Source: Macrostomum lignano
Taxonomy: Eukaryota
Length of the DNA stretch: 64,000 bases
Assembly: GCA_002269645.1 (NCBI GenBank)
Contig: NIVC01000158.1
Coordinates: 1 to 64,000 of the forward strand
Direction of reading: 5' to 3'
The first letter of the stretch is position 1. Every line of letters starts with the position of its first letter. The notes beneath the pieces are model-generated. The model had not been told where the DNA came from. It did not search any database and saw nothing but the letters and a program-made list of their open reading frames with translations. Made by a program: the position numbers and the translations under genes. Shown piece by piece: positions 1-64,000 of the stretch.

Positions 1-565
1 TTTTACTATAAATAATTGGAAAAGTATTCAAAGTAAATAATAAGACTCAAACACGATTGATACAGTAATTTGTAAAGCGGATACACTAGATAATGAAGAT
101 CGAATTAATTGTCCTAGCAATTACTCGTGCCTTACATTAAATTATATTTATTATGGGCAAATAATTACATTACAGATGTCAGTACGTAAAGTAGGAATGT
201 ATCAAAGATTTCTGATGATAAAAGAGCTACGACCACTTTCAAATCAATTGGTTTGAAACCTGATAGTTTTGGAAGAATCAGACGGCGTGTCTTGATGTTT
301 TATATGGGATTCATCAAACCGTTATTTACAAACCTCATAATATATTGTATATTCTCAATAAGGATTAAGTCATACATACTGCATCCAGTCCAGTTTAACT
401 AAAATTTACTTTTTGTTAAAAATTAAGAATCATAATGGCACGCAATGAATAAGATGGATAGATAATTATAGTGATAACATTTTATCTATAAAAGTTAAGC
501 TACAAAAAGAAAAATCACTTTAGAATCATTAGCATACTACTGAATACGTCTAGTAGTTAATTGAT

Positions 566-3500
566 TCACTTTTTCTTCATGCCAAACAAGCTGCCAATGC
601 CTTTGCCCTTCTTCGCCTTGCCAACTCGGCCGCTTCGTGATGACCTCCATCCATCTCGTCGTCTGGCATCTCGTGCGGCGCTGCAGTGGAATAAAAATTG
701 TGCATAAAAATCCTCAATATGCTACTTAAAATTTATAGTAGTATTGAACTCAGAGATAATAATGCTTTACCATCGTGGCCTGATTCGGAGCCTTTCTTCT
801 TTTTGTCTTTTTTGCTGCCTTCTTCACCGGCATCGGGCTGGGAAATGGTGGAGTTTAGAAAGAGGATATAAGTAAGGTAACTAACAATATGACGAGGCGT
901 TACAATCAGTAAATTTACTGCGCCGTTGACCCTTAACTTTAGATATGGTAAACTTTTAAGCAAGTTGATTGGAAACCGATATCGCTTTGTCTTTGAAACT
1001 CTAGGCGAGCTTTGCCCATAGACAAGGACTAACTCAAGATTTCCCGTTACGCATCTCCACTGCATTCTTCCTCCCGCAATGAACGACTACCCAAGGCTAG
1101 ACTCCACAACTCACGCGGCTGATAGCCAACAGGGCAGCTCCGGCCTCCTCAAGCGTGGCCGCCTCTACTAGCAAAGCCAGCTCCTCCGGGGTCGGCTTCT
1201 GCACAACCAGGCGCACCCGATCACCGGTGCCTTCAGCGTGGCCACAGCCTGCTGATGCGTGCAGCCGTGCAAGACGACGCCGTCAACGGCTAGCAGCCGG
1301 TCGCCGAACTCGATGCTGCCGTCCTGCTGGGCGGCGCCGCCGTCAATGATCTTAGTGACGAATATGGAGTCGTCGCCCGCCAGATGTTGGTTGTCAACGC
1401 CGCCAGCGATGCTGAAGCCGAGGCCATTGAGCGTCTTGGTGAGGATCACCTGTGAGCGAGAGATTGGGCAGTGTAAAACATCTGAGTGCGCCGCATTTAT
1501 ACGCTTGTCAGATATGGAAATGGAATTCTCCAATTACAATGATGCAAATGGGGTTTTTCCCATAACAGTCATGCAAATGGGATTTCTCCCCATTACAGCA
1601 TTCATGCAAATGGGATTTCTCCACATTACAGTCATGCAAATAGGATTTCTCCCATTGCAGTCTTGCAAATGGGATTTCTCCCATTACAATCATTCAAATT
1701 GGATTTCTCCCATTATAGTCCTGCAAATGGGATTTCTCCCATTATAGTCCTGCAAATGGGATTTCTCCCCATTACAGACATGCAAATGGATTTCTCCCAT
1801 TACAGTCTTGTAAATTGGGATTTCTCCCCATTACAATCATTCAAATGGGACTTGTGCCCCTTTTTTTTGCAGGCATACAAATGTAACCACATCTACAGAT
1901 AGATAAGAACTAGAAATGGGATTTTAATGAACGACACTCAAAACTTTTTAAATTCCCAAACCTGAAAATCAAAGATCCTCACCTCAAAGGATCCATTCTC
2001 GGCCATCTGCGGCGCCCCGCCGAGCTGCTGTGGCGGCGCTGCTGCTGCATCATCGGCGCCCGCAGCAGCAGCAGGCGAAGCTGATTGCCAGACATCTTCA
2101 ACGCGTTCACTGCGGCGCGTGCGACACGGCGGTGACGTCAACGCCGTTGACGGCGAGAATGACGTCATCGACGCGCATCCGACCGTCGAGTTCGGCGACG
2201 CGCAGGCACAACCTTGGTGACAAAGACCCGACTGTCGCCGGGCAGGTGAGGCTCGTCCACGCCACCGGCGATGCTGAAACCGAAGCCGCCTTGACTGGCC
2301 CGCTGCAGCACGATCTCGAAGGCGCCGTCGGAGGCCGATGCGGCGGCAGCTGCGGCCCGCTCGGCGAGTCACGGTGCTGTTTCTGTAGGCGGAGAGACCA
2401 GGCCCAATTTTTCTGATATATGCTCTGCTCACTACTACTCAGTAGTTTTCTTACTATTGTTGTTAATCCTTATAGAGCGAGAAGACAAGCAGTTACGACC
2501 ATCCTGCTGAGTCCAGAGCTAGAACATGGTCACACAGGCACACGCTCACACAGGGTGTACAGTGGCCTTGAGTTACTTCAGGGTTAGGCAGGGGTTACCC
2601 GTTTAGGGTTAGGCATTAAGCTACTCTGCGTGAAGCATTTTGGTTGGGGATATTCAAAGTCTATCTTGTTAACTGTTCTCTATGCTGTAAAGCCTGTCTA
2701 TACTACTTTTGAGGGGCTTGTACAGAAAAAATTTCCCCAGGGGCTTGACATGCGTTTCACGCCTATGAGCACCAACCCCCAAGACACAGAGAATGTGCAT
2801 GCCTGATGGTTGTGAGCGTCTCTAATGTGTATGAGTGCGTGTCTGGCTGCCTGTGTACGGTATCTGTGCGCTTGTATGTGTTCAGGAGTCAGGTCGGATA
2901 ATAATATGATTGATTACATCTGCCCTGATGGCCAGATGTGCAACCGACAGCTCAGTCGCAGCTATTGCGCGGCGCGTCTGAACGCTGCGTACGGATGTTC
3001 AGTCCAGGGACTGGGGGGTCACACACCCTCACCCTCAATTACCCCAGCTAATGCTGGCACCCATTTTACAGCTGGGTGAACTGAAGCAATGCAGAGTTAA
3101 GTGTCCTGCTCAGGGACACAAATACAAATTGTTCCAGTGGGATCGAGAATCGAACCCCGACCTTCAAGTCGTGAGTCCGACGCTCCAACCACTAGACTAC
3201 AACCCTTTGGGAGTCAGAGGAATGCGCTGAAGTAGCTCAGCGCTAATCGTGGGACGATGTCGCCAAAGGCGTTGAGCCAGGGTGCCCACAGCCCTCCTGT
3301 GAATAGATCAATTGATGCATTTATTTAACCTGCTGCACACCTGAGACTTCTGCTTAGCGGCGCCAGGCTGATGACTGGGCGGCGCAGTCTCGGCCCATCT
3401 GTCGGGCTCCTTCACGGATTCCAGGGCTCGCTGCTCCGCCGTTTTGTTTTCGTCTATCAGGGTCACTTCGTAGAATTCTTGGATGTCTGCGCGGATGGGC

Positions 3501-6288
3501 GATTCTTAGATTACCTCCACATCCCTGCATCTCCGATTCTGTACTCCTTAAACTGCCTCGCATCATTGCATCTCCGAATCCCTGCCTTCTAAACTGTTTC
3601 ACATTCCTGCATCTCCGAATCCCTGCCTTCTAAGCTGTCTCACATCCCTGCATCTCCGATTATCTACTCCCTATACTGCCTCACATCCCTGCATCTTCGA
3701 TTCCCTGCTCCCTAAACTGTCTCACATCCCTGCATCTCCGATTATCTACTCCCTATACTGCCTCACATCCCTGCATCTTCGATTCCCTGCTCCCTAAACT
3801 GTCTCACATCCCTGCATCTCCGATTCCCCGCTCCCTAAACTGTCTCACATCCCTGCATCTCCGATTCCCGCTCCCTAAACTGTCTCACATCCCTGCATCT
3901 TCGATTTCCTGCTCCCTAAACTGTCTCACATCCCTGCATCTCTGATTATCTACTCCCTAAACTGCCTCGCATCCCTGCATCTCCGATTCCTACCCCCTAT
4001 GCCCATAACTTTCCCTATTTCTAGGGAATAAACTTACTCTAAGCACCCCTACTCTTTTTCTTCCTGAAATTTACAATGCCACGCAAACTAACTCCCATAT
4101 GACCATAGCAAAGTACATTTCTTGCAAAGAAATCTTTACAAAAGTTCAAACATTACCCAGCAGGGCATTAAACAGCTTGGACTTGAAGATCTTGATGACT
4201 CGTTCAATAGATGCGCGTAGTTGAGCATCCTCGGTGGTATTAAGGCGCCTATGGTATTGCTCTAGTAGCTCTAGGGCTCTGGTTGCATCTGTCAATAAAT
4301 ATGGTTGATCAATATTTATACTATATCAGGTTGAGAGTGCATATATACAATTGGACTTAAAACAATCTAATAAGATAAAAATATTTTATCTATGCCGAAG
4401 CTTATTTAGCTGAGTGAAAGTTTCCAAACTAAAGACTCATTGTAGTTAAATTATGGGCTATGCAAATAAGATCATTGATGCAAATTACATGACTGAATGA
4501 AAGCAACTATGGCTCTTAACAATGTTAGCAATATAGCTTAGAAAAGAAAAATAATAGGATTGCACCATAACCAAAACTTCTATATCTATAGAAAATAATT
4601 TATTTCTTTAAATAAAATAAATAAAACATACTTAAATTAAAATTTCCTAGGCTTTTTTCATTGTATTTTCATTTTCTTCTAAAGATAAAAACAGGAACCT
4701 ATCAATAAATTGTTTTTCTTATTCAATAATTCTTGGATGCAAGATATCTATGTTATTTCAAATCTAGACTTATCAGATATTATGTCTTCTTTTCTCTATA
4801 TCCTTTATGCATGTCTATAAATTAATATAGGTTTTCATATTAAAAGAGACCAACCTTTTACCTCTATAGCATTTTAATAATATAAATGAAAAGATTGTTG
4901 GGCAATTCCCACTGCACTCTTATATTCCTATCCTCATTTCTTAGCAGATAGAACTACCCTTCCTAGCTCTCTATTTAGTAATTTAGATGTTTTTAGTCAT
5001 TACTCATTTGTTATAATCAATAATTGCTAATCTTCTAAGATGGAATCTTGATTTTTTAATAGAAACCTATATTGAATTTTTTGCTTAATCTTCTAGGATA
5101 GACTCTTAACATGGCAATTTTGAAACAAAAAACTTGTAGCTATGCAGAATTTTTTGTTGAAGTGTCTAACTGTAAAAAACATGCAAGTTTATTCATATTG
5201 CAACAATAAAGGTCTTTTTGTGATTTTAATAGTAAATAACTTTTGGGAAGCCACTTGCATCCTATTTTTATGTGTCACAACACAAGTAGAATACAATTTT
5301 TTCCAAATAGACCTAATTCATGCTAATTTCTAGTTTTTATTGTTGCATAAGATTTTTACAAAGTCTATATAATTGTATAAGTTGGTCAAGGGAATGTCTT
5401 AGTTTCTTGTGTTAAATTATTTTGACTTAATTTTTAGTATTTTCAGTATAAATCATGGCTGGAAAACCTTGAGTGCTTGTAAATATTGTACCTCCTGCCA
5501 ATTTGTGGCCATTAGCCGACCTTTATGACCTTAAGATTAGTCACCATAATCTGGTGCTATTATTGTATTAACAGTTGATGCTAAGTCAACTTTGCCTGCA
5601 TTAAATTATTTTGAGCCAAAATTTAAAATAAACAAACAAAAGCAAGTTTCTTAAAGATTTAAAATGAGGCTTTAGTCTTAAAAAGAGTATTACATGGTGA
5701 AGCTTTGTAGTCAACATTATACCAATGACAACATTTTTGACTCCCACCTTAGCAAGTTTCTCTGGCATCAACTCTACCTAGAAAAGAGCTTTGGCAACTT
5801 TCTGTACTGGCTGACACATTACTAAGCTGTGTAATACTCCTTTTAAGACCTAAGACTTGTTTTAAATCTTTGATAAACTTGCTTTTGTTTGTTCATTTCA
5901 AATTTTGGGTCAAAATAATTTAACGCGGGAAACTAGGACATTGCCATTGGTCAACAATATGCATGCAAGTGTGCAAGTTTTTTCAGCATTCACAGAATGT
6001 GTCTAGGATGTTGTACAAAAGTTCCACCCTGACTAGGCCTAATCCTATGAATCTCAGATCCTAATTCTAATCTATTCTAAAAAAAGGCCTAATTTTAACA
6101 CTTTTTGGAAAAAATATCAAGTTGCTAAAAATTGTGGGGGGGGGCCAGGTACTATTGATGGCCTCCCTCTACTTTAAAAGTGGGGGGTATGGCCTTCCCT
6201 ATTATAGATCCAATTTTGGATTCACGTTTTAATAATAAAATGCCTGTAATATTAAAATCAATTACTTACCTTCTTTTCGAACAGGCAT
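566..6288 (-). CDS. dlg1: Discs large (DLG1/SAP97-like) MAGUK, 5' part: L27 + PDZ1 + PDZ2; apparent frameshifts in the PDZ exons
   Basis: Manual minus-strand translation with GT-AG boundaries. Exon 6270-6288 gives MPVRKE(D). Exon 4157-4288 gives DATRALELLEQYHRRLNTTEDAQLRASIERVIKIFKSKLFNALL (L27). Exon 3341-3486 gives DIQEFYEVTLIDENK. Exon 1983-2382 is PDZ1 (GFGFSIAGGVDEPHLPGDSRVFVTKV). Exon 1115-1449 is PDZ2 (GLGFSIAGGVDNQHLAGDDSIFVTKII). Probable Lys-rich exons lie at 771-837 and ~566-680. The match to DLG1 motifs is from family knowledge. The 3' end is uncertain and may continue beyond the window. Confidence 0.9.
1510..1860. repeat. Degenerate ~30-bp minisatellite (ATGCAAATGGGATTTCTCCCCATTACAGTC) in the dlg1 intron between the PDZ exons
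   Basis: Visible tandem units; explains the spurious ORFs 1259-1747, 1508-1693 and 1663-1902. Confidence 0.85.
2898..3205 (-). mobile_element. tRNA-derived SINE with CORE-like central domain
   Basis: The minus strand starts GGGTTGTAGTCTAGTGGTTGGAGCGTCGGACTCACGACTTGAAGGTCGGGGTTCGATTCTCGATCCC, with A box TAGTCTAGTGG and B box GGTTCGATTC. It continues TTGTGTCCCTGAGCAGGACACTTAACTCTGCATTGCTTCAGTTCACCCAGCTGTAAAATGGG, resembling the CORE domain, and ends in a short (ATT)n tail near 2898-2906. Confidence 0.8.
3515..3990. repeat. ~41-bp minisatellite (CTCACATCCCTGCATCTCCGATTCCCTGCTCCCTAAACTGT) in a dlg1 intron
   Basis: About 11-12 visible tandem units. Confidence 0.9.
5601..5923. mobile_element. Old foldback/MITE-like element, ~94-bp imperfect inverted repeats
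   Basis: 5601-5694 (TTAAATTATTTTGAGCCAAAATTT...GAGTATTACA) is the imperfect reverse complement of 5830-5923. Confidence 0.6.
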
Positions 6289-8361
6289 TCCCTATTCTAA
6301 TAATAATTTTAGAGGAGTAAATAATCAATTTAGAGACAACTCAACCTAAATAAAGGAGAATATTTCTATTGTTTTTTATGACAGTGGCTCAGATATCACA
6401 GGCCCAGTCTTTGAACTTAGCTTTTAGTAATGCGGAAAAGACCAGCTTCAAAAAGCAAAAGGAAATGCATATACTTAAAACGTATTTTAGTGAATTCAGC
6501 ACAATATTAAATTGAAAATAACTTAAAATTCTTTTTAAAAGAGTTTTTTAACAGTTTAGAAGATAAATTTAAATAGAAGTACAAAGCTAAAAGCTGATTT
6601 GTTAAAACGAACACCTGCTAACTTAAAAATAGCTTTTTCTGCGAAATCACTTCGCAATTTCAACAAGAAGACGCTTAGACACCAAACCTCCAGGTACCTT
6701 CTATAGTTTACTATTTTATCGGCATATTGTGCATAATAAATATCCGCAAAATGTAGCTATGTCAAATTGTGCGCTAACTAATTTATTTATTTTCGTACTG
6801 AAATAATCAGCTGGCATTTTCTATATATTTACTTTGCAGTTTTCTGGCACAAAATTTTATTGATTAATTTGTATATTGCACTTGGGGGTTTGTCTGATTA
6901 GGCTTATTTTCGGATGAAGCTTGTTTATCAATTGATTTGTTTACATGTTAATTATAAATATACACTTACAGTCAGTTAGTAGTGGCTTTCTCATTTCTTT
7001 TTTGTTTGTGGGCCCTTAGCCATCTAGCTTTTCTTACTTTCACAAGTTTATCCTTTTGCCACTTACCTTAGCCCACCAATCAACAGGGTCCCAACTGGCC
7101 TTTGCAAATCACAACCAGAACCCATTGCATTAAAAGTCCATAAAATACCAATTTACATTACCTGATTATCCTAGATTAGAATTTTGGCTACTAATTTAGA
7201 TCATTGACTCAATCAAATTAAATTAAATTAACCACTACATAAAAGTCTTCTGCCTTAATTGTCACATATCTATTGCTCTGTTTATTCATCTTAAATTTTA
7301 TCAATATAATAAAAACCTTGAAATTTTCTAGAAAAAGTTTTAAAATTGTTTTTAGACTCATTTCTCATTCAATTTTTTTTCAAATACAAGAGTTGAGACA
7401 AAATAATACCTATACAGCTATATATGCATTATACATTGGCCTTTATACTAATGAATTGGCTATTCATTGATCTCATCTTTATTATATCATAAAAATTCAT
7501 TAATTATTGTCTATTACCATTTTGGCACTATGGGTCTAAATCCAAATTCATGATGCCAAAGAAATTGCAGCATTATACTATATAGGAACCATTTGGCATC
7601 AAAAACCCTAGTCCTAGGGCTTAATAAATTAATTGTCATTCTCTATGGCATATGTCTAATGTACTAGAGTCCAGGTCATAGTTTATACTAGGCCTAATAA
7701 TAATTGCTAGTGAATTGAAATAGTTTCAAAGGACCTAGTCTAATTGGCAATAAAAATTAGGGTTGGGGTTGTATGCCCTCAAGAATTAAAAATCTTAGTT
7801 GGAGATTCTTATAGGTATAGATGTAGAAATTTTTAAATGGGAGATGCAAGTTATTAAGGTACATGTATCTACCTAATATTGAATTAGAAATCCAACTTGG
7901 CAAATTTAAAGGGGAGGAACATAGGGTATATGGCCTCTCATCAAGTTTTTCGATGCAGAAAAGGATATTAATATGCTCCTTAATAACAATTCCAATGAAT
8001 AAATAACTTAATCTTAAGTTTAAAAAATGTTTAATTGGCAAGATAGACGGTCATGCATAAAATTGTCAACTATATAGTATAAATTTTTGTTGGCTATTGA
8101 TACTTTGTTTAAATTTTATTATATCTCTCCTAGCAATTTATGTTCTCTTTGTTATACTTTTGCTTTTCATACTTTGGCTTTTCAGATAGCAAGTATAAGA
8201 AAATTTCTAAATCTACCTGAAGTACAAGTGGCTACTTTAATAACTTTAATAAATAATATGATTTACTTACAAATGTATAGAAAATTTACTAGTACAAATT
8301 TAAGATGCTAGAAACTCCACACTTGTGTTGAAATCTATCCTTTCATGTTAGCCCATACGCC

Positions 8362-10468
8362 ATGATAGGCGGCCTATTTGTCTACAACCACAAAGGCGAG
8401 GTGCTGATCTCTCGTGTCTACCGAGACGACATCGGCCGCAACGCTGTAGACGCATTTCGCGTCAATGTAATCCACGCCAGACAGCAGGTCCGCTCCCCGG
8501 TGAACATGATCGCCAGGACCAGCTTCTTTCACGTGAAGCGGTCCAACATCTGGCTCTGCGCCGTCTCTAAAAAGAATCTAAATGCCGCGCTGGTGTTTCA
8601 ATTTCTCTATAAAATGCTGGAAGTTATGGGATCATACTTTGGCAAAATTAATGAGGAAAATATTAAAAATAATTTTGTGCTCATCTATGAGCTGCTAGAC
8701 GAGCTGCTTGATTATGGCTATCCGCAGAACACTGACACTGGAGTGCTCAAGACCTTCATCACTCAGCAGGGCGTCAAGTCGCAGACCAAGGAGGAGACTA
8801 CTAAGATTACCAATCAGGTGAGATTATCACATATACAGCATCTGAATATTAAATCCTTTGACTGACTGACTGACTGACTGACTGACTGACTGACTGACTG
8901 ACTGACTGACTGACTGACTGACTGACTGACTGACTGACTGACTGACTGACTGACTGACTGACTGACTGACTGACTGACTGACTGACTGACTGACTGACTG
9001 ACTGACTGACTGACTGACTGACTGACTGACTGACTGACTGACTGACTGACTGACTGACTGACTGACTGACTGACTGACTGACTGACTGACTGACTGACTG
9101 ACTGACTGACTGACTGACTGACTGACTGACTGACTGACTGACTGACTGACTGACTGACTGACTGACTGACTGACTGACTGACTGACTGACTGACTGACTA
9201 ACTAACTAACTAACTAACTAACTATTCATTTATAACTATAACTATTAATTTGTCCTAATTTCTCCCTCTCCAAGGTCACGGGCCAGATTGCCTGGCGCCG
9301 CGAGGGCATCAAGTACCGCCGCAACGAGCTGTTCCTAGACGTGGTTGAGTCCGTCAACCTGCTGATGTCGCCCCAAGGCCAGGTGCTGTCCGCCCACGTG
9401 TCCGGCCGGGTGCTAATGAAATCCTACCTGTCCGGCATGCCAGAGTGCAAGTTCGGCATCAACGACAAGGTGATCGTCGAGAGCCGTCGCGCTGCCGACT
9501 CATCGTCCGCCGCCGGCGCCACCAAGTCCGGCCACATCGCCATCGACGACTGCCAGTTCCACCAGTGCGTGAAGCTCAGCAAGTTCGACACGGAGCACGC
9601 CATCTCGTTCATCCCGCCTGACGGCGAGTTCGAGCTGATGCGCTACCGAAACACCAAGGACATCAGCCTGCCGTTCCGGGTCATCCCGCTGGTACGCGAG
9701 ATCGGCCGCACCAAGATGGAAGTCAAAGTGGTGGTTAAAAGCAATTTCAAACCGTCACTGTTGGCCCAGAAAGTTGAGGTCAGGATCCCCACCCCGCTAA
9801 ACACTAGCGGAGTGCAGGTGATCTGCATGAAGGGCAAGGCCAGGTACAAGGCCTCGGACAATGCCATCGTGTGGAAGATCAAACGGATGGGCGGTATGAA
9901 GGAGTGGCAGCTGAGCGCCGAAATCGATCTGCTCAACGCCACGGACAAGGCTAAGAAGTGGACCCGGCCGCCCATCTCCATGAACTTTGAGGTTTGTACC
10001 AGTCTGCTTGCTTTGCTGCCACTTTTGCTCACCTTGCCGTCACTAATCTTGCTTGGGAGTCTAATTAGTGACTGTTTATTAGGACTGTTCACTGTGACCT
10101 TTGGTGATTATTCCCACTGTGACCCTTGGAGGCGAATATTCCCTGTGACCATTGTTTCTGTCTATTCACTGTGACCCTTAGTAGTGACTGTTCACTGTGA
10201 GCCTTGGTGTTGACAGTTCACTGGCACCTTTGGTGGTGACTGTTCACACTCTGACCAGTGGCTGTGACTGTTCACTGTGACTATTTTCAAATACACTTCA
10301 GCATGCTAATTTGTAACAAATCGCTATTCTCAGGTGCCATTCGCTGCGTCGGGTTTCAAAGTGCGCTACCTGAAGGTGTTCGAGTCCAAGCTGAACTATT
10401 CCGATCACGACGTGATCAAGTGGGTTCGGTACATCGGCAAGAGCGGTCTGTACGAGACCAGGTGCTAG
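8362..10468 (+). CDS. AP2M1: AP-2 complex subunit mu (clathrin adaptor), 435 aa
   Basis: Exons 8362-8817, 9275-9991 and 10334-10468, all phase 0 with GT-AG introns. The protein starts [34 protein letters not shown] and ends [18 protein letters not shown], which are diagnostic mu2 termini. Confidence 0.98.
8860..9224 (+). repeat. (GACT)n microsatellite (~85 units) followed by a short (AACT)n, AP2M1 intron 1
   Basis: Directly visible. Confidence 0.97.
10085..10290 (+). repeat. Degenerate ~25-bp repeat (ACTGTTCACTGTGACCCTTGG...) in AP2M1 intron 2
   Basis: Recurrent CACTGTGACC motif at roughly 25-bp spacing. Confidence 0.65.
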
Positions 10469-11605
10469 GTGAAACGTTTCGATAAATATTAACTTGACAC
10501 ATTGATAAAGATATCGTAGATTCTTAAGACGGAATAATAAAGCAGTGCCAATCTTAATAATTGAAGCCGAAAAATTACGGCAAATAATATTAATAATGTT
10601 GCTTCAATATCTCGATAAATTTTCGTCTCTGACAAGTGGAAACTTGGATTATCGGATTATCGCCGTCCCTGATTTTCATTGCGCGCATATCATGCTACTT
10701 ACTTAGTAGCTAAAAAAGTTCAATCAAATAAAATTGGGCTACCTGTTTGCCTATTTTGCCAATTGATTAGTTACAATCGTGTCATTGATTTATTGCAATT
10801 TTGCTAACCCGATCGATTCCGACAATTATTTATATTTTTGTCTTATTTATTACATCATTTATTTTATTGTTTTGTTCTAATTTATTCGCTGGCCATACTA
10901 CTGTTGTTATTTAAGTAGCACGAAGTGAATCCAGCTATATTTTTTGACAAATTTTCTAACCTAATTAATATTGCTCAACGTCCGGGTTTTTGTTATTTAT
11001 ATTTCCAGTATTTATAGTACGCTCGTAATTAATCCAGTTTATTTATCATTCACGAAAAACTTCGCTATAGCGGAGGTGCCTTGCAATTTGATTCGCGTTG
11101 CCAGTTCCGCCTTGCCAACTTGTGTCACTTGTTTGTTTATAATTTGTGAACGAATTTAGTTTACTAAGTGAGGATCGGATATATTACGTTGTGCAATAAT
11201 TTTTGTGATTAATAAATAAATTAATGTTATTTTATTTTTTATTTCACAATATTCTTCCGAATAAGTTTTGCCGGCGTAAGGTGTATCTCATCTGTCTATA
11301 TAAAAATTGTCTATGAAATTGTATCTAATCAATTTTATCTTTATACGAAAATTTCAAACATTTAATGACTTTTTGTAATTTTTTTCTTCCCGTAATATTA
11401 TAATATTTGCTCTCTTACTGTGCTACATAACTAAGTTTACAAATAATAGAAGCAATTTAATACACTGAAATTGATTTGCTCATCTTGCTAGAAATATATC
11501 TATATAGGGACTAATTCTAATACTTCTATTTATGATATTTAAAATTGAAAATCTGTTTTCTGTTCTCTAATTTTTTGTTTTTATTTCTTTAATCACAGGT
11601 AAATA

Positions 11606-12588
11606 CGAGGGGTGTCCAAAAAGTAGTGATACTTTTAACCGTAGCTCTCGTTCTATAGCTTCCTGTGATTTAAAATTGTATTAACTGATAGCGGCAAATC
11701 TCTTCTACAGACTGCTTTTTGAATTTTTAAAATTGATACCAGAGTACAAAAGTTATACCCACGAAAGTAACAGTACCTGTACCATAGAGTTACACAAATT
11801 ATAGGCTGAGCTTCACGAGATCCATGCCGAGTAAGCTTCGATGAATTGTTGATTTCGGCTTGTTCAACCTGTCAGCAATCTCTCTAATGGTCATTCGGGA
11901 GTCCTCGTCAAGAAGATTCAGAATGGAGTCCGCCAGTACATCAGGTCGATGGCCGCCCCATCCGATGCTGATCTGCCAAGTCAGTCCTTCCCTCGCTGAA
12001 CTGCTCCATCCATCGATAACTGTCATTTTGCTGACTGCAGAGGATCCGTGCGCAGAGCAAAGTTTTGCGTAAATTGCTGAGGCACCATGGCCAGCGCCCC
12101 AAAGAGTGAAGATAGTACTTTGCTGAGCAACAACTGAGTGCACATTCATGTGTGTTGTCGAATATGGGCAATGAAATCATGAACGAATCGCAAAATGCAA
12201 GCTCCTCTGTTTGCAAGTAAAGTAATGCATTTAACGCTTTATTTTTCTGCGCATGATCCCGTCCATAGATAAATTTCAGTCAGTCACAGTGAGCATCATT
12301 TTGCAATTGGGGTTTGGTATTGCTTACACAAGACATTTATCGATGCCTTCTTAATGAATGAGTGCAGAAGTCGACTATTATAAATTTCGATATAGTTTGT
12401 GTAACTCTATGGTACAGGTACTGTTACTTTCGTGGGTATAACTTTTGTTCTCTGGTATCAATTTTAAAAATTCAAAAAGCAGTCTGTAGAAGAGATTTGC
12501 CGCTATCAGTTAATACAATTTTAAATCACAGGAAGCTATAGAACGAGAGCTACGGTTAAAAGTATCACTACTTTTTGGACACCCCTCG
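11606..12588 (-). mobile_element. Non-autonomous mariner-type DNA transposon (internal deletion derivative) with ~199-bp TIRs and TA TSD
   Basis: TA|CGAGGGGTGTCCAAAAAGTAG...CTACTTTTTGGACACCCCTCG|TA. The TIRs at 11606-~11804 and ~12391-12588 differ at about 2 positions. The interior encodes a frameshifted mariner N-terminal bipartite HTH (YRWMEQFSEGRTDLADQHRMGRPST; LLDEDSRMTIREIADRLNKPKSTIHR) and no catalytic domain. Confidence 0.93.
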
Positions 12589-13939
12589 TATTTGTTTACT
12601 CATTTGTCCGAAATTTAGATTTCCTCCCAAAAGTCAGAAGTCAAAATATCAAAACTTAAGCATCGATACTGTGTAGAAAACATGTTTCCTTTGTAGATAA
12701 CATTAATTTGGTCTTCAAATAATATACAGGATTTTTGTAAATTAATCGTACATCTCTTTGTAGCCCAGTAGTCCTAATCTTAGCACACTTACTGTTCATA
12801 TTTCTATAGAATCATAATAAGACTACGATTCCACATTTATACCAAGCGACGAACCAAGTTACTCCTTTTTATCGAAGAAGGCCAAAATTCGCTGTAGACA
12901 CTCCTCAATTTTGTAAATAACTAACACTAAGGACGTAAATTCAGTGGATTGTTTTTCATTTGAAGCTTATGAGAACTGTAGTGCCATCTAGGTTTTGACG
13001 ACTATTTACGCCATGTTAGATAAGGACAAGAGCAAAAGTTATAACTTTTAGAACATTAATCGGAATCGGATTGTTAAAAATTTAATCTCATTATCTCCTA
13101 TCTATAAAATAATAATCTTAACGTGTAGTGCCAAGTGCATTTTGTTGATCTGCGTCAACTTAATAGCGTGTGCGCAAATTTAAATCATTAGGTTTCCGCA
13201 ATATCAAGAGCTGCTCTGGATTCAGATTGCACATGCATATACGTAAAATGCACTGTCACATCACTGAACAATGAAACGGCAATCTGGATCTGCTATGTAC
13301 ATTCTATATCATAGAAATATATGATCACTAATTGGACTCATTCAGCGAGCACAGGAACATTCTGGTACGCTACTTTTCATGTTCTTAAGGCGATATATAG
13401 TCTATTTTAATTTTTCTCGGAGTAATGACGATCAGTGCCAAAAGTCTTCTTTAAAAACGTTTTTAGGTATGATAAACAAGAAATAAACTAATAAAATATT
13501 CATGCCTAGCTTCTCAGTAGTGAAAGCAGTCAAAAAATAAATCTTTAAAAAGTTATAACAATAATTTAGTTCTTTTAGTTTTACACAATGAATCTTCCTA
13601 ATCGTAAGTTGAGTCATCGTCTCATCAGGATTAAATACTTTAGTACATTTAGTACATTGCTGTTAAGTTTTTATAAGCAAAGGGTACAAAAAAAACTTCC
13701 TAGTATAACGATATGTTATTTAATTTTATAACTATGCATAGTTGTAATATTTTCTATATTTATGCTTAAGTCAAATTTGTTTATCACGCGACAGTAATGT
13801 TTATACTATTTGTTCATTAATATTGATTTTTAGATTGTTAAATTATTCAATATTGTATTTTCAATATCAAAGTTATGACTTTAAATAATAGCTTCTAATT
13901 ACAACTGCTATCTTAATTTTATTTCCTTAGGTCTAAAAA

Positions 13940-16900
13940 ATGTCACAAAAAGGAGGGCCATTGGATTCATTATTAGTTTGGGTAAGTATGTTGATTACTT
14001 TCTAAGCATTAACCTATGTTAAGACGTGTAGTGTATTTAGTTGTCTATTTATCAAATACCTAATGCACATTTTATCTCTTTATTCAGATTGAGTCCTTTC
14101 TATCTGATGGTACACAGTTACAGTATGAGGACCTGATGGAGAAGAAATACCTTTTCAATGCACTTCAACAGATGTCAGTTTTGATTTATATAATAAATAA
14201 ATAAAAACATTGAGTTAAATTTGAATATGTCAAATAGAACATTTAAAACATTTTCAGAGACCCGAGACCTCTATGGTCAGAGCCAATCGATGAGTGCTTA
14301 GACCAGGCCAGTCAGTTACACAATGCTTCAATTTTATATGTGCAGCTGCTCACTTGCTACGCTGTAAGCCTTGATTGCATATTTAGCAATATCTAAATTA
14401 TACTACTTTCAGTAGAAAACTTGTGATTTATTTTTATTTAGGAAACTCTCAATCAGACGGTACTCCTGCCTATGCTGGATCTGAATGCCTACGTAAACTA
14501 TGAAGAGGACCTTGGTGAGTGATAGAAAAAAACTTTTTAGGCCCAAAATTAGACAATAAATAAAAATATATGGCCATTGTTGCGTTTTAAACAGCCGCCT
14601 CGCAGCTGGAGATGCACCGGCTGCTCATGCTGTTTCTTGGAATTGCAATTCAGTGCAAACGCAAAGACGAATTCATCGCAGCGATGGAGACACTGCCAGA
14701 TGAAATTCAGGAAGACATCATGGAGAACTACAGGACTGTGAGCTTGTCCGCTTTCTTCCCAACATCTTCTTAAGAGGATTCTGGGCTTGCGTAGGCATGC
14801 ACTCACTGATTAGCAGCTTGTTGCAGCCAGCTTCCAGCAGCAGATTACAGGGATACAGGGACCTCTCTAGTCTGCGCCCCTGTAGCTGGTGCTCCCTCTG
14901 TAGCTGGTGCCCTCTCTGTAGCTGGTGCCCTCTCTGTAGCTGGTGCCCTCTCTGTAGCTGGTGCCCTCTCTGTAGCTGGTGCTCTCTCTGTAGCTGGTGC
15001 CCTCTCTGTAGCTGGTGCCCTCTCTGTAGCTGGTGCCCTCTCTGTAGCTGGTGCCCTCTCTGTAGCTGGTGCTCTCTCTGTAGCTGGTGCCCTCTCTGTA
15101 GCTGGTGCCCTCTCTGTAGCTGGTGCCCTCTCTGTAGCTGGTGCTCTCTCTGTAGCTGGTGCCCTCTCTGTAGCTGGTGCCCTCTCTGTAGCTGGTGCTC
15201 TCTCTGTAGCTGGTGCCCTCTCTGTAGCTGGTGCTCTCTCTGTAGCTGGTGCTCTCTCTGTAGCTGGTGCCCTCTCTGTAGCTGGTGCCCTCTCTGTAGC
15301 TGGTGCCCTCTCTGTAGCTGGTGCCCTCTCTGTAGCTGGTGCCCTCTCTGTAGCTGGTGCCCTCTCTGTAGCTGGTGCCCTCTCTGTAGCTGGTGCCCTC
15401 TCTGTAGCTGATGCCCTCTCTGTAGCTGGTGCCCTCTGTTCCACACTTTCACAGTTGTATTCGTAAATGCGCTCACTTACTATGAAATTGTATCCTTACT
15501 AACAGCTGGCTCAGCATCTGGTCCGTCTGGACGCGGCCGAAGCCAGAACTGGCGGCGCCGGCCTGCGCAAGTGCTGCAACGACCGGTTGGACTGCTTTAA
15601 GGTGACCACTAGCCAGTTGTGCAGCAATTTCTTTTAATTTGGTGCCATTTTCGGGGCTCTGTGATCAATAAATGCCATTTCATCGCAACCTTAAAATTTT
15701 TAAGCCAAATTGCTGATTTTACCGCCTTGTGGTGAATCTTCGCCTTTAGAGCTGAGTCCTCGCATTTAGAGCTGAATCCTCGCCTTTAGAGCTGAGTCCT
15801 CGCCTTTAGAGCTGAATTCTCGCCTTTAGAGCTGAGTCCTCGCCTTTAGAGCTGAATCCTCGCCTTTAGAGCTGAGTCCTCGCCTTTAGAGCTGAATCCT
15901 CGCCTTTAGAGCTGCTGAATATTCGTCTTTAGTATGTCCTCGTCTTCAGAACACTGCATCCTCGTCTTCAGAACACTGCATCCTCGTCTTCAGAACACTG
16001 CATCCTTGTCTTCAGAACACTGCATCATCGTCTTCAGAACACTGCATCATCGTCTTCAGAACACTGCATCCTTGTCTTCAGAACACTGCATCCTTGTCTT
16101 CAGGACACTGCATCCTTGTTTTCAGAACACTGCATCCTTGTCTTCAGAACACTGCATCCTTGTCTTCAGAACACTGCATCCTTGTCTTCAGCACACTGCA
16201 TCCTTGTTTTCAGAACACTGCATCCTTGTCTTCAGAACACTGCATCCTTGTCTTCAGGACACTGCATCCTTGTTTTCAGAACACTGCATCCTTGTCTTCA
16301 GAACACTGCATCCTTGTCTTCAGAACACTGCATCCTTGTCTTCAGAACACTGCATCCTTGTCTTCAGAACACTGCATCCTTGTCTTCAGAACACTGCATT
16401 CTCATACTTAAATCTCTATCAGAGCCAAATCCATCATTGTCAAGCAGTGCAGTCAGCGCCTCACACGTAGGTCACCACAATATGTTCAAACAACAGAAGT
16501 ACAGCGAGGCAGTGGAGGAGAAGTGCTACCTGGAGACGGTGGTGCTGCACTCGCAAGCTGCTGAGGAGTCCAAGCCGGGTTCTTCGCCAACGCCACCCTC
16601 GTCGCAGCAGTCGAATCCGGCCGACGTTGCCGCTCTGGACTCCGCCAATCAGCGCGCCGCCCAGCTGGCCGCCCAGCTGGAGGCAAAGACGGCCGAGGCG
16701 GCCAAACTGAACGAGAAGCTGCGCCGACAGAAGGACAAAGTGCAGCGTCTGAAAGCCACTGCAGCCAAAGTAAGCCCCCAGTTTGGTGCAATTTTTATTC
16801 CTAATAATGGGCTTTATTGACCTTTAATAACCTTAGAGTCAAAAGTTGACCTTCAGAGTCACAAGATAACCTTCGAAATCACAAGATAACCTTCGAAATC

Positions 16901-19900
16901 ACAAGATAACCTTCGAAATCACAAGATAACCTTCGAAATCACAAGATAACCTTCGAAATCACAAGATAACCTTCGAAATCACAAGATAACCTTCGAAATC
17001 ACAAGATAACCTTCGAAATCACAAGATAACATTCAAAATCACAAGATGACCTTTAGAGTCACAAGGTGATCTCGAAAGTCTCAAGGTATTTTCCAGTCTT
17101 TAGGTGATGTCCAAAGTCTCAAGGTAAATTAAGACTAGAGTCTAATCTCTATAGAGTCTATCATGTAATCTTTAGAGTCTCATGTAATCTTTAGAGTCTC
17201 ATGCAATCTCTAGAGTCTCATGTAATCTCTAGAGTCTATCATGTAATCTCTAGAGTCTCATGTAATCTCTAGAGTCTCATGTAATCTCTAGAGTCTCATG
17301 TAATCTCTAGAGTCTCATGTAATCTCTAGAGTCTCATGTAATCTCTAAAGTCTCATGCAATCTCTAGAGTCTCATGCAATCTCTAGAGTCTCATGCAATC
17401 TCTAGAGTCTCATGTAATCTCTAGATAGCTTCGAGTAATCTCTAGAGTCTCATGTAATCTCTAGAGTCTCATGTAATCTCTAGAGTCTCATGCAGTCTCT
17501 AGAGTCTCATGCAATCTCTAGAGTCTCATGCAATCTCTAGAGTCTCATGCAATCTCTAGAGTCTCATGTAATCTCTAGAGTCTCATGTAATCTCTAGAGT
17601 CTCATGCAATCTCTAGAGTCTCATGTAATCTCTAGAGTCTAATGTAATCTCTGGATAGCTTCGAGTAATCTCAGGAGTTTTAAGATGACCTTCAAATCCC
17701 AATACGTTGCAGCTCAGCCACTCATGTTTTAAAAGCATGTTTCAACATTTGCACTTTCAGGCCAATGCTGGCAGCGCACAGGGAGTTAAGATGGGCGCTC
17801 TGAATGAAGAGATCGAGCGACTGAAGGACAAGGCAAGCGCCTGACATTGATGCGTGCTTAGAAAATGAGATTTTTAAATCATGATGATTTTCTGAATCGC
17901 CCTGTACTCTATCGCACAGATCAGCAAATTCGAGAACATGGAAAAAGAGGTGTACACACTGCGACAGCGACAGACAGAGTTCGACTTCTATAAGAGTCGA
18001 GTTCAGGTAAATTCGGCTTGAGATTTTGAGAATAGAAGTTTTTACGCAAGAAAATGTACAATTGCATACTACTTATCAAACGTTCGTCAGTAGTGCATTG
18101 CAGTTTCTACATTGAATTCATCTGCAGGAACTGCGCACGGAGAACAGCCAGCTAGTTGAGGACCGGCAGCACTTCGAGGAGCTCCTGTACAGCAGCCGGC
18201 GCAAGGAGGAGGACGTCATCGAGCGCCTGGTCGAATGCCAGATGCGCTGCGACGAGCTGGCCGGACTGCGCGAGGCCGACGCCGAACGGTCGCGCCAGGC
18301 GCTGGAGGCGGCCGCGTCGGCTGGCGGTGAGCAGGCCGTGGCCCGAATTCGCGAACTCGAAGCCGAAGTGGACAGGTGAGAATTGTACAGGCCGCCTCGG
18401 ACTCATCATATACGAGTAGGTTTGAGTTAAATGATCTACAGGAGCAATGTACATTTGTAGGGCGCGGCAGACAATGTACATGGCAGCTTAAACCCTTCCC
18501 CACTCCCTCACACGTCAGGATAGGCTTAATGGGGTAGGCTACACGGGCGCTGATTGGACAAAAAATGAACCAATAGAAATCCGGGAAGAAAGAAGAAAGA
18601 TTGCATACTACTCGTATTGAATTAAGTAGCTTATGCTGATATTACTCGTATGTTGTATTTATCTCTTTCGTCAATTCCGTCAAAAACCTAAATTTTCTTC
18701 TTTTCTCAGTTGCTTCTTCTTTGGACCATGGCATCTCACCTGCTCCCTCTTTCAGCCTTGGCATCTCAGCTACTTATCAATTGAGCCATGGCATCTCAGC
18801 TACTTATCAATTGAGCCATGGAATCTCAGCTACTTATCAATTGAGCCATGGAATCTCAGCTACTTATCAATTGAGCCATGGAATCTCAGCTACTTATCAA
18901 TTGAGCCATGGAATCTCAGCCACTTATCAATTGAGCCATGTAATCTCAGCCACTTATCAATTGAGCCATGGAATCTCAGCTACTTATCAATTGAGCCATG
19001 GAATCTCAGCTACTTATCAATTGAGCCATGGAATCTCAGCCACTTATCAATTGAGCCATGGAATCTCAGCCACTTATCAATTGAGCCATGGAATCTCAGC
19101 TACTTATCAATTGAGCCATGGAATCTCAGCCACTTATCAATTGAGCCATGGAATCTCAGCCACTTATCAATTGAGCCATGGAATCTCAGCCACTTATCAA
19201 TTGAGCCATGGAATCTCAGCTACTTATCAATTGAGCCATGGAATCTCAGCCACTTATCAATTGAGCCATGGAATCTCAGCCATGGTGTCTTGTATTCGCC
19301 TATCTTTCCCGCAGGTTGCGCTCCACTGGGTCCACTGGAGCGGCCGCAAGCGGAGGCCCCAGCGCCAGCGACGACAAGCAGGAGCGATGGAAATTCCTCG
19401 AAGTAAAAAAGGAGCTGGTGCAGACCAGGCGCGAACTGGCTAAGGCGCGCAAACAGGCCGAGACGGACGCGCAGCGGGCCAAGCGCGCGGAGGCGCAACT
19501 GGAGACGGCGACGAAGGCGGGGGCGGACAGGGAGCACGAGCTGGTGGGCACGCGGCAGTCGCACGAGGAGCACGTGCGGGATTTGGAACGGCGAATCCAC
19601 GAGCTCACAAATCAGATTGTGCTGCTTAAGCGGAAGGGCTCCGAGGCGATGAAGGGACTGCGGGAGGCTGAGCTGGCCGAGATGGAGGTCATGTTCCAGT
19701 CGGTGCAGGAGCTCACGTCTCAGGTGAGTTCACGATGTTCTCAAATGAGCTGCGCCTTCTGTTAACAGAGTGTCTACAATCTAATTGTCTGCAAACTGAG
19801 TGTCTTTAGGTATATATTAGTGTCTGCAGGTGTCTATTAGTGTCTGCAGGTGTCTATTATTGTCAATCTATGCAGCAGACAAGCCAGCAACACTGCCACT

Positions 19901-20227
19901 GCCCATCTCGCACTGCCGCAGGTTTCCAGACTGAAGAACAATAACAAAATCCTGCGCCAGTCCTGCGACAAGCTGAAATCGGAGGTGTACAAAATATTCA
20001 CTATCGAGCAGGAGAACGAGCGACTGCTAGCGGAGAACCGGGAGCTGCGCAAAACCAAAGCTGCCGACTCCACAGCCCAGGACGAATGGGAGCTGGTGCG
20101 CAAGAAGAATCTCCAGCTAGAGGTTGAGAACAAGAAGCTCAGGCGTATTGTGGAATCGTTGAAGATGACATTGGTGCAGATTGATCCGTACAACAAGATG
20201 CGATACCACTACATTACCTCGCTGTGA
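13940..20227 (+). CDS. HOOK-domain coiled-coil protein (Hook/CCDC88 girdin-daple family), ~646 aa
   Basis: Twelve exons: 13940-13981, 14088-14173, 14258-14363, 14442-14514, 14595-14737, 15506-15601, 16497-16769, 17761-17832, 17920-18006, 18128-18375, 19315-19723 and 19922-20227. All splice phases are consistent. HOOK-type motifs are LDSLLVW, QIDPRP and [19 protein letters not shown]; the coiled coil contains [14 protein letters not shown]. Confidence 0.85.
14879..15438. repeat. 18-bp minisatellite (TGTAGCTGGTGCCCTCTC), ~31 units, Hook-like intron 5
   Basis: Directly visible; source of the ATERAP, QRGHQL and CSWCPL ORFs. Confidence 0.97.
15738..16400. repeat. Two adjacent minisatellites: 20-bp (CGCCTTTAGAGCTGAGTCCT, ~15738-15915) and 22-bp (TCCTTGTCTTCAGAACACTGCA, ~15935-16400), Hook-like intron 6
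   Basis: Periods measured from the sequence. Confidence 0.95.
16850..17690. repeat. Two adjacent minisatellites: 20-bp (ACAAGATAACCTTCGAAATC, ~16860-17050) and 19-bp (TGTAATCTCTAGAGTCTCA, ~17140-17680), Hook-like intron 7
   Basis: Periods measured from the sequence. Confidence 0.95.
18725..19283. repeat. 30-bp minisatellite (GAGCCATGGAATCTCAGCTACTTATCAATT), Hook-like intron 10
   Basis: Directly visible, ~18 units, ending about 30 nt before the acceptor. Confidence 0.97.
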
Positions 20228-20459
20228 ACTCAATATGTAAATATGCTGTATATTTATTAACTGATCGAGTTAATCCTTGCGCAGTTAAAATAGCTAAAGT
20301 ACATTTTATAGCTTGTAATTACTGAGCTGTGACCTTTAAACCCAGGGTTTAAATAAATGTTTGTCTAGAAGAATGCGTAAGCTATTTTATGAAAGAAAAA
20401 CCAGTTCCAGCGACTCCTGGGCATGAACTACACGGGCCAACATAGTTATAGTCAGTGAG

Positions 20460-20845
20460 GGAAATTACAGGGGAATCCCGCTAGGGGAATCCCAACAGTG
20501 GAATCCCAGTAAGGGGAATTCCACCAATAAAATCCCAGTAAGAGGAATCCCGCCAGGGGAATCCCCCTTTTTAATAATCCTAGTTAGGGAAGTCCCGCTA
20601 GGAAAGTAAAACCATGGGAATTCGTCAGGAAAATCCCAGTAAGGGGAATCCCGCCAGGGGAATCCCACCATTGGAATCCCTGTTTAGGGAATCGCGCCAG
20701 GAAAATCCAACCAGGGGAATTCCAGTCAGGGGACTCCCAGTTAGGGGAATCCCGCCAGGGAAATCCCAACATTGGAATCCCAGTTTTAGGAATCCGGCCA
20801 GGGAAATCCCACGAGGGGCATCCCAGTCAGAGGAATCCCAACCAG
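20460..20845. repeat. Degenerate short repeat built on GGGGAATCCC
   Basis: Recurrent AGGGGAATCCC(G/A) units downstream of the Hook-like stop. Confidence 0.75.
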
Positions 20846-21459
20846 CCGACAGTACTGTGTATGTAAGTTTTTTTTCTTATTGAGAATTTATTCAGCTCTA
20901 TTCCAGATGCTATAATTAGCCGTCCCTGGCTATTCAAAGTAGCTCTATGTATATTTAACCTCAATGATGCATTGCAGGTCAGAGATTCCTCACTGTTTCG
21001 TAATCCTAAATTAGTTTTATTAACAGTTTAGTTAGGCTTAATAACTAACCAAACCAATAAACATGTATTTACTGCTGATAGCGCGCATGCTAATGTCAAT
21101 ATATTACAGTATATTGTTTATACTATAAATGTAGACTGTTTTATTTCGATGAAAAAATTACCGAAGATAAAACAAATGACCTAAAAAAATAATTTTGGCA
21201 ATAAACTTGTAGTAAAGCCAAAACCGAAAAAATATTCTAATGCAAATATACGATACTTTTAATAAAATCAGATAGATCAAATATTTGAACTAAACAAATT
21301 GGCAGACAAAACCGATTGGTTATCTCAAATGGAAACCAATGCAGCTGGTTTTGATGATGATGATAATGATTCAAGTTTTATTGAATGACGAGAATACAGG
21401 AAGGCAGCTAGCGGTGCTTGCTAAATTGGGATCTTGGATAGAAATTTAATGGTGAGAAA

Positions 21460-22000
21460 GATCCTCAAATGGGAATCTTGGGAAGGGATCCTCAAATGGG
21501 GATCTTGGGAAGGGATCCTCAAATCAGGATCTTGAGAAGGGATCCTCAAATGGGATCTTGGGAAGAGATCTTCAAATGGGGATCTTGGGAAGGGATCCTC
21601 AAATGGGAATCTTGGGAAGGGATCCTCAAATCGGGATCTTGAGAAGGGATCCTCAAATGGGATCTTGGGAAGAGATCTTCAAATGGGGATCTTGAGAAGG
21701 GATCCTCAAATGGGATCTTGGGAAGGGATCCTCAAATGGGATCTTGGGAAGGGATCCTCAAATGGGGATCTTGGGAAGGGATCCTCAAATGGGGATCTTG
21801 GGAAGGGATCCTCAAATGGGGATCTTGGGAAGGGATCCTCAAATGGGGATCTTGGGAAGGGATCCTCAAATGGGGATCTTGGGAAGGGATCCTCAAATGG
21901 GGATCTTGGGAAGGGATCCTCAAATGGGAATCTTGGAAAGGGATCCTCAAATGGGAATCTTGGGAAGGGATCCTCAAATGGGGATCTTGGAAACAGATTC
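21460..22000. repeat. 26-27-bp minisatellite (GGGATCTTGGGAAGGGATCCTCAAATG) between the convergent Hook-like and FH genes
   Basis: Directly visible. Confidence 0.95.
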
Positions 22001-22117
22001 CAAAATGAGGATTTTAGGAAAATATCAAAAATGGGAATAATATTGCAGCTCAAGCATTCAGATCCCAGATAAAGGCTAATTGACACAATAAATCGTCAGT
22101 TGCTCAGTGGCCGCAGG

Positions 22118-25100
22118 TCAAGCCGGGCCCAGCATATTCTCGGGCCGAACCCATCTATCGAAATCGTCGCCGCTGAGCAGGCCGAGGTCCAGCGCCGCCT
22201 GCCGCAGGCTCAGCCCGTTGGCGTGCGCGTGCTTAGCGATGGCAGCCGCCTTGTCGTAGCCAATATGCGGATTCAGAGCCGTCACCAGCATCAGCGACTG
22301 CGACATCAGCTCGGCTACACGGTCGGCGTTCACTTGGGTGCCCGACACGCAGCGATCGGCGAAGCTGACGGAGGCGTCGGCTAGGAGCGTCATCGAGTGG
22401 AGCACGTTGCGAACGATCAGCGGCTTGTACACGTTGAGCTGCAGGTGGCCTTGGCTGCCCCGATTGTCACGGCCACGTGATTACCCATCACCTGGCAAGC
22501 CACCATTGATAGAGCCTCGCATTGGGTCGGGTTCACCTTGCCTGAAGCACCGGGTGCGGGAATAAGTTAATTAAAATACATTAGCTGCATATTGATTGGG
22601 TTGGATTCCAGCTTAGATTCCTAGATTTCCGCTTAGACTCTCCTCTCAACTGACCCCTCACCTGACCCCCTCATTTGACCCCTCACCTGACCCCTCACCT
22701 GACTCCCTCACCTGACCCCTCACCTGACTCCCTCATTTGACCCCTCACCTGACCCCTCACCTGACTCCCTCATTTGACCCCTCACCTGACCCCTCACCTG
22801 ACTCCCTCATCTGACCCCTCACATGACTCCCACACCTGACTCACTCATTTGACCCCCTTACCTGACCCCTGCATTTGACCTGATCTCACCTGAGACACTC
22901 ATTTGGCACCCCACCTGATCTCCTCATTCGACTTCTTTGCTGACCACCTCATTTGCCTCCTCTCAGCCGATCGCCCTCTCACCTGATCGCCCTCTCACCT
23001 GATCTCCCTCTCACCTGATCTCCCTCTCACCTGATCTCCCTCTCACCTGATCCCCCACTCACCTGATCTCCCTCTCACCTGATCCCCCACTCACCTGATC
23101 TCCCTCTCACCTGATCCCCCTCTCACCTGACCCCCGCTCACTTCATTTCCCGTCTTACGTGACCCCACTCCCACTTACACCGACCCCCTCACCGGGCATG
23201 ATGCTGGATCCGGGCTCATTCTCTGGTAGCGTCAGCTCGCCCAGGCCGCAGCGAGGCCCGGAGCCGAGCAGGCGGAAGTCGTTGGCCAGCTTGGTGAGCG
23301 AGCAGGCCGTCGTGTTGAGCGAGCCGCTGAGCTCCACCAGTGCGTCGTGGCTGGCCAGCGCCTCGAACTTGTTGGGGGCCGATCTTGGAGCGGAAAATGA
23401 GCAGACAATAATTCACCGAGCAGATTAGCAAAATAGCAGATACCACAAGCTGAAATCCTATCCCCAAATCCCTTATGAACCAATCTGAAATCCCATTCCC
23501 CAGATCCCCTATAAACCAAGCTGAAATCCCATTCCCCAGATCCCCTATAAACCAAGCTGAAATCCCATTCCCCAGATCCCCTATAAACTAAGCTGTAAAT
23601 CCCATTCCCCAGATCCCCTATAAACTAAGCTGAAATCCCATTCCCCAGACCCCCTATAAACCAAGCTGAAATCCCATTCCCCAGACCCCCTATAAACCAA
23701 GCTGAAATCCCATTCCCCAGACCCCCTATAAACTAAGCTGAAATCCCATTCCCCAGACCCCCTATAAACTAAGCTGAAATCCCATTCCCCAGATCCCCTA
23801 TAAACCAAGCTGAAATCCCATTCCCTAGATCCCCTATAAACCAAGCTGAAATCCCATTCCCTAGATCCCCTATAAACCAAGCTGAAATCCCATTCCCAAG
23901 ATCCCTATAAATTCTCCCTAAAGTACAAAGTTCCCATTAAAGCATCCGGACATCCAAAGCCTGTAAAATCCCAGAAGAGACGCCACAGGCGCTGGTCCCT
24001 TCGTTCCGCACCTGAACGGCAGGCCGGTCAGGCGTGCCAGCGCGGCGGCCACATCTTCGCCGAATCCCGGCCAGCTGTTCAGCCCGGTGCCGACCGCGGT
24101 GCCGCCGATGGCCAGCTGGTGGACGTCAACTAAGCTGGCATCGATTCGGCGCAGGTCGCAGTCGAGCTGGTACACGAAGGCGCCGAACTCCTGGCCGACA
24201 GTGAGCGGAGTGGCGTCCTGCAGGTGAGTCCGGCCAAGCTTCACTACGCCCTGGAATTCGTCGGCTTTAGCAGCCAGAGCGTCGCGTAGTCGCTTCAACG
24301 AAGGCAGCAACCGGCCAGCGGCTTCCATGGCAACGGACACGTGCATAGCGGTTGGAAACACGTCATTTGAGCTCTGCCCCATGTTCACGTGATCGTTGGG
24401 GTGCACCGGAGTCTTGGAACCAATCTGGCCGCCGAGTAGTTCGATAGCCCGATTGCTGAGCACCTCGTTCATGTTCATGTTGGTCTGCGTGCCCGAGCCA
24501 GTCTGCCACACAACCAGGGGGAAGTGCCGGTCGAGCTGGCCGGAGATCACCTCGTCCGCGGCGCTGCAGATGGCCGACTGGACGGCCGGGTCAAGGCCAT
24601 GCTGACCGTTCACAGTGGCGGCCGCTTTCTTCACGTAGGCCAGGCCACGAATCACCTGTGACTGCGGAGATTCAGAGGGGGCACCCACGTTTAAAGTGTT
24701 CTGCGTATTGGCGCCGAACTATTACCGCAAATGAGGCCGATTTGTGAAGTGACAGTTTGTGAAGTGACCAGTTTGTGAAGTGACAAGTTTGTGAAGTGTC
24801 CAGTTTGTTAAGTGACCAGTTTGTGAAGTGACCAGTTTGTGAAGTGACAAGTTTGTGAAGTGTCCAGTTTGTTAAGTGACCAGTTTGTGAAGTGTCCAGT
24901 TTTTGAAGTGACCAGTGTGTGAAGTGTCCAGTTTGTGAAGTGACCAGTTTGTGAAGTGACAAGTTTGTGAAGTGTCCAGTTTGTTAAGTGACCAGTTTGT
25001 GAAGTGTCCAGTTTTTGAAGTGACCAGTGTGTGAAGTGACCAGTTTGTGAAGTGACCAGTTTGTGAAGTGACCAGTTTGTGAAGTGACAAGTTTGTGAAG

Positions 25101-27111
25101 TGTCCAGTTTGTTAAGTGACCAGTTTGTGAAGTGTCCAGTTTGTGAAATGACCAGTTTGTGAAGTGACCAGTTTGTGAAGTGTCCTGTGTGTGAAGTGTC
25201 CAGTTTGTGAAGTGACCAGTTTGTGAAGTGTCCTGTGTGTGAAGTGTCCAGTTTGTGAAGTGACCAGTTTGTGAAGTGTCCTGTGTGTGAAGTGTCCAGT
25301 TTGTGAAGTGACCAGTTTGTGAAGTGTCCAGTTTGTGAAGTGACCAGTTTGTGAAGTGACCAGTTTGTGAAGTGTCCAGTTTGTGAAGTGACCAGTTTGT
25401 GAAGTGACCAGTTTGTGAATTGTCCAGTTTGTGAAGTGACCAGTTTGTGAAGTGACAAGTTTGTGAAGTGTCCAGTTTGTTAAGTGACCAGTTTGTGAAG
25501 TGTCAGTTTGTGAAGTGTCCAGTTTGTGAAATGACCAGTTTGAGAAGTGACCAGTTTGTGAAGTGTCCTGAGTGTGAAGTGTCCAGTTTGTGAAGTGTCC
25601 AGTTTGTGAAGTGACCAGTTTGTGAAGTGACCAGTTTGTGAAGTGTCCAGTTTGTGAAGTGACCAGTTTGTGAAGTGACCAGTTTGTGAAGTGACAAGTT
25701 TGTGAAGTGACCAGTTTGTGAAGTGACCAGTTTGTGAAGTGTCCTGTGTGTGAAGTGTCCAGTTTGTGAAGTGACCAGTTTGTGAAGTGTCCTGTGTGTG
25801 AAGTGACCAGTTTGTGAAGTGACCAGTTTGTGAAGTGTCCTGTGTGTGAAGTGTCCAGTTTGTGAAGTGACCAGTTTGTGAAGTGTCCTGTGTGTGAAGT
25901 GTCCAGTTTGTTAAGTGTCCAGTTTGTGAAGTGACCAGTTTGTGAAGTGACCAGTTTGTGAAGTGACCAGTGTGTGAATTGTCCAGTTTGTGAAGTGTCC
26001 AGTTTGTGAAGTGTCAGTTTGTGAAGTGTCCAGTTTGTGAAATGACCAGTTTGTGAAGTGTCCAGTTTGTGAAGTGTCCAGTTTGTGAAGTGACCAGTTT
26101 GTGAAGTGTCCATTTTGTGAAGTGTCCAGTTTGTGAAGTGACCAGTTTGTGAAGTGTCCAGTTTGTGAAGTGACCAGTTTGTGAAGTGACCAGTTTGTGA
26201 AGTGTCCAGTTTGTGAAGTGACCAGTTTATGAAGTGTCCAGTTTTTGAAGTGTTCAGTTATCTGATAGGTGTCCATTTATGAAGTGTGTAGTTTGCAAAG
26301 CTCTTACTCGTAGATCTATAGTTTTACAGAATATTTACAACTTAAGCGACAAGGTCTTGATTTATTCTAATTTATTGGAATAAAATTGCCTAAGAGCCTT
26401 TATGTTATTATCCAAGTAAACCATATTCAATACATATCAATCTCAAAATAGAATATAATTATCTAAATTACGGTCGAAAGCCTTTTTTCTTGCGACAGCG
26501 GTACGCTTCATTTGTCATTTTAAATGCCATTCTTACTTGATGCCAAAGAGATCTCTGAAAGATATGACAAGTCTGACACCAATATATTGATAGGCTCGCA
26601 ACAACATGAGCGCAGAATCAGAATCTCAGACAGACAAAAAATCGCATATAGATCAGGTTTTATTGCACCGCTCTGGACCTCAAGAATTATTTTATAACAT
26701 GCGCATAAATTATGCAGTCAACTTGGAATATCTGGCTCTGGACAACTGCGCAGCACTGGTGCAAAAATCTCCATTATATCTATGCATTGCTTTGACTCTT
26801 ACTCTCCCCCTCCCTATCTCTACTAGCTGTTCCTGTGCTCAAGCAATAGACACAAATATACAGTAATAACCAACACTTACAGGCATTCTGTCTGCATCTC
26901 GGCCAATATTGAAATTGATCAGTGACCTGGCAGTCTGGGCGCCGTAATATGCCCAGGAGGGCACTGCTATCTCGCCAAAGGTGTCCCGTTCTATGCGAGT
27001 GTCAGCGGCGCCAGCCCTGACTGACATGCTGGCAATGACAGGATTGACTTGGCGACCCGATAGCAACTGCTGTAGCAATAATTTGCTGCTGTGCCTGGCT
27101 AGTGCAAAACC
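22118..27111 (-). CDS. FH: Class II fumarate hydratase (mitochondrial/cytosolic); start codon unresolved; apparent 1-nt deletion in the last exon
   Basis: Exons 26881-27111, 24012-24661, 23193-23383 and 22118-22541. Motifs include [65 protein letters not shown], the signature [16 protein letters not shown] and [13 protein letters not shown]. Confidence 0.96.
22650..23135. repeat. 12-15-bp C-rich repeat (TGACCCCTCACC, grading into TCTCACCTGATCCCC), last FH intron
   Basis: Directly visible. Confidence 0.9.
23440..23910. repeat. 36-bp minisatellite (GCTGAAATCCCATTCCCCAGATCCCCTATAAACCAA), FH intron
   Basis: Directly visible; 12-aa period in the spurious ORF. Confidence 0.95.
24740..26290. repeat. 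16-bp minisatellite (CAGTTTGTGAAGTGAC / CAGTTTGTGAAGTGTC), ~1.5 kb, FH intron
   Basis: Directly visible; source of the [16 protein letters not shown] ORFs. Confidence 0.97.
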
Positions 27112-27713
27112 CTGCAGTGTGAGAGATACTGTTTTTGCATAATGGATTTTGGCTTTACCAGTTTTATTGTCAATTTAAATTATAGGATGCAGAATTTCCA
27201 TACTTCTATAAGGCAATACACTAACCACTGAATGTTGAACTCAGTATTCAATAGTTTGAAACTTTTCAGCTAATTTCTAAGAATGCCAAATATGAGATGC
27301 AAAATTAATGTTTAAAATTATCTAAATATCTTTCAAATTTAAAATGACAACAATACAAATGATGTCACACAGTTTGTATTAGCCTTGGTAATATAGAATC
27401 TTTTTAATATACTTCTATTGAAAAAAAAACTATAAAATTGTTTTTCAGAGCATTGAGTTGGAAAAGTTTTGCAAAAATAGAAAGGTAAAGGAAATACAAA
27501 CAATAGAAATTTAGTATGTACTTAGACAGCAAAAACAAATCAGTCAAAAGACATTTAAACATTTTTAGTCTGTTCTTTCTTCTAAATATCCCTAAAAATG
27601 AGTCTAAAATGTTTGAATAATACTTTTAGAGATTTCCAATGATTAACATGTCATTAGAAGGCATGAACAAGACCTTTAAAAAGACATACTAAAACATTTT
27701 GCATTTCCTAGGC

Positions 27714-30000
27714 AATAGTGTAGTACACATAGTCAGTTTCTAGATTCCTATAATCTGGTTAGCAGAAGTTTTCTGTCCATTATCAGTTGTGCAAAAAGTG
27801 CAAACAGTTTGGCATGTTTGTCTGCACTATTGATGTATTATATTTCAATTTCTCCTTGGTTACTTGAAACCAATGTAGTTTCACATCATACAAATACAGT
27901 GCAGTCAATATTGTTTGCACATGTGGAAATCATTATTTCAAGTCTAGCAATCAATTTAGTTATTATATGATGCAATTCATACCTTTAAGCTCAATGACTA
28001 CCACTGCTAGCATGTTTTACTTAAAATAGGGTTGCATTCAATGGACTTAGTGCTTTCTGTGATTATTTGACTTGCATCCCAAAATGGCTATGTTACTCTA
28101 TAGTCAGTAGTATACATTTGTATGTTTCTAGACTATTGGGTAGTATTAGTAGTATTACGTAGTGTTGGGGGTGTTGGGGGTGTTGGAGGGGGATTAATTG
28201 TGTTTAAGAGTGTTTTTTGGTTCCCCCCTCGTGTCCCCCCTCTAGCCCTTCAAATCGTCTGTTTGAAAAGGGGTTCTGGGTCTAGAAACGTACAAATGTA
28301 TACTACTATAGTCATTGCTTTATTTTGCACTGAAAATTTATTCCTATGATTCAATATGGCTAAGCAAGTCTATAGAAACCACAGATACTAGAATAACTAG
28401 ATGTGTTACTTGCAAAAAATGTGTTTCTCTACTCTTTTTTCAGTAGCAGAATTAGCATTTTTTGCCTTAATAAAAGTGAAATTAAAATTGATCTACTTTA
28501 AAACGAAATTTTTAAGTTTTTAAAGCTGCAAAATTTGTCTGTGCCTAATTCTACAAGCAGGCTAATTAAATAAGCATGTCTGCTGAGTTTTACCAGTTCA
28601 AAAATAAACCAATTTAAGCCTTAAGACTGTAGAAAACTATAACAATGTAAAATTCCCAAATTCAGTGCTTGGCATAGAGAGCAAGACAGAATTAGTGCTG
28701 GCGCCCAGACATCTCTCTACTGCTCTCTTATTGGCTAAGCTAGATTGGGCCGCCCCCCCCCCCCCTAGGCTGAGTTTTGTCCATCTTGCATTCATTTGTG
28801 TACATTGAGTCAACAAATGCTTGTTCATTCTTAACCCCATATGCTCTTGAGGCTGCAAGCCCTAAGGAAGGAAAGGAATTTTATCTTCTACATCAAATTT
28901 ATATTACATTAGCATAGACAACTACTGAAAAAAAAGTAGAGGCTCTACTTTTTCACAATTTTAATTGCGAGTGACATATCTAGTTATTCTAGTATCTGTA
29001 GTAGAAACCAAACAACAAATACTGATTGGCAACAACTAGTTGATGCCTTTGAAGCTGGCAACAAGTCTGACAACTGGAAGGTGTTGGCTAATGTCCTAAA
29101 CATCAAGAATTCCATTACCAAGCTACCTGGGTTCAAGAAGCTCAGACTGCCAAGTTGAGGTGTAGTAGAAGATAGTCTATTATTAATAGTATCCTAAATT
29201 GGCACCAAGAAACCATTTGTAACTCTCATTAAAGTCAAGGAGCTTCTATAGTAGAGACTGCCCAGAAAGCCACCTGTTCTATCTCTATCATTGCCAGAGT
29301 GCTGGAAGGATAGCTCATCACCTGCAAAGTTGCAGGCAAGGATGCCGATGCTCCTCTAGAGAGAAATTGGTGTGACATTATTGTTGCCTAGCAGCAGCTT
29401 GCCAAACCTGCCATGGTACATCAAATAGCTGATGCTGAAAATAATTGCTAGAATGAAGGCCTCAGTCTCTGTGACTGGCATACAAGGATTCTAATCAAAA
29501 TAGGCAGAACCGCTTTAAACAACATCACTATTCAGAAGTGTCAAAACTGATATGGCCATCTGCACCACTTTATGCCCAAATTTCTGGTAGGTAAGCCAAT
29601 CATCAATGGATAATTAATAATGAAATCTTTCTGATATTGTTGGTATGATTTTGCATAGCATTGAACCAGACAGATGAAATTTATAAAAATAAACTGAAAA
29701 TGATAAAGGAACATGCCTTTGATTTATAGGATTTGAAAACTGATTGCTACAGTCAATAATGATTTCCACTTGTGCAAACAAAATTGTTGTACACAATATT
29801 GACTGCACTGTATTGGTACAATGTGAAGCTACATTCATTTCAAGTGGACAAAGAGAAATTGAAATATAATACATCAATAATGTAGACAAACATGCCAAAC
29901 TGTTTGCATTTTTTGCACAACTGATGATAGATGGAAAAACTCTATAAATCAGATTGTAGGAATCTAAATTCTAGAAACTGACTATGTGTACTATGCTATT
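27714..30000 (+). mobile_element. Decayed Tc1/IS630-superfamily-like element with ~250-bp inverted repeats and transposase remnant
   Basis: 27714-~27957 is the imperfect reverse complement of ~29738-30000 (AATAG..TAGTACACATAGTCAGTTTCTAGA). The segment ~29020-29590 translates, with stops and frameshifts, to RQQLVDAFEAGNKSDNWKVLANVLNIK...IARVLEG*LITCKV...PLERN...ITIQKCQN*YGHLHHFMPKFL. This resembles IS630/Tc1-like transposases from recollection, not from a search. Confidence 0.6.
28382..28998. mobile_element. MITE nested in the element above, ~70-bp imperfect TIRs starting CAGATACTAGAATAACTAGAT
   Basis: 28382 onward matches the reverse complement of the segment ending at 28998, which is followed by TA. 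Confidence 0.7.
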
Positions 30001-30549
30001 AATCAGGAAATGCTATAAAACAAAATACTATAGACTAATAGACCAAGGTGAATATCATATATCAAACATACAAAATATAAATTTTGTTGTTTTTAAAAGA
30101 AATTTATATTATTATATTATCTTAATATTTTTAGAAAATATCATTAAAATTTGTTTTATTAAGTAACTAGTTGCTTTGCTAAACCATTTTGACTATATAT
30201 TTTTTACCTCTAAACTTTTGCCCATAGGCCTTCAAACCAATTTGGTTGCAGACTAATATTAGTATTAGTAGATTTAGTATAGGTAGATAGGGATCGGTAA
30301 CAGTGTAAATCTTTGTAGTTCCTGATTTCAGCACAATTGAGCAGGTATGATAATTGTAGTGATGCTAATGTATAATAATGCATACTAATAATATTTTAAT
30401 ATATAAAATGTAATTAATAATCCGCCATATCCTCATACAAAATCATAAAACTATAGGCGACTTCCACGCATCTTAGAAAATGAAAATTAGAAATACAAGA
30501 GCTCAAAAATAGGTTTCTTTAAGGTTCCGCAAAACTTTGGCTGGCAAAC

Positions 30550-30835
30550 CTCACAAGAAAATTTCCTGCAAGCATAATTCGGCAAGCAAAGTTCGGCAAG
30601 CAAAGTTCGGCAAGCAAAGCTCGGCAAGCAAACTTCGGCAGGCAAAATTCCGCAAGCAAAGTTCGGCAAGCAGACTTCGGCAAGCAAAATTCCGCAAGCA
30701 AAGTTCGGCAAGCAGACTTCGGCAAGCAAAATTCTGCAAGCAAAATTCGGCAAGCAGACTTCGGCAAGCAAATTTCCGCAAGCAAAAGTCCCGCAAGCAA
30801 ACTTCGGCAAGCAAACTTCTCGCAAGCAAATTTCA
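30550..30835. repeat. ~14-bp minisatellite (TTCGGCAAGCAAAG)
   Basis: Directly visible. Confidence 0.9.
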
Positions 30836-32479
30836 TAGACCCTTATACGATACGGATACACCAATGCATTTAGGCAAAAAGAAAATGTTGTTATAAATCG
30901 CTTCGTAGAAAGCTGCATTTTTAAGTTTTATTTATTATAATTGGTAAAACAAATTATTTTTGCAAATTGTTGCAGAAATGATTGAATATACATTTTAAAT
31001 TACTTTAGAGTATTCAAAAAAATTAGCGGGTTTTTTAAGTTTTATAAATTTTTTATTTAAAGAATTCTACGTTTATTGACGCAAGTTTAAACTTGTGAAC
31101 TTTCGTAAAGTAATTTAAAAATTAACAGATCACTGGCTGGCCAGCTGGCAACTGTGCTATAATGAAGTTTTGTGCCACAATATGATTTTTTTAAACTTTT
31201 ATATTCATTTCCGATTTATATTCGGCAAATATTGCTATTAATAAGGTATTATGTATGTTTGTATGTATGTGTTTCACATCACATCCTTATATACTAATTC
31301 TGATCTGACTAGTTTAGGGGCCTATAGGTCTAATGAAACTTCCATGGATTTAATTACAGATTTACGATTACCTGATTTAGGCTAAATCAATACCCTAATT
31401 ATTCCTAATTGGAAGGCAAAAAAATTAAGCAAAGGGCATTTTGAAAATTGAACTTTTGTAAGTAGGCGTAACCTAGGCCCTAGCTAAGATAAGAAGAAAG
31501 ATTCTATAATTTTTTTAATGTGGTTAGCAGCCAGCAGTTAAGATGGCCTCTTAACTGTGCAGTTCCTCATTAGAGATTGCTTGCACCAAAAGGCAAGACA
31601 AATATTAGACTTTGTGAGGGCAACAAGGCACTTAATTGCTCCTTGCTTCTAGGGGGCTTAGACTGGTACAAACTTGAACACAAGCGGCCATGTGGTGGCA
31701 AATGGCAGGAAATTATTGTGAAGCTTTTTCTAGAATTCAGTGGTGATGTGGTTCTCTAAAACTTTCCTGTAGGTTGCAACTTAGAAAGCAGTAGCCTACT
31801 CAAGCTAGACAATGCATTTTGTAAGACTAGCAGCACTAGAAGCACTCAAATATTTAGAGGAAGGCATCAATAAAGTAGTCATAGAGGATCTGATGGGGAA
31901 GGCTCTGGCAATGCGGGTCCTAGTCATTTCGTCAATTGACGTTTCGTCAACTGGCCATTTCGTCAACTTGGTTTTATCACTGGTCATTTCGTCAACTAGC
32001 CAATGAAGCAATCTCAAACCTCGGTCACTTCATCAACTGGCCAATAGGAAGTGTTCCAACATTGATCACTTTGTCAACTGTCAATAAACTACCCCCCCTC
32101 GCAGCCGCCAAAAAGTGAAACTGAACCCTGAAATGACTAAGTCAACAGGCTAATTAATATTCATACCCTCTGCAACATCTGCCGGCTTTCAATTGATGAG
32201 TCTCTGTTATATGCTTGTACATATACTAACAAAATATAATGCACCCATGTGTTTGAAATGTGTGCAGCACAACGAGGTTGACATCCCGTGTGCACATTTG
32301 TATATGTTAAATTTCGAATGCAGAAGTTAATTAAGAAGTAGTATATGTAGTTGAAAAGTACCCGGACCAAAGATAACACTTGAAGTGGCCGGGTCCTCTA
32401 TTTGCAAAACATACATATAGAAAGCATTCCAAATCAAGCCATTACATACATGAATGTGGTCATGTATGACTGCGCAGCA

Positions 32480-32670
32480 GGTCGCTTGGACGGAACAGGT
32501 TGGCGCGGTGATACAAAGCTGTGTTGGTCACTCGTGTAGGCAATCTTGAAGGCAGCGTGCAGTAGGCCAGCGTGTGCCGCGTCAACTTGTTGCTCGAGCG
32601 ACTTCATCAGTGTCTAGGTCTTGACAGTATACAGCAAGATGGTCTCGATCACCGCCTCGCCTGGAACAAC
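32480..32670 (-). mobile_element. Degenerate RTE-like LINE fragment (post-RT domain)
   Basis: The minus strand translates to AVIETILLYTVKT*TLMKSLEQQVDAAHAGLLHAAFKI then, after a frameshift, RVTNTALYHRANLFRPSDLLR. This resembles the LLYGCETWTLTK...LRxI...VTNEELYRR region of RTE ORF2. Confidence 0.65.
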
Positions 32671-33257
32671 GCTGCCCTCTAGTGGTCAGCTGTACATTAA
32701 GCTGGCCTTGGACTGCAGGACTCCCCAGACTACCATGTAAATGTACTATAGCTCAAGCCAGTAGTGTTGGAACATATTTCAGAGGGGGGGCTAATGATGG
32801 GAGGGCACATTGCACATAATTTCTTCTAATCTAAGGGCACCCAAACTCCTGCTGTTAGTTTGTGGCATTATGACATAACCAGGCCAATATTCAATTCTGT
32901 GTTGGAGTAGCCGAAAGTCTGGCTGAAAATGCTCAAATTTTCAACTAATTCAAACATTGCGCAACTGTACTGCACTCATTTCAAGGACTGCGCTTAAGTG
33001 ACTTCAGTGGTCCTTGACTAATTTTTTTAGTATACAGTCATAGATATCTCAAATGAATGAAACTATGAAACAAATAAATGAAAATAATGGCAAGACCAGT
33101 AATTTTCTAGATCTCTTGGTGCTGTCTATTCTTTTAGCTGATGGCATTTTAGTTATTTTGGTTGTAGCACCCGCAGCGGTTTAATTAAGTCTTGGGATTG
33201 CGGCAGACTCAAAATTTTGATCAGAAGCCCCAAAGGAGAAGGGCTAAATAGCTAAAA

Positions 33258-33770
33258 CAGAGGTCGTCAAACTCCAGTTTGTGGGCCACATGTGGCCTGC
33301 AAAGTCTATCCGGCCCTCGGATCCTTTGAATCTTCATAATAGAAATCTGGACTGCTCAATTTTGTGTCTCTTTTCAGCTCTCTTCTTTTACCTCTCTTCT
33401 CTCTCACCTGTCCTCTCCTCTCCTCTCTCCTTTCTTCTCATCTCTCACCTCTCTCCTCTCCTCTTCCTTTTCTTCTCCATTCTCTTCTCCCTTCCCTCCT
33501 CTCTCAATCCTCTCTTTTCCTCTCTTCTCTATTTTGTCTCTCCTCTCCTCTTGATCGATCCTCTCCTATTTCATCTCTCCTCTCAATTGTATACTCTCTT
33601 ATCCTTATTCCTTTGCCTCTCCTTTCTTCTACGAGTACGCCAGCTCGTATTTCTCTTTTCTATTCCCTATTCTCTCTCCCTCCTTTGGCTTGCAATCATC
33701 AGGGACTCCTGGGCAGTCATTGCACTAGGTTCTCAATCTGGCCCTTGAGGTAAAAAGTTTGCTGACCCTA
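33258..33770. mobile_element. hAT-like MITE carrying an internal CT-rich low-complexity tract
   Basis: Left end CAGAGGTCGTCAAAC...GGGCCACATGTGGCC; right end GGCCCTTGAGGTAAAAAGTTTGCTGACCCTA. These are degenerate versions of hAT CAGGGGTNGGCAAAC termini. No clear 8-bp TSD. Confidence 0.6.
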
Positions 33771-34254
33771 CATGTAAAAGCACTAGGCTTAGGCACATGG
33801 CCAAGTCTTGTGCAGCTACATAAGCAGGAATGCACGAATCAAGAGCACGCCGCTATGGTACTGCACCCAATATCGCCAATTGGTTTGCGTGTCTGCCTAT
33901 GCCTTTGTGTCTGTCTGCTCATGTCTGCTTATGCCTTCTTACAGTACATTGTACATTTTAGTGTTAAGCATGACAGGGATTGAAATACCTTAATACATGT
34001 ATGGCATGATCGATCAATGAGCGCGCGTGAATTGTGTGTAATTATACACAATCCGATCAAGAGCATTACTGGATATCAAGATTTGCTGCGGGGGCTTTGG
34101 TTGACTGTGCACAGTGGGGTGGAGGGGTTGGAATGAGGCGCACATAGTCCACCAATTTTCACAGCTCCATATATAGGGGACTTTATAGCAGTCCTTGATG
34201 CGTTTTGATAGGAGAAATACCCATGTTATGTAGTCGCGTGTATGGTCACATAAC

Positions 34255-34707
<453 letters not shown>

Positions 34708-37700
34708 TCAGGTTAGGCATGGCAGAGCAGCTCACACACAAATAACACAATATTCGCATAACACACAAATACTCAATATTCATTAATGCCTAGATGCATA
34801 TGGGTATGAGTGTGCATAGGGTGACACATTTGCATCAAAACATGCAGTCTGGTGTTGCATTTTTTTAATTGCAAAAATGGTTTGTTTTTAAAAAATAAGG
34901 CAATTAATAAAACAAGTCATCGATATAACAATAATTGTAAGCTATATAAGATATGCAGCTGTATCAGCTACATATGTTAAGCCTATCATTCATATAATGA
35001 AAATTTAAGTCACTTTGTCAAAAAGCAAATGGGAAGGACCTAGGCATTAGTCACTCTGTTAACCACCAGTAAAGTCGCCCCAACACTTTGGTCACTTCGT
35101 CAACTGAGTTGACGAAATGCCAGTTGACAAAATGACCATCACCCGGCAATGCAGCAAGTGATAAGCAAGACCCAGCATTTAGTTGAGACAACATTTTTTA
35201 TTCTAGAATAGAAATCTGGTATTAATGAGACTAAAAGAAAAAAATTAGGAGTATAAAAGCTGTATATATTTGAAAAATTTTCTTTAAGTGCAACTAAGGC
35301 TCTTTGCACTGGCTAGTACATGCTTAAAATGTGTAGATGGCTTGCTTGTTGATATCACTTGGTAAAAGTGGTAGAGCAATTTGCTAGCAATAGAAGTCTT
35401 ATACTTTGTCATTATCAATATAAGCTTGCATAAGATAAAAAAGCTAGCCACATAGCTAAATATCAAAGAAGATAGAACAAATCATACTCTATGCTATAGT
35501 TTCAAATTCAATGAGAATTTTTTTAGGTTTTGCAAAAGGCCTATAGCCCTGCAGCTTGACAGGGATATTTGGTATCTTGGCAGCAACACCTTGTAGCTCA
35601 ATAGCCATGTTTAATGGCTTGACTGCAATTTGCAGGTCAACTGCAAACTTTAACTGTGGGTCACAGACTTGATAGTGCTAGTCAAAAAATATTTGCCCTC
35701 AGATACTGATAGTTACAAGCAGTTATGCAATTCCATCTTAATTAATTTACATAGGAAATTTTAATATTCAATAATAATTTAACACTAAATGATTAAATTA
35801 ATTAATTAATATACTTTTTAACTCAATGCAATGCATTTATAGGCTATGTATAGGCCATGTTGCCTGTTGGCACAAGGGACATATATATTGTGGCTATAAT
35901 TGCTTGTGAATCCATTGTATAGCTGCTTATGTCCACTAAAGGAAATGGCCAAACTATTAATTGTTTTAAGGATATTTGCTTTACGAGCGTATCTTTATAA
36001 ATCTTACTACTAATTCCACAAAGTTGTAATAGTCTATACTTCTTTTCCACTATTGAGCCACCAGAAGTTGAATCAACAATAAAAACATTCTAATTATAAC
36101 AATTTTTTTCTGATGTAGGATTTAAGATGTCAATGCTCACAAAATAATTGCAAGCCAGGTCAATGCTTAGGCTATAAGAGAATTGCTAAGATACAAAATA
36201 TCAAGTGGGAGTTGCTTTTAGACCAAGTACTGAATAAAGAGTTAGGGTTAATGTTAGATTAGGCTTTTTGTCATGGCTTAAAAAAGTTTCTAAGGTCCCA
36301 AGACTCAAATAAATGCTGATATATTAGGCTAAAAAGTTAGATTTCAAAGTTGCTAAATATATAAAGCTTTCTTGAGTTTATTAATATATTTTTTATTTAA
36401 TATTTTTTACTATCTTTATTTAGTGAATGTCCCAAATTAATGAAAATTACAAGGGCAAGACCAATCAGTTAATTTTCTGGATCTCTTGACTGCCTCCTTC
36501 AGTTCCTTTTGGCATTGTTTCTTTTAGCTAATAAGCATTTTAGTGATTTTAGATGCAGTGCCAATAGCAGTTTAAGTCTTGAGATTGTGGCAGACTTGGA
36601 ATGTCAATCAGAAATGCCAAAGTAAAAGGGCTAAACATTAAAAGCACTAGGCTTAGGCATATTGGATAGAAACTATAGTGGAATGGAATTGAAAACAACA
36701 TGAACTATTATATGTCTACATACCCATTGAGGGTGATGGGGCCTATACAACTAAGTGGTGATGTAGGGCAGGAAAAAAAGAAAGAAAGAAATAAGGCTTG
36801 TTGCTTGAGGAAAGGAGCATAAGCTAGTGCATACCCCTACCCATTGGCCACTATGTGTTATTTATTCTTATACAGTATGTACATTGTTTTCAAGGGTATA
36901 GATAGCAATGGTACCCTCTAGCTCTAGCTTTTAGGCTTAGCTCCCAAGACTCAAAAAGCCAAAGCCCAACACCCGAACACTTATTTAAAATTGAAAAGTG
37001 GCATATGCAGTATCATACTAAAAGGTGGGGGCTTTGGGGGCCTAGTAATAGTTATATTTTTATTGATATATTGATTCATTATTATGTTTTGCTTTTAATG
37101 AATGAGCTGATTTGAAATTAATTGTTTCAAAAAAATTTTTGCATTGTAACTCATCATCAATCATTGGCAAGAGGTTTATGAGAGTATTTAAATGCAAGAT
37201 TCATCATGAGTACTTGACTCAATAATACTCAAAGCACAAGTACTCAACCCTACTTTTCTAATACTTGATCTCAAAAAAATTCTATTATATTTCTTAGTAC
37301 TTAAGTAATTGAGTTGAGCCAAGTAGTCAATAGAATTAGTAGCCCATTTTATGATAACTTGTAATGTAAGTGTTTGTACTATTGTATTCTAAGAAAAAAT
37401 TAAAGTCTATACTTTAAACAAAAGTTTCATTTACAAGTATTTATCAATTTGCACTACAGGGGGTCTCTGGTGTTTTTTGTGCCTAATTTGTGCCCTTGCC
37501 ACATTTTTCCCAAATGTAACAAATTATTTTAAGGCTAGGTGCCACATTGGCACATATTAATTTTCAATTCAGCACATCTTTTTCGAGTTTGAGTTGTAAA
37601 TTTGGAAAACCTTTATTTTCATTTTTTGTTTGAATCTTTTCCTATAAATTTGTTATAAATAAACCTTAGACCTTATAAATAAGTTTGTTCGTACATTTGT

Positions 37701-38014
37701 GACAGTGTGATTAAAAATCATATGAAAAAACCCTGGGGGGTCCCTAATGCACCTGGTCCACAGCTATGACACATATTGAGGTCCTTGATACACAATTTTT
37801 TTGCTGAATTTGTTATGAAATATAAAATTATTTGTATGTTTTATATAGCTTTATTTTATGGGTTGGGACACAGTGATAATGCACAGATGGCATATAGTAG
37901 GTAACACACAGACACAGATTGTATCTTTAGTAGTAATATACAATATAATAAATAGCCAATAATAATAACTGCTGCAACACGGACAGCTGTGTGACAGCTT
38001 CTCAGCCTAGATAA

Positions 38015-41000
38015 ATGTCGTCCAAGGACAAAGACCGCAAAGGTGGCAGCGGCGGCAGCACCAAGGATAGCAAGAAGGGCGGCAAGCTGAGCCATCTGTT
38101 TCGCGGCGGCACCCCGAAACCCGACGCTATTGAAGACCAGCGGCCGCCAGCCAGCGATCATGTTGACGCCCCCGCTCCGCCTAGCGCCTCGGCCAATGCC
38201 TCCTCAAACTCTAAAGTGGAATTCTCCAAAGAAGAGCTTGAGCAAGGCGTCTCCGAGATGGTTAAAGACTTAAACCTGGACGCTAAATCGTTTCTAAACA
38301 AAGACAAAGGCGCCCTGGCTATTATGCTGCAGAACTACCGAGAGTACAAGCAGTCCAAAGGCGACTCCGGGCCCTATGCTGGCATTGTAAAGAAGCTCAG
38401 TAAACCCGACAGCCTGTCGCTGGAAGAGCTTGAAAAGAATGTCAGCCAACTGCGCGTCATGCTTGGCACGCTAACCATCACTGACATTAAAGGCTTTGCC
38501 GAGTGCAGCGGCCTGCAGACTCTCATGGCCGTGTTAGAATCCTGCATTAAGGGTATTGTTCATAGTAGCGAGGCTGGCAAACTGCCAACCTACGATGGTA
38601 AAACTAGTCCAGCAAGTCCTTGGTACAAGGTGTGCTACAATACCCTGCTGTGCGTTAGGAAGTTTTGCGACAATAGTTTCGGCATGACGCATCTGCTGCG
38701 GCATCCCAAGGTGAGTTGGGCTGGGAGACGATTGAGGCAGTGTACAAAGGGATTCGGGATTAAGCTGCGGTGAGGATCAGGATGGAAGATGGGACAGGCT
38801 GGTGGAATGGGGGATTAAATAGGAAGGGTGAAGGACTAGATAGGGAGAGAGGGATGCCGGGATGTTGGTTGGATAGGAGATTAAAGATCGGGGGAAGCAT
38901 GATTAGATAGGAAGAATACATGATTAGTGAGGATACATTATTAGATATGAAGGATAAATGACTAGATAGGACGATACTTGACTAGATAGAGAGGATACAT
39001 GAGTAGATAAGGAAGATACATGACTAGATAGAGAGGATACATGAGTAGATAAGGAAGATACATGACTAGATAGAGAGGATACATGAGTAGATAAGGAAGA
39101 TACATGACTAGATAGAGAGGATACATGAGTATATAGGGAAGATACATGACTAGATAGGATACATGACTGGGTAGGGAGGATGCATGATTAGATGTTGAGG
39201 ATATATGATTAGTGAGGATAGATGACTAGATATGGCTTGAATAATTTAATTCGCAGTAATTTGGGTCTTTGAATGTAAAATAACAAACATAATGTCTGAC
39301 ATTTAAAACTCTGTTGGTGGTGGTCGGATGTTGGTGGAGAAGCCCAATCCAGTAAAAAAGGTTGTTTTGAGTAATAAAGAAGTTAATGGGATTGCTAGGA
39401 TAGCTGTTTAGTTAGGAAAGAAAATGAATTAGACGGTAGACGTCACGGTGATTATGGTTCACTTCGCCAACCTTGCTCAAGGTCGTGTCCACCATAGTGG
39501 AGTCGCTCAACATCGTGCCCTTCCTGGCGCCGAACGAGTACGCTGTTGGCAGCTGCATATTCGAAATCATGTCGTCATTTCTATTCTATTACAAGTCTAA
39601 AACACAGGAGCTTGAAAGAAACAAGGTGGAGAATGTTAACACCATAGTATTGCGAGCTTTCAGCACTTCCCGGAATCTGCAGGCCGATAGCAGCAACAGG
39701 TTCTTTCCAATCAAGAATACCCTGGATAAAACCTGTTCGCTGCTTAACCGGCCTGAATTAGGCGACGAATTGCGAGTGAAAGTGTACGAATTGACCCGCG
39801 ATTGCCTGCTGTTTATTAACACGCTGATTGACAGCTGCGACGATGTCGACCATCGAATGGCTGTACGAACCGAACTGTGGTCTCTGGTGCTCAAGGACCG
39901 CTGGAAGGTGCTTGAGAGCACACTGTCAAAGGCGCCAGATGGATCCTGCCGCACCCAGTTCGACATCTTTCAGGACAAGGGCGACCAAGTAAGTTTTGTT
40001 GCTTGAATGTACTTTTTGGGCAGACCTTCTCTGCCACCGCTGCCCCAGTTCTCTGCCACAGCTGCCCCAGACCTCTGCCACCGCTGCCCCAGACCTCTGC
40101 CACCGCTGCCCCAGACCTCTGCCACCGCTGCCCCAGACCTTCTCTGCCACCGCTGCCCCAGTTCTTCTCTGCCACCGCTGCCCCAGTTCTTCTCTGCCAC
40201 AGCTGCCCCAGTTCTTCTCTGCCACAGCTGCCCCAGTTCTTCTCTGCCACCGCTGCCCCAGACCTTCTCTGCCACCGCTGCCCCAGTTCTTCTCTGCCAC
40301 CGCTGCCCCAGACCTTCTCTGCCACCGCTGCCCCAGTTCTTCTCTGCCACCGCTGCCCCAGTTCTTCTCTGCCACCGCTGCCTCAGACCTTCTCTGCCAC
40401 CGCTGCCCAGACCTTCTCTGCCACCGCTGCCCCAGACCTCTGCCACCGCTGCCCCAGACCTTCTCTGCCACAGCTGCCCCAGACCTTCTCTGCCACAGCT
40501 GCCCCAGTTCTTCTCTGCCACAGCTGCCCCAGTTCTTCTCTGCCACAGCTGCCCCAGTTCTTCTCTGCCACAGCTGCCTCAGACCTTCTCTGCCACCGCT
40601 GCCCAGACCTTCTCTGCCACCGCTGCCCCAGACCTCTGCCACCGCTGCCCCAGACCTTCTCTGCCACAGCTGCCCCAGTTCTTCTCTGCCACAGCTGCCC
40701 CAGTTCTTCTCTGCCACAGCTGCCCCAGTTCTTCTCTGCCACAGCTGCCCCAGTTCTTCTCTGCCACAGCTGCCCCAGTTCTTCTCTGCCACCGCTGCCC
40801 CAGTGGTCACCCCTGCCCCAGTGGTCACCCCTGCCCCAGTGGTCACCCCTGCCCCAGTGGTCACCCCTGCCCCAGTCCTTCAGTGGTCACATTTTTAAAG
40901 GTAAATCGTGCGCTGTAATGGTGATGCCATTCGATTAGCATAGTATGCTTTGATTATGGTTATTCAGAATTGGTTTCATTACAATTTTATTGTGGAGATT

Positions 41001-44000
41001 CTATTTAGTAGTAAATGTCAAATCTAAGCTATATTCAGGTAATTGATAGTCTTATCAATATTTAGCATTCCTAGGCTAAGTGCAGTATAATTCTATAAAT
41101 ATAGAACTTGTAGGCTGTATTAAAAGCTATAAAAAATACGCACAGCGCCTGCTTTCATTATCGCTTGTATCCGATATACATCAGACTTTTTTGTGTAGCA
41201 TATTTGAATATTTACTGACTAGTGCTATTCTGTTAGTTAAAGTAATGCGTCTGTAATAGCATAGCAACAGCGATTAATTATGCTAGGCTGTTTATTTTCT
41301 ATAGTTTGTTTATTTCCATCCGTAGTCCCAGTCAGCTTTTGATGCCCAGCCCTAAATAGCTATGCGAATAATTTCATGATTAATGAATTAATTAATATGT
41401 CAGGATGCCTCGGAGATCAGCGAACGTTTCGACGGCTGTCTGTCAAACACGGAGATGAACGATCCCAGATTCTGTTTCGATTTGCTCTGGCGCTCGCTTG
41501 AGGGCACCGAAGCTGATTGGTTTTTTAAAAGTATTCTCCAACACCTGCTCTACGTGCCGTTCAACAATTATCAGAAAGACTATTTCAAGCTGTTTGAGGA
41601 GTTGATATCGCAGCTGGTGTTGACTAAGGATGGCACTTATCCAGACTTCAGGTGCGTCCTTTGGGGAGTGCAGCAGCTTCTGCAGTGTACAGTGGGAGTG
41701 CAGTAGCTTATGCAGTGTACAGGGGGAGTGCAGTAGCTTCTGCAGTGTACAGGGGGAGTGCAGCAGCTTCTGCAGTGTACAGGGGGAGTGCAGTAGCTTA
41801 TGCAGTGTACAGGGGGAGTGCAGCAGCTTCTGCAGTGTACAGTGGGAGTGCAGTAGCTTATGCAGTGTACAGGGGGAGTGCAGTAGCTTCTGCAGTGTAC
41901 AGGGGGAGTGCAGCAGCTTCTGCAGTGTACAGGGGGAGTGCAGCAGCTTCTGCAGTGTACAGGGGGAGTGCAGTAGCTTATGCAGTGTACAGGGGGAGTG
42001 CAGCAGCTTCTGCAGTGTACAGGGGGAGTGCAGTAGCTTATGCAGTGTACAGGGGGAGTGCAGTAGCTTCTGCAGTGTACAGGGGGAGTGCAGCAGCTTC
42101 TGCAGTGTACAGGGGGAGTGCAGTAGCTTATGCAGTGTACAGGGGGAGTGCAGCAGCTTCTGCAGTGTACAGTGGGAGTGCAGTAGCTTATGCAGTGTAC
42201 AGGGGGAGTGCAGTAGCTTCTGCAGTGTACAGGGGGAGTGCAGCAGCTTCTGCAGTGTACAGGGGGAGTGCAGTAGCTTATGCAGTGTACAGGGGAGTGC
42301 AGTAGCTTCTGCAGTGTACAGGGGGAGTGCAGCAGCTTCTGCAGTGTACAGGGGGAGTGCAGTAGCTTATGCAGTGTACAGGGGGAGTGCAGTAGCTTCT
42401 GCAGTGTACAGGGGGAGTGCAGCAGCTTCTGCAGTGTACAGTGGGAGTGCAGTAGCTTATGCAGTGTACAGGGGGAGTGCAGCAGCTTCTGCAGTGTACA
42501 GTGGGAGTGCAGCAGCTTCTGCAGTCTACAGGGGGAGTGCAGTAGCTTCTGCAGTGGGCAGGGGGAGTGCAGTGGACGGGCCAAATATTCTGCATACTGA
42601 ATCTACGAACTCCCTTATTGCCACTGATCCCAGGTCGCGAGATTTGCGCACTTTTTTCGACTTCGACGCGATCAAGAGGGAGATGGTTACCATGGAGGAG
42701 CAGGAGCGGGAGCGGCTGCAGGCCAAGCTGCAAGAGAAAATCAAGCTGGAAGAATGCGATCGGGAGGCCACTCTGCAGGCTCTACGTGACAAGGCCGCAA
42801 ATTTGGAGGCGCAACTTGAAGAGGCCCGCAGCCGCCTGCGCGAAATTCAAGCTGGCGCCGCCGCTACAGGCACCGGTGCAACTGGGACTGCTGTACCTCC
42901 GCCGCCTCCGGGACCGCCTCCGCCCCGCCTGGTGGCGCTCCGCCTCCGCCACCACCGCCTCCGCCGCCTCCTCCGCCGCCGCCACCACCACCTGGCGGCG
43001 GCCCGCCACCTGCGCCTCCGCCCCCGCCACCTCCCGGCGGTGGTCCGCCACCTGCGCCTCCGCCGCCGCCACCTCCCGGCGGTGGCCCACCACCCCCGCC
43101 GCCGCCTCCGCCTCCGCCTGGCGTCCCAGGCGCTCCACCGCCGCCTCCGCCGCCCGGCGGCCTGGCCGGCTTCCTTGGCTTTAACAAGCCGCCAGCCCTG
43201 CCGCACGGTCTCAAAAGCAAGCCGGACTATCAGCTGGCTAATCCGACTAAGCGGCTTAACTGGCAGGCGGTGAATCCTAGAGAATTGAGCAAGGATTCTA
43301 TCTGGGTTCAGATTGGCAACGCTGAGCAGGAGTTCAGCGATCCCCAGCTGGTTAGCCAACTTGGCGAGCTCTTCTCCACGAAGCCGCCGCCGAAGAAGCT
43401 AGCAGCTGGCGACGATGGCGGCGCTGGAGGCGGCAGCGGCGCAGGTGGTGGCGGCAAGTCTAACAACAAGAAGACCAAAGAGTGCCGCGTACTCGACCCG
43501 AAATCTGCCCAAAACCTGGCCATCACGCTCGGCTCGCTGCGCCTGTCATTCGAAGAGATCAAGCGTCGTATTGTTGAATGCGACGAGGAGCGATTGTCGC
43601 TTGGCCAGGTTGAGCTGTTGCTCAAATCCCTGCCAGAGCCGAGCGATATGAAAAAGATCTCGGCTCTGAAAGTTGAATACGACGATCTGGCCGAGCCGGA
43701 ACAGTTTCTGCACTGCCTGGCCGAGGTGAAGAATGCCAGAAATCGGCTGGAGAGTTTGCAATTCAAATTGCAATTTTCTGACCAGTTGGAGGAAGTCAAG
43801 CCAAGCTTTATGGCCGTCACCGACTGTTTGAAGGTTAATTGATTCTTAAATGAAATTATGTGCTTACGCTCGGTCGCGACATTTAATTATGCTATAAGAA
43901 AACTATTAGCTCGAAATAGTCACGTTGCATGCCACCCCAACTAAACGCAGACCGCACGCCCCAGACCAGCCACCCACCCCAACTGAACGCCATAAAACCC

Positions 44001-47000
44001 CCCGCACAGCCACCCACCACCCTAACTAAACGTCATACCCCCTCCTCACAGAGCCACCCAACCCAACTGAACGCCATAAACCACCCCCACCCCAACTGAA
44101 CGCCATAAAACCCCACAGAGCCACCCACCCCAACTGAACGCCATAAACCACCCCCACCCCAACTGAACGCCATAAAACCCCACAGAGCCACCCACCCCAA
44201 CTGAACGCCATAAAACCCCCACAGAGCCACCCAACCCAACTGAACGCCATAAACCACCCCCACGCCAACTGAACGCCATAAAACCCCACAGAGCCACCCA
44301 CCCCAACTGAACGCCATAAACCACCCCCACCCCAACTGAACGCCATAAAACCCCACAGAGCCACCCACCCCAACTGAACGCCATAAACCACCCCCACCCC
44401 AACTGAACGCCATAAAACCCCACAGAGCCACCCACCCCAACTGAACGCCATAAAACCCCCACAGAGCCACCCACCCCAACTGAACGCCATAAAACACCCC
44501 ACACAGCCACCCACCCCAACTGAACGCCATAAAACCCTCACATAGCCACCCACCCCAATTGAACGCCATAAAACCCCCCCACACAGCCACCCACCCCAAC
44601 TGAACGCCATAAAACCCCCCCACACAGCCACCCACCCCAACTGAACGCCATAAAACTCCCACAGAGCCACCCACCCCAACTGAACGCCATAAACCCCCCC
44701 AACAGACAGCCACCCCAAACGGGTCCATGAGAAATGCCCGCAGACGAATTGCCCGCCGAGCTTTTCCCGCTGAGATTTGCCCGCAGTGCATTTTGCCTGT
44801 GAGCGAATTGCCCGTGGAGATTTGCCCGCCGAGGTTTGCCCGCAATGCTTTTTCCCTGCAGCGCATTTGGCAGCTATAAGATTCTGTCTGCATTGCCCCC
44901 CCCTCCCAAAAAAATGCATTTGATATGCAGTTACTATCAAAACGTTTGATCATGTAAATCTCTTTATTAATACTACTAAGCATTGGGGAGGCAATCCAGA
45001 CAAAATCTGCTGCATGGCCACCCCAAACTCACCGCAGCCTATAAACATTCCCAGATCGTCTCTTGCCTCCTTAATCGAAATAGTTTCGCTGTCGTAAACC
45101 AAAAAACGAAAGGCGCGAAAAAAACATTTACCAGCTAAAGTCCAAAGGGGATGTGAACTTAAGCTCCAGAATGGAGCTCGAATGAGGCCAGCAGACCAAA
45201 CCGACTGGAATCGATAACTTGTCGGCCCAGATGACTATAACCGTCTGGAAAAATCTCCGCAGGGTTCTAACGTTTAGGCAAATTAGAAAAAATATTCTTG
45301 GTAAAATCGCATATAAATATTGATCTCACACTTCTGATGCTTGCGAATCGGTTTTCAAAACTATAAATAAGAATGTCGTCGAAAAATACCATAATATAAA
45401 GATTTTCTGAGGGGGGGAGGGGGCGGATCCAACTGCTTGGATTAGCAGAGGGAGGGTGGAGTAAAGCGGGCTTGGATTCTTTGCGAAAATTCTATTGGTA
45501 CTCCCGAACAATTTTTTGCGGGTCACCTCCTAAGGTGGGGGGGGGGGTGACCGCTTCCCCACCCGCCAGCCCGAGTGGCGCTGATGGCACCTTATGGTCT
45601 TGGGCAATTAGATCGTAAAAAAGTCGCGGCCTAAACCAAAAACTGTAATGTGAGGGCCATTGACTCGCTTCTTGGTTTCCAAAATAATCACTATCCTTAA
45701 CATGGCTTAAGGGCTGCATAACACTGCGCGTCCTTGAGATAAACTCTAGAGCCTTAAGTTCACATGAAATCCCCATTTATCCCATTTCTTCCCCAGGACC
45801 CAGTAGAATAGACTCGGGTGGGATGTGTCAGCGTTTGTAGTCATCTGGGCCGACAAGTTATCGATTCCAGTCGGTTTGGTCTGCTGGCCTCATTCGAGCT
45901 TCATTCTGGAGCTTAAGTTCACATCCCCTTTTATGACACACAATTTTCAGGTAATCCGCACTAGCCAACGCTTCAAGCAGGTCATTCTGGCTATTCTCAC
46001 CTTCGGCAATATAATGAATGCGGGCTCGCGCAATCAAAAGAGTCTGGGTTTCGACATCACATTTCTCACTAAGCTGACTGGCACCAAAGACACGGAGAAC
46101 AAGCGAACACTGATGAATGTTCTAGTTGAAACTTTAGAAAGCAAATCGCCTGACGTATTGAATTTTCCCGAAGATTTCGAACTGCTGGATCAGGCGGCTC
46201 GCGTCACCGAGGAAAGCCTGGACGAACAGCTGCGGGACATTGTTGAAAAGTGCAAACGGCTTGGCAACGATTTGAAGAGCTTCAAACCTGTGGGACCAAC
46301 CGACAGATTCCAGGAAGCTATGGAACCGTTCCACAAGCAGGTGAAAGATCAAATAGACATTTTGCAATCATTGCAAAAGCAGATGAAGGACAGCTTTAAA
46401 GAGGTTAGCGAATACCTCACGTTTAATCCGGCTAAATATCATATGGAGGATCTGCTGGCTGATCTGAAGACCTTCAGAGATAAGTTCCAGGAGGCTAAGG
46501 TGCAAAATGAGGAGATGAGGCGTGCTCAGGTGAGAATCTTTTTATTTTATTATTATTTTTAAAGTAGAGAGTGGAGAGCGGCAATAGATAAATTTTCTTG
46601 AGAGAGAATCACGTGACACACTTATCCATGTACAGGATTTAATGTACATTTAAATTTGCATTAGCCTTATGTCCAAAACAACGTGAGGCAATAAAATCGG
46701 GGGATCAAGAACTGATAATAGTGATATTGACCAAACATTCGCTGTTGTTTTATAAATAGTGCATAAAAATGCTAAACGCGCTACTACTTTTTCCTGTTAT
46801 TAGTAGGCAAGTAACGAATATTGCCAACTTAATTCCACTGCGTTACCTATTTTCTAATCCAGGAGCGCATCGCCAAGGCCAAGGAGGAGAAGGAGCGGCG
46901 CGAGCGCGAGAAAGCCGCCAGACAGCAGCGCCAGCTGGGCGGCCCCGTCAAAGGCGGCGGCGGCCTTGGCGACGATGGCGGCGCCAGTGCCAACGAGGAC

Positions 47001-47234
47001 GAAGGTCTGGTTGACAATCTGTTGGAGGCGTTAAAGAGCGGCAAAGCTTTCCAGACGCCGGGCCGGACGAGGGCAAAACGGACGCCGCGGCAGGGCGCCG
47101 AGAGGCGCGCCCATCTGGCGCGGGCCACTTCGCGCGGCGACCTGTCTGGAGGCGGCGTTCTGGACGCCGTTGTTAAGGAGTTGGCGTTTGATGACACCCC
47201 AGAGCAGTCGAAAGTTGCGGTTGGAGACAATTAA
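38015..47234 (+). CDS. DIAPH: Diaphanous-related formin (GBD/FH3, coiled coil, FH1, FH2, DAD), ~1200 aa; apparent 1-nt deletion at the start of FH1
   Basis: Exons 38015-38710, 39482-39988, 41404-41651, 42634-43833, 45951-46529 and 46863-47234. FH3 motifs are [11 protein letters not shown] and [25 protein letters not shown]1 is poly-Pro. FH2 motifs are [21 protein letters not shown] and [11 protein letters not shown]. The DAD reads [16 protein letters not shown] followed by a basic patch. Confidence 0.95.
38925..39230. repeat. 21-bp unit / 42-bp dimer minisatellite (GATACATGACTAGATAGAGAG-GATACATGAGTAGATAAGGAA), formin intron 1
   Basis: Directly visible. Confidence 0.9.
40020..40880. repeat. 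22-25-bp minisatellite (CTCTGCCACCGCTGCCCCAG[ACC/TTC]TT), ending in 18-bp GGTCACCCCTGCCCCAGT units, formin intron 2
   Basis: Directly visible; source of six spurious ORFs. Confidence 0.95.
41662..42572. repeat. 30-bp minisatellite (GGGGGAGTGCAGYAGCTTMTGCAGTGTACA), ~30 units, formin intron 3
   Basis: Directly visible. Confidence 0.97.
43955..44725. repeat. 27/38-bp C-rich minisatellite (CCCCAACTGAACGCCATAAAACCCCACAGAGCCACCCA), formin intron 4
   Basis: Directly visible. Confidence 0.93.
45144..45931. mobile_element. Young MITE with 94-bp near-perfect TIRs (AAAGGGGATGTGAACTTAAGCTCC...)
   Basis: 45144-45237 versus the reverse complement of 45838-45931 shows one mismatch. No coding capacity and no clear TSD. 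Confidence 0.88.
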
Positions 47235-47274
47235 ACTGCTTAATAGCGGGGGTTGCGCTGTCCACTGCGCCTCT

Positions 47275-47626
47275 GGCAGACAGACAGACTGACAAACAGA
47301 CAGACACACAGGCAGACACACAGGCAGACAGACAGACACAGTCAGACAGACAGACAGACTGACAAGCAGACAGACACACAGGCAGACAGACAGACAGTCA
47401 GACAGACAGACAAGCAGACAGACAGACAGACAGACAGACACAGACAGACAGACACACAGGCAGACAGACAGACAGTCAGACAGACACACAGGCAGACAGA
47501 CAGACAGACAGGCAGACAGACAGACAGACAGACACACAGGCAGACAGACAGACAGTCAGACAGACAGACAGGCAGACAGACACAGACAGACAGACACAGT
47601 CAGACAGACAGACAGACAGACAGACA
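47275..47626. repeat. Interrupted (CAGA)n microsatellite just after the formin stop codon
   Basis: Directly visible. Confidence 0.95.
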
Positions 47627-48874
47627 CCAAGCCCACATTCGAGGGTTCTGCTGAACCCCTTTTAAAAAAATTGCTGCTTATTTTTAGCTCATGCGAAAGA
47701 AATGTTTATTAGTGCCCAAAGTGGCCGGCCGATCATCCCGGACTGTAAATCTGGTGTCACTTTGCTGCGCTGTTTTGCAACGAATTCATCACTGCTTCGC
47801 CTTTCAGTATTAGGGATTCAACAATTTTTGTTATAATAATAGGAATAATGAGGAATTAAGTAAAATAATGTTTTGTTAGCCAATTTATGATGTCAATTCT
47901 ACGTATTGATAATTTCTCTTCGTTCAATATTTGCAATTAACTACTGATGAGTAGGAGAGTCAGGAAATCTTGTTAAATTTTGTCTGTTTTTTTAACACTA
48001 TGTAAAAACAATAACGATTTTTCTTTACAACTTTGCATGCCAGCATGTAGTTCAAGCCGATGTAATTAGTTTCTCCAATTAAATAATTATTTTAACTAAC
48101 CAAATTTGCATAAAATGCGTATTTCTAAAAAAATAATCATTCCTTACCTAGAAAGTTAATTTGCTTTATTTTTTATTTATTTGCTTAACGACTTCCACCA
48201 GGACTTCCATTAGGCGAAATTTCAAACCATTTATTTTAATTTTGGCATGATTTATTTTTTACTCACTTATACAAGGCGTCCCGTGCCATTAAATGCTTGA
48301 TTGTCGCCTAATTTCAATATAACTACTTAGCGCTACTAATCTTCCTACTGTTAGTAGCCAAGTTGCTGATTTTTAACTGCAAATTCCGGTGTTAACGAAA
48401 AAATGTTTCGTTAAGCCAATTAATTGCGGAAGGACAAGATAAATGATTTTCAGAATTGTACACAAGCGCTCTTGTTATGTTAACCGTATATTAATTAATA
48501 ACTTTACATATCTGCAATAGCTGAAAACTAATTTGCTTTAATATTTAGCGTGTTACTGTATTGCTATTAAATTCTTACTTCACTCAACTGCGTATATCAA
48601 TCAGTAAACAAATAACTATGTAGATAATTATCCAATATCAAGCACTTAAGTGCTGAAATGGAATTTATTAAAAATTGCTGTTTTCTGAAAGTTATCTTCC
48701 TCATAAATAATTCCTGAAATTCCCTTGTCATTTCGGGGTAATCTCGGCTATTGACCGGATATCCCATGTCTTAGAAATGGCCCAGAAATATTGGCAAATT
48801 CCATAGATGTATCTCAGAAATGACCTTGAGTTAAAGGGAAATTCGATTTCTCATAAATTAAGACATTAGACATT

Positions 48875-49410
48875 AAGATATGGGGCAATCCAATTTCTCA
48901 TAAATGACCTTGAGATATGGGGCAATCCAATTTCTCATAAATGACCTTGAGATATGGGGCAATCCAATTTCACAAGAATGACCTTGAGATATGGGGCAAT
49001 CCAATTTCTCATAAATGAACTTGAGATATGGGGCAATCCAATTTCTCATAAATGACCTTGAAATATGGGGCAATCCAATTTCTCATAAATGACCTTGAGA
49101 TATGGGGCAATCCAATTTCTCATAAATGAACTTGAGATATGGGGCAATCCAATTTCTCATAAATGACCTTGAGATATGGGGAAATCCAATTTCTCATAAA
49201 TGACCTTGAGATATGGGGCAATCCAATTTCTCATAAATGACCTTGAGATATGGGGCAATCCAATTTCTCATAAATGACCTTGAGATATGGGGCAATCCAA
49301 TTTCTCATAAATGACCTTGAGATATGGGGCAATCCAATTTCTCATAAATGACCTTGAGATATGGGGCAATCCAATTTCTCATAAATGACCTTGAGATATG
49401 GGGCTATCCA
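48875..49410. repeat. 37-bp minisatellite (GAGATATGGGGCAATCCAATTTCTCATAAATGACCTT)
   Basis: Directly visible, ~14 units. Confidence 0.96.
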
Positions 49411-50004
49411 ATTTCGCAAGAATAACCTTCTACAGAATTCTTGCACTCAGCCCACTTTGATGCATAGCCAGGATAAACGCATTGATTTTGTTGTCCAAAT
49501 GTTTCAGTGATTCCAGCTGTATTTGATTCAAAATCAACACCATTCTCAGCCCTACGCTGTGTTATTTTGCTGCTCACTTTGGCCTCGAAATTCTTGATTG
49601 CTAATTTTCCGCGGAAAGAATGTCGTGTTTTGTTGTTTTGCTCGCCTTTTTGATATTCAGTGTTTTTGCTGCAAAACAAATTGTTCAATTCGTACTGTCA
49701 AGTTAATATATTAATTTTTATCTATATATAATATATAGCCTTCATAAATGTTTCATATTGCAAGGGTACTTGAATATTAAAGTAATGTCATACAACGAAT
49801 CTTTTTTCGACTTTGTAGTACTGACAGTAGTTAAGAAAATGCTAATCGTGTGAAATTAGGTCTGAAAATTAACAACTCGCGAGGTGAGATTAGAGGTGAT
49901 TAGTGCTGTTTAGAATCGCATTAAATTAAAAAAAATGCATTTATATAATGCAGCAATTGCAATAAGGCACTCATTCCAAAATTATGTTTCTAGTACGTGC
50001 GATC

Positions 50005-51105
50005 CTAATCTCACTTCTGAGACTGATCATCTTGCAATCTGATCTCACCTCTGAGACTGATCAACTTGCAATCTGATCTCACCTCTGAGACTGACCAACT
50101 TGAAATCTGATCTCACCTCTGAGACTGATCATCTTGCAATCTGATCTCACCTCTGAGACTGACCATCTTGCAATCTGATCTCACCTCTGAGACTGATCAT
50201 CTTGCAATCTGATCTCACCTCTGAGACTGATCATCTTGCAATCTGATCTCACCTCTGAGACTGACCATCTTGCAATCTGATCTCACCTCTGAGACTGATC
50301 ATCTTGCAATCTGATCTCACCTCTGAGACTGACCAACTTGAAATCTGATCTCACCTCTGAGACTGATTATCTTGCAATCTGATCTCACCTCTGAGACTGA
50401 TCATCTTGCAATCTGATCTCACCTCTGAGACTGACCAACTTGAAATCTGATCTCACCTCTGAGACTGATCATCTTGCAATCTGATCTCACCTCTGAGACT
50501 GACCAACTTGAAATCTGATCTCACCTCTGAGACTGACCATCTTGCAATCTGATCTCACCTCTGAGACTGATCATCTTGCAATCTGATCTCACCTCTGAGA
50601 CTGATCATCTTGCAATCTGATCTCACCTCTGAGACTGATCATCTTGCAATCTGATCTCACACCTCTGAGACTGATTATCTTGCAATCTGATCTCACTTCT
50701 GAGACTGATCATCTTGCAATCTGATCTCACCTCTGAGACTGATCATCTTGCAATCTGATCTCACCTCTGAGACTGACCATCTTGCAATCTGATCTCACCT
50801 CTGAGACTGATTATCTTGCAATCTGATCTCACCTCTGAGACTGACCAACTTGAAATCTGATCTCACCTCTGAGACTGATTATCTTGCAATCTGATCTCAC
50901 CTCTGAGACTGATCATCTTGAAATCTGATCTCACCTCTGAGACTGATCATCTTGCAATCTGATCTCACCTCTGAGACTGATCATCTTGCAATCTGATCTC
51001 ACCTCTGAGACTGACCAACTTGAAATCTGATCTCACCTCTGAGACTGATCATCTTGCAATTTGATCTCACCTCTGAGACTGATTATCTTGCAATTTGATC
51101 TGATG
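50005..51105. repeat. 34-bp minisatellite (TCTCACCTCTGAGACTGATCATCTTGCAATCTGA), ~32 units
   Basis: Directly visible. Confidence 0.97.
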
Positions 51106-52569
51106 CAATACAAGGGCGCCAATAGTCTACGCAGTCACGCACTCACACACGCTCACACAGGGTGCACAGTGGCCCTGACTGTCTAATCGTCAGGCATGTA
51201 CACTGTCTGTGCCTTGGGGTCTGGCTCTCATGTGGCTGTGAATGGCACGACAACCCACTGCGTGCCCACAAGCCCCAAATGAATGCGGCAACGCACGGAA
51301 TCGAATTCCTATCTAGTCCTAGATAAATGCTTCTTACATGCTGCGAGAATACCAGCAAGGCTACTCCGAGTAGGCGGTAGAAGAGTCTAATCCCCGTTTA
51401 TTGTTTACTTTTTAGTACAATAAAATATTTCCATTGTTCACGTAATTTGAAGACGATTTTTATGCAGTAATCAATGCATGAAATATTGCTTGGACTCCTC
51501 TTTCCGGGTAGCGATGAAATTTGAATTTAGGGATAAAGCCTTGATGTTAATTTACTTACAGTAGGGCAAACCGATACGCTTGTGTCAGTGCTACAGGGCT
51601 TGCAATTTTTATGTCAAGCCTGGCAGGAAACACGCTTCTGCATGTTTGCAATGCAAAGAGAAACAGAGTCAATTTTCAGTGTGTGCACCACAGCTCGATT
51701 TCATTTCCCAAAAGGCACAATGCTTTCATAAGGCAAATCAATTGACGTAAAGGCTGCGGAAGCAAACAACCGCTATGCGATGCCTGTCTGCAACATGGAG
51801 CTGGTCACACATTCTGTAAGCAGGCACACGCTCACACGGGATGTACAGCAGCGTTTGAATCTTGCGCTAGTTTGAGATTTTACGACATGTCGAAAACGGG
51901 AAAAATTGGAAAACTGAAACAAAACTTTCGGCCCTACAGGCTGGGTTTTTATTCTATTAATTTTAAAACAAAAACTTTACGCCTCTTTCTTAGAAAGGTT
52001 GGAAGGTTCAGCAAGTCTTTCGAGTTTGAATCGAGGACTAAAAGTGTGGAAATGCAGTGTTTTATCGGAAGATTACTCGCACAAAAGTGCACAGGTAATT
52101 CGTCGCATGTTCCATTGAATGACTAAGGCGACTACCGTCAACATTCAAGTCCCCTTTATCCGGCCTGTCTAATGTTTCAGAGCTGTCTACCGATCGATAT
52201 TCTTCCAGCTGCTTCATCAGAATCCTCTCTCTTGGTAAATTGCTCAACCAGACGACTAATGCAGGAATAGGCTTGATATTAGCACGACTTTGATGCCAGA
52301 CAAAAAGAGAATTTTTCCTCCTACTGTTTCCCAAGCAAAGCTTTGCTAAAAATAGAAACGATACTCGTATTGAGACAGACAGACATTAAACAGGAAAAGA
52401 TACTCTAGCTTGAAGATGCCCTTTCTAATGGGCCGGATTAACAATGGCGTTTAAATTATGAATTCCCTCCATTAATTAACCTCACTAATTTCCCACTTAT
52501 TAATTTCCCTTTCCGATTTTTCCATTCTCCCTGCATAAATTCCTACCCTTCCCAGAAGGTCGCCCAAAT

Positions 52570-53548
52570 TCTTCCCAGAGAGTCACTCCCAATCATTCTC
52601 AGAGAGTCACTCCCAATCATTCTCAGAGAGTCACTCCCAATCCTTCCCAGAGAGTCACTCCCAATCCTTCCCAGAAAGTCACTCCCAATCCTTCCTAGAG
52701 AGTCACTACCAATCCTTCCCAGAGAGTCACTCCCAATCATTCCCAGAGAGTCACTCCCAATCCTTCCCCAGAGTCACTCCCAATCCTTCCCCAGAGTCAC
52801 TCCCAATCCTTCCTAGAGAGTCACTCCCAATCCTTCCTAGAGAGTCACTCCCAATCCTTCCTAGAGAGTCACTCCCAATCCTTCCCCAGAGTCACTCCCA
52901 ATCCTTCCCAGAGAGTCACTCCCAATCCTTCCCCAGAGTCACTCCCAATCCTTCCCAGAGAGTCACTCCCAATCCTTCCCAGAGAGTCACTCCCAATCCT
53001 TCCCAGAGAGTCGCTCCCAATCATTCTCAGAGACTCACTCCCAATCCTTCCCCAGAGAGTCACTCCCAATCATTCCCAGAGAGTCACTCCCAATCCTTCC
53101 CAGAGAGTCACTCCCAATCATTCTCAGAGAGTCACTCTTAATCCTTCCCAGAGAGTCACTCCCAATCATTCTCAGAGAGTCACCCCCAATTCCTTCTAGA
53201 GAGTCACTCCCAATCCTTCCCAGAGAGTCACTCCCGATACTTCCCAGAGAGTCACTCCCAATCATTCTCAGAGAGTCACTCTTAATCCTTCCCAGAGAGT
53301 CACTCCCAATCATTCTCAGAGAGTCACTCCCAATTCCTTCTAGAGAGTCACTCCCAATCCCTCCCAGAGAGTCACTCCCGATACTTCCCAGAGAGTCACT
53401 CCCAATCCTTCCCAGAGAGTCACTCCCAATCCCTCCAGAGAGTCACTCCCAATCCCTCCAGAGAGTCACTCCCAATCCCTCCAGATAGTCACTCCCAATC
53501 CCTCCCAGAGAGTCACTCCCGATCCTTCCCAGAGAGTCACTCCCAATG
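52570..53548. repeat. ~24-bp minisatellite (CAGAGAGTCACTCCCAATCCTTCC)
   Basis: Directly visible; 8-aa period RIGSDSLG in the spurious ORFs. Confidence 0.96.
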
Positions 53549-53584
53549 AGCTCAGGGCTGCAACCTAGATGAAGAACAGCCCAG

Positions 53585-53649
53585 CCAATACGCCAATGAC
53601 ACGAGAGCTGGGCATGAGCAGGGTAGGGGACTCAAAGGCACTATTTAAA
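53585..53649 (+). promoter_or_regulatory. Candidate core promoter of the 7TM gene (two CCAAT boxes and TATTTAAA)
   Basis: CCAAT at 53585 and 53593; TATTTAAA at 53642, about 70 nt upstream of the ATG. Motif presence only. Confidence 0.3.
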
Positions 53650-53717
53650 TGATGAAATCACCTCTAAGTCTAAAGTAGAAGTTTCCCAATCAATCAATCA
53701 ATCAATGGGAGCTAAAA

Positions 53718-54710
53718 ATGTCCAACAAAACCAACGCCACCGCAGAGTCGGACGAGTGTCCGGAACTTTCAGACAGAAGATACGAGAGCAGCTTGTGCTT
53801 CTTCATAGCCTACCCGATTGTGGTTTGCCTGGCCCTGCTGGGCAACTGCGCCGTGGTGGCCCTGGTTGCCGGCAGGAACGGCGCCATCCGGCGGGCCACC
53901 TACCGCAGTCTCACTCTGCTGCTGTGCGGCTGCGAGCTGCTCGCGGCTCTGCTGCTCCTCCTGCTGCTGTTCCGCCTTGGCGTCGGCCGGCACAACCGGC
54001 TGCAGCAGGGCTCGGCCGCGGTGGACGCCGGATGGACCAGCGAGCTGGAGAACCCGCTGGCGACTCGGCGGCCGACCTTCCTCAGCGTGCTCATCAGCCT
54101 GCGCGACGTCACCATCGGGGCGGAGGTGTTCGCCTACTGCCTCCTGGCCGTCGACCGCCTGCTGGCCGTGGCGGCGCCCACCAGCCGCGTCTGGAGCAGG
54201 AAGGTCGCCCTCTGTCTGGCCTGCAGCGTCCTGGTAGCCATGGCAACAGCCGAACTCGGCTTGCAGACCTGGCGATGGCTGGGCTTGGCTTGGGCCGACA
54301 CGACTCAAGCTGCCTGCGAGCACATCGGCAACCATTCGAGCGCGAACGCCCTCACGAAGGCTGGCATCGCCATCACGCTGTACTCGATCTCCGCCGTCGC
54401 CTACGTCGCCACCGGCGTCATCCTGGCTGCTCGCCGCGCCGACAAGCCCGACGGTGTCGGTGGCGGAGACCGGCGAGCCCTGCGCCTGTCCTTGGCCGGC
54501 CTGGCCATCGGCAACCTCATCCAGCTGCTCAGCCTGGTGCCAATGACGCTGAAGAACGTCGCGAACCTGCATCAGGAGCACTGCCTGTACGACCTGTTCT
54601 ACATCAACTCTGCCGCGGTGCCCTGCCTCACCGTGGCCTTCAACGCATCAGTCCGAGACCGTCTGGCTGCGAAGCTCTGCCGTCAGTCTCGACGAGTCGC
54701 CCCGGGCTGA
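53718..54710 (+). CDS. Intronless divergent class-A (rhodopsin-like) 7TM receptor, 330 aa
   Basis: The N-terminus has an N-glycosylation sequon (NKT). TM1 contains LLGN, the end of TM3 is DRLLAV (a DRY variant), and TM7/helix 8 read NSAAVPCLTVAFNASVRDRL. About 7 hydrophobic segments and strongly GC3-biased codons like the other genes. Confidence 0.8.
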   Translation: MSNKTNATAESDECPELSDRRYESSLCFFIAYPIVVCLALLGNCAVVALVAGRNGAIRRATYRSLTLLLCGCELLAALLLLLLLFRLGVGRHNRLQQGSAAVDAGWTSELENPLATRRPTFLSVLISLRDVTIGAEVFAYCLLAVDRLLAVAAPTSRVWSRKVALCLACSVLVAMATAELGLQTWRWLGLAWADTTQAACEHIGNHSSANALTKAGIAITLYSISAVAYVATGVILAARRADKPDGVGGGDRRALRLSLAGLAIGNLIQLLSLVPMTLKNVANLHQEHCLYDLFYINSAAVPCLTVAFNASVRDRLAAKLCRQSRRVAPG

Positions 54711-55756
54711 GGCAATCGTGCGAATCTCACTGGAGACCATGTAGTTTCGGAACAAAAATTGACAATAAATCTCCCCTTTTAAACTAATGCAATGCAATCA
54801 AAGCAATTGTGTAATACAAGAGGGGTCAGAGTCCCCGTACATGATAGCCATCCAAGGGGAGGTCAGAACGCCTTGGCGAAATATGGGGATGATCATGCTC
54901 CCTGGCAAAAAAACGGATTTCGAGAAGGATCGCTTTTTTTGCGAAGCGAAACGAAGTTTTACCATAGACAAACTCCACTTAGAAAGATCTGTCTATCCTA
55001 CATGTAAATTTTAGCTGTCGTGCATGACATGACATGAAGTCTATGGCCAAGACTTCCTAAAAATTGGGATATTCCCCCCCCCCCATGAATTTCATTGGCT
55101 AATGGAATTTAATAATAGTCACCACCCCTAAGTTCTTAATGGCTGAAGCTTGTACGCGGGGGAATGCTAATTTCTTTCCCTTAAGCCGTCGTGGCCCAGA
55201 GGAAGAAAGCAGTTAAAGATGTCTAACGTTAATCGTGACTTTGGAATTTCCCTTGCGTACAACTGCACTCGTGCCATAGACGTTAACAGCACTCAAAAGT
55301 TTGATCCAACATTGGAAAGTGTGAATCCAACATTGAATAAGTACGTAGTAACTTGGTCTATAATGACGACTTCTACAAGGATGTCCCTGCTTCTAAGACT
55401 ATAGACATACGAGCGTATTTATCCATTTTTATTTAATGCTAGCTACTGTTAGTAGGCAAGTTACCAATATTACCAGCGAAAAATCCTTGTGTAATTATTG
55501 AAATAAATTTAATAAATAGCAATCATAGAGGCAGGAGAATCCCGTCCGTTAATAATAATATTAATTACAAAAATAACTACTGTGAGCACCCTGGCGCAAA
55601 GCCTTCGGCGACATGGTCCCACAGCCAGTGCTGAGGCGATTCTGCCCATTCCGCTGACCCCTGAGCACATACATTCAAGCGCGCCAATACTGTACGCAGG
55701 CGCGCACTCACACACGCTCACACAGGGTGTACAGCGGCCTGACATTCTAATCATTC

Positions 55757-57585
55757 AATCTATCCATATCTTATATCCATATCTATCCATGTATCCATAT
55801 CCATCCATATATCCATATCTATCCATATATCCATATCTATCCATATATCCATATCCATCCATATATCCATATCCATCCATATATCCATATCTATCCATAA
55901 ATCCATATCTATCCATATATCCATATCTATCCATATATCCATATCCATCCATATATCCATATCCATCCATATATCCATATCTATCCATAAATCCATATCT
56001 ATCCATATATCCATATCTATCCATATATCCATATCCATCCATATATCCATATCCATCCATATATCCATATCTATCCATAAATCCATATCTATCCATATAT
56101 CCATATCTATCCATAAATCCATATCCATCCATATATCCATATCCATCCATATATCCATATCCATCCATGTATCCATATCTATCCATATATCCATATCCAT
56201 CCATATATCCATATCCATCCATGTATCCATATCTATCCATATATCCATATCCATCCATATATCCATATTCATCCATATATCCATATCCATCCATATATCC
56301 ATATCCATCCATATATCCATATCTATCCATATATCCATATCTATCCATATATCCATATCTATCCATATATCCATATCTATCCATATATCCATATCTATCC
56401 ATATATCCATATCTATCCATATATCCATATCTATCCATATATCCATATCTATCCATATATCCATATCTATCCATATATCCATATCTATCCATATATCCAT
56501 ATCTATCCGTATATCCATATCTATCCATGTATCCATATCCATCCATATATCCATATCCATCCATATATCCATATCCATCCATATATCCATATCCATCCAT
56601 ATATCCATATCCATCCATATATCCATATCCATCCATATATCCATATCTATCCATATATCCATATCTATCCATATATCCATATCTATCCATATATCCATAT
56701 CTATCCATATATCCATATCTATCCATGTATCCATATCCATCCATATATCCATATCCATCCATATATCCATATCCATCCATATATCCATATCCATCCATAT
56801 ATCCATATCCATCCATATATCCATATCCATCCATATATCCATATCTATCCATATATCCATATCTATCCATATATCCATATCTATCCATATATCCATATCC
56901 ATCCATATATCTATATCCATCCATATATCCATATCCATCCATATATCCATATCTATCCATATATCCATATCTATCCATATATCCATATCTATCCATATAT
57001 CCATATCTATCCATTTATCCATATCTATCCATGTATCCATATCCATCCATGTATCCATATCTATCCATATATCCATATCCATCCATATATCCATATTCAT
57101 CCATATATCCATATCCATCCATATATCCATATCCATCCATATATCCATATCTATCCATATATCCATATCTATCCATATATCCATATCCATCCATATATCC
57201 ATATCCATCCATATATCCATATCCATCCATATATCCATATCCATCCATATATCCATATCTATCCATATATCCATATCTATCCATATATCCATATCTATCC
57301 ATATATCCATATCTATCCATATATCCATATCTATCCATGTATCCATATCCATCCATATATCCATATCCATCCATATATCCATATCCATCCATATATCCAT
57401 ATCCATCCATATATCCATATCCATCCATATATCCATATCCATCCATATATCCATATCTATCCATATATCCATATCTATCCATATATCCATATCTATCCAT
57501 ATATCCATATCCATCCATATATCCATATCCATCCATATATCCATATCTATCCATGTATCCATATCTATCCATAAATCCATCTATC
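55757..57585. repeat. 18-bp minisatellite built on ATCCAT hexamers (ATCCATATCTATCCATAT / ATCCATATCCATCCATAT), ~100 units
   Basis: Directly visible. Confidence 0.97.
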
Positions 57586-58284
57586 GATATGACAAATCTG
57601 CGCGTATCGTTATCGGCCTCTGCAGCAGATTTCTAAGCAAATCGAGTCCGGCGTTCGTCTGCTCAGCTGATTGTGTCTCGACCAGTGGAATGAATTTTCC
57701 ACTAGCTACAGCAATGAATTTTTATTTGAAATCAACACACATTAGGCAAACTGTTTCGACAGTAAAGACACACAATAAATAAAAAAGTTAATTAAAATTG
57801 TAATTAATAGGTGTGGCATTGACACAGCAATTTTTTGGTTTGCGAGTAATAAATATTCAGTATAGTGGAGTTATTATTTTATGGAGATGTTTTTACCACT
57901 GACATCAGTCCTGAGGCTGTACTCAAGTTGAGAAAATGACTCCGTTGAAAATTTTTAGACTTTTTAGCACTTCATTTGCCAACCCTCCTTAACACTGCTG
58001 AATTGCCTAATTAAATATCACTAGATTAAGAATCGTGTACATTTTATGGATACAGTGAAGAAAGTTGATACATCTGAAGTGCTTACTGTAATTTTGCTTG
58101 TACCATCAGAAGATTAGATAATTGAAAATTTATAACAGAAAAATCGACTCCTCGAACGCATATAATTGATCTCACATCAACTTTAAAGTCTATAAGATAG
58201 GAGCAAGCACTCACAAGTGACATAAGATTTGGGTTTTTTCATTTGGCTGCCAGCTGGGATCCAGGATACTACGAGCGTAGTTCT

Positions 58285-59590
58285 GGCATTGGGATCTGTG
58301 AGCTGGGATTTAGGATGTTATAGTTCTGGGATTAGGATCTGTGAGCTGGGATTTAGGATGTTATAGTTCTGGGATTAGGATCTGTGAGCTGGGATTTAGG
58401 ATGTTATAGTTCTGGGATTAGGATCTGTGAGCTGGGATTTAGGATGTTATAGTTCTGGGATTAGGATCTGTGAGCTGGGATTTAGGATGTTATAGTTCTG
58501 GGATTAGGATCTGGGATCTGGGATTTAGGATGTTATAGTTCTGGGATCTGGGATCTGGGATTTAGGATGCTATAGTTCTGGGATCCGGGATCTGGGATTT
58601 AGGATGTTAGTTCTGGGATCCGGGATCTGGGATTTAGTATGTTATAGTTCTGGGATCTGGGATCTGGGATTTAGGATGTTATAGTTCTGGGATCTGGGAT
58701 CTGGGATTTAGGATGTTATAGTTCTGGGATCTGGGATCTGGGATTTAGGATGTTATAGTTCTGGGATCTGGGATCTGGGATTTTGGATGTTATAGTTCTG
58801 GGATCTGGAATCTGGGATTTAGGATGTTATAGTTCTGGGATCTGGGATCTGGGATTTAGGATGTTATAGTTCTGGGATCTGGGATCTGGGATTTAGGATG
58901 TTAGTTCTTGGATCCGGGATCTGGGATTTAAGATGTTAGTTCTTGGATCGGGGATCTGGGATTTAGGATGTTGGTTCTAGGATCCGGGATCTGGGATTTA
59001 GGATGTTAGTTCTAGGATCCGGGATCTGAGATTTAGGATGTTAGTTCTAGGATCCGGGATCTGGGATTTAGGATGTTAGTTCTTGGATTCGGGATCTGAG
59101 ATTTAGGATGTTAGTTCTGGGATCGGGGATGTGGGATTTAGGATGTTAGTTCTGGGATCGGGGATCTGGGATTTAGGATGTTAGTTCTAGGATTCGGGAT
59201 CTGGGATTTAGGATGTTAGTTCTAGGATCCGGGATCTGGGATTTAGGATGTTAGTTCTTGGATTCGGGATCTGGGATTTAGGATGTTAGTTCTGGGATCG
59301 GGGATGTGGGATTTAGGATGTTAGTTCTAGGATCCGGGATCTGGGATTTAGGATGTTAGTTCTTGGATTCGGGATCTGGGATTTAGGATGTTAGTTCTAG
59401 GATCGGGGATGTGGGATTTAGGATGTTAGTTCTGGGATCGGGGATCTGGGATTTAGGATGTTAGTTCTAGGATTCGGGATCTGGGATTTAGGATGTTAGT
59501 TCTAGGATCCGGGATCTGGGATTTAGGATCTGGGAGTGTTCTGGGATCTTAGATCTGAGATTTAGGATCTGGGATCTAGGATCTAAGAAT
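58285..59590. repeat. GGGAT-rich minisatellite whose unit shrinks 43 to 37 to 35 bp along the array
   Basis: Periods measured at ~58321 (43 bp), ~58681 (37 bp) and beyond ~58900 (35 bp). Confidence 0.93.
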
Positions 59591-59706
59591 ATGGTATTGA
59601 GGATTTAGAATACGGGATCGGGTATCTAAAATTTTGAATCTAAGATTCTGAAATCTGGTATATGGGATCTCTCATTGGACTAATGCCTGTCACACGCGCG
59701 TGCCTG

Positions 59707-62700
59707 TCACACGCGGCCTTTCACACCGGAATGGCTCGCCAGCGGCACCCCGTTGGCGCCGTGCCTGACTGAGTCGGCGGACACTCCGTAGGCCCTCAGC
59801 TGGTAGATGAAATAGTGCAAGGTGAGCATGTCCACCGGCCTGATGTAGTGGAAAGAGATGGCTGTGGAGCTGCAGCAGTCCAGGCCCTGAGTGAAATTTC
59901 ATGGAGTCGGAGTTTGACTTTATTTTTAAATGGAAAATCTTTTAAACTTTTTAAGCCACTTTCTTAGAAATTAGCTGGACAGAGCGAAGCAAAAGCTCAC
60001 CACTTTGATTGGATGGTAGTTGTACTTCCACAGCCAGAAATCCTTGGGCCAGTTCGCGTAGTCAATGTGGCTGGCAGCGTCGAAGGGGTGAAACCGCTCG
60101 CGTCCCTTCTCGTCTATCGAGTCCAGAATGCTCACGCCGACGTTCTCGAGGCAGTTGCCTGCGCAGAGGACATTTGATCAGTGAGACCGGGTGCCTACAT
60201 GTGTTCACAGAATATATTCTGTGACATGTGTTAGTATCTGTTTCTGATTTGTCTCTGATCTGTCTCTGATCTGTCTCTGGTCTGTCTCTGATCTGTCTCT
60301 GATTTGTCTCTGATTTGTTTTTGATTGTCTCTGGTCTGTCTCTGGTCTGTCTCTGGTCTGTCTCTGATTTGTCTCTGGTCTGTCTCTGGTCTGTCTCTGA
60401 TTTGTCTCTGGTCTGTCTCTGGTATGTCTCTGATCTGTCTCTGAAATCCCTATAATAAATATACAATATGGTCTGTGCAGTCATTTACTAAAATATTTTC
60501 AAGCTGGGCCTGATGTCACCAGCTTCTTCTCCCTTCAGTTTCCCAGCCAATCTGTCCCCAACTCACCCATATTAACATCCTCGGCGCCTCCGTGCTTCCT
60601 ACAAAAGTTATTTTCCTTTTTGAAGGCCTTCTCAACCAGAGCTTTGACGGCGGCTCTAGACAGAACGTAGCTGCCGCCTCCGGACATGTAACCATTCTTG
60701 GTGTACGGCCGGAACCGCCGGCCTGCAAACACCGGCTCCGTGGCCTTCGTGTTGCGCAGAAAATATCGCAGGTTGTCCACTATGATATAAGAGTCATCGT
60801 CTGCTTTCAGAAAGAAGTCGTAATCGTTGAGGTAATGCTCGTAGATGTACATGAAGGCCGCCTGGGTCTTGTCCCAGAGTTTGTCGCGGTCTTCCACCAG
60901 TTTCATGGCTGCGGGTTATTCAATTTTAGAGTTTTTAATGCCCTCATTCAGGCTTTTATTGCGCTCTACACTGTGTCCTTTATTGTGTTTTCATCGTTGT
61001 GTCTTTTCTTGTCTCTCATTGTCTTTCATTGTCTTTAATTGTGTCCTTCATTGTCTTTAATTGTGTCTTTAATTGTGTCCTTCATTAGCTTTCATTGTGT
61101 CTTTAATTATGTCCTTCATTGTCTTTAATTATGTCTTTCATTGTGTCTTTGTTGTGTATTTAATTGCCTTTCATTGTCTTTAATTGTTTCCTTCATTGTC
61201 TTTAACTGTCTTTAATTGTGTCCTTCATTAGCTTTCATTGTGTCTTTATTTGTGTCCTTCATTGTCTTCAATTGTGTCCTTCATTAGCTTTAATTGTGTC
61301 TTTAGTTGTGTATTTAATTGCCTTTCATTGTCTTTCATGGTGTCTTGATTTGTAACTTTGATTGCATCTTTTGTCCTTCTTTTGTGTCTTTATATTTTCT
61401 TTCATTGTGTCTCCGGTCGTGTCTGTAACTGTGTCCTTTATTTTACCTTTCATTGTGCCTTATGCTGCTGCTGCCAAGCTGTTTGACACCTTAATAGGTA
61501 AACTACCGCTGTGGCATCATTTCCTTACAGGCAGAGATTGCTGCTTCCCCATGGTCTCCCATGGCAACTTAATACGAAGTGGTTCTCTATGATGGGATTC
61601 TGGCAAAGTGGGTGTACTCTATCCTGAGCAGTTGGATTCTTCTTGCCCAACTCCTTGTTTGCCAAGGAAGGATGAAACAATGGCTTTGAATTAGCACCTG
61701 CTCCCGCTGTGAATGCTTGATTTATTCAGGAAGTACTTCAACCCTTTAAAGCCTGGGAATTGTAAAAAGATCTGTGGGTTTAGATAAGGTCTCTTTTTTG
61801 AATGGCAGCGTCTGATAATGTTATTGTATAGTTTTCTATCGGTAGTGCAGCTGTCAATCCGTCAAAAATGTGCTTCGTAATCCTCAATGCAGGTGGCACT
61901 CTGTAGCAGGTGTGGCACCGGGTTACACAGGTATCACTCTCAATGACAGGTATGGCATCCAGTTACACAGGTATCACTCTCAATGACAGGTGAGGTATGG
62001 CATCCAGTTACACAGGTATCACTCTCAATGACAGGTATGGCATCCAGTTACACAGGTATTACTCTCAATGACAGGTATGGCTCCCAGTTACACAGGTATC
62101 ACTCTCAATGACAGGTATGGCTCCCAGTTACACAGGTATCACTCTCAATGACAGGTATGGCATCCAGTTACACAGGTATCACTCTTAATGACAGGTATGG
62201 CATCCAGTTACACAGGTATTACTCTCAATGACAGGTATGGCTCCCAGTTACACAGGTATCACTCTCAATGACAGGTATGGCATCCAGTTACACAGGTATT
62301 ACTCTCAATGACAGGTATGGCATCCAGTTAAACAGGTATTACTCTCAATGACAGGTATGGCATCCAGTTACATAGGTATTACTCTCAATGACAGGTATGG
62401 CTCCCAGTTACACAGGTATCACTCTCAATGACAGGTATGGCTCCCAGTTACACAGGTATCACTCTCAATGACAGGTATGGCATCCAGTTACACAGGTATC
62501 ACTCTCAATGACAGGTATGGCTCCCAGTTACACAGGTATCACTCTCAATGACAGGTATGGCTCCCAGTTACACAGGTATCACTCTCAATGACAGGTATGG
62601 CATCCAGTTACACAGGTATCACTCTCAATGACAGGTATGGCATCCAGTTACACAGGTATCACTCTCAATGACAGGTATGGCGCCAACTCACACACTAGCG

Positions 62701-63061
62701 GCAGTCCGGTCGGCTTTGTGTTGCCAGTGTCAGACGAGAAGAAAAAATATCCATCACACCGGGGCGCCCAGGTGGCGTTGACGGCCCTGGCTTTGCTGTT
62801 GTAGTTCTGCGGCTGAGTCATCACCCAGCACAGGATTCGAACTCGGGCGCCGTCTGAGTCTTTCTCTTCGTGCAGCAAATTTGCTGGATGCTGTTTCTTC
62901 TGCGAAGCAGAAGATTCGTCTCCAACAAAGTTCAAAGAAGTTGGCAATCGAATCGAAGATGAGTTTCTGGATGCCAGCAGAGTCAGCAGAGCAAACAGGA
63001 GCCCCGTCATGGCCAGCACACAGAAGGCCAAGCAGATTCGTTTCAATCTCATTGGCCACAT
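59707..63061 (-). CDS. C1GALT1: Core 1 beta-1,3-galactosyltransferase (T-synthase), 349 aa
   Basis: Exons 62692-63061, 60567-60908, 60001-60158 and 59707-59886, with consistent phases. Type II TM anchor. Motifs are RILCWVMTQP, ATWAPRCD, LWDKT, FLKADDDSY, GYMSGGGSYVLS, AEDVNMG, RERFHPF and CCSSTAISFHY. Confidence 0.95.
60235..60445. repeat. 10-12-bp repeat (TCTGTCTCTG[A/G]), C1GALT1 intron 2
   Basis: Directly visible. Confidence 0.85.
60970..61400. repeat. Degenerate ATTGTGTCTTT-type repeat, C1GALT1 intron 1
   Basis: Directly visible. Confidence 0.8.
61915..62682. repeat. 40-bp minisatellite (CAGTTACACAGGTATCACTCTCAATGACAGGTATGGCATC), abutting the C1GALT1 exon 1 donor
   Basis: Directly visible, ~19 units. 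Confidence 0.97.
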
Positions 63062-63639
63062 TTTGCTAAGGTTTGATGGCGGCTGACTGCTTGTTGCACT
63101 GGCTGCAATGCTTTGTTCAGGCAAGAGATAATGCTTCAATTACATTTATCAATGCAGCAGAAGGCTCAGAGATATTTTTCAGTCTCTATTGTTCCGATCT
63201 GCAGCTGCTTAAGTCTGAAAGCGTACAGACTCTGCTTTCAGCTTAAAAGCAGCCAATTGCAGAATGAGAGGGGGTTATAGTTTCTGGAATGTTGTGTACA
63301 CTATAGCTAGCTCTGTCACTGTGGAGGTGGAATGCTACCGCAGATTTTAAGTAAAGTTTTGCTTTGCCTAAATATATATCTCTCTCTAACTCTCCTTCTC
63401 TCTTGTGCTCTCTGTTTCCCGCTTTTTTACACGCATTCAGTTCGGCTTTGTGGCGTACACTACGAGAATGAACGATCTTCTTGTAGCCAACCGTGGTCTC
63501 TGGCTTGGGGTAGCTGACTGGCTTAAATTAAAGTGTCACCGTTTTTATCTGTGTCTTTTAGGCCTCGAGTAAGAATAACGATCGGCTTGAGGTCTCGTAT
63601 GTAAAACAAGTATGAGATTCACAGGTTAATTAATAGATT

Positions 63640-64000
63640 CACAGGTGTAAGATTCTGAAATAAATAGATTCTTAGGTGTGAGATTCTCAAATGAATAGAT
63701 TTGTAGGTGTGATGTTGTCATATGAGAATGGATTCTTAGGTGTGAGATTCTCAAATGAATAGATTCTCAGGTGTGAGATTCTCAAATGAATAGATTCTCA
63801 GGTGTGAGATTCTCAAATGAATAGACTCTCAGGTGTGAGATTCTCAAATGAATAGATTCTCAGGTTTGAGATTCTCAAATGAATAGATTCTCATGTGTGA
63901 GATTCTCAAATGAATAGATTCTCAGGTGTGAGATTCTCAAATGAATAAAATCTCAGGTTTGAGATTCTCAAATGAATAGATTCTCAGGTGTGAGATTCTC
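63640..64000. repeat. 31-bp minisatellite (GATTCTCAGGTGTGAGATTCTCAAATGAATA), runs off the window end
   Basis: Directly visible. Confidence 0.95.

Follow-up and report, generated by a model that had tools for sequence, protein, structure and literature searches.

A Macrostomum lignano fumarase gene may take the start codon of its presequence from the spliced leader

The DNA analysed here, a window of 64,000 nucleotides from Macrostomum lignano contig NIVC01000158.1, carries on its minus strand a class II fumarase gene of four exons. Exon 1 (26881–27111) is coding, 231 nt long and in phase 0 at both ends; it translates into 77 residues and is followed by a GTAAGT donor at 26880. Exon 2 (24012–24661), delimited by tblastn and by reading of the junctions, has the tandem acceptors cag/TCACAG/GTG (slashes mark splice junctions), so that it starts at either 24661 or 24655, and protein versions with and without the resulting residues SQ are both found in databases. 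Exon 3 (23193–23383) ends in ...GSSIMPG, the first half of the fumarase signature, and exon 4 (22118–22541) includes the stop codon (22120–22118); the signature GSSxMPxKxN is present as GSSIMPGKVNP and spans the junction between these two exons. The spliced model is 100% identical, over its full length, to the M. lignano proteins P0010/P0130 in GenBank, and it shares 62–68% identity with vertebrate and nematode mitochondrial FH over 92–100% of the length. Its 498-residue product contains a Lyase_1 domain (PF00206, 1.5e-105, residues 46–377) and a FumaraseC_C domain (PF10415, 8.4e-26). Both domains, the signature and the similarity to animal enzymes identify the gene as a class II fumarate hydratase (FumC/FH).

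The gene is one of three near-identical M. lignano class II fumarate hydratase loci, L001, L002 and L003, the last being the copy in the window; protein searches turned up no M. lignano fumarase gene beyond these three. Exon 4 of the window copy has a 1-nt deletion in a run of G at 22461–22458 (four G, against five in L002), which leads to a premature stop at 22419–22417; beside this frameshift we note GenBank protein P0011, which ends with a 17-residue tail. Within 10 kb upstream of the fumarase there is no gene on the same strand, and the next gene upstream is a divergent formin on the plus strand, starting at 38015. Searched at Rfam gathering thresholds, the whole window gave no matches and hence no SL RNA, snRNA or tRNA. 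The identifiers Mlig022850, Mlig006789 and Mlig012043 were not found mentioned in papers or supplementary tables. A protein search with the 77-residue exon 1 peptide returned only nine short matches, mostly fragments of bacterial-type fumarases; it missed even the identical GenBank protein, which indicates that the searched index is insensitive to short queries.

The upstream end of exon 1 reads, on the minus strand, ...tatctctcacactgcag/GGT TTT GCA, with the AG of the acceptor at 27113–27112 and the first exon base at 27111. The original prediction had the exon begin at this acceptor in phase 0 and encode 28 residues, none of them acidic, before a Met at 27027 that no in-frame AUG precedes. 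Sequence and translation agree with it on each of these points: the 28 residues include two R and a single K but neither D nor E, and the 84 nt that encode them (27111–27028), a candidate for being read from the terminal AUG of a spliced leader, are devoid of ATG whatever the frame. Beyond the acceptor, in the upstream direction, about 21 further codons are open before a TAA is reached, again with no in-frame ATG. These features alone are not significant, because an acceptor is in frame by chance in one case out of three and an open stretch of 28 codons is not rare. The internal in-frame ATG (27027–27025, gccagcATGt, with A at −3) is a candidate start of a presequence-less form, and the older UniProt models A0A1I8HBP8 and A0A1I8HLW9 begin at this Met (MSVRAG). 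Two other elements lie close by. One, found by a motif scan, is a second acceptor-like hexamer in the interior of exon 1, CTACAG at 27075–27070 (minus strand); it is a candidate alternative trans-splice site only, its motif having a chance expectation of about 0.15 in 84 nt, and its use would set the exon start at 27069, in phase 0, with a 19-residue stretch encoded. The other is an out-of-frame ATG in the putative outron (27140–27138, minus strand), which opens a short upstream reading frame (uORF) that terminates within exon 1; trans-splicing would remove this ATG.

M. lignano has a single spliced leader (SL) of 35 nt, CGGTCTCTTACTGCGAAGACTCAATTTATTGCATG, with the published 3′ end ...TTATTGCATG and hence a terminal ATG, and its trans-splice acceptor motif is [T/C]TNCAG (PMC8629364). 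The host thus possesses the AUG-ended leader that the original prediction called for. The leader itself is absent from the window, with up to three mismatches allowed. The hexamer CTGCAG at the exon 1 boundary (27112–27117, minus strand, outron at higher coordinates) fits the published motif and is the predicted SL acceptor. The SL AUG would be in frame with exon 1, a match expected at random for one trans-spliced gene in three, and ahead of the internal Met no other AUG is available.

The existing annotation changes at precisely the same base. The GenBank CDS of BOX15_Mlig022850g1 is 5′-partial, begins with G and starts exactly at 27111, the position being given by the correspondence of L003 to window positions 12417–37111, reverse-complemented. 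At all three loci the CDS is flagged as partial and starts at this boundary, and each locus has only one annotated 5′ end. The annotation is based on RNA-seq, and the CDS is the only feature that it records at the boundary. In the M. lignano annotation, transcripts were cut at peaks of SL-bearing reads and trimmed of the SL before TransDecoder was applied (PMC5730564), so that a 5′-partial CDS at 27111 is just what would be expected of a trans-spliced gene. In the L001 model the cut falls after a genomic ATG and before GGT, at a point that has no AG; such a cut would be expected if SL-trimmed reads of the identical exon multi-mapped. Exact look-ups in a collection of 15 billion proteins found neither M followed by GFALAR... 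(with or without SQ, in the Y or H variant) nor the full MSVRAG...SQ forms. When the first 156 residues, the SL-encoded Met among them, were used as a protein query, there were no M. lignano matches and no transcript-derived N-termini.

At the boundary L001 reads ...cacattgATG/GGTTTTGCA, whereas L002 and L003 read ...cacactgCAG/GGTTTTGCA. The acceptor hexamer CTGCAG is the same in L002 as in the window copy and is TTGATG in L001. In other words, L001 has an ATG at the very three bases that form the acceptor CAG elsewhere; the AG is lost and M-GFALAR is hard-wired in the genome. Exon 1 itself is identical in all three loci (231/231), including its presequence part (84/84), so that the same presequence is common to every copy, whereas the flanks are about 5–8% divergent. 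L001 is 8.5% divergent from L003 over the 200 nt that precede exon 1 and 5.8% over the initial 600 nt of intron 1, and divergence among the loci drops to 0/231 exactly at the 27111 boundary. An 11-nt indel some 60 nt upstream of exon 1 breaks any longer reading frame. Around exon 1, from −1 kb to +600, L002 and L003 are free of substitutions relative to each other, and gene conversion could partly account for an exon 1 that is the same in every copy. Conservation of the 84 nt matches that of the coding exons, which lends comparative support to the predicted start at the SL AUG. L001 has eight exon substitutions, only one of which changes an amino acid, and this copy is therefore under purifying selection. 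We also considered an origin of the L001 sequence ...ATTGATG by conversion from a trans-spliced mRNA, given that the SL ends in ...ATTGCATG. This cDNA-mediated route was rejected as unsupported: the likeness stops after 7 nt, the alignment with L002 is gapless and no SL sequence is found further upstream.

With the SL-encoded Met, the presequence would have 29 residues, including no D or E, three K or R, one His and nine L or A, and it contains an LQQLL motif of the φ-x-x-φ-φ type. Its helical hydrophobic moment does not exceed that of shuffled versions, a test that is non-discriminating even for some bona fide presequences, and it has no cleavage context of the kind found in most other animals (R-M followed by A or S; R-2). 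By composition only, it is compatible with a mitochondrial targeting signal. N-myristoylation of M-G-F-A-L-A is unlikely, as an aromatic residue follows the Gly. In the fumarases of 16 other animals, an N-terminal extension of 4–76 residues (20–43 in most) is followed by a Met located 3–10 residues ahead of the conserved R.E.DT(F/M)G. The internal Met of the M. lignano protein lies 10 residues ahead of RIERDTFGE, but the protein shares the animal layout of an extension and then a Met only with the SL AUG as its start codon.

Taken together, these data are best explained by an AUG donated by the SL as the start of a presequence-bearing fumarase, with the internal Met serving as the start of a second form, and we consider this explanation probable. 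Its first element, SL-AUG initiation of the presequence-bearing protein, is well supported, if only indirectly. The pre-mRNA of the window copy would be trans-spliced at CTGCAG/G (27112/27111) to the 35-nt SL, which would place the terminal AUG of the leader in frame, directly ahead of GGU UUU GCA. Both the SL join at 27111 and initiation at the SL AUG are what we infer from the sequence: an exon 1 that lacks a start codon and starts at an SL acceptor makes the final AUG of the leader the most likely initiator. The mature mRNA would then encode a precursor of 499 residues, of which the first 29 would constitute a basic, acid-free presequence, likely a mitochondrial targeting signal that would lead to import into mitochondria. 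Initiation at the Met at 27027, which matches the conserved second Met of animal fumarases, would give a presequence-less cytosolic or nuclear form. Both forms would arise mainly by leaky scanning. The context of the SL AUG is weak (U at −3), that of the internal AUG is strong (A at −3) and the interval between the two has no further AUG, which fits leaky scanning on one mRNA of the kind proposed for rat fumarase (PMC6068284). Moreover, L001 keeps the same arrangement of two AUGs with its first ATG in the genome; the arrangement thus needs no choice of whether to add an SL. We therefore prefer leaky scanning to a model in which transcripts with and without trans-splicing are the alternatives. 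As regards the start codon, the original prediction holds up well, backed by the AUG-ended SL, the motif-fitting acceptor, the sole AUG in frame, the annotation boundary and the genomic ATG of L001; its further idea of trans-splicing as a localisation switch fares less well.

According to that idea, trans-spliced mRNA would yield the mitochondrial form, mRNA not trans-spliced at 27111 would yield the cytosolic form from the internal Met, and RNA processing would set the mitochondrial to cytosolic ratio. Transcripts of the second kind might still carry the outron, might receive a non-coding 5′ exon by cis-splicing or might be initiated within exon 1. In parasitic flatworms, acceptors are often common to cis- and trans-splicing (PMC12582326), so an upstream non-coding cis exon is possible in some transcripts. 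Several observations agree with a switch. Without the SL, no in-frame AUG precedes 27027; the uORF from the ATG at 27140 ends inside exon 1, making re-initiation at the internal AUG conceivable; and the CTACAG at 27075–27070 offers, as a sequence match only, a second acceptor. There are also precedents in Echinococcus granulosus thioredoxin glutathione reductase (TGR; as cited in PMC12582326) and Trypanosoma brucei isoleucyl-tRNA synthetase (IleRS; PMC3273800), and human FH has alternative transcript 5′ ends (PMC6068284). However, a second transcript class is not annotated at any of the loci, each having one 5′ end; the hard-wired AUG of L001, with the two-AUG layout retained, makes an SL choice unnecessary; and a weak AUG followed by a strong one, with none intervening, is enough for dual initiation on one mRNA. 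We thus regard the switch as unlikely.

Slightly less likely again is a combination of these ideas, in which SL addition at 27111 would supply the first AUG and give the mitochondrial form, skipping of 27111 would give the cytosolic or nuclear form, only the internal AUG or an impaired presequence being left, and the three paralogues would divide the task, one of them through its hard-wired ATG. Skipping might proceed through a cis-spliced non-coding exon, through outron retention with re-initiation after the uORF or through the internal CTACAG. If true, this would be the first SL-donated start codon to determine in which compartment a conserved enzyme of dual function ends up, and a live case of a start codon moving between genome and SL in the single step NAG/G to ATG/G or back.

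A division of labour might also exist in its own right, with L001 (genomic ATG) and L002/L003 (SL-dependent AUG) differing in expression or regulation and the window copy dying. L001 would then have a conventional 5′ UTR, with the uORF stop overlapping the ATG as TGATG. The ATG/CAG difference between L001 and the other two loci, the confinement of the exon 4 frameshift to the window copy and the purifying selection on L001 (one amino-acid change among eight exon substitutions) all point this way. Yet the frameshift, a single base in a homopolymer, comes from an assembly built on PacBio data and may be an artefact, and every copy encodes the same presequence, so we hold this reading to be quite improbable.

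We give still less credence to the view that the 84 nt are 5′ UTR and that the true start is the internal Met, with the SL-AUG extension being unused or a by-product and import being achieved otherwise or by L001 only. The older gene models starting at MSVRAG, the only modest resemblance of the presequence to targeting signals and the one-in-three chance of an in-frame SL AUG speak for it. On the other hand, the MSVRAG form has just 10 residues, two of them acidic, ahead of the conserved core, which leaves no room for a targeting signal, and no further M. lignano fumarase gene turned up. Constraint on the 84 nt equals that on coding exons, and L001 evolved or kept an ATG exactly where it opens the presequence frame. 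Finally, an in-frame SL AUG with no intervening stop must lengthen the protein whenever it is recognised.

The last alternative, an AUG supplied by a cis-spliced upstream coding exon, either the candidate at 30918–30840 put forward in the original prediction or one further upstream, is very improbable: an ATG-initiated ORF (MQLSTKRFITTFSFCLNAL, beginning MQLSTKRF, with GT after codon 19) does exist there and the acceptor at 27112 is in principle usable in cis, but in L002 the candidate has lost 2 nt internally (a frameshift) and 6 nt from its 3′ end, beside the putative donor, in L001 ATGCAG is changed to ATGAAT and about 120 nt are inserted, its divergence is flank-like and of non-coding type, it is AT-rich and adjoins a 14/42-mer minisatellite (30554–30834), an exon of this kind is missing at all three loci from the annotation guided by RNA-seq, and a cis exon leaves unexplained why L001 has lost the AG and has an ATG at the exon boundary. 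Disrupted in both paralogues, the candidate (minus strand) was rejected as a coding first exon.

Precedents exist both for initiation at an SL AUG and for trans-splicing as a source of mitochondrial and cytosolic variants. Flatworm SL AUGs can act as initiators (Cheng, Cohen, Ndegwa & Davis 2006, J Biol Chem 281:733, as cited in PMC9851317), and in Schistosoma mansoni more than 40 cDNAs have been reported to need the SL AUG (as cited in the same source). As summarised there, the S. mansoni situation resembles ours: the SL ends in AUG, and the recipient exon is open, in phase 0 and lacks an AUG of its own, which leaves the leader as the necessary source of the initiator. Unlike S. mansoni, M. 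lignano is a free-living, early-branching macrostomorph in which use of the SL AUG here is predicted from sequence, and the genomic ATG that L001 carries in the corresponding place provides an internal evolutionary control. In the M. lignano literature (PMC8629364, PMC5730564), we found no statement about the SL AUG as an initiator, and GenBank labels the CDS simply as partial. For E. granulosus TGR, alternative trans-spliced mRNAs for mitochondrial and cytosolic variants have been described (Agorio et al. 2003, J Biol Chem 278:12920; cited in PMC12582326). Going by that citation, this too is a single flatworm gene with trans-splicing implicated in forms with and without a mitochondrial leader, but the M. 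lignano fumarase has one annotated mRNA form. In T. brucei IleRS, inclusion of the presequence in the mRNA depends on where the SL is added (Rettig et al. 2012, PMC3273800). The second acceptor-like motif inside M. lignano exon 1 recalls this arrangement, although its use is hypothetical; in T. brucei both AUGs are genomic and the SL donates none, whereas the M. lignano SL would supply the first.

The closest parallel for the enzyme itself is rat liver fumarase, for which one mRNA with two in-phase AUGs and leaky scanning has been proposed (PMC6068284). The rat protein likewise has a presequence and then an internal Met a few residues ahead of the conserved core, and in M. lignano the AUG contexts are, as in the rat model, weak and then strong. 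The difference is that two of the three M. lignano genes have no first AUG of their own; dual localisation in the flatworm is putative. Human FH uses alternative transcription starts and yeast FUM1 reverse translocation (PMC6068284). Dual localisation of fumarase is known to come about in four ways, through two genes, two promoters, two AUGs or reverse translocation; an SL AUG would add a fifth way of making the presequence-bearing form, and one found in an animal tractable to transgenesis. More generally, M. lignano GenBank models that are 5′-partial at trans-splice sites may be complete once the SL AUG is added. If so, localisation predictions made from the first genomic Met, as in the 468-residue UniProt fumarase models, miss targeting peptides. 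The CAG/ATG pair in sister copies suggests that genomic and SL-donated start codons are interchangeable at single-base resolution, which may help to explain the strong conservation of the terminal AUG of flatworm SLs. Along the path CAG to AAG to ATG, an acceptor or a start codon would be retained at each step.

The fumarase gene of M. lignano probably obtains its start codon from the 35-nt spliced leader (SL), trans-spliced at 27112/27111. On the minus strand, the first coding exon opens at ...tatctctcacactgcag/GGTTTTGCACTAGCC..., where the AG occupies 27113-27112 and 27111 is the first base of the exon; the exon (27111-26881) translates into 77 residues and is followed by the donor GTAAGT. 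ATG is absent from all frames within 27111-27028, the internal in-frame ATG lies at 27027, and there is no in-frame ATG 5' of the acceptor up to a TAA. The original prediction was correct in all its factual statements on this exon (acceptor, phase, AUG-less stretch and Met), and its premise of an AUG-ending host SL is borne out by the published leader, CGGTCTCTTACTGCGAAGACTCAATTTATTGCATG (PMC8629364), whose AUG is in frame with exon 1. The fumarase acceptor, CTGCAG, matches [T/C]TNCAG, the motif enriched at M. lignano trans-splice acceptors (PMC8629364), and joining the SL to exon 1 would give ...UUGC AUG GGU UUU GCA. The SL AUG of flatworms is an established initiator: according to Cheng et al. 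2006, as cited in PMC9851317, it is in frame in 28% of trans-spliced S. mansoni transcripts, and more than 40 S. mansoni cDNAs require it.

Three near-identical fumarase loci of assembly GCA_002269645.1 were aligned around exon 1: L001 (NIVC01000882.1, Mlig006789g1), L002 (NIVC01000808.1, Mlig012043g1) and L003 (NIVC01000158.1, Mlig022850g1), the copy in the window. L003 is exactly the reverse complement of window 12417-37111, so window and record coordinates coincide. At the exon boundary L002 and L003 read cacactgCAG/GGT and L001 reads cacattgATG/GGT; L001 has lost the AG and instead carries a genomic ATG on exactly the three bases that the SL AUG would take, which opens the same M-GFALAR... 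frame. Exon 1 is identical across the three loci (231/231); between L001 and L003, divergence is 8.5% over the 200 nt preceding the exon and 5.8% over the initial 600 nt of intron 1. At the flank rate, 4-7 differences would be expected in the 84 bases preceding the internal Met, but none is seen. A longer conserved frame is excluded by an 11-nt indel in L001 about 60 nt upstream of the exon. Exons 2-4 of L001 carry eight substitutions, one of which changes an amino acid. We infer that the ATG/CAG change, in either direction, involves only one critical step; the path CAG to AAG to ATG would keep an acceptor or a start throughout. L002 and L003 show no substitutions over locus positions ~9000-10830, a stretch that takes in 1 kb before and 600 nt after exon 1, where they have only small length differences (the examined ones being homopolymer runs); further upstream they are about 4-5% diverged. 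As far as we could find, both the fumarase link in M. lignano and the ATG/CAG swap between paralogues are novel.

In GenBank, the fumarase CDS of L003 starts at 27111 with Gly as its first residue and is flagged 'partial'; those of L001 and L002 are annotated likewise, with the same first codon, and older UniProt models of M. lignano fumarase begin at MSVRAG, the internal Met. The Mlig_3_7 annotation is RNA-seq based, with SL-containing reads trimmed and mapped, and its TBONE pipeline cuts transcripts at trans-splice sites using SL-read peaks before TransDecoder calls ORFs (PMC5730564). Trimming the SL together with its terminal start codon leaves a 5'-partial ORF from the first post-acceptor base, which is what is observed at fumarase. 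The L001 model is cut between ATG and GGT although no AG is present there, which indicates that its boundary derives from multi-mapped SL-trimmed reads and not from splice-site logic. Our repaired model, with the frameshift described below mended, is 100% identical to GenBank M. lignano proteins. N-terminal queries of 77 or 156 residues missed these identical proteins in a word-indexed search and the full-length query recovered them; negatives from short queries in such a search therefore carry little weight.

Between the SL-donated and internal AUGs there is no AUG in any frame. The -3 position is U at the SL AUG (uugcAUGg) and at the L001 ATG (auugAUGg), and A at the internal AUG (gccagcAUGu). 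On sequence grounds, this layout would allow leaky scanning on one fumarase mRNA, as proposed for the single mRNA of rat fumarase (PMC6068284). In the switch originally envisaged, the presence or absence of the SL would itself set the form, mitochondrial or cytosolic. We regard this as possible but rather unlikely: the outron does hold an out-of-frame uORF (ATG at 27140), a second [T/C]TNCAG motif lies at 27075-27070, and acceptors commonly serve both cis- and trans-splicing in parasitic flatworms (PMC12582326); however, no second transcript class is apparent from the fumarase loci, and L001 with its hard-wired ATG argues that the layout itself matters. Trans-splicing yields mitochondrial and cytosolic variants of E. 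granulosus TGR (Agorio et al. 2003, as cited in PMC12582326) and of T. brucei IleRS (PMC3273800). With such variants and SL AUG initiation already known, the fumarase case belongs to an established phenomenon. L001 also has an upstream out-of-frame uORF, MQKQYISH (locus 9972-10003), whose TGA overlaps the main ATG (TGATG) in a termination/re-initiation-like arrangement; in L002 and L003 the same uORF continues into exon 1.

Including the SL Met, the N-terminal extension comprises 29 residues, with no Asp or Glu, three Lys or Arg, one His, nine Leu or Ala and an LQQLL motif; the MSVRAG form has four acidic residues among its first 29. Sixteen other animal fumarases have extensions of 4-76 residues (20-43 in most) and a Met 3-10 residues before R.E.DT(F/M)G, usually between Arg and Ala or Ser. 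M. lignano keeps this Met, but between two Ser residues. Arg occurs nearby only once, nine positions ahead of the Met and ten ahead of the Ser that comes after it, and the SGRQ-x7-M spacing is also found in one Caenorhabditis fumarase. A hydrophobic-moment test was non-discriminating; judged by its residues, the extension is compatible with a targeting signal, though not proof of one.

The competing cis first exon at 30.84-30.92 kb can be rejected as coding: its ORF (30918-30840, minus strand) does exist, but L002 lacks 2 nt within it and 6 nt of its 3' end beside the putative donor, L001 has it altered (ATGAAT) and interrupted by an insertion of ~120 nt, and it adjoins a minisatellite and diverges like its surroundings. 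No gene is called in the annotation within 10 kb upstream of fumarase at any of the three loci, and the next gene upstream, a Diaphanous-type formin (38015-46562, plus strand; Drf_GBD, a proline-rich stretch and an FH2 domain spread over two exons), is divergent on the opposite strand. Fumarase is thus not downstream in an operon; its outron begins at a promoter of its own that lies within 27.1-38 kb. The upstream region, originally described as a transposon nest, contains an inverted repeat pair (27701-27919 and 29788-30013, with arms of about 220 nt that are 85% complementary and separated by 1.9 kb), which occurs at all three loci and hence predates their divergence. On the other side, a convergent, annotated gene for a 646-aa HOOK_N-domain protein (13940-20227, plus strand) is common to the three loci, so the duplication spans at least ~25 kb.

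The coding exons, found by tblastn with a human FH query and by reading splice junctions, are 27111-26881, 24661-24012, 23383-23193 and 22541-22118, all on the minus strand. They encode a protein with Lyase_1 and FumaraseC_C domains, and its signature GSSIMPGKVNP is formed across the exon 3/4 junction. In the window copy, the exon 4 G run at 22461-22458 has four G where five are needed (L002 has five); this 1-nt deletion truncates the GenBank product P0011 to 398 aa, with a premature stop at 22419-22417, and may be either a genuine pseudogenising lesion or a mistake of the assembly in a homopolymer. Exon 2 has tandem acceptors 6 nt apart (cag/TCACAG/GTG, 24655-24664, minus strand); the resulting 'SQ' is kept in GenBank models and skipped in older UniProt ones. 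Minisatellites fill each intron and occur in both gene flanks (24741-26252, 23446-23911, 22640-23141, 21460-21990 and 30554-30834), examples being a 16-mer repeated 95 times in intron 1 and a 36-mer repeated 13 times in intron 2; array lengths vary between the three loci. Formin introns also carry long minisatellites, at about 39.9-42.5 kb and 44.0-45.0 kb. Further along the window, a GC-rich 330-aa ORF at 53718-54710 (plus strand) has several hydrophobic stretches and a receptor-like look, with no Pfam match, and 60535-63139 (minus strand) holds exons of a Galactosyl_T/Fringe-like glycosyltransferase.
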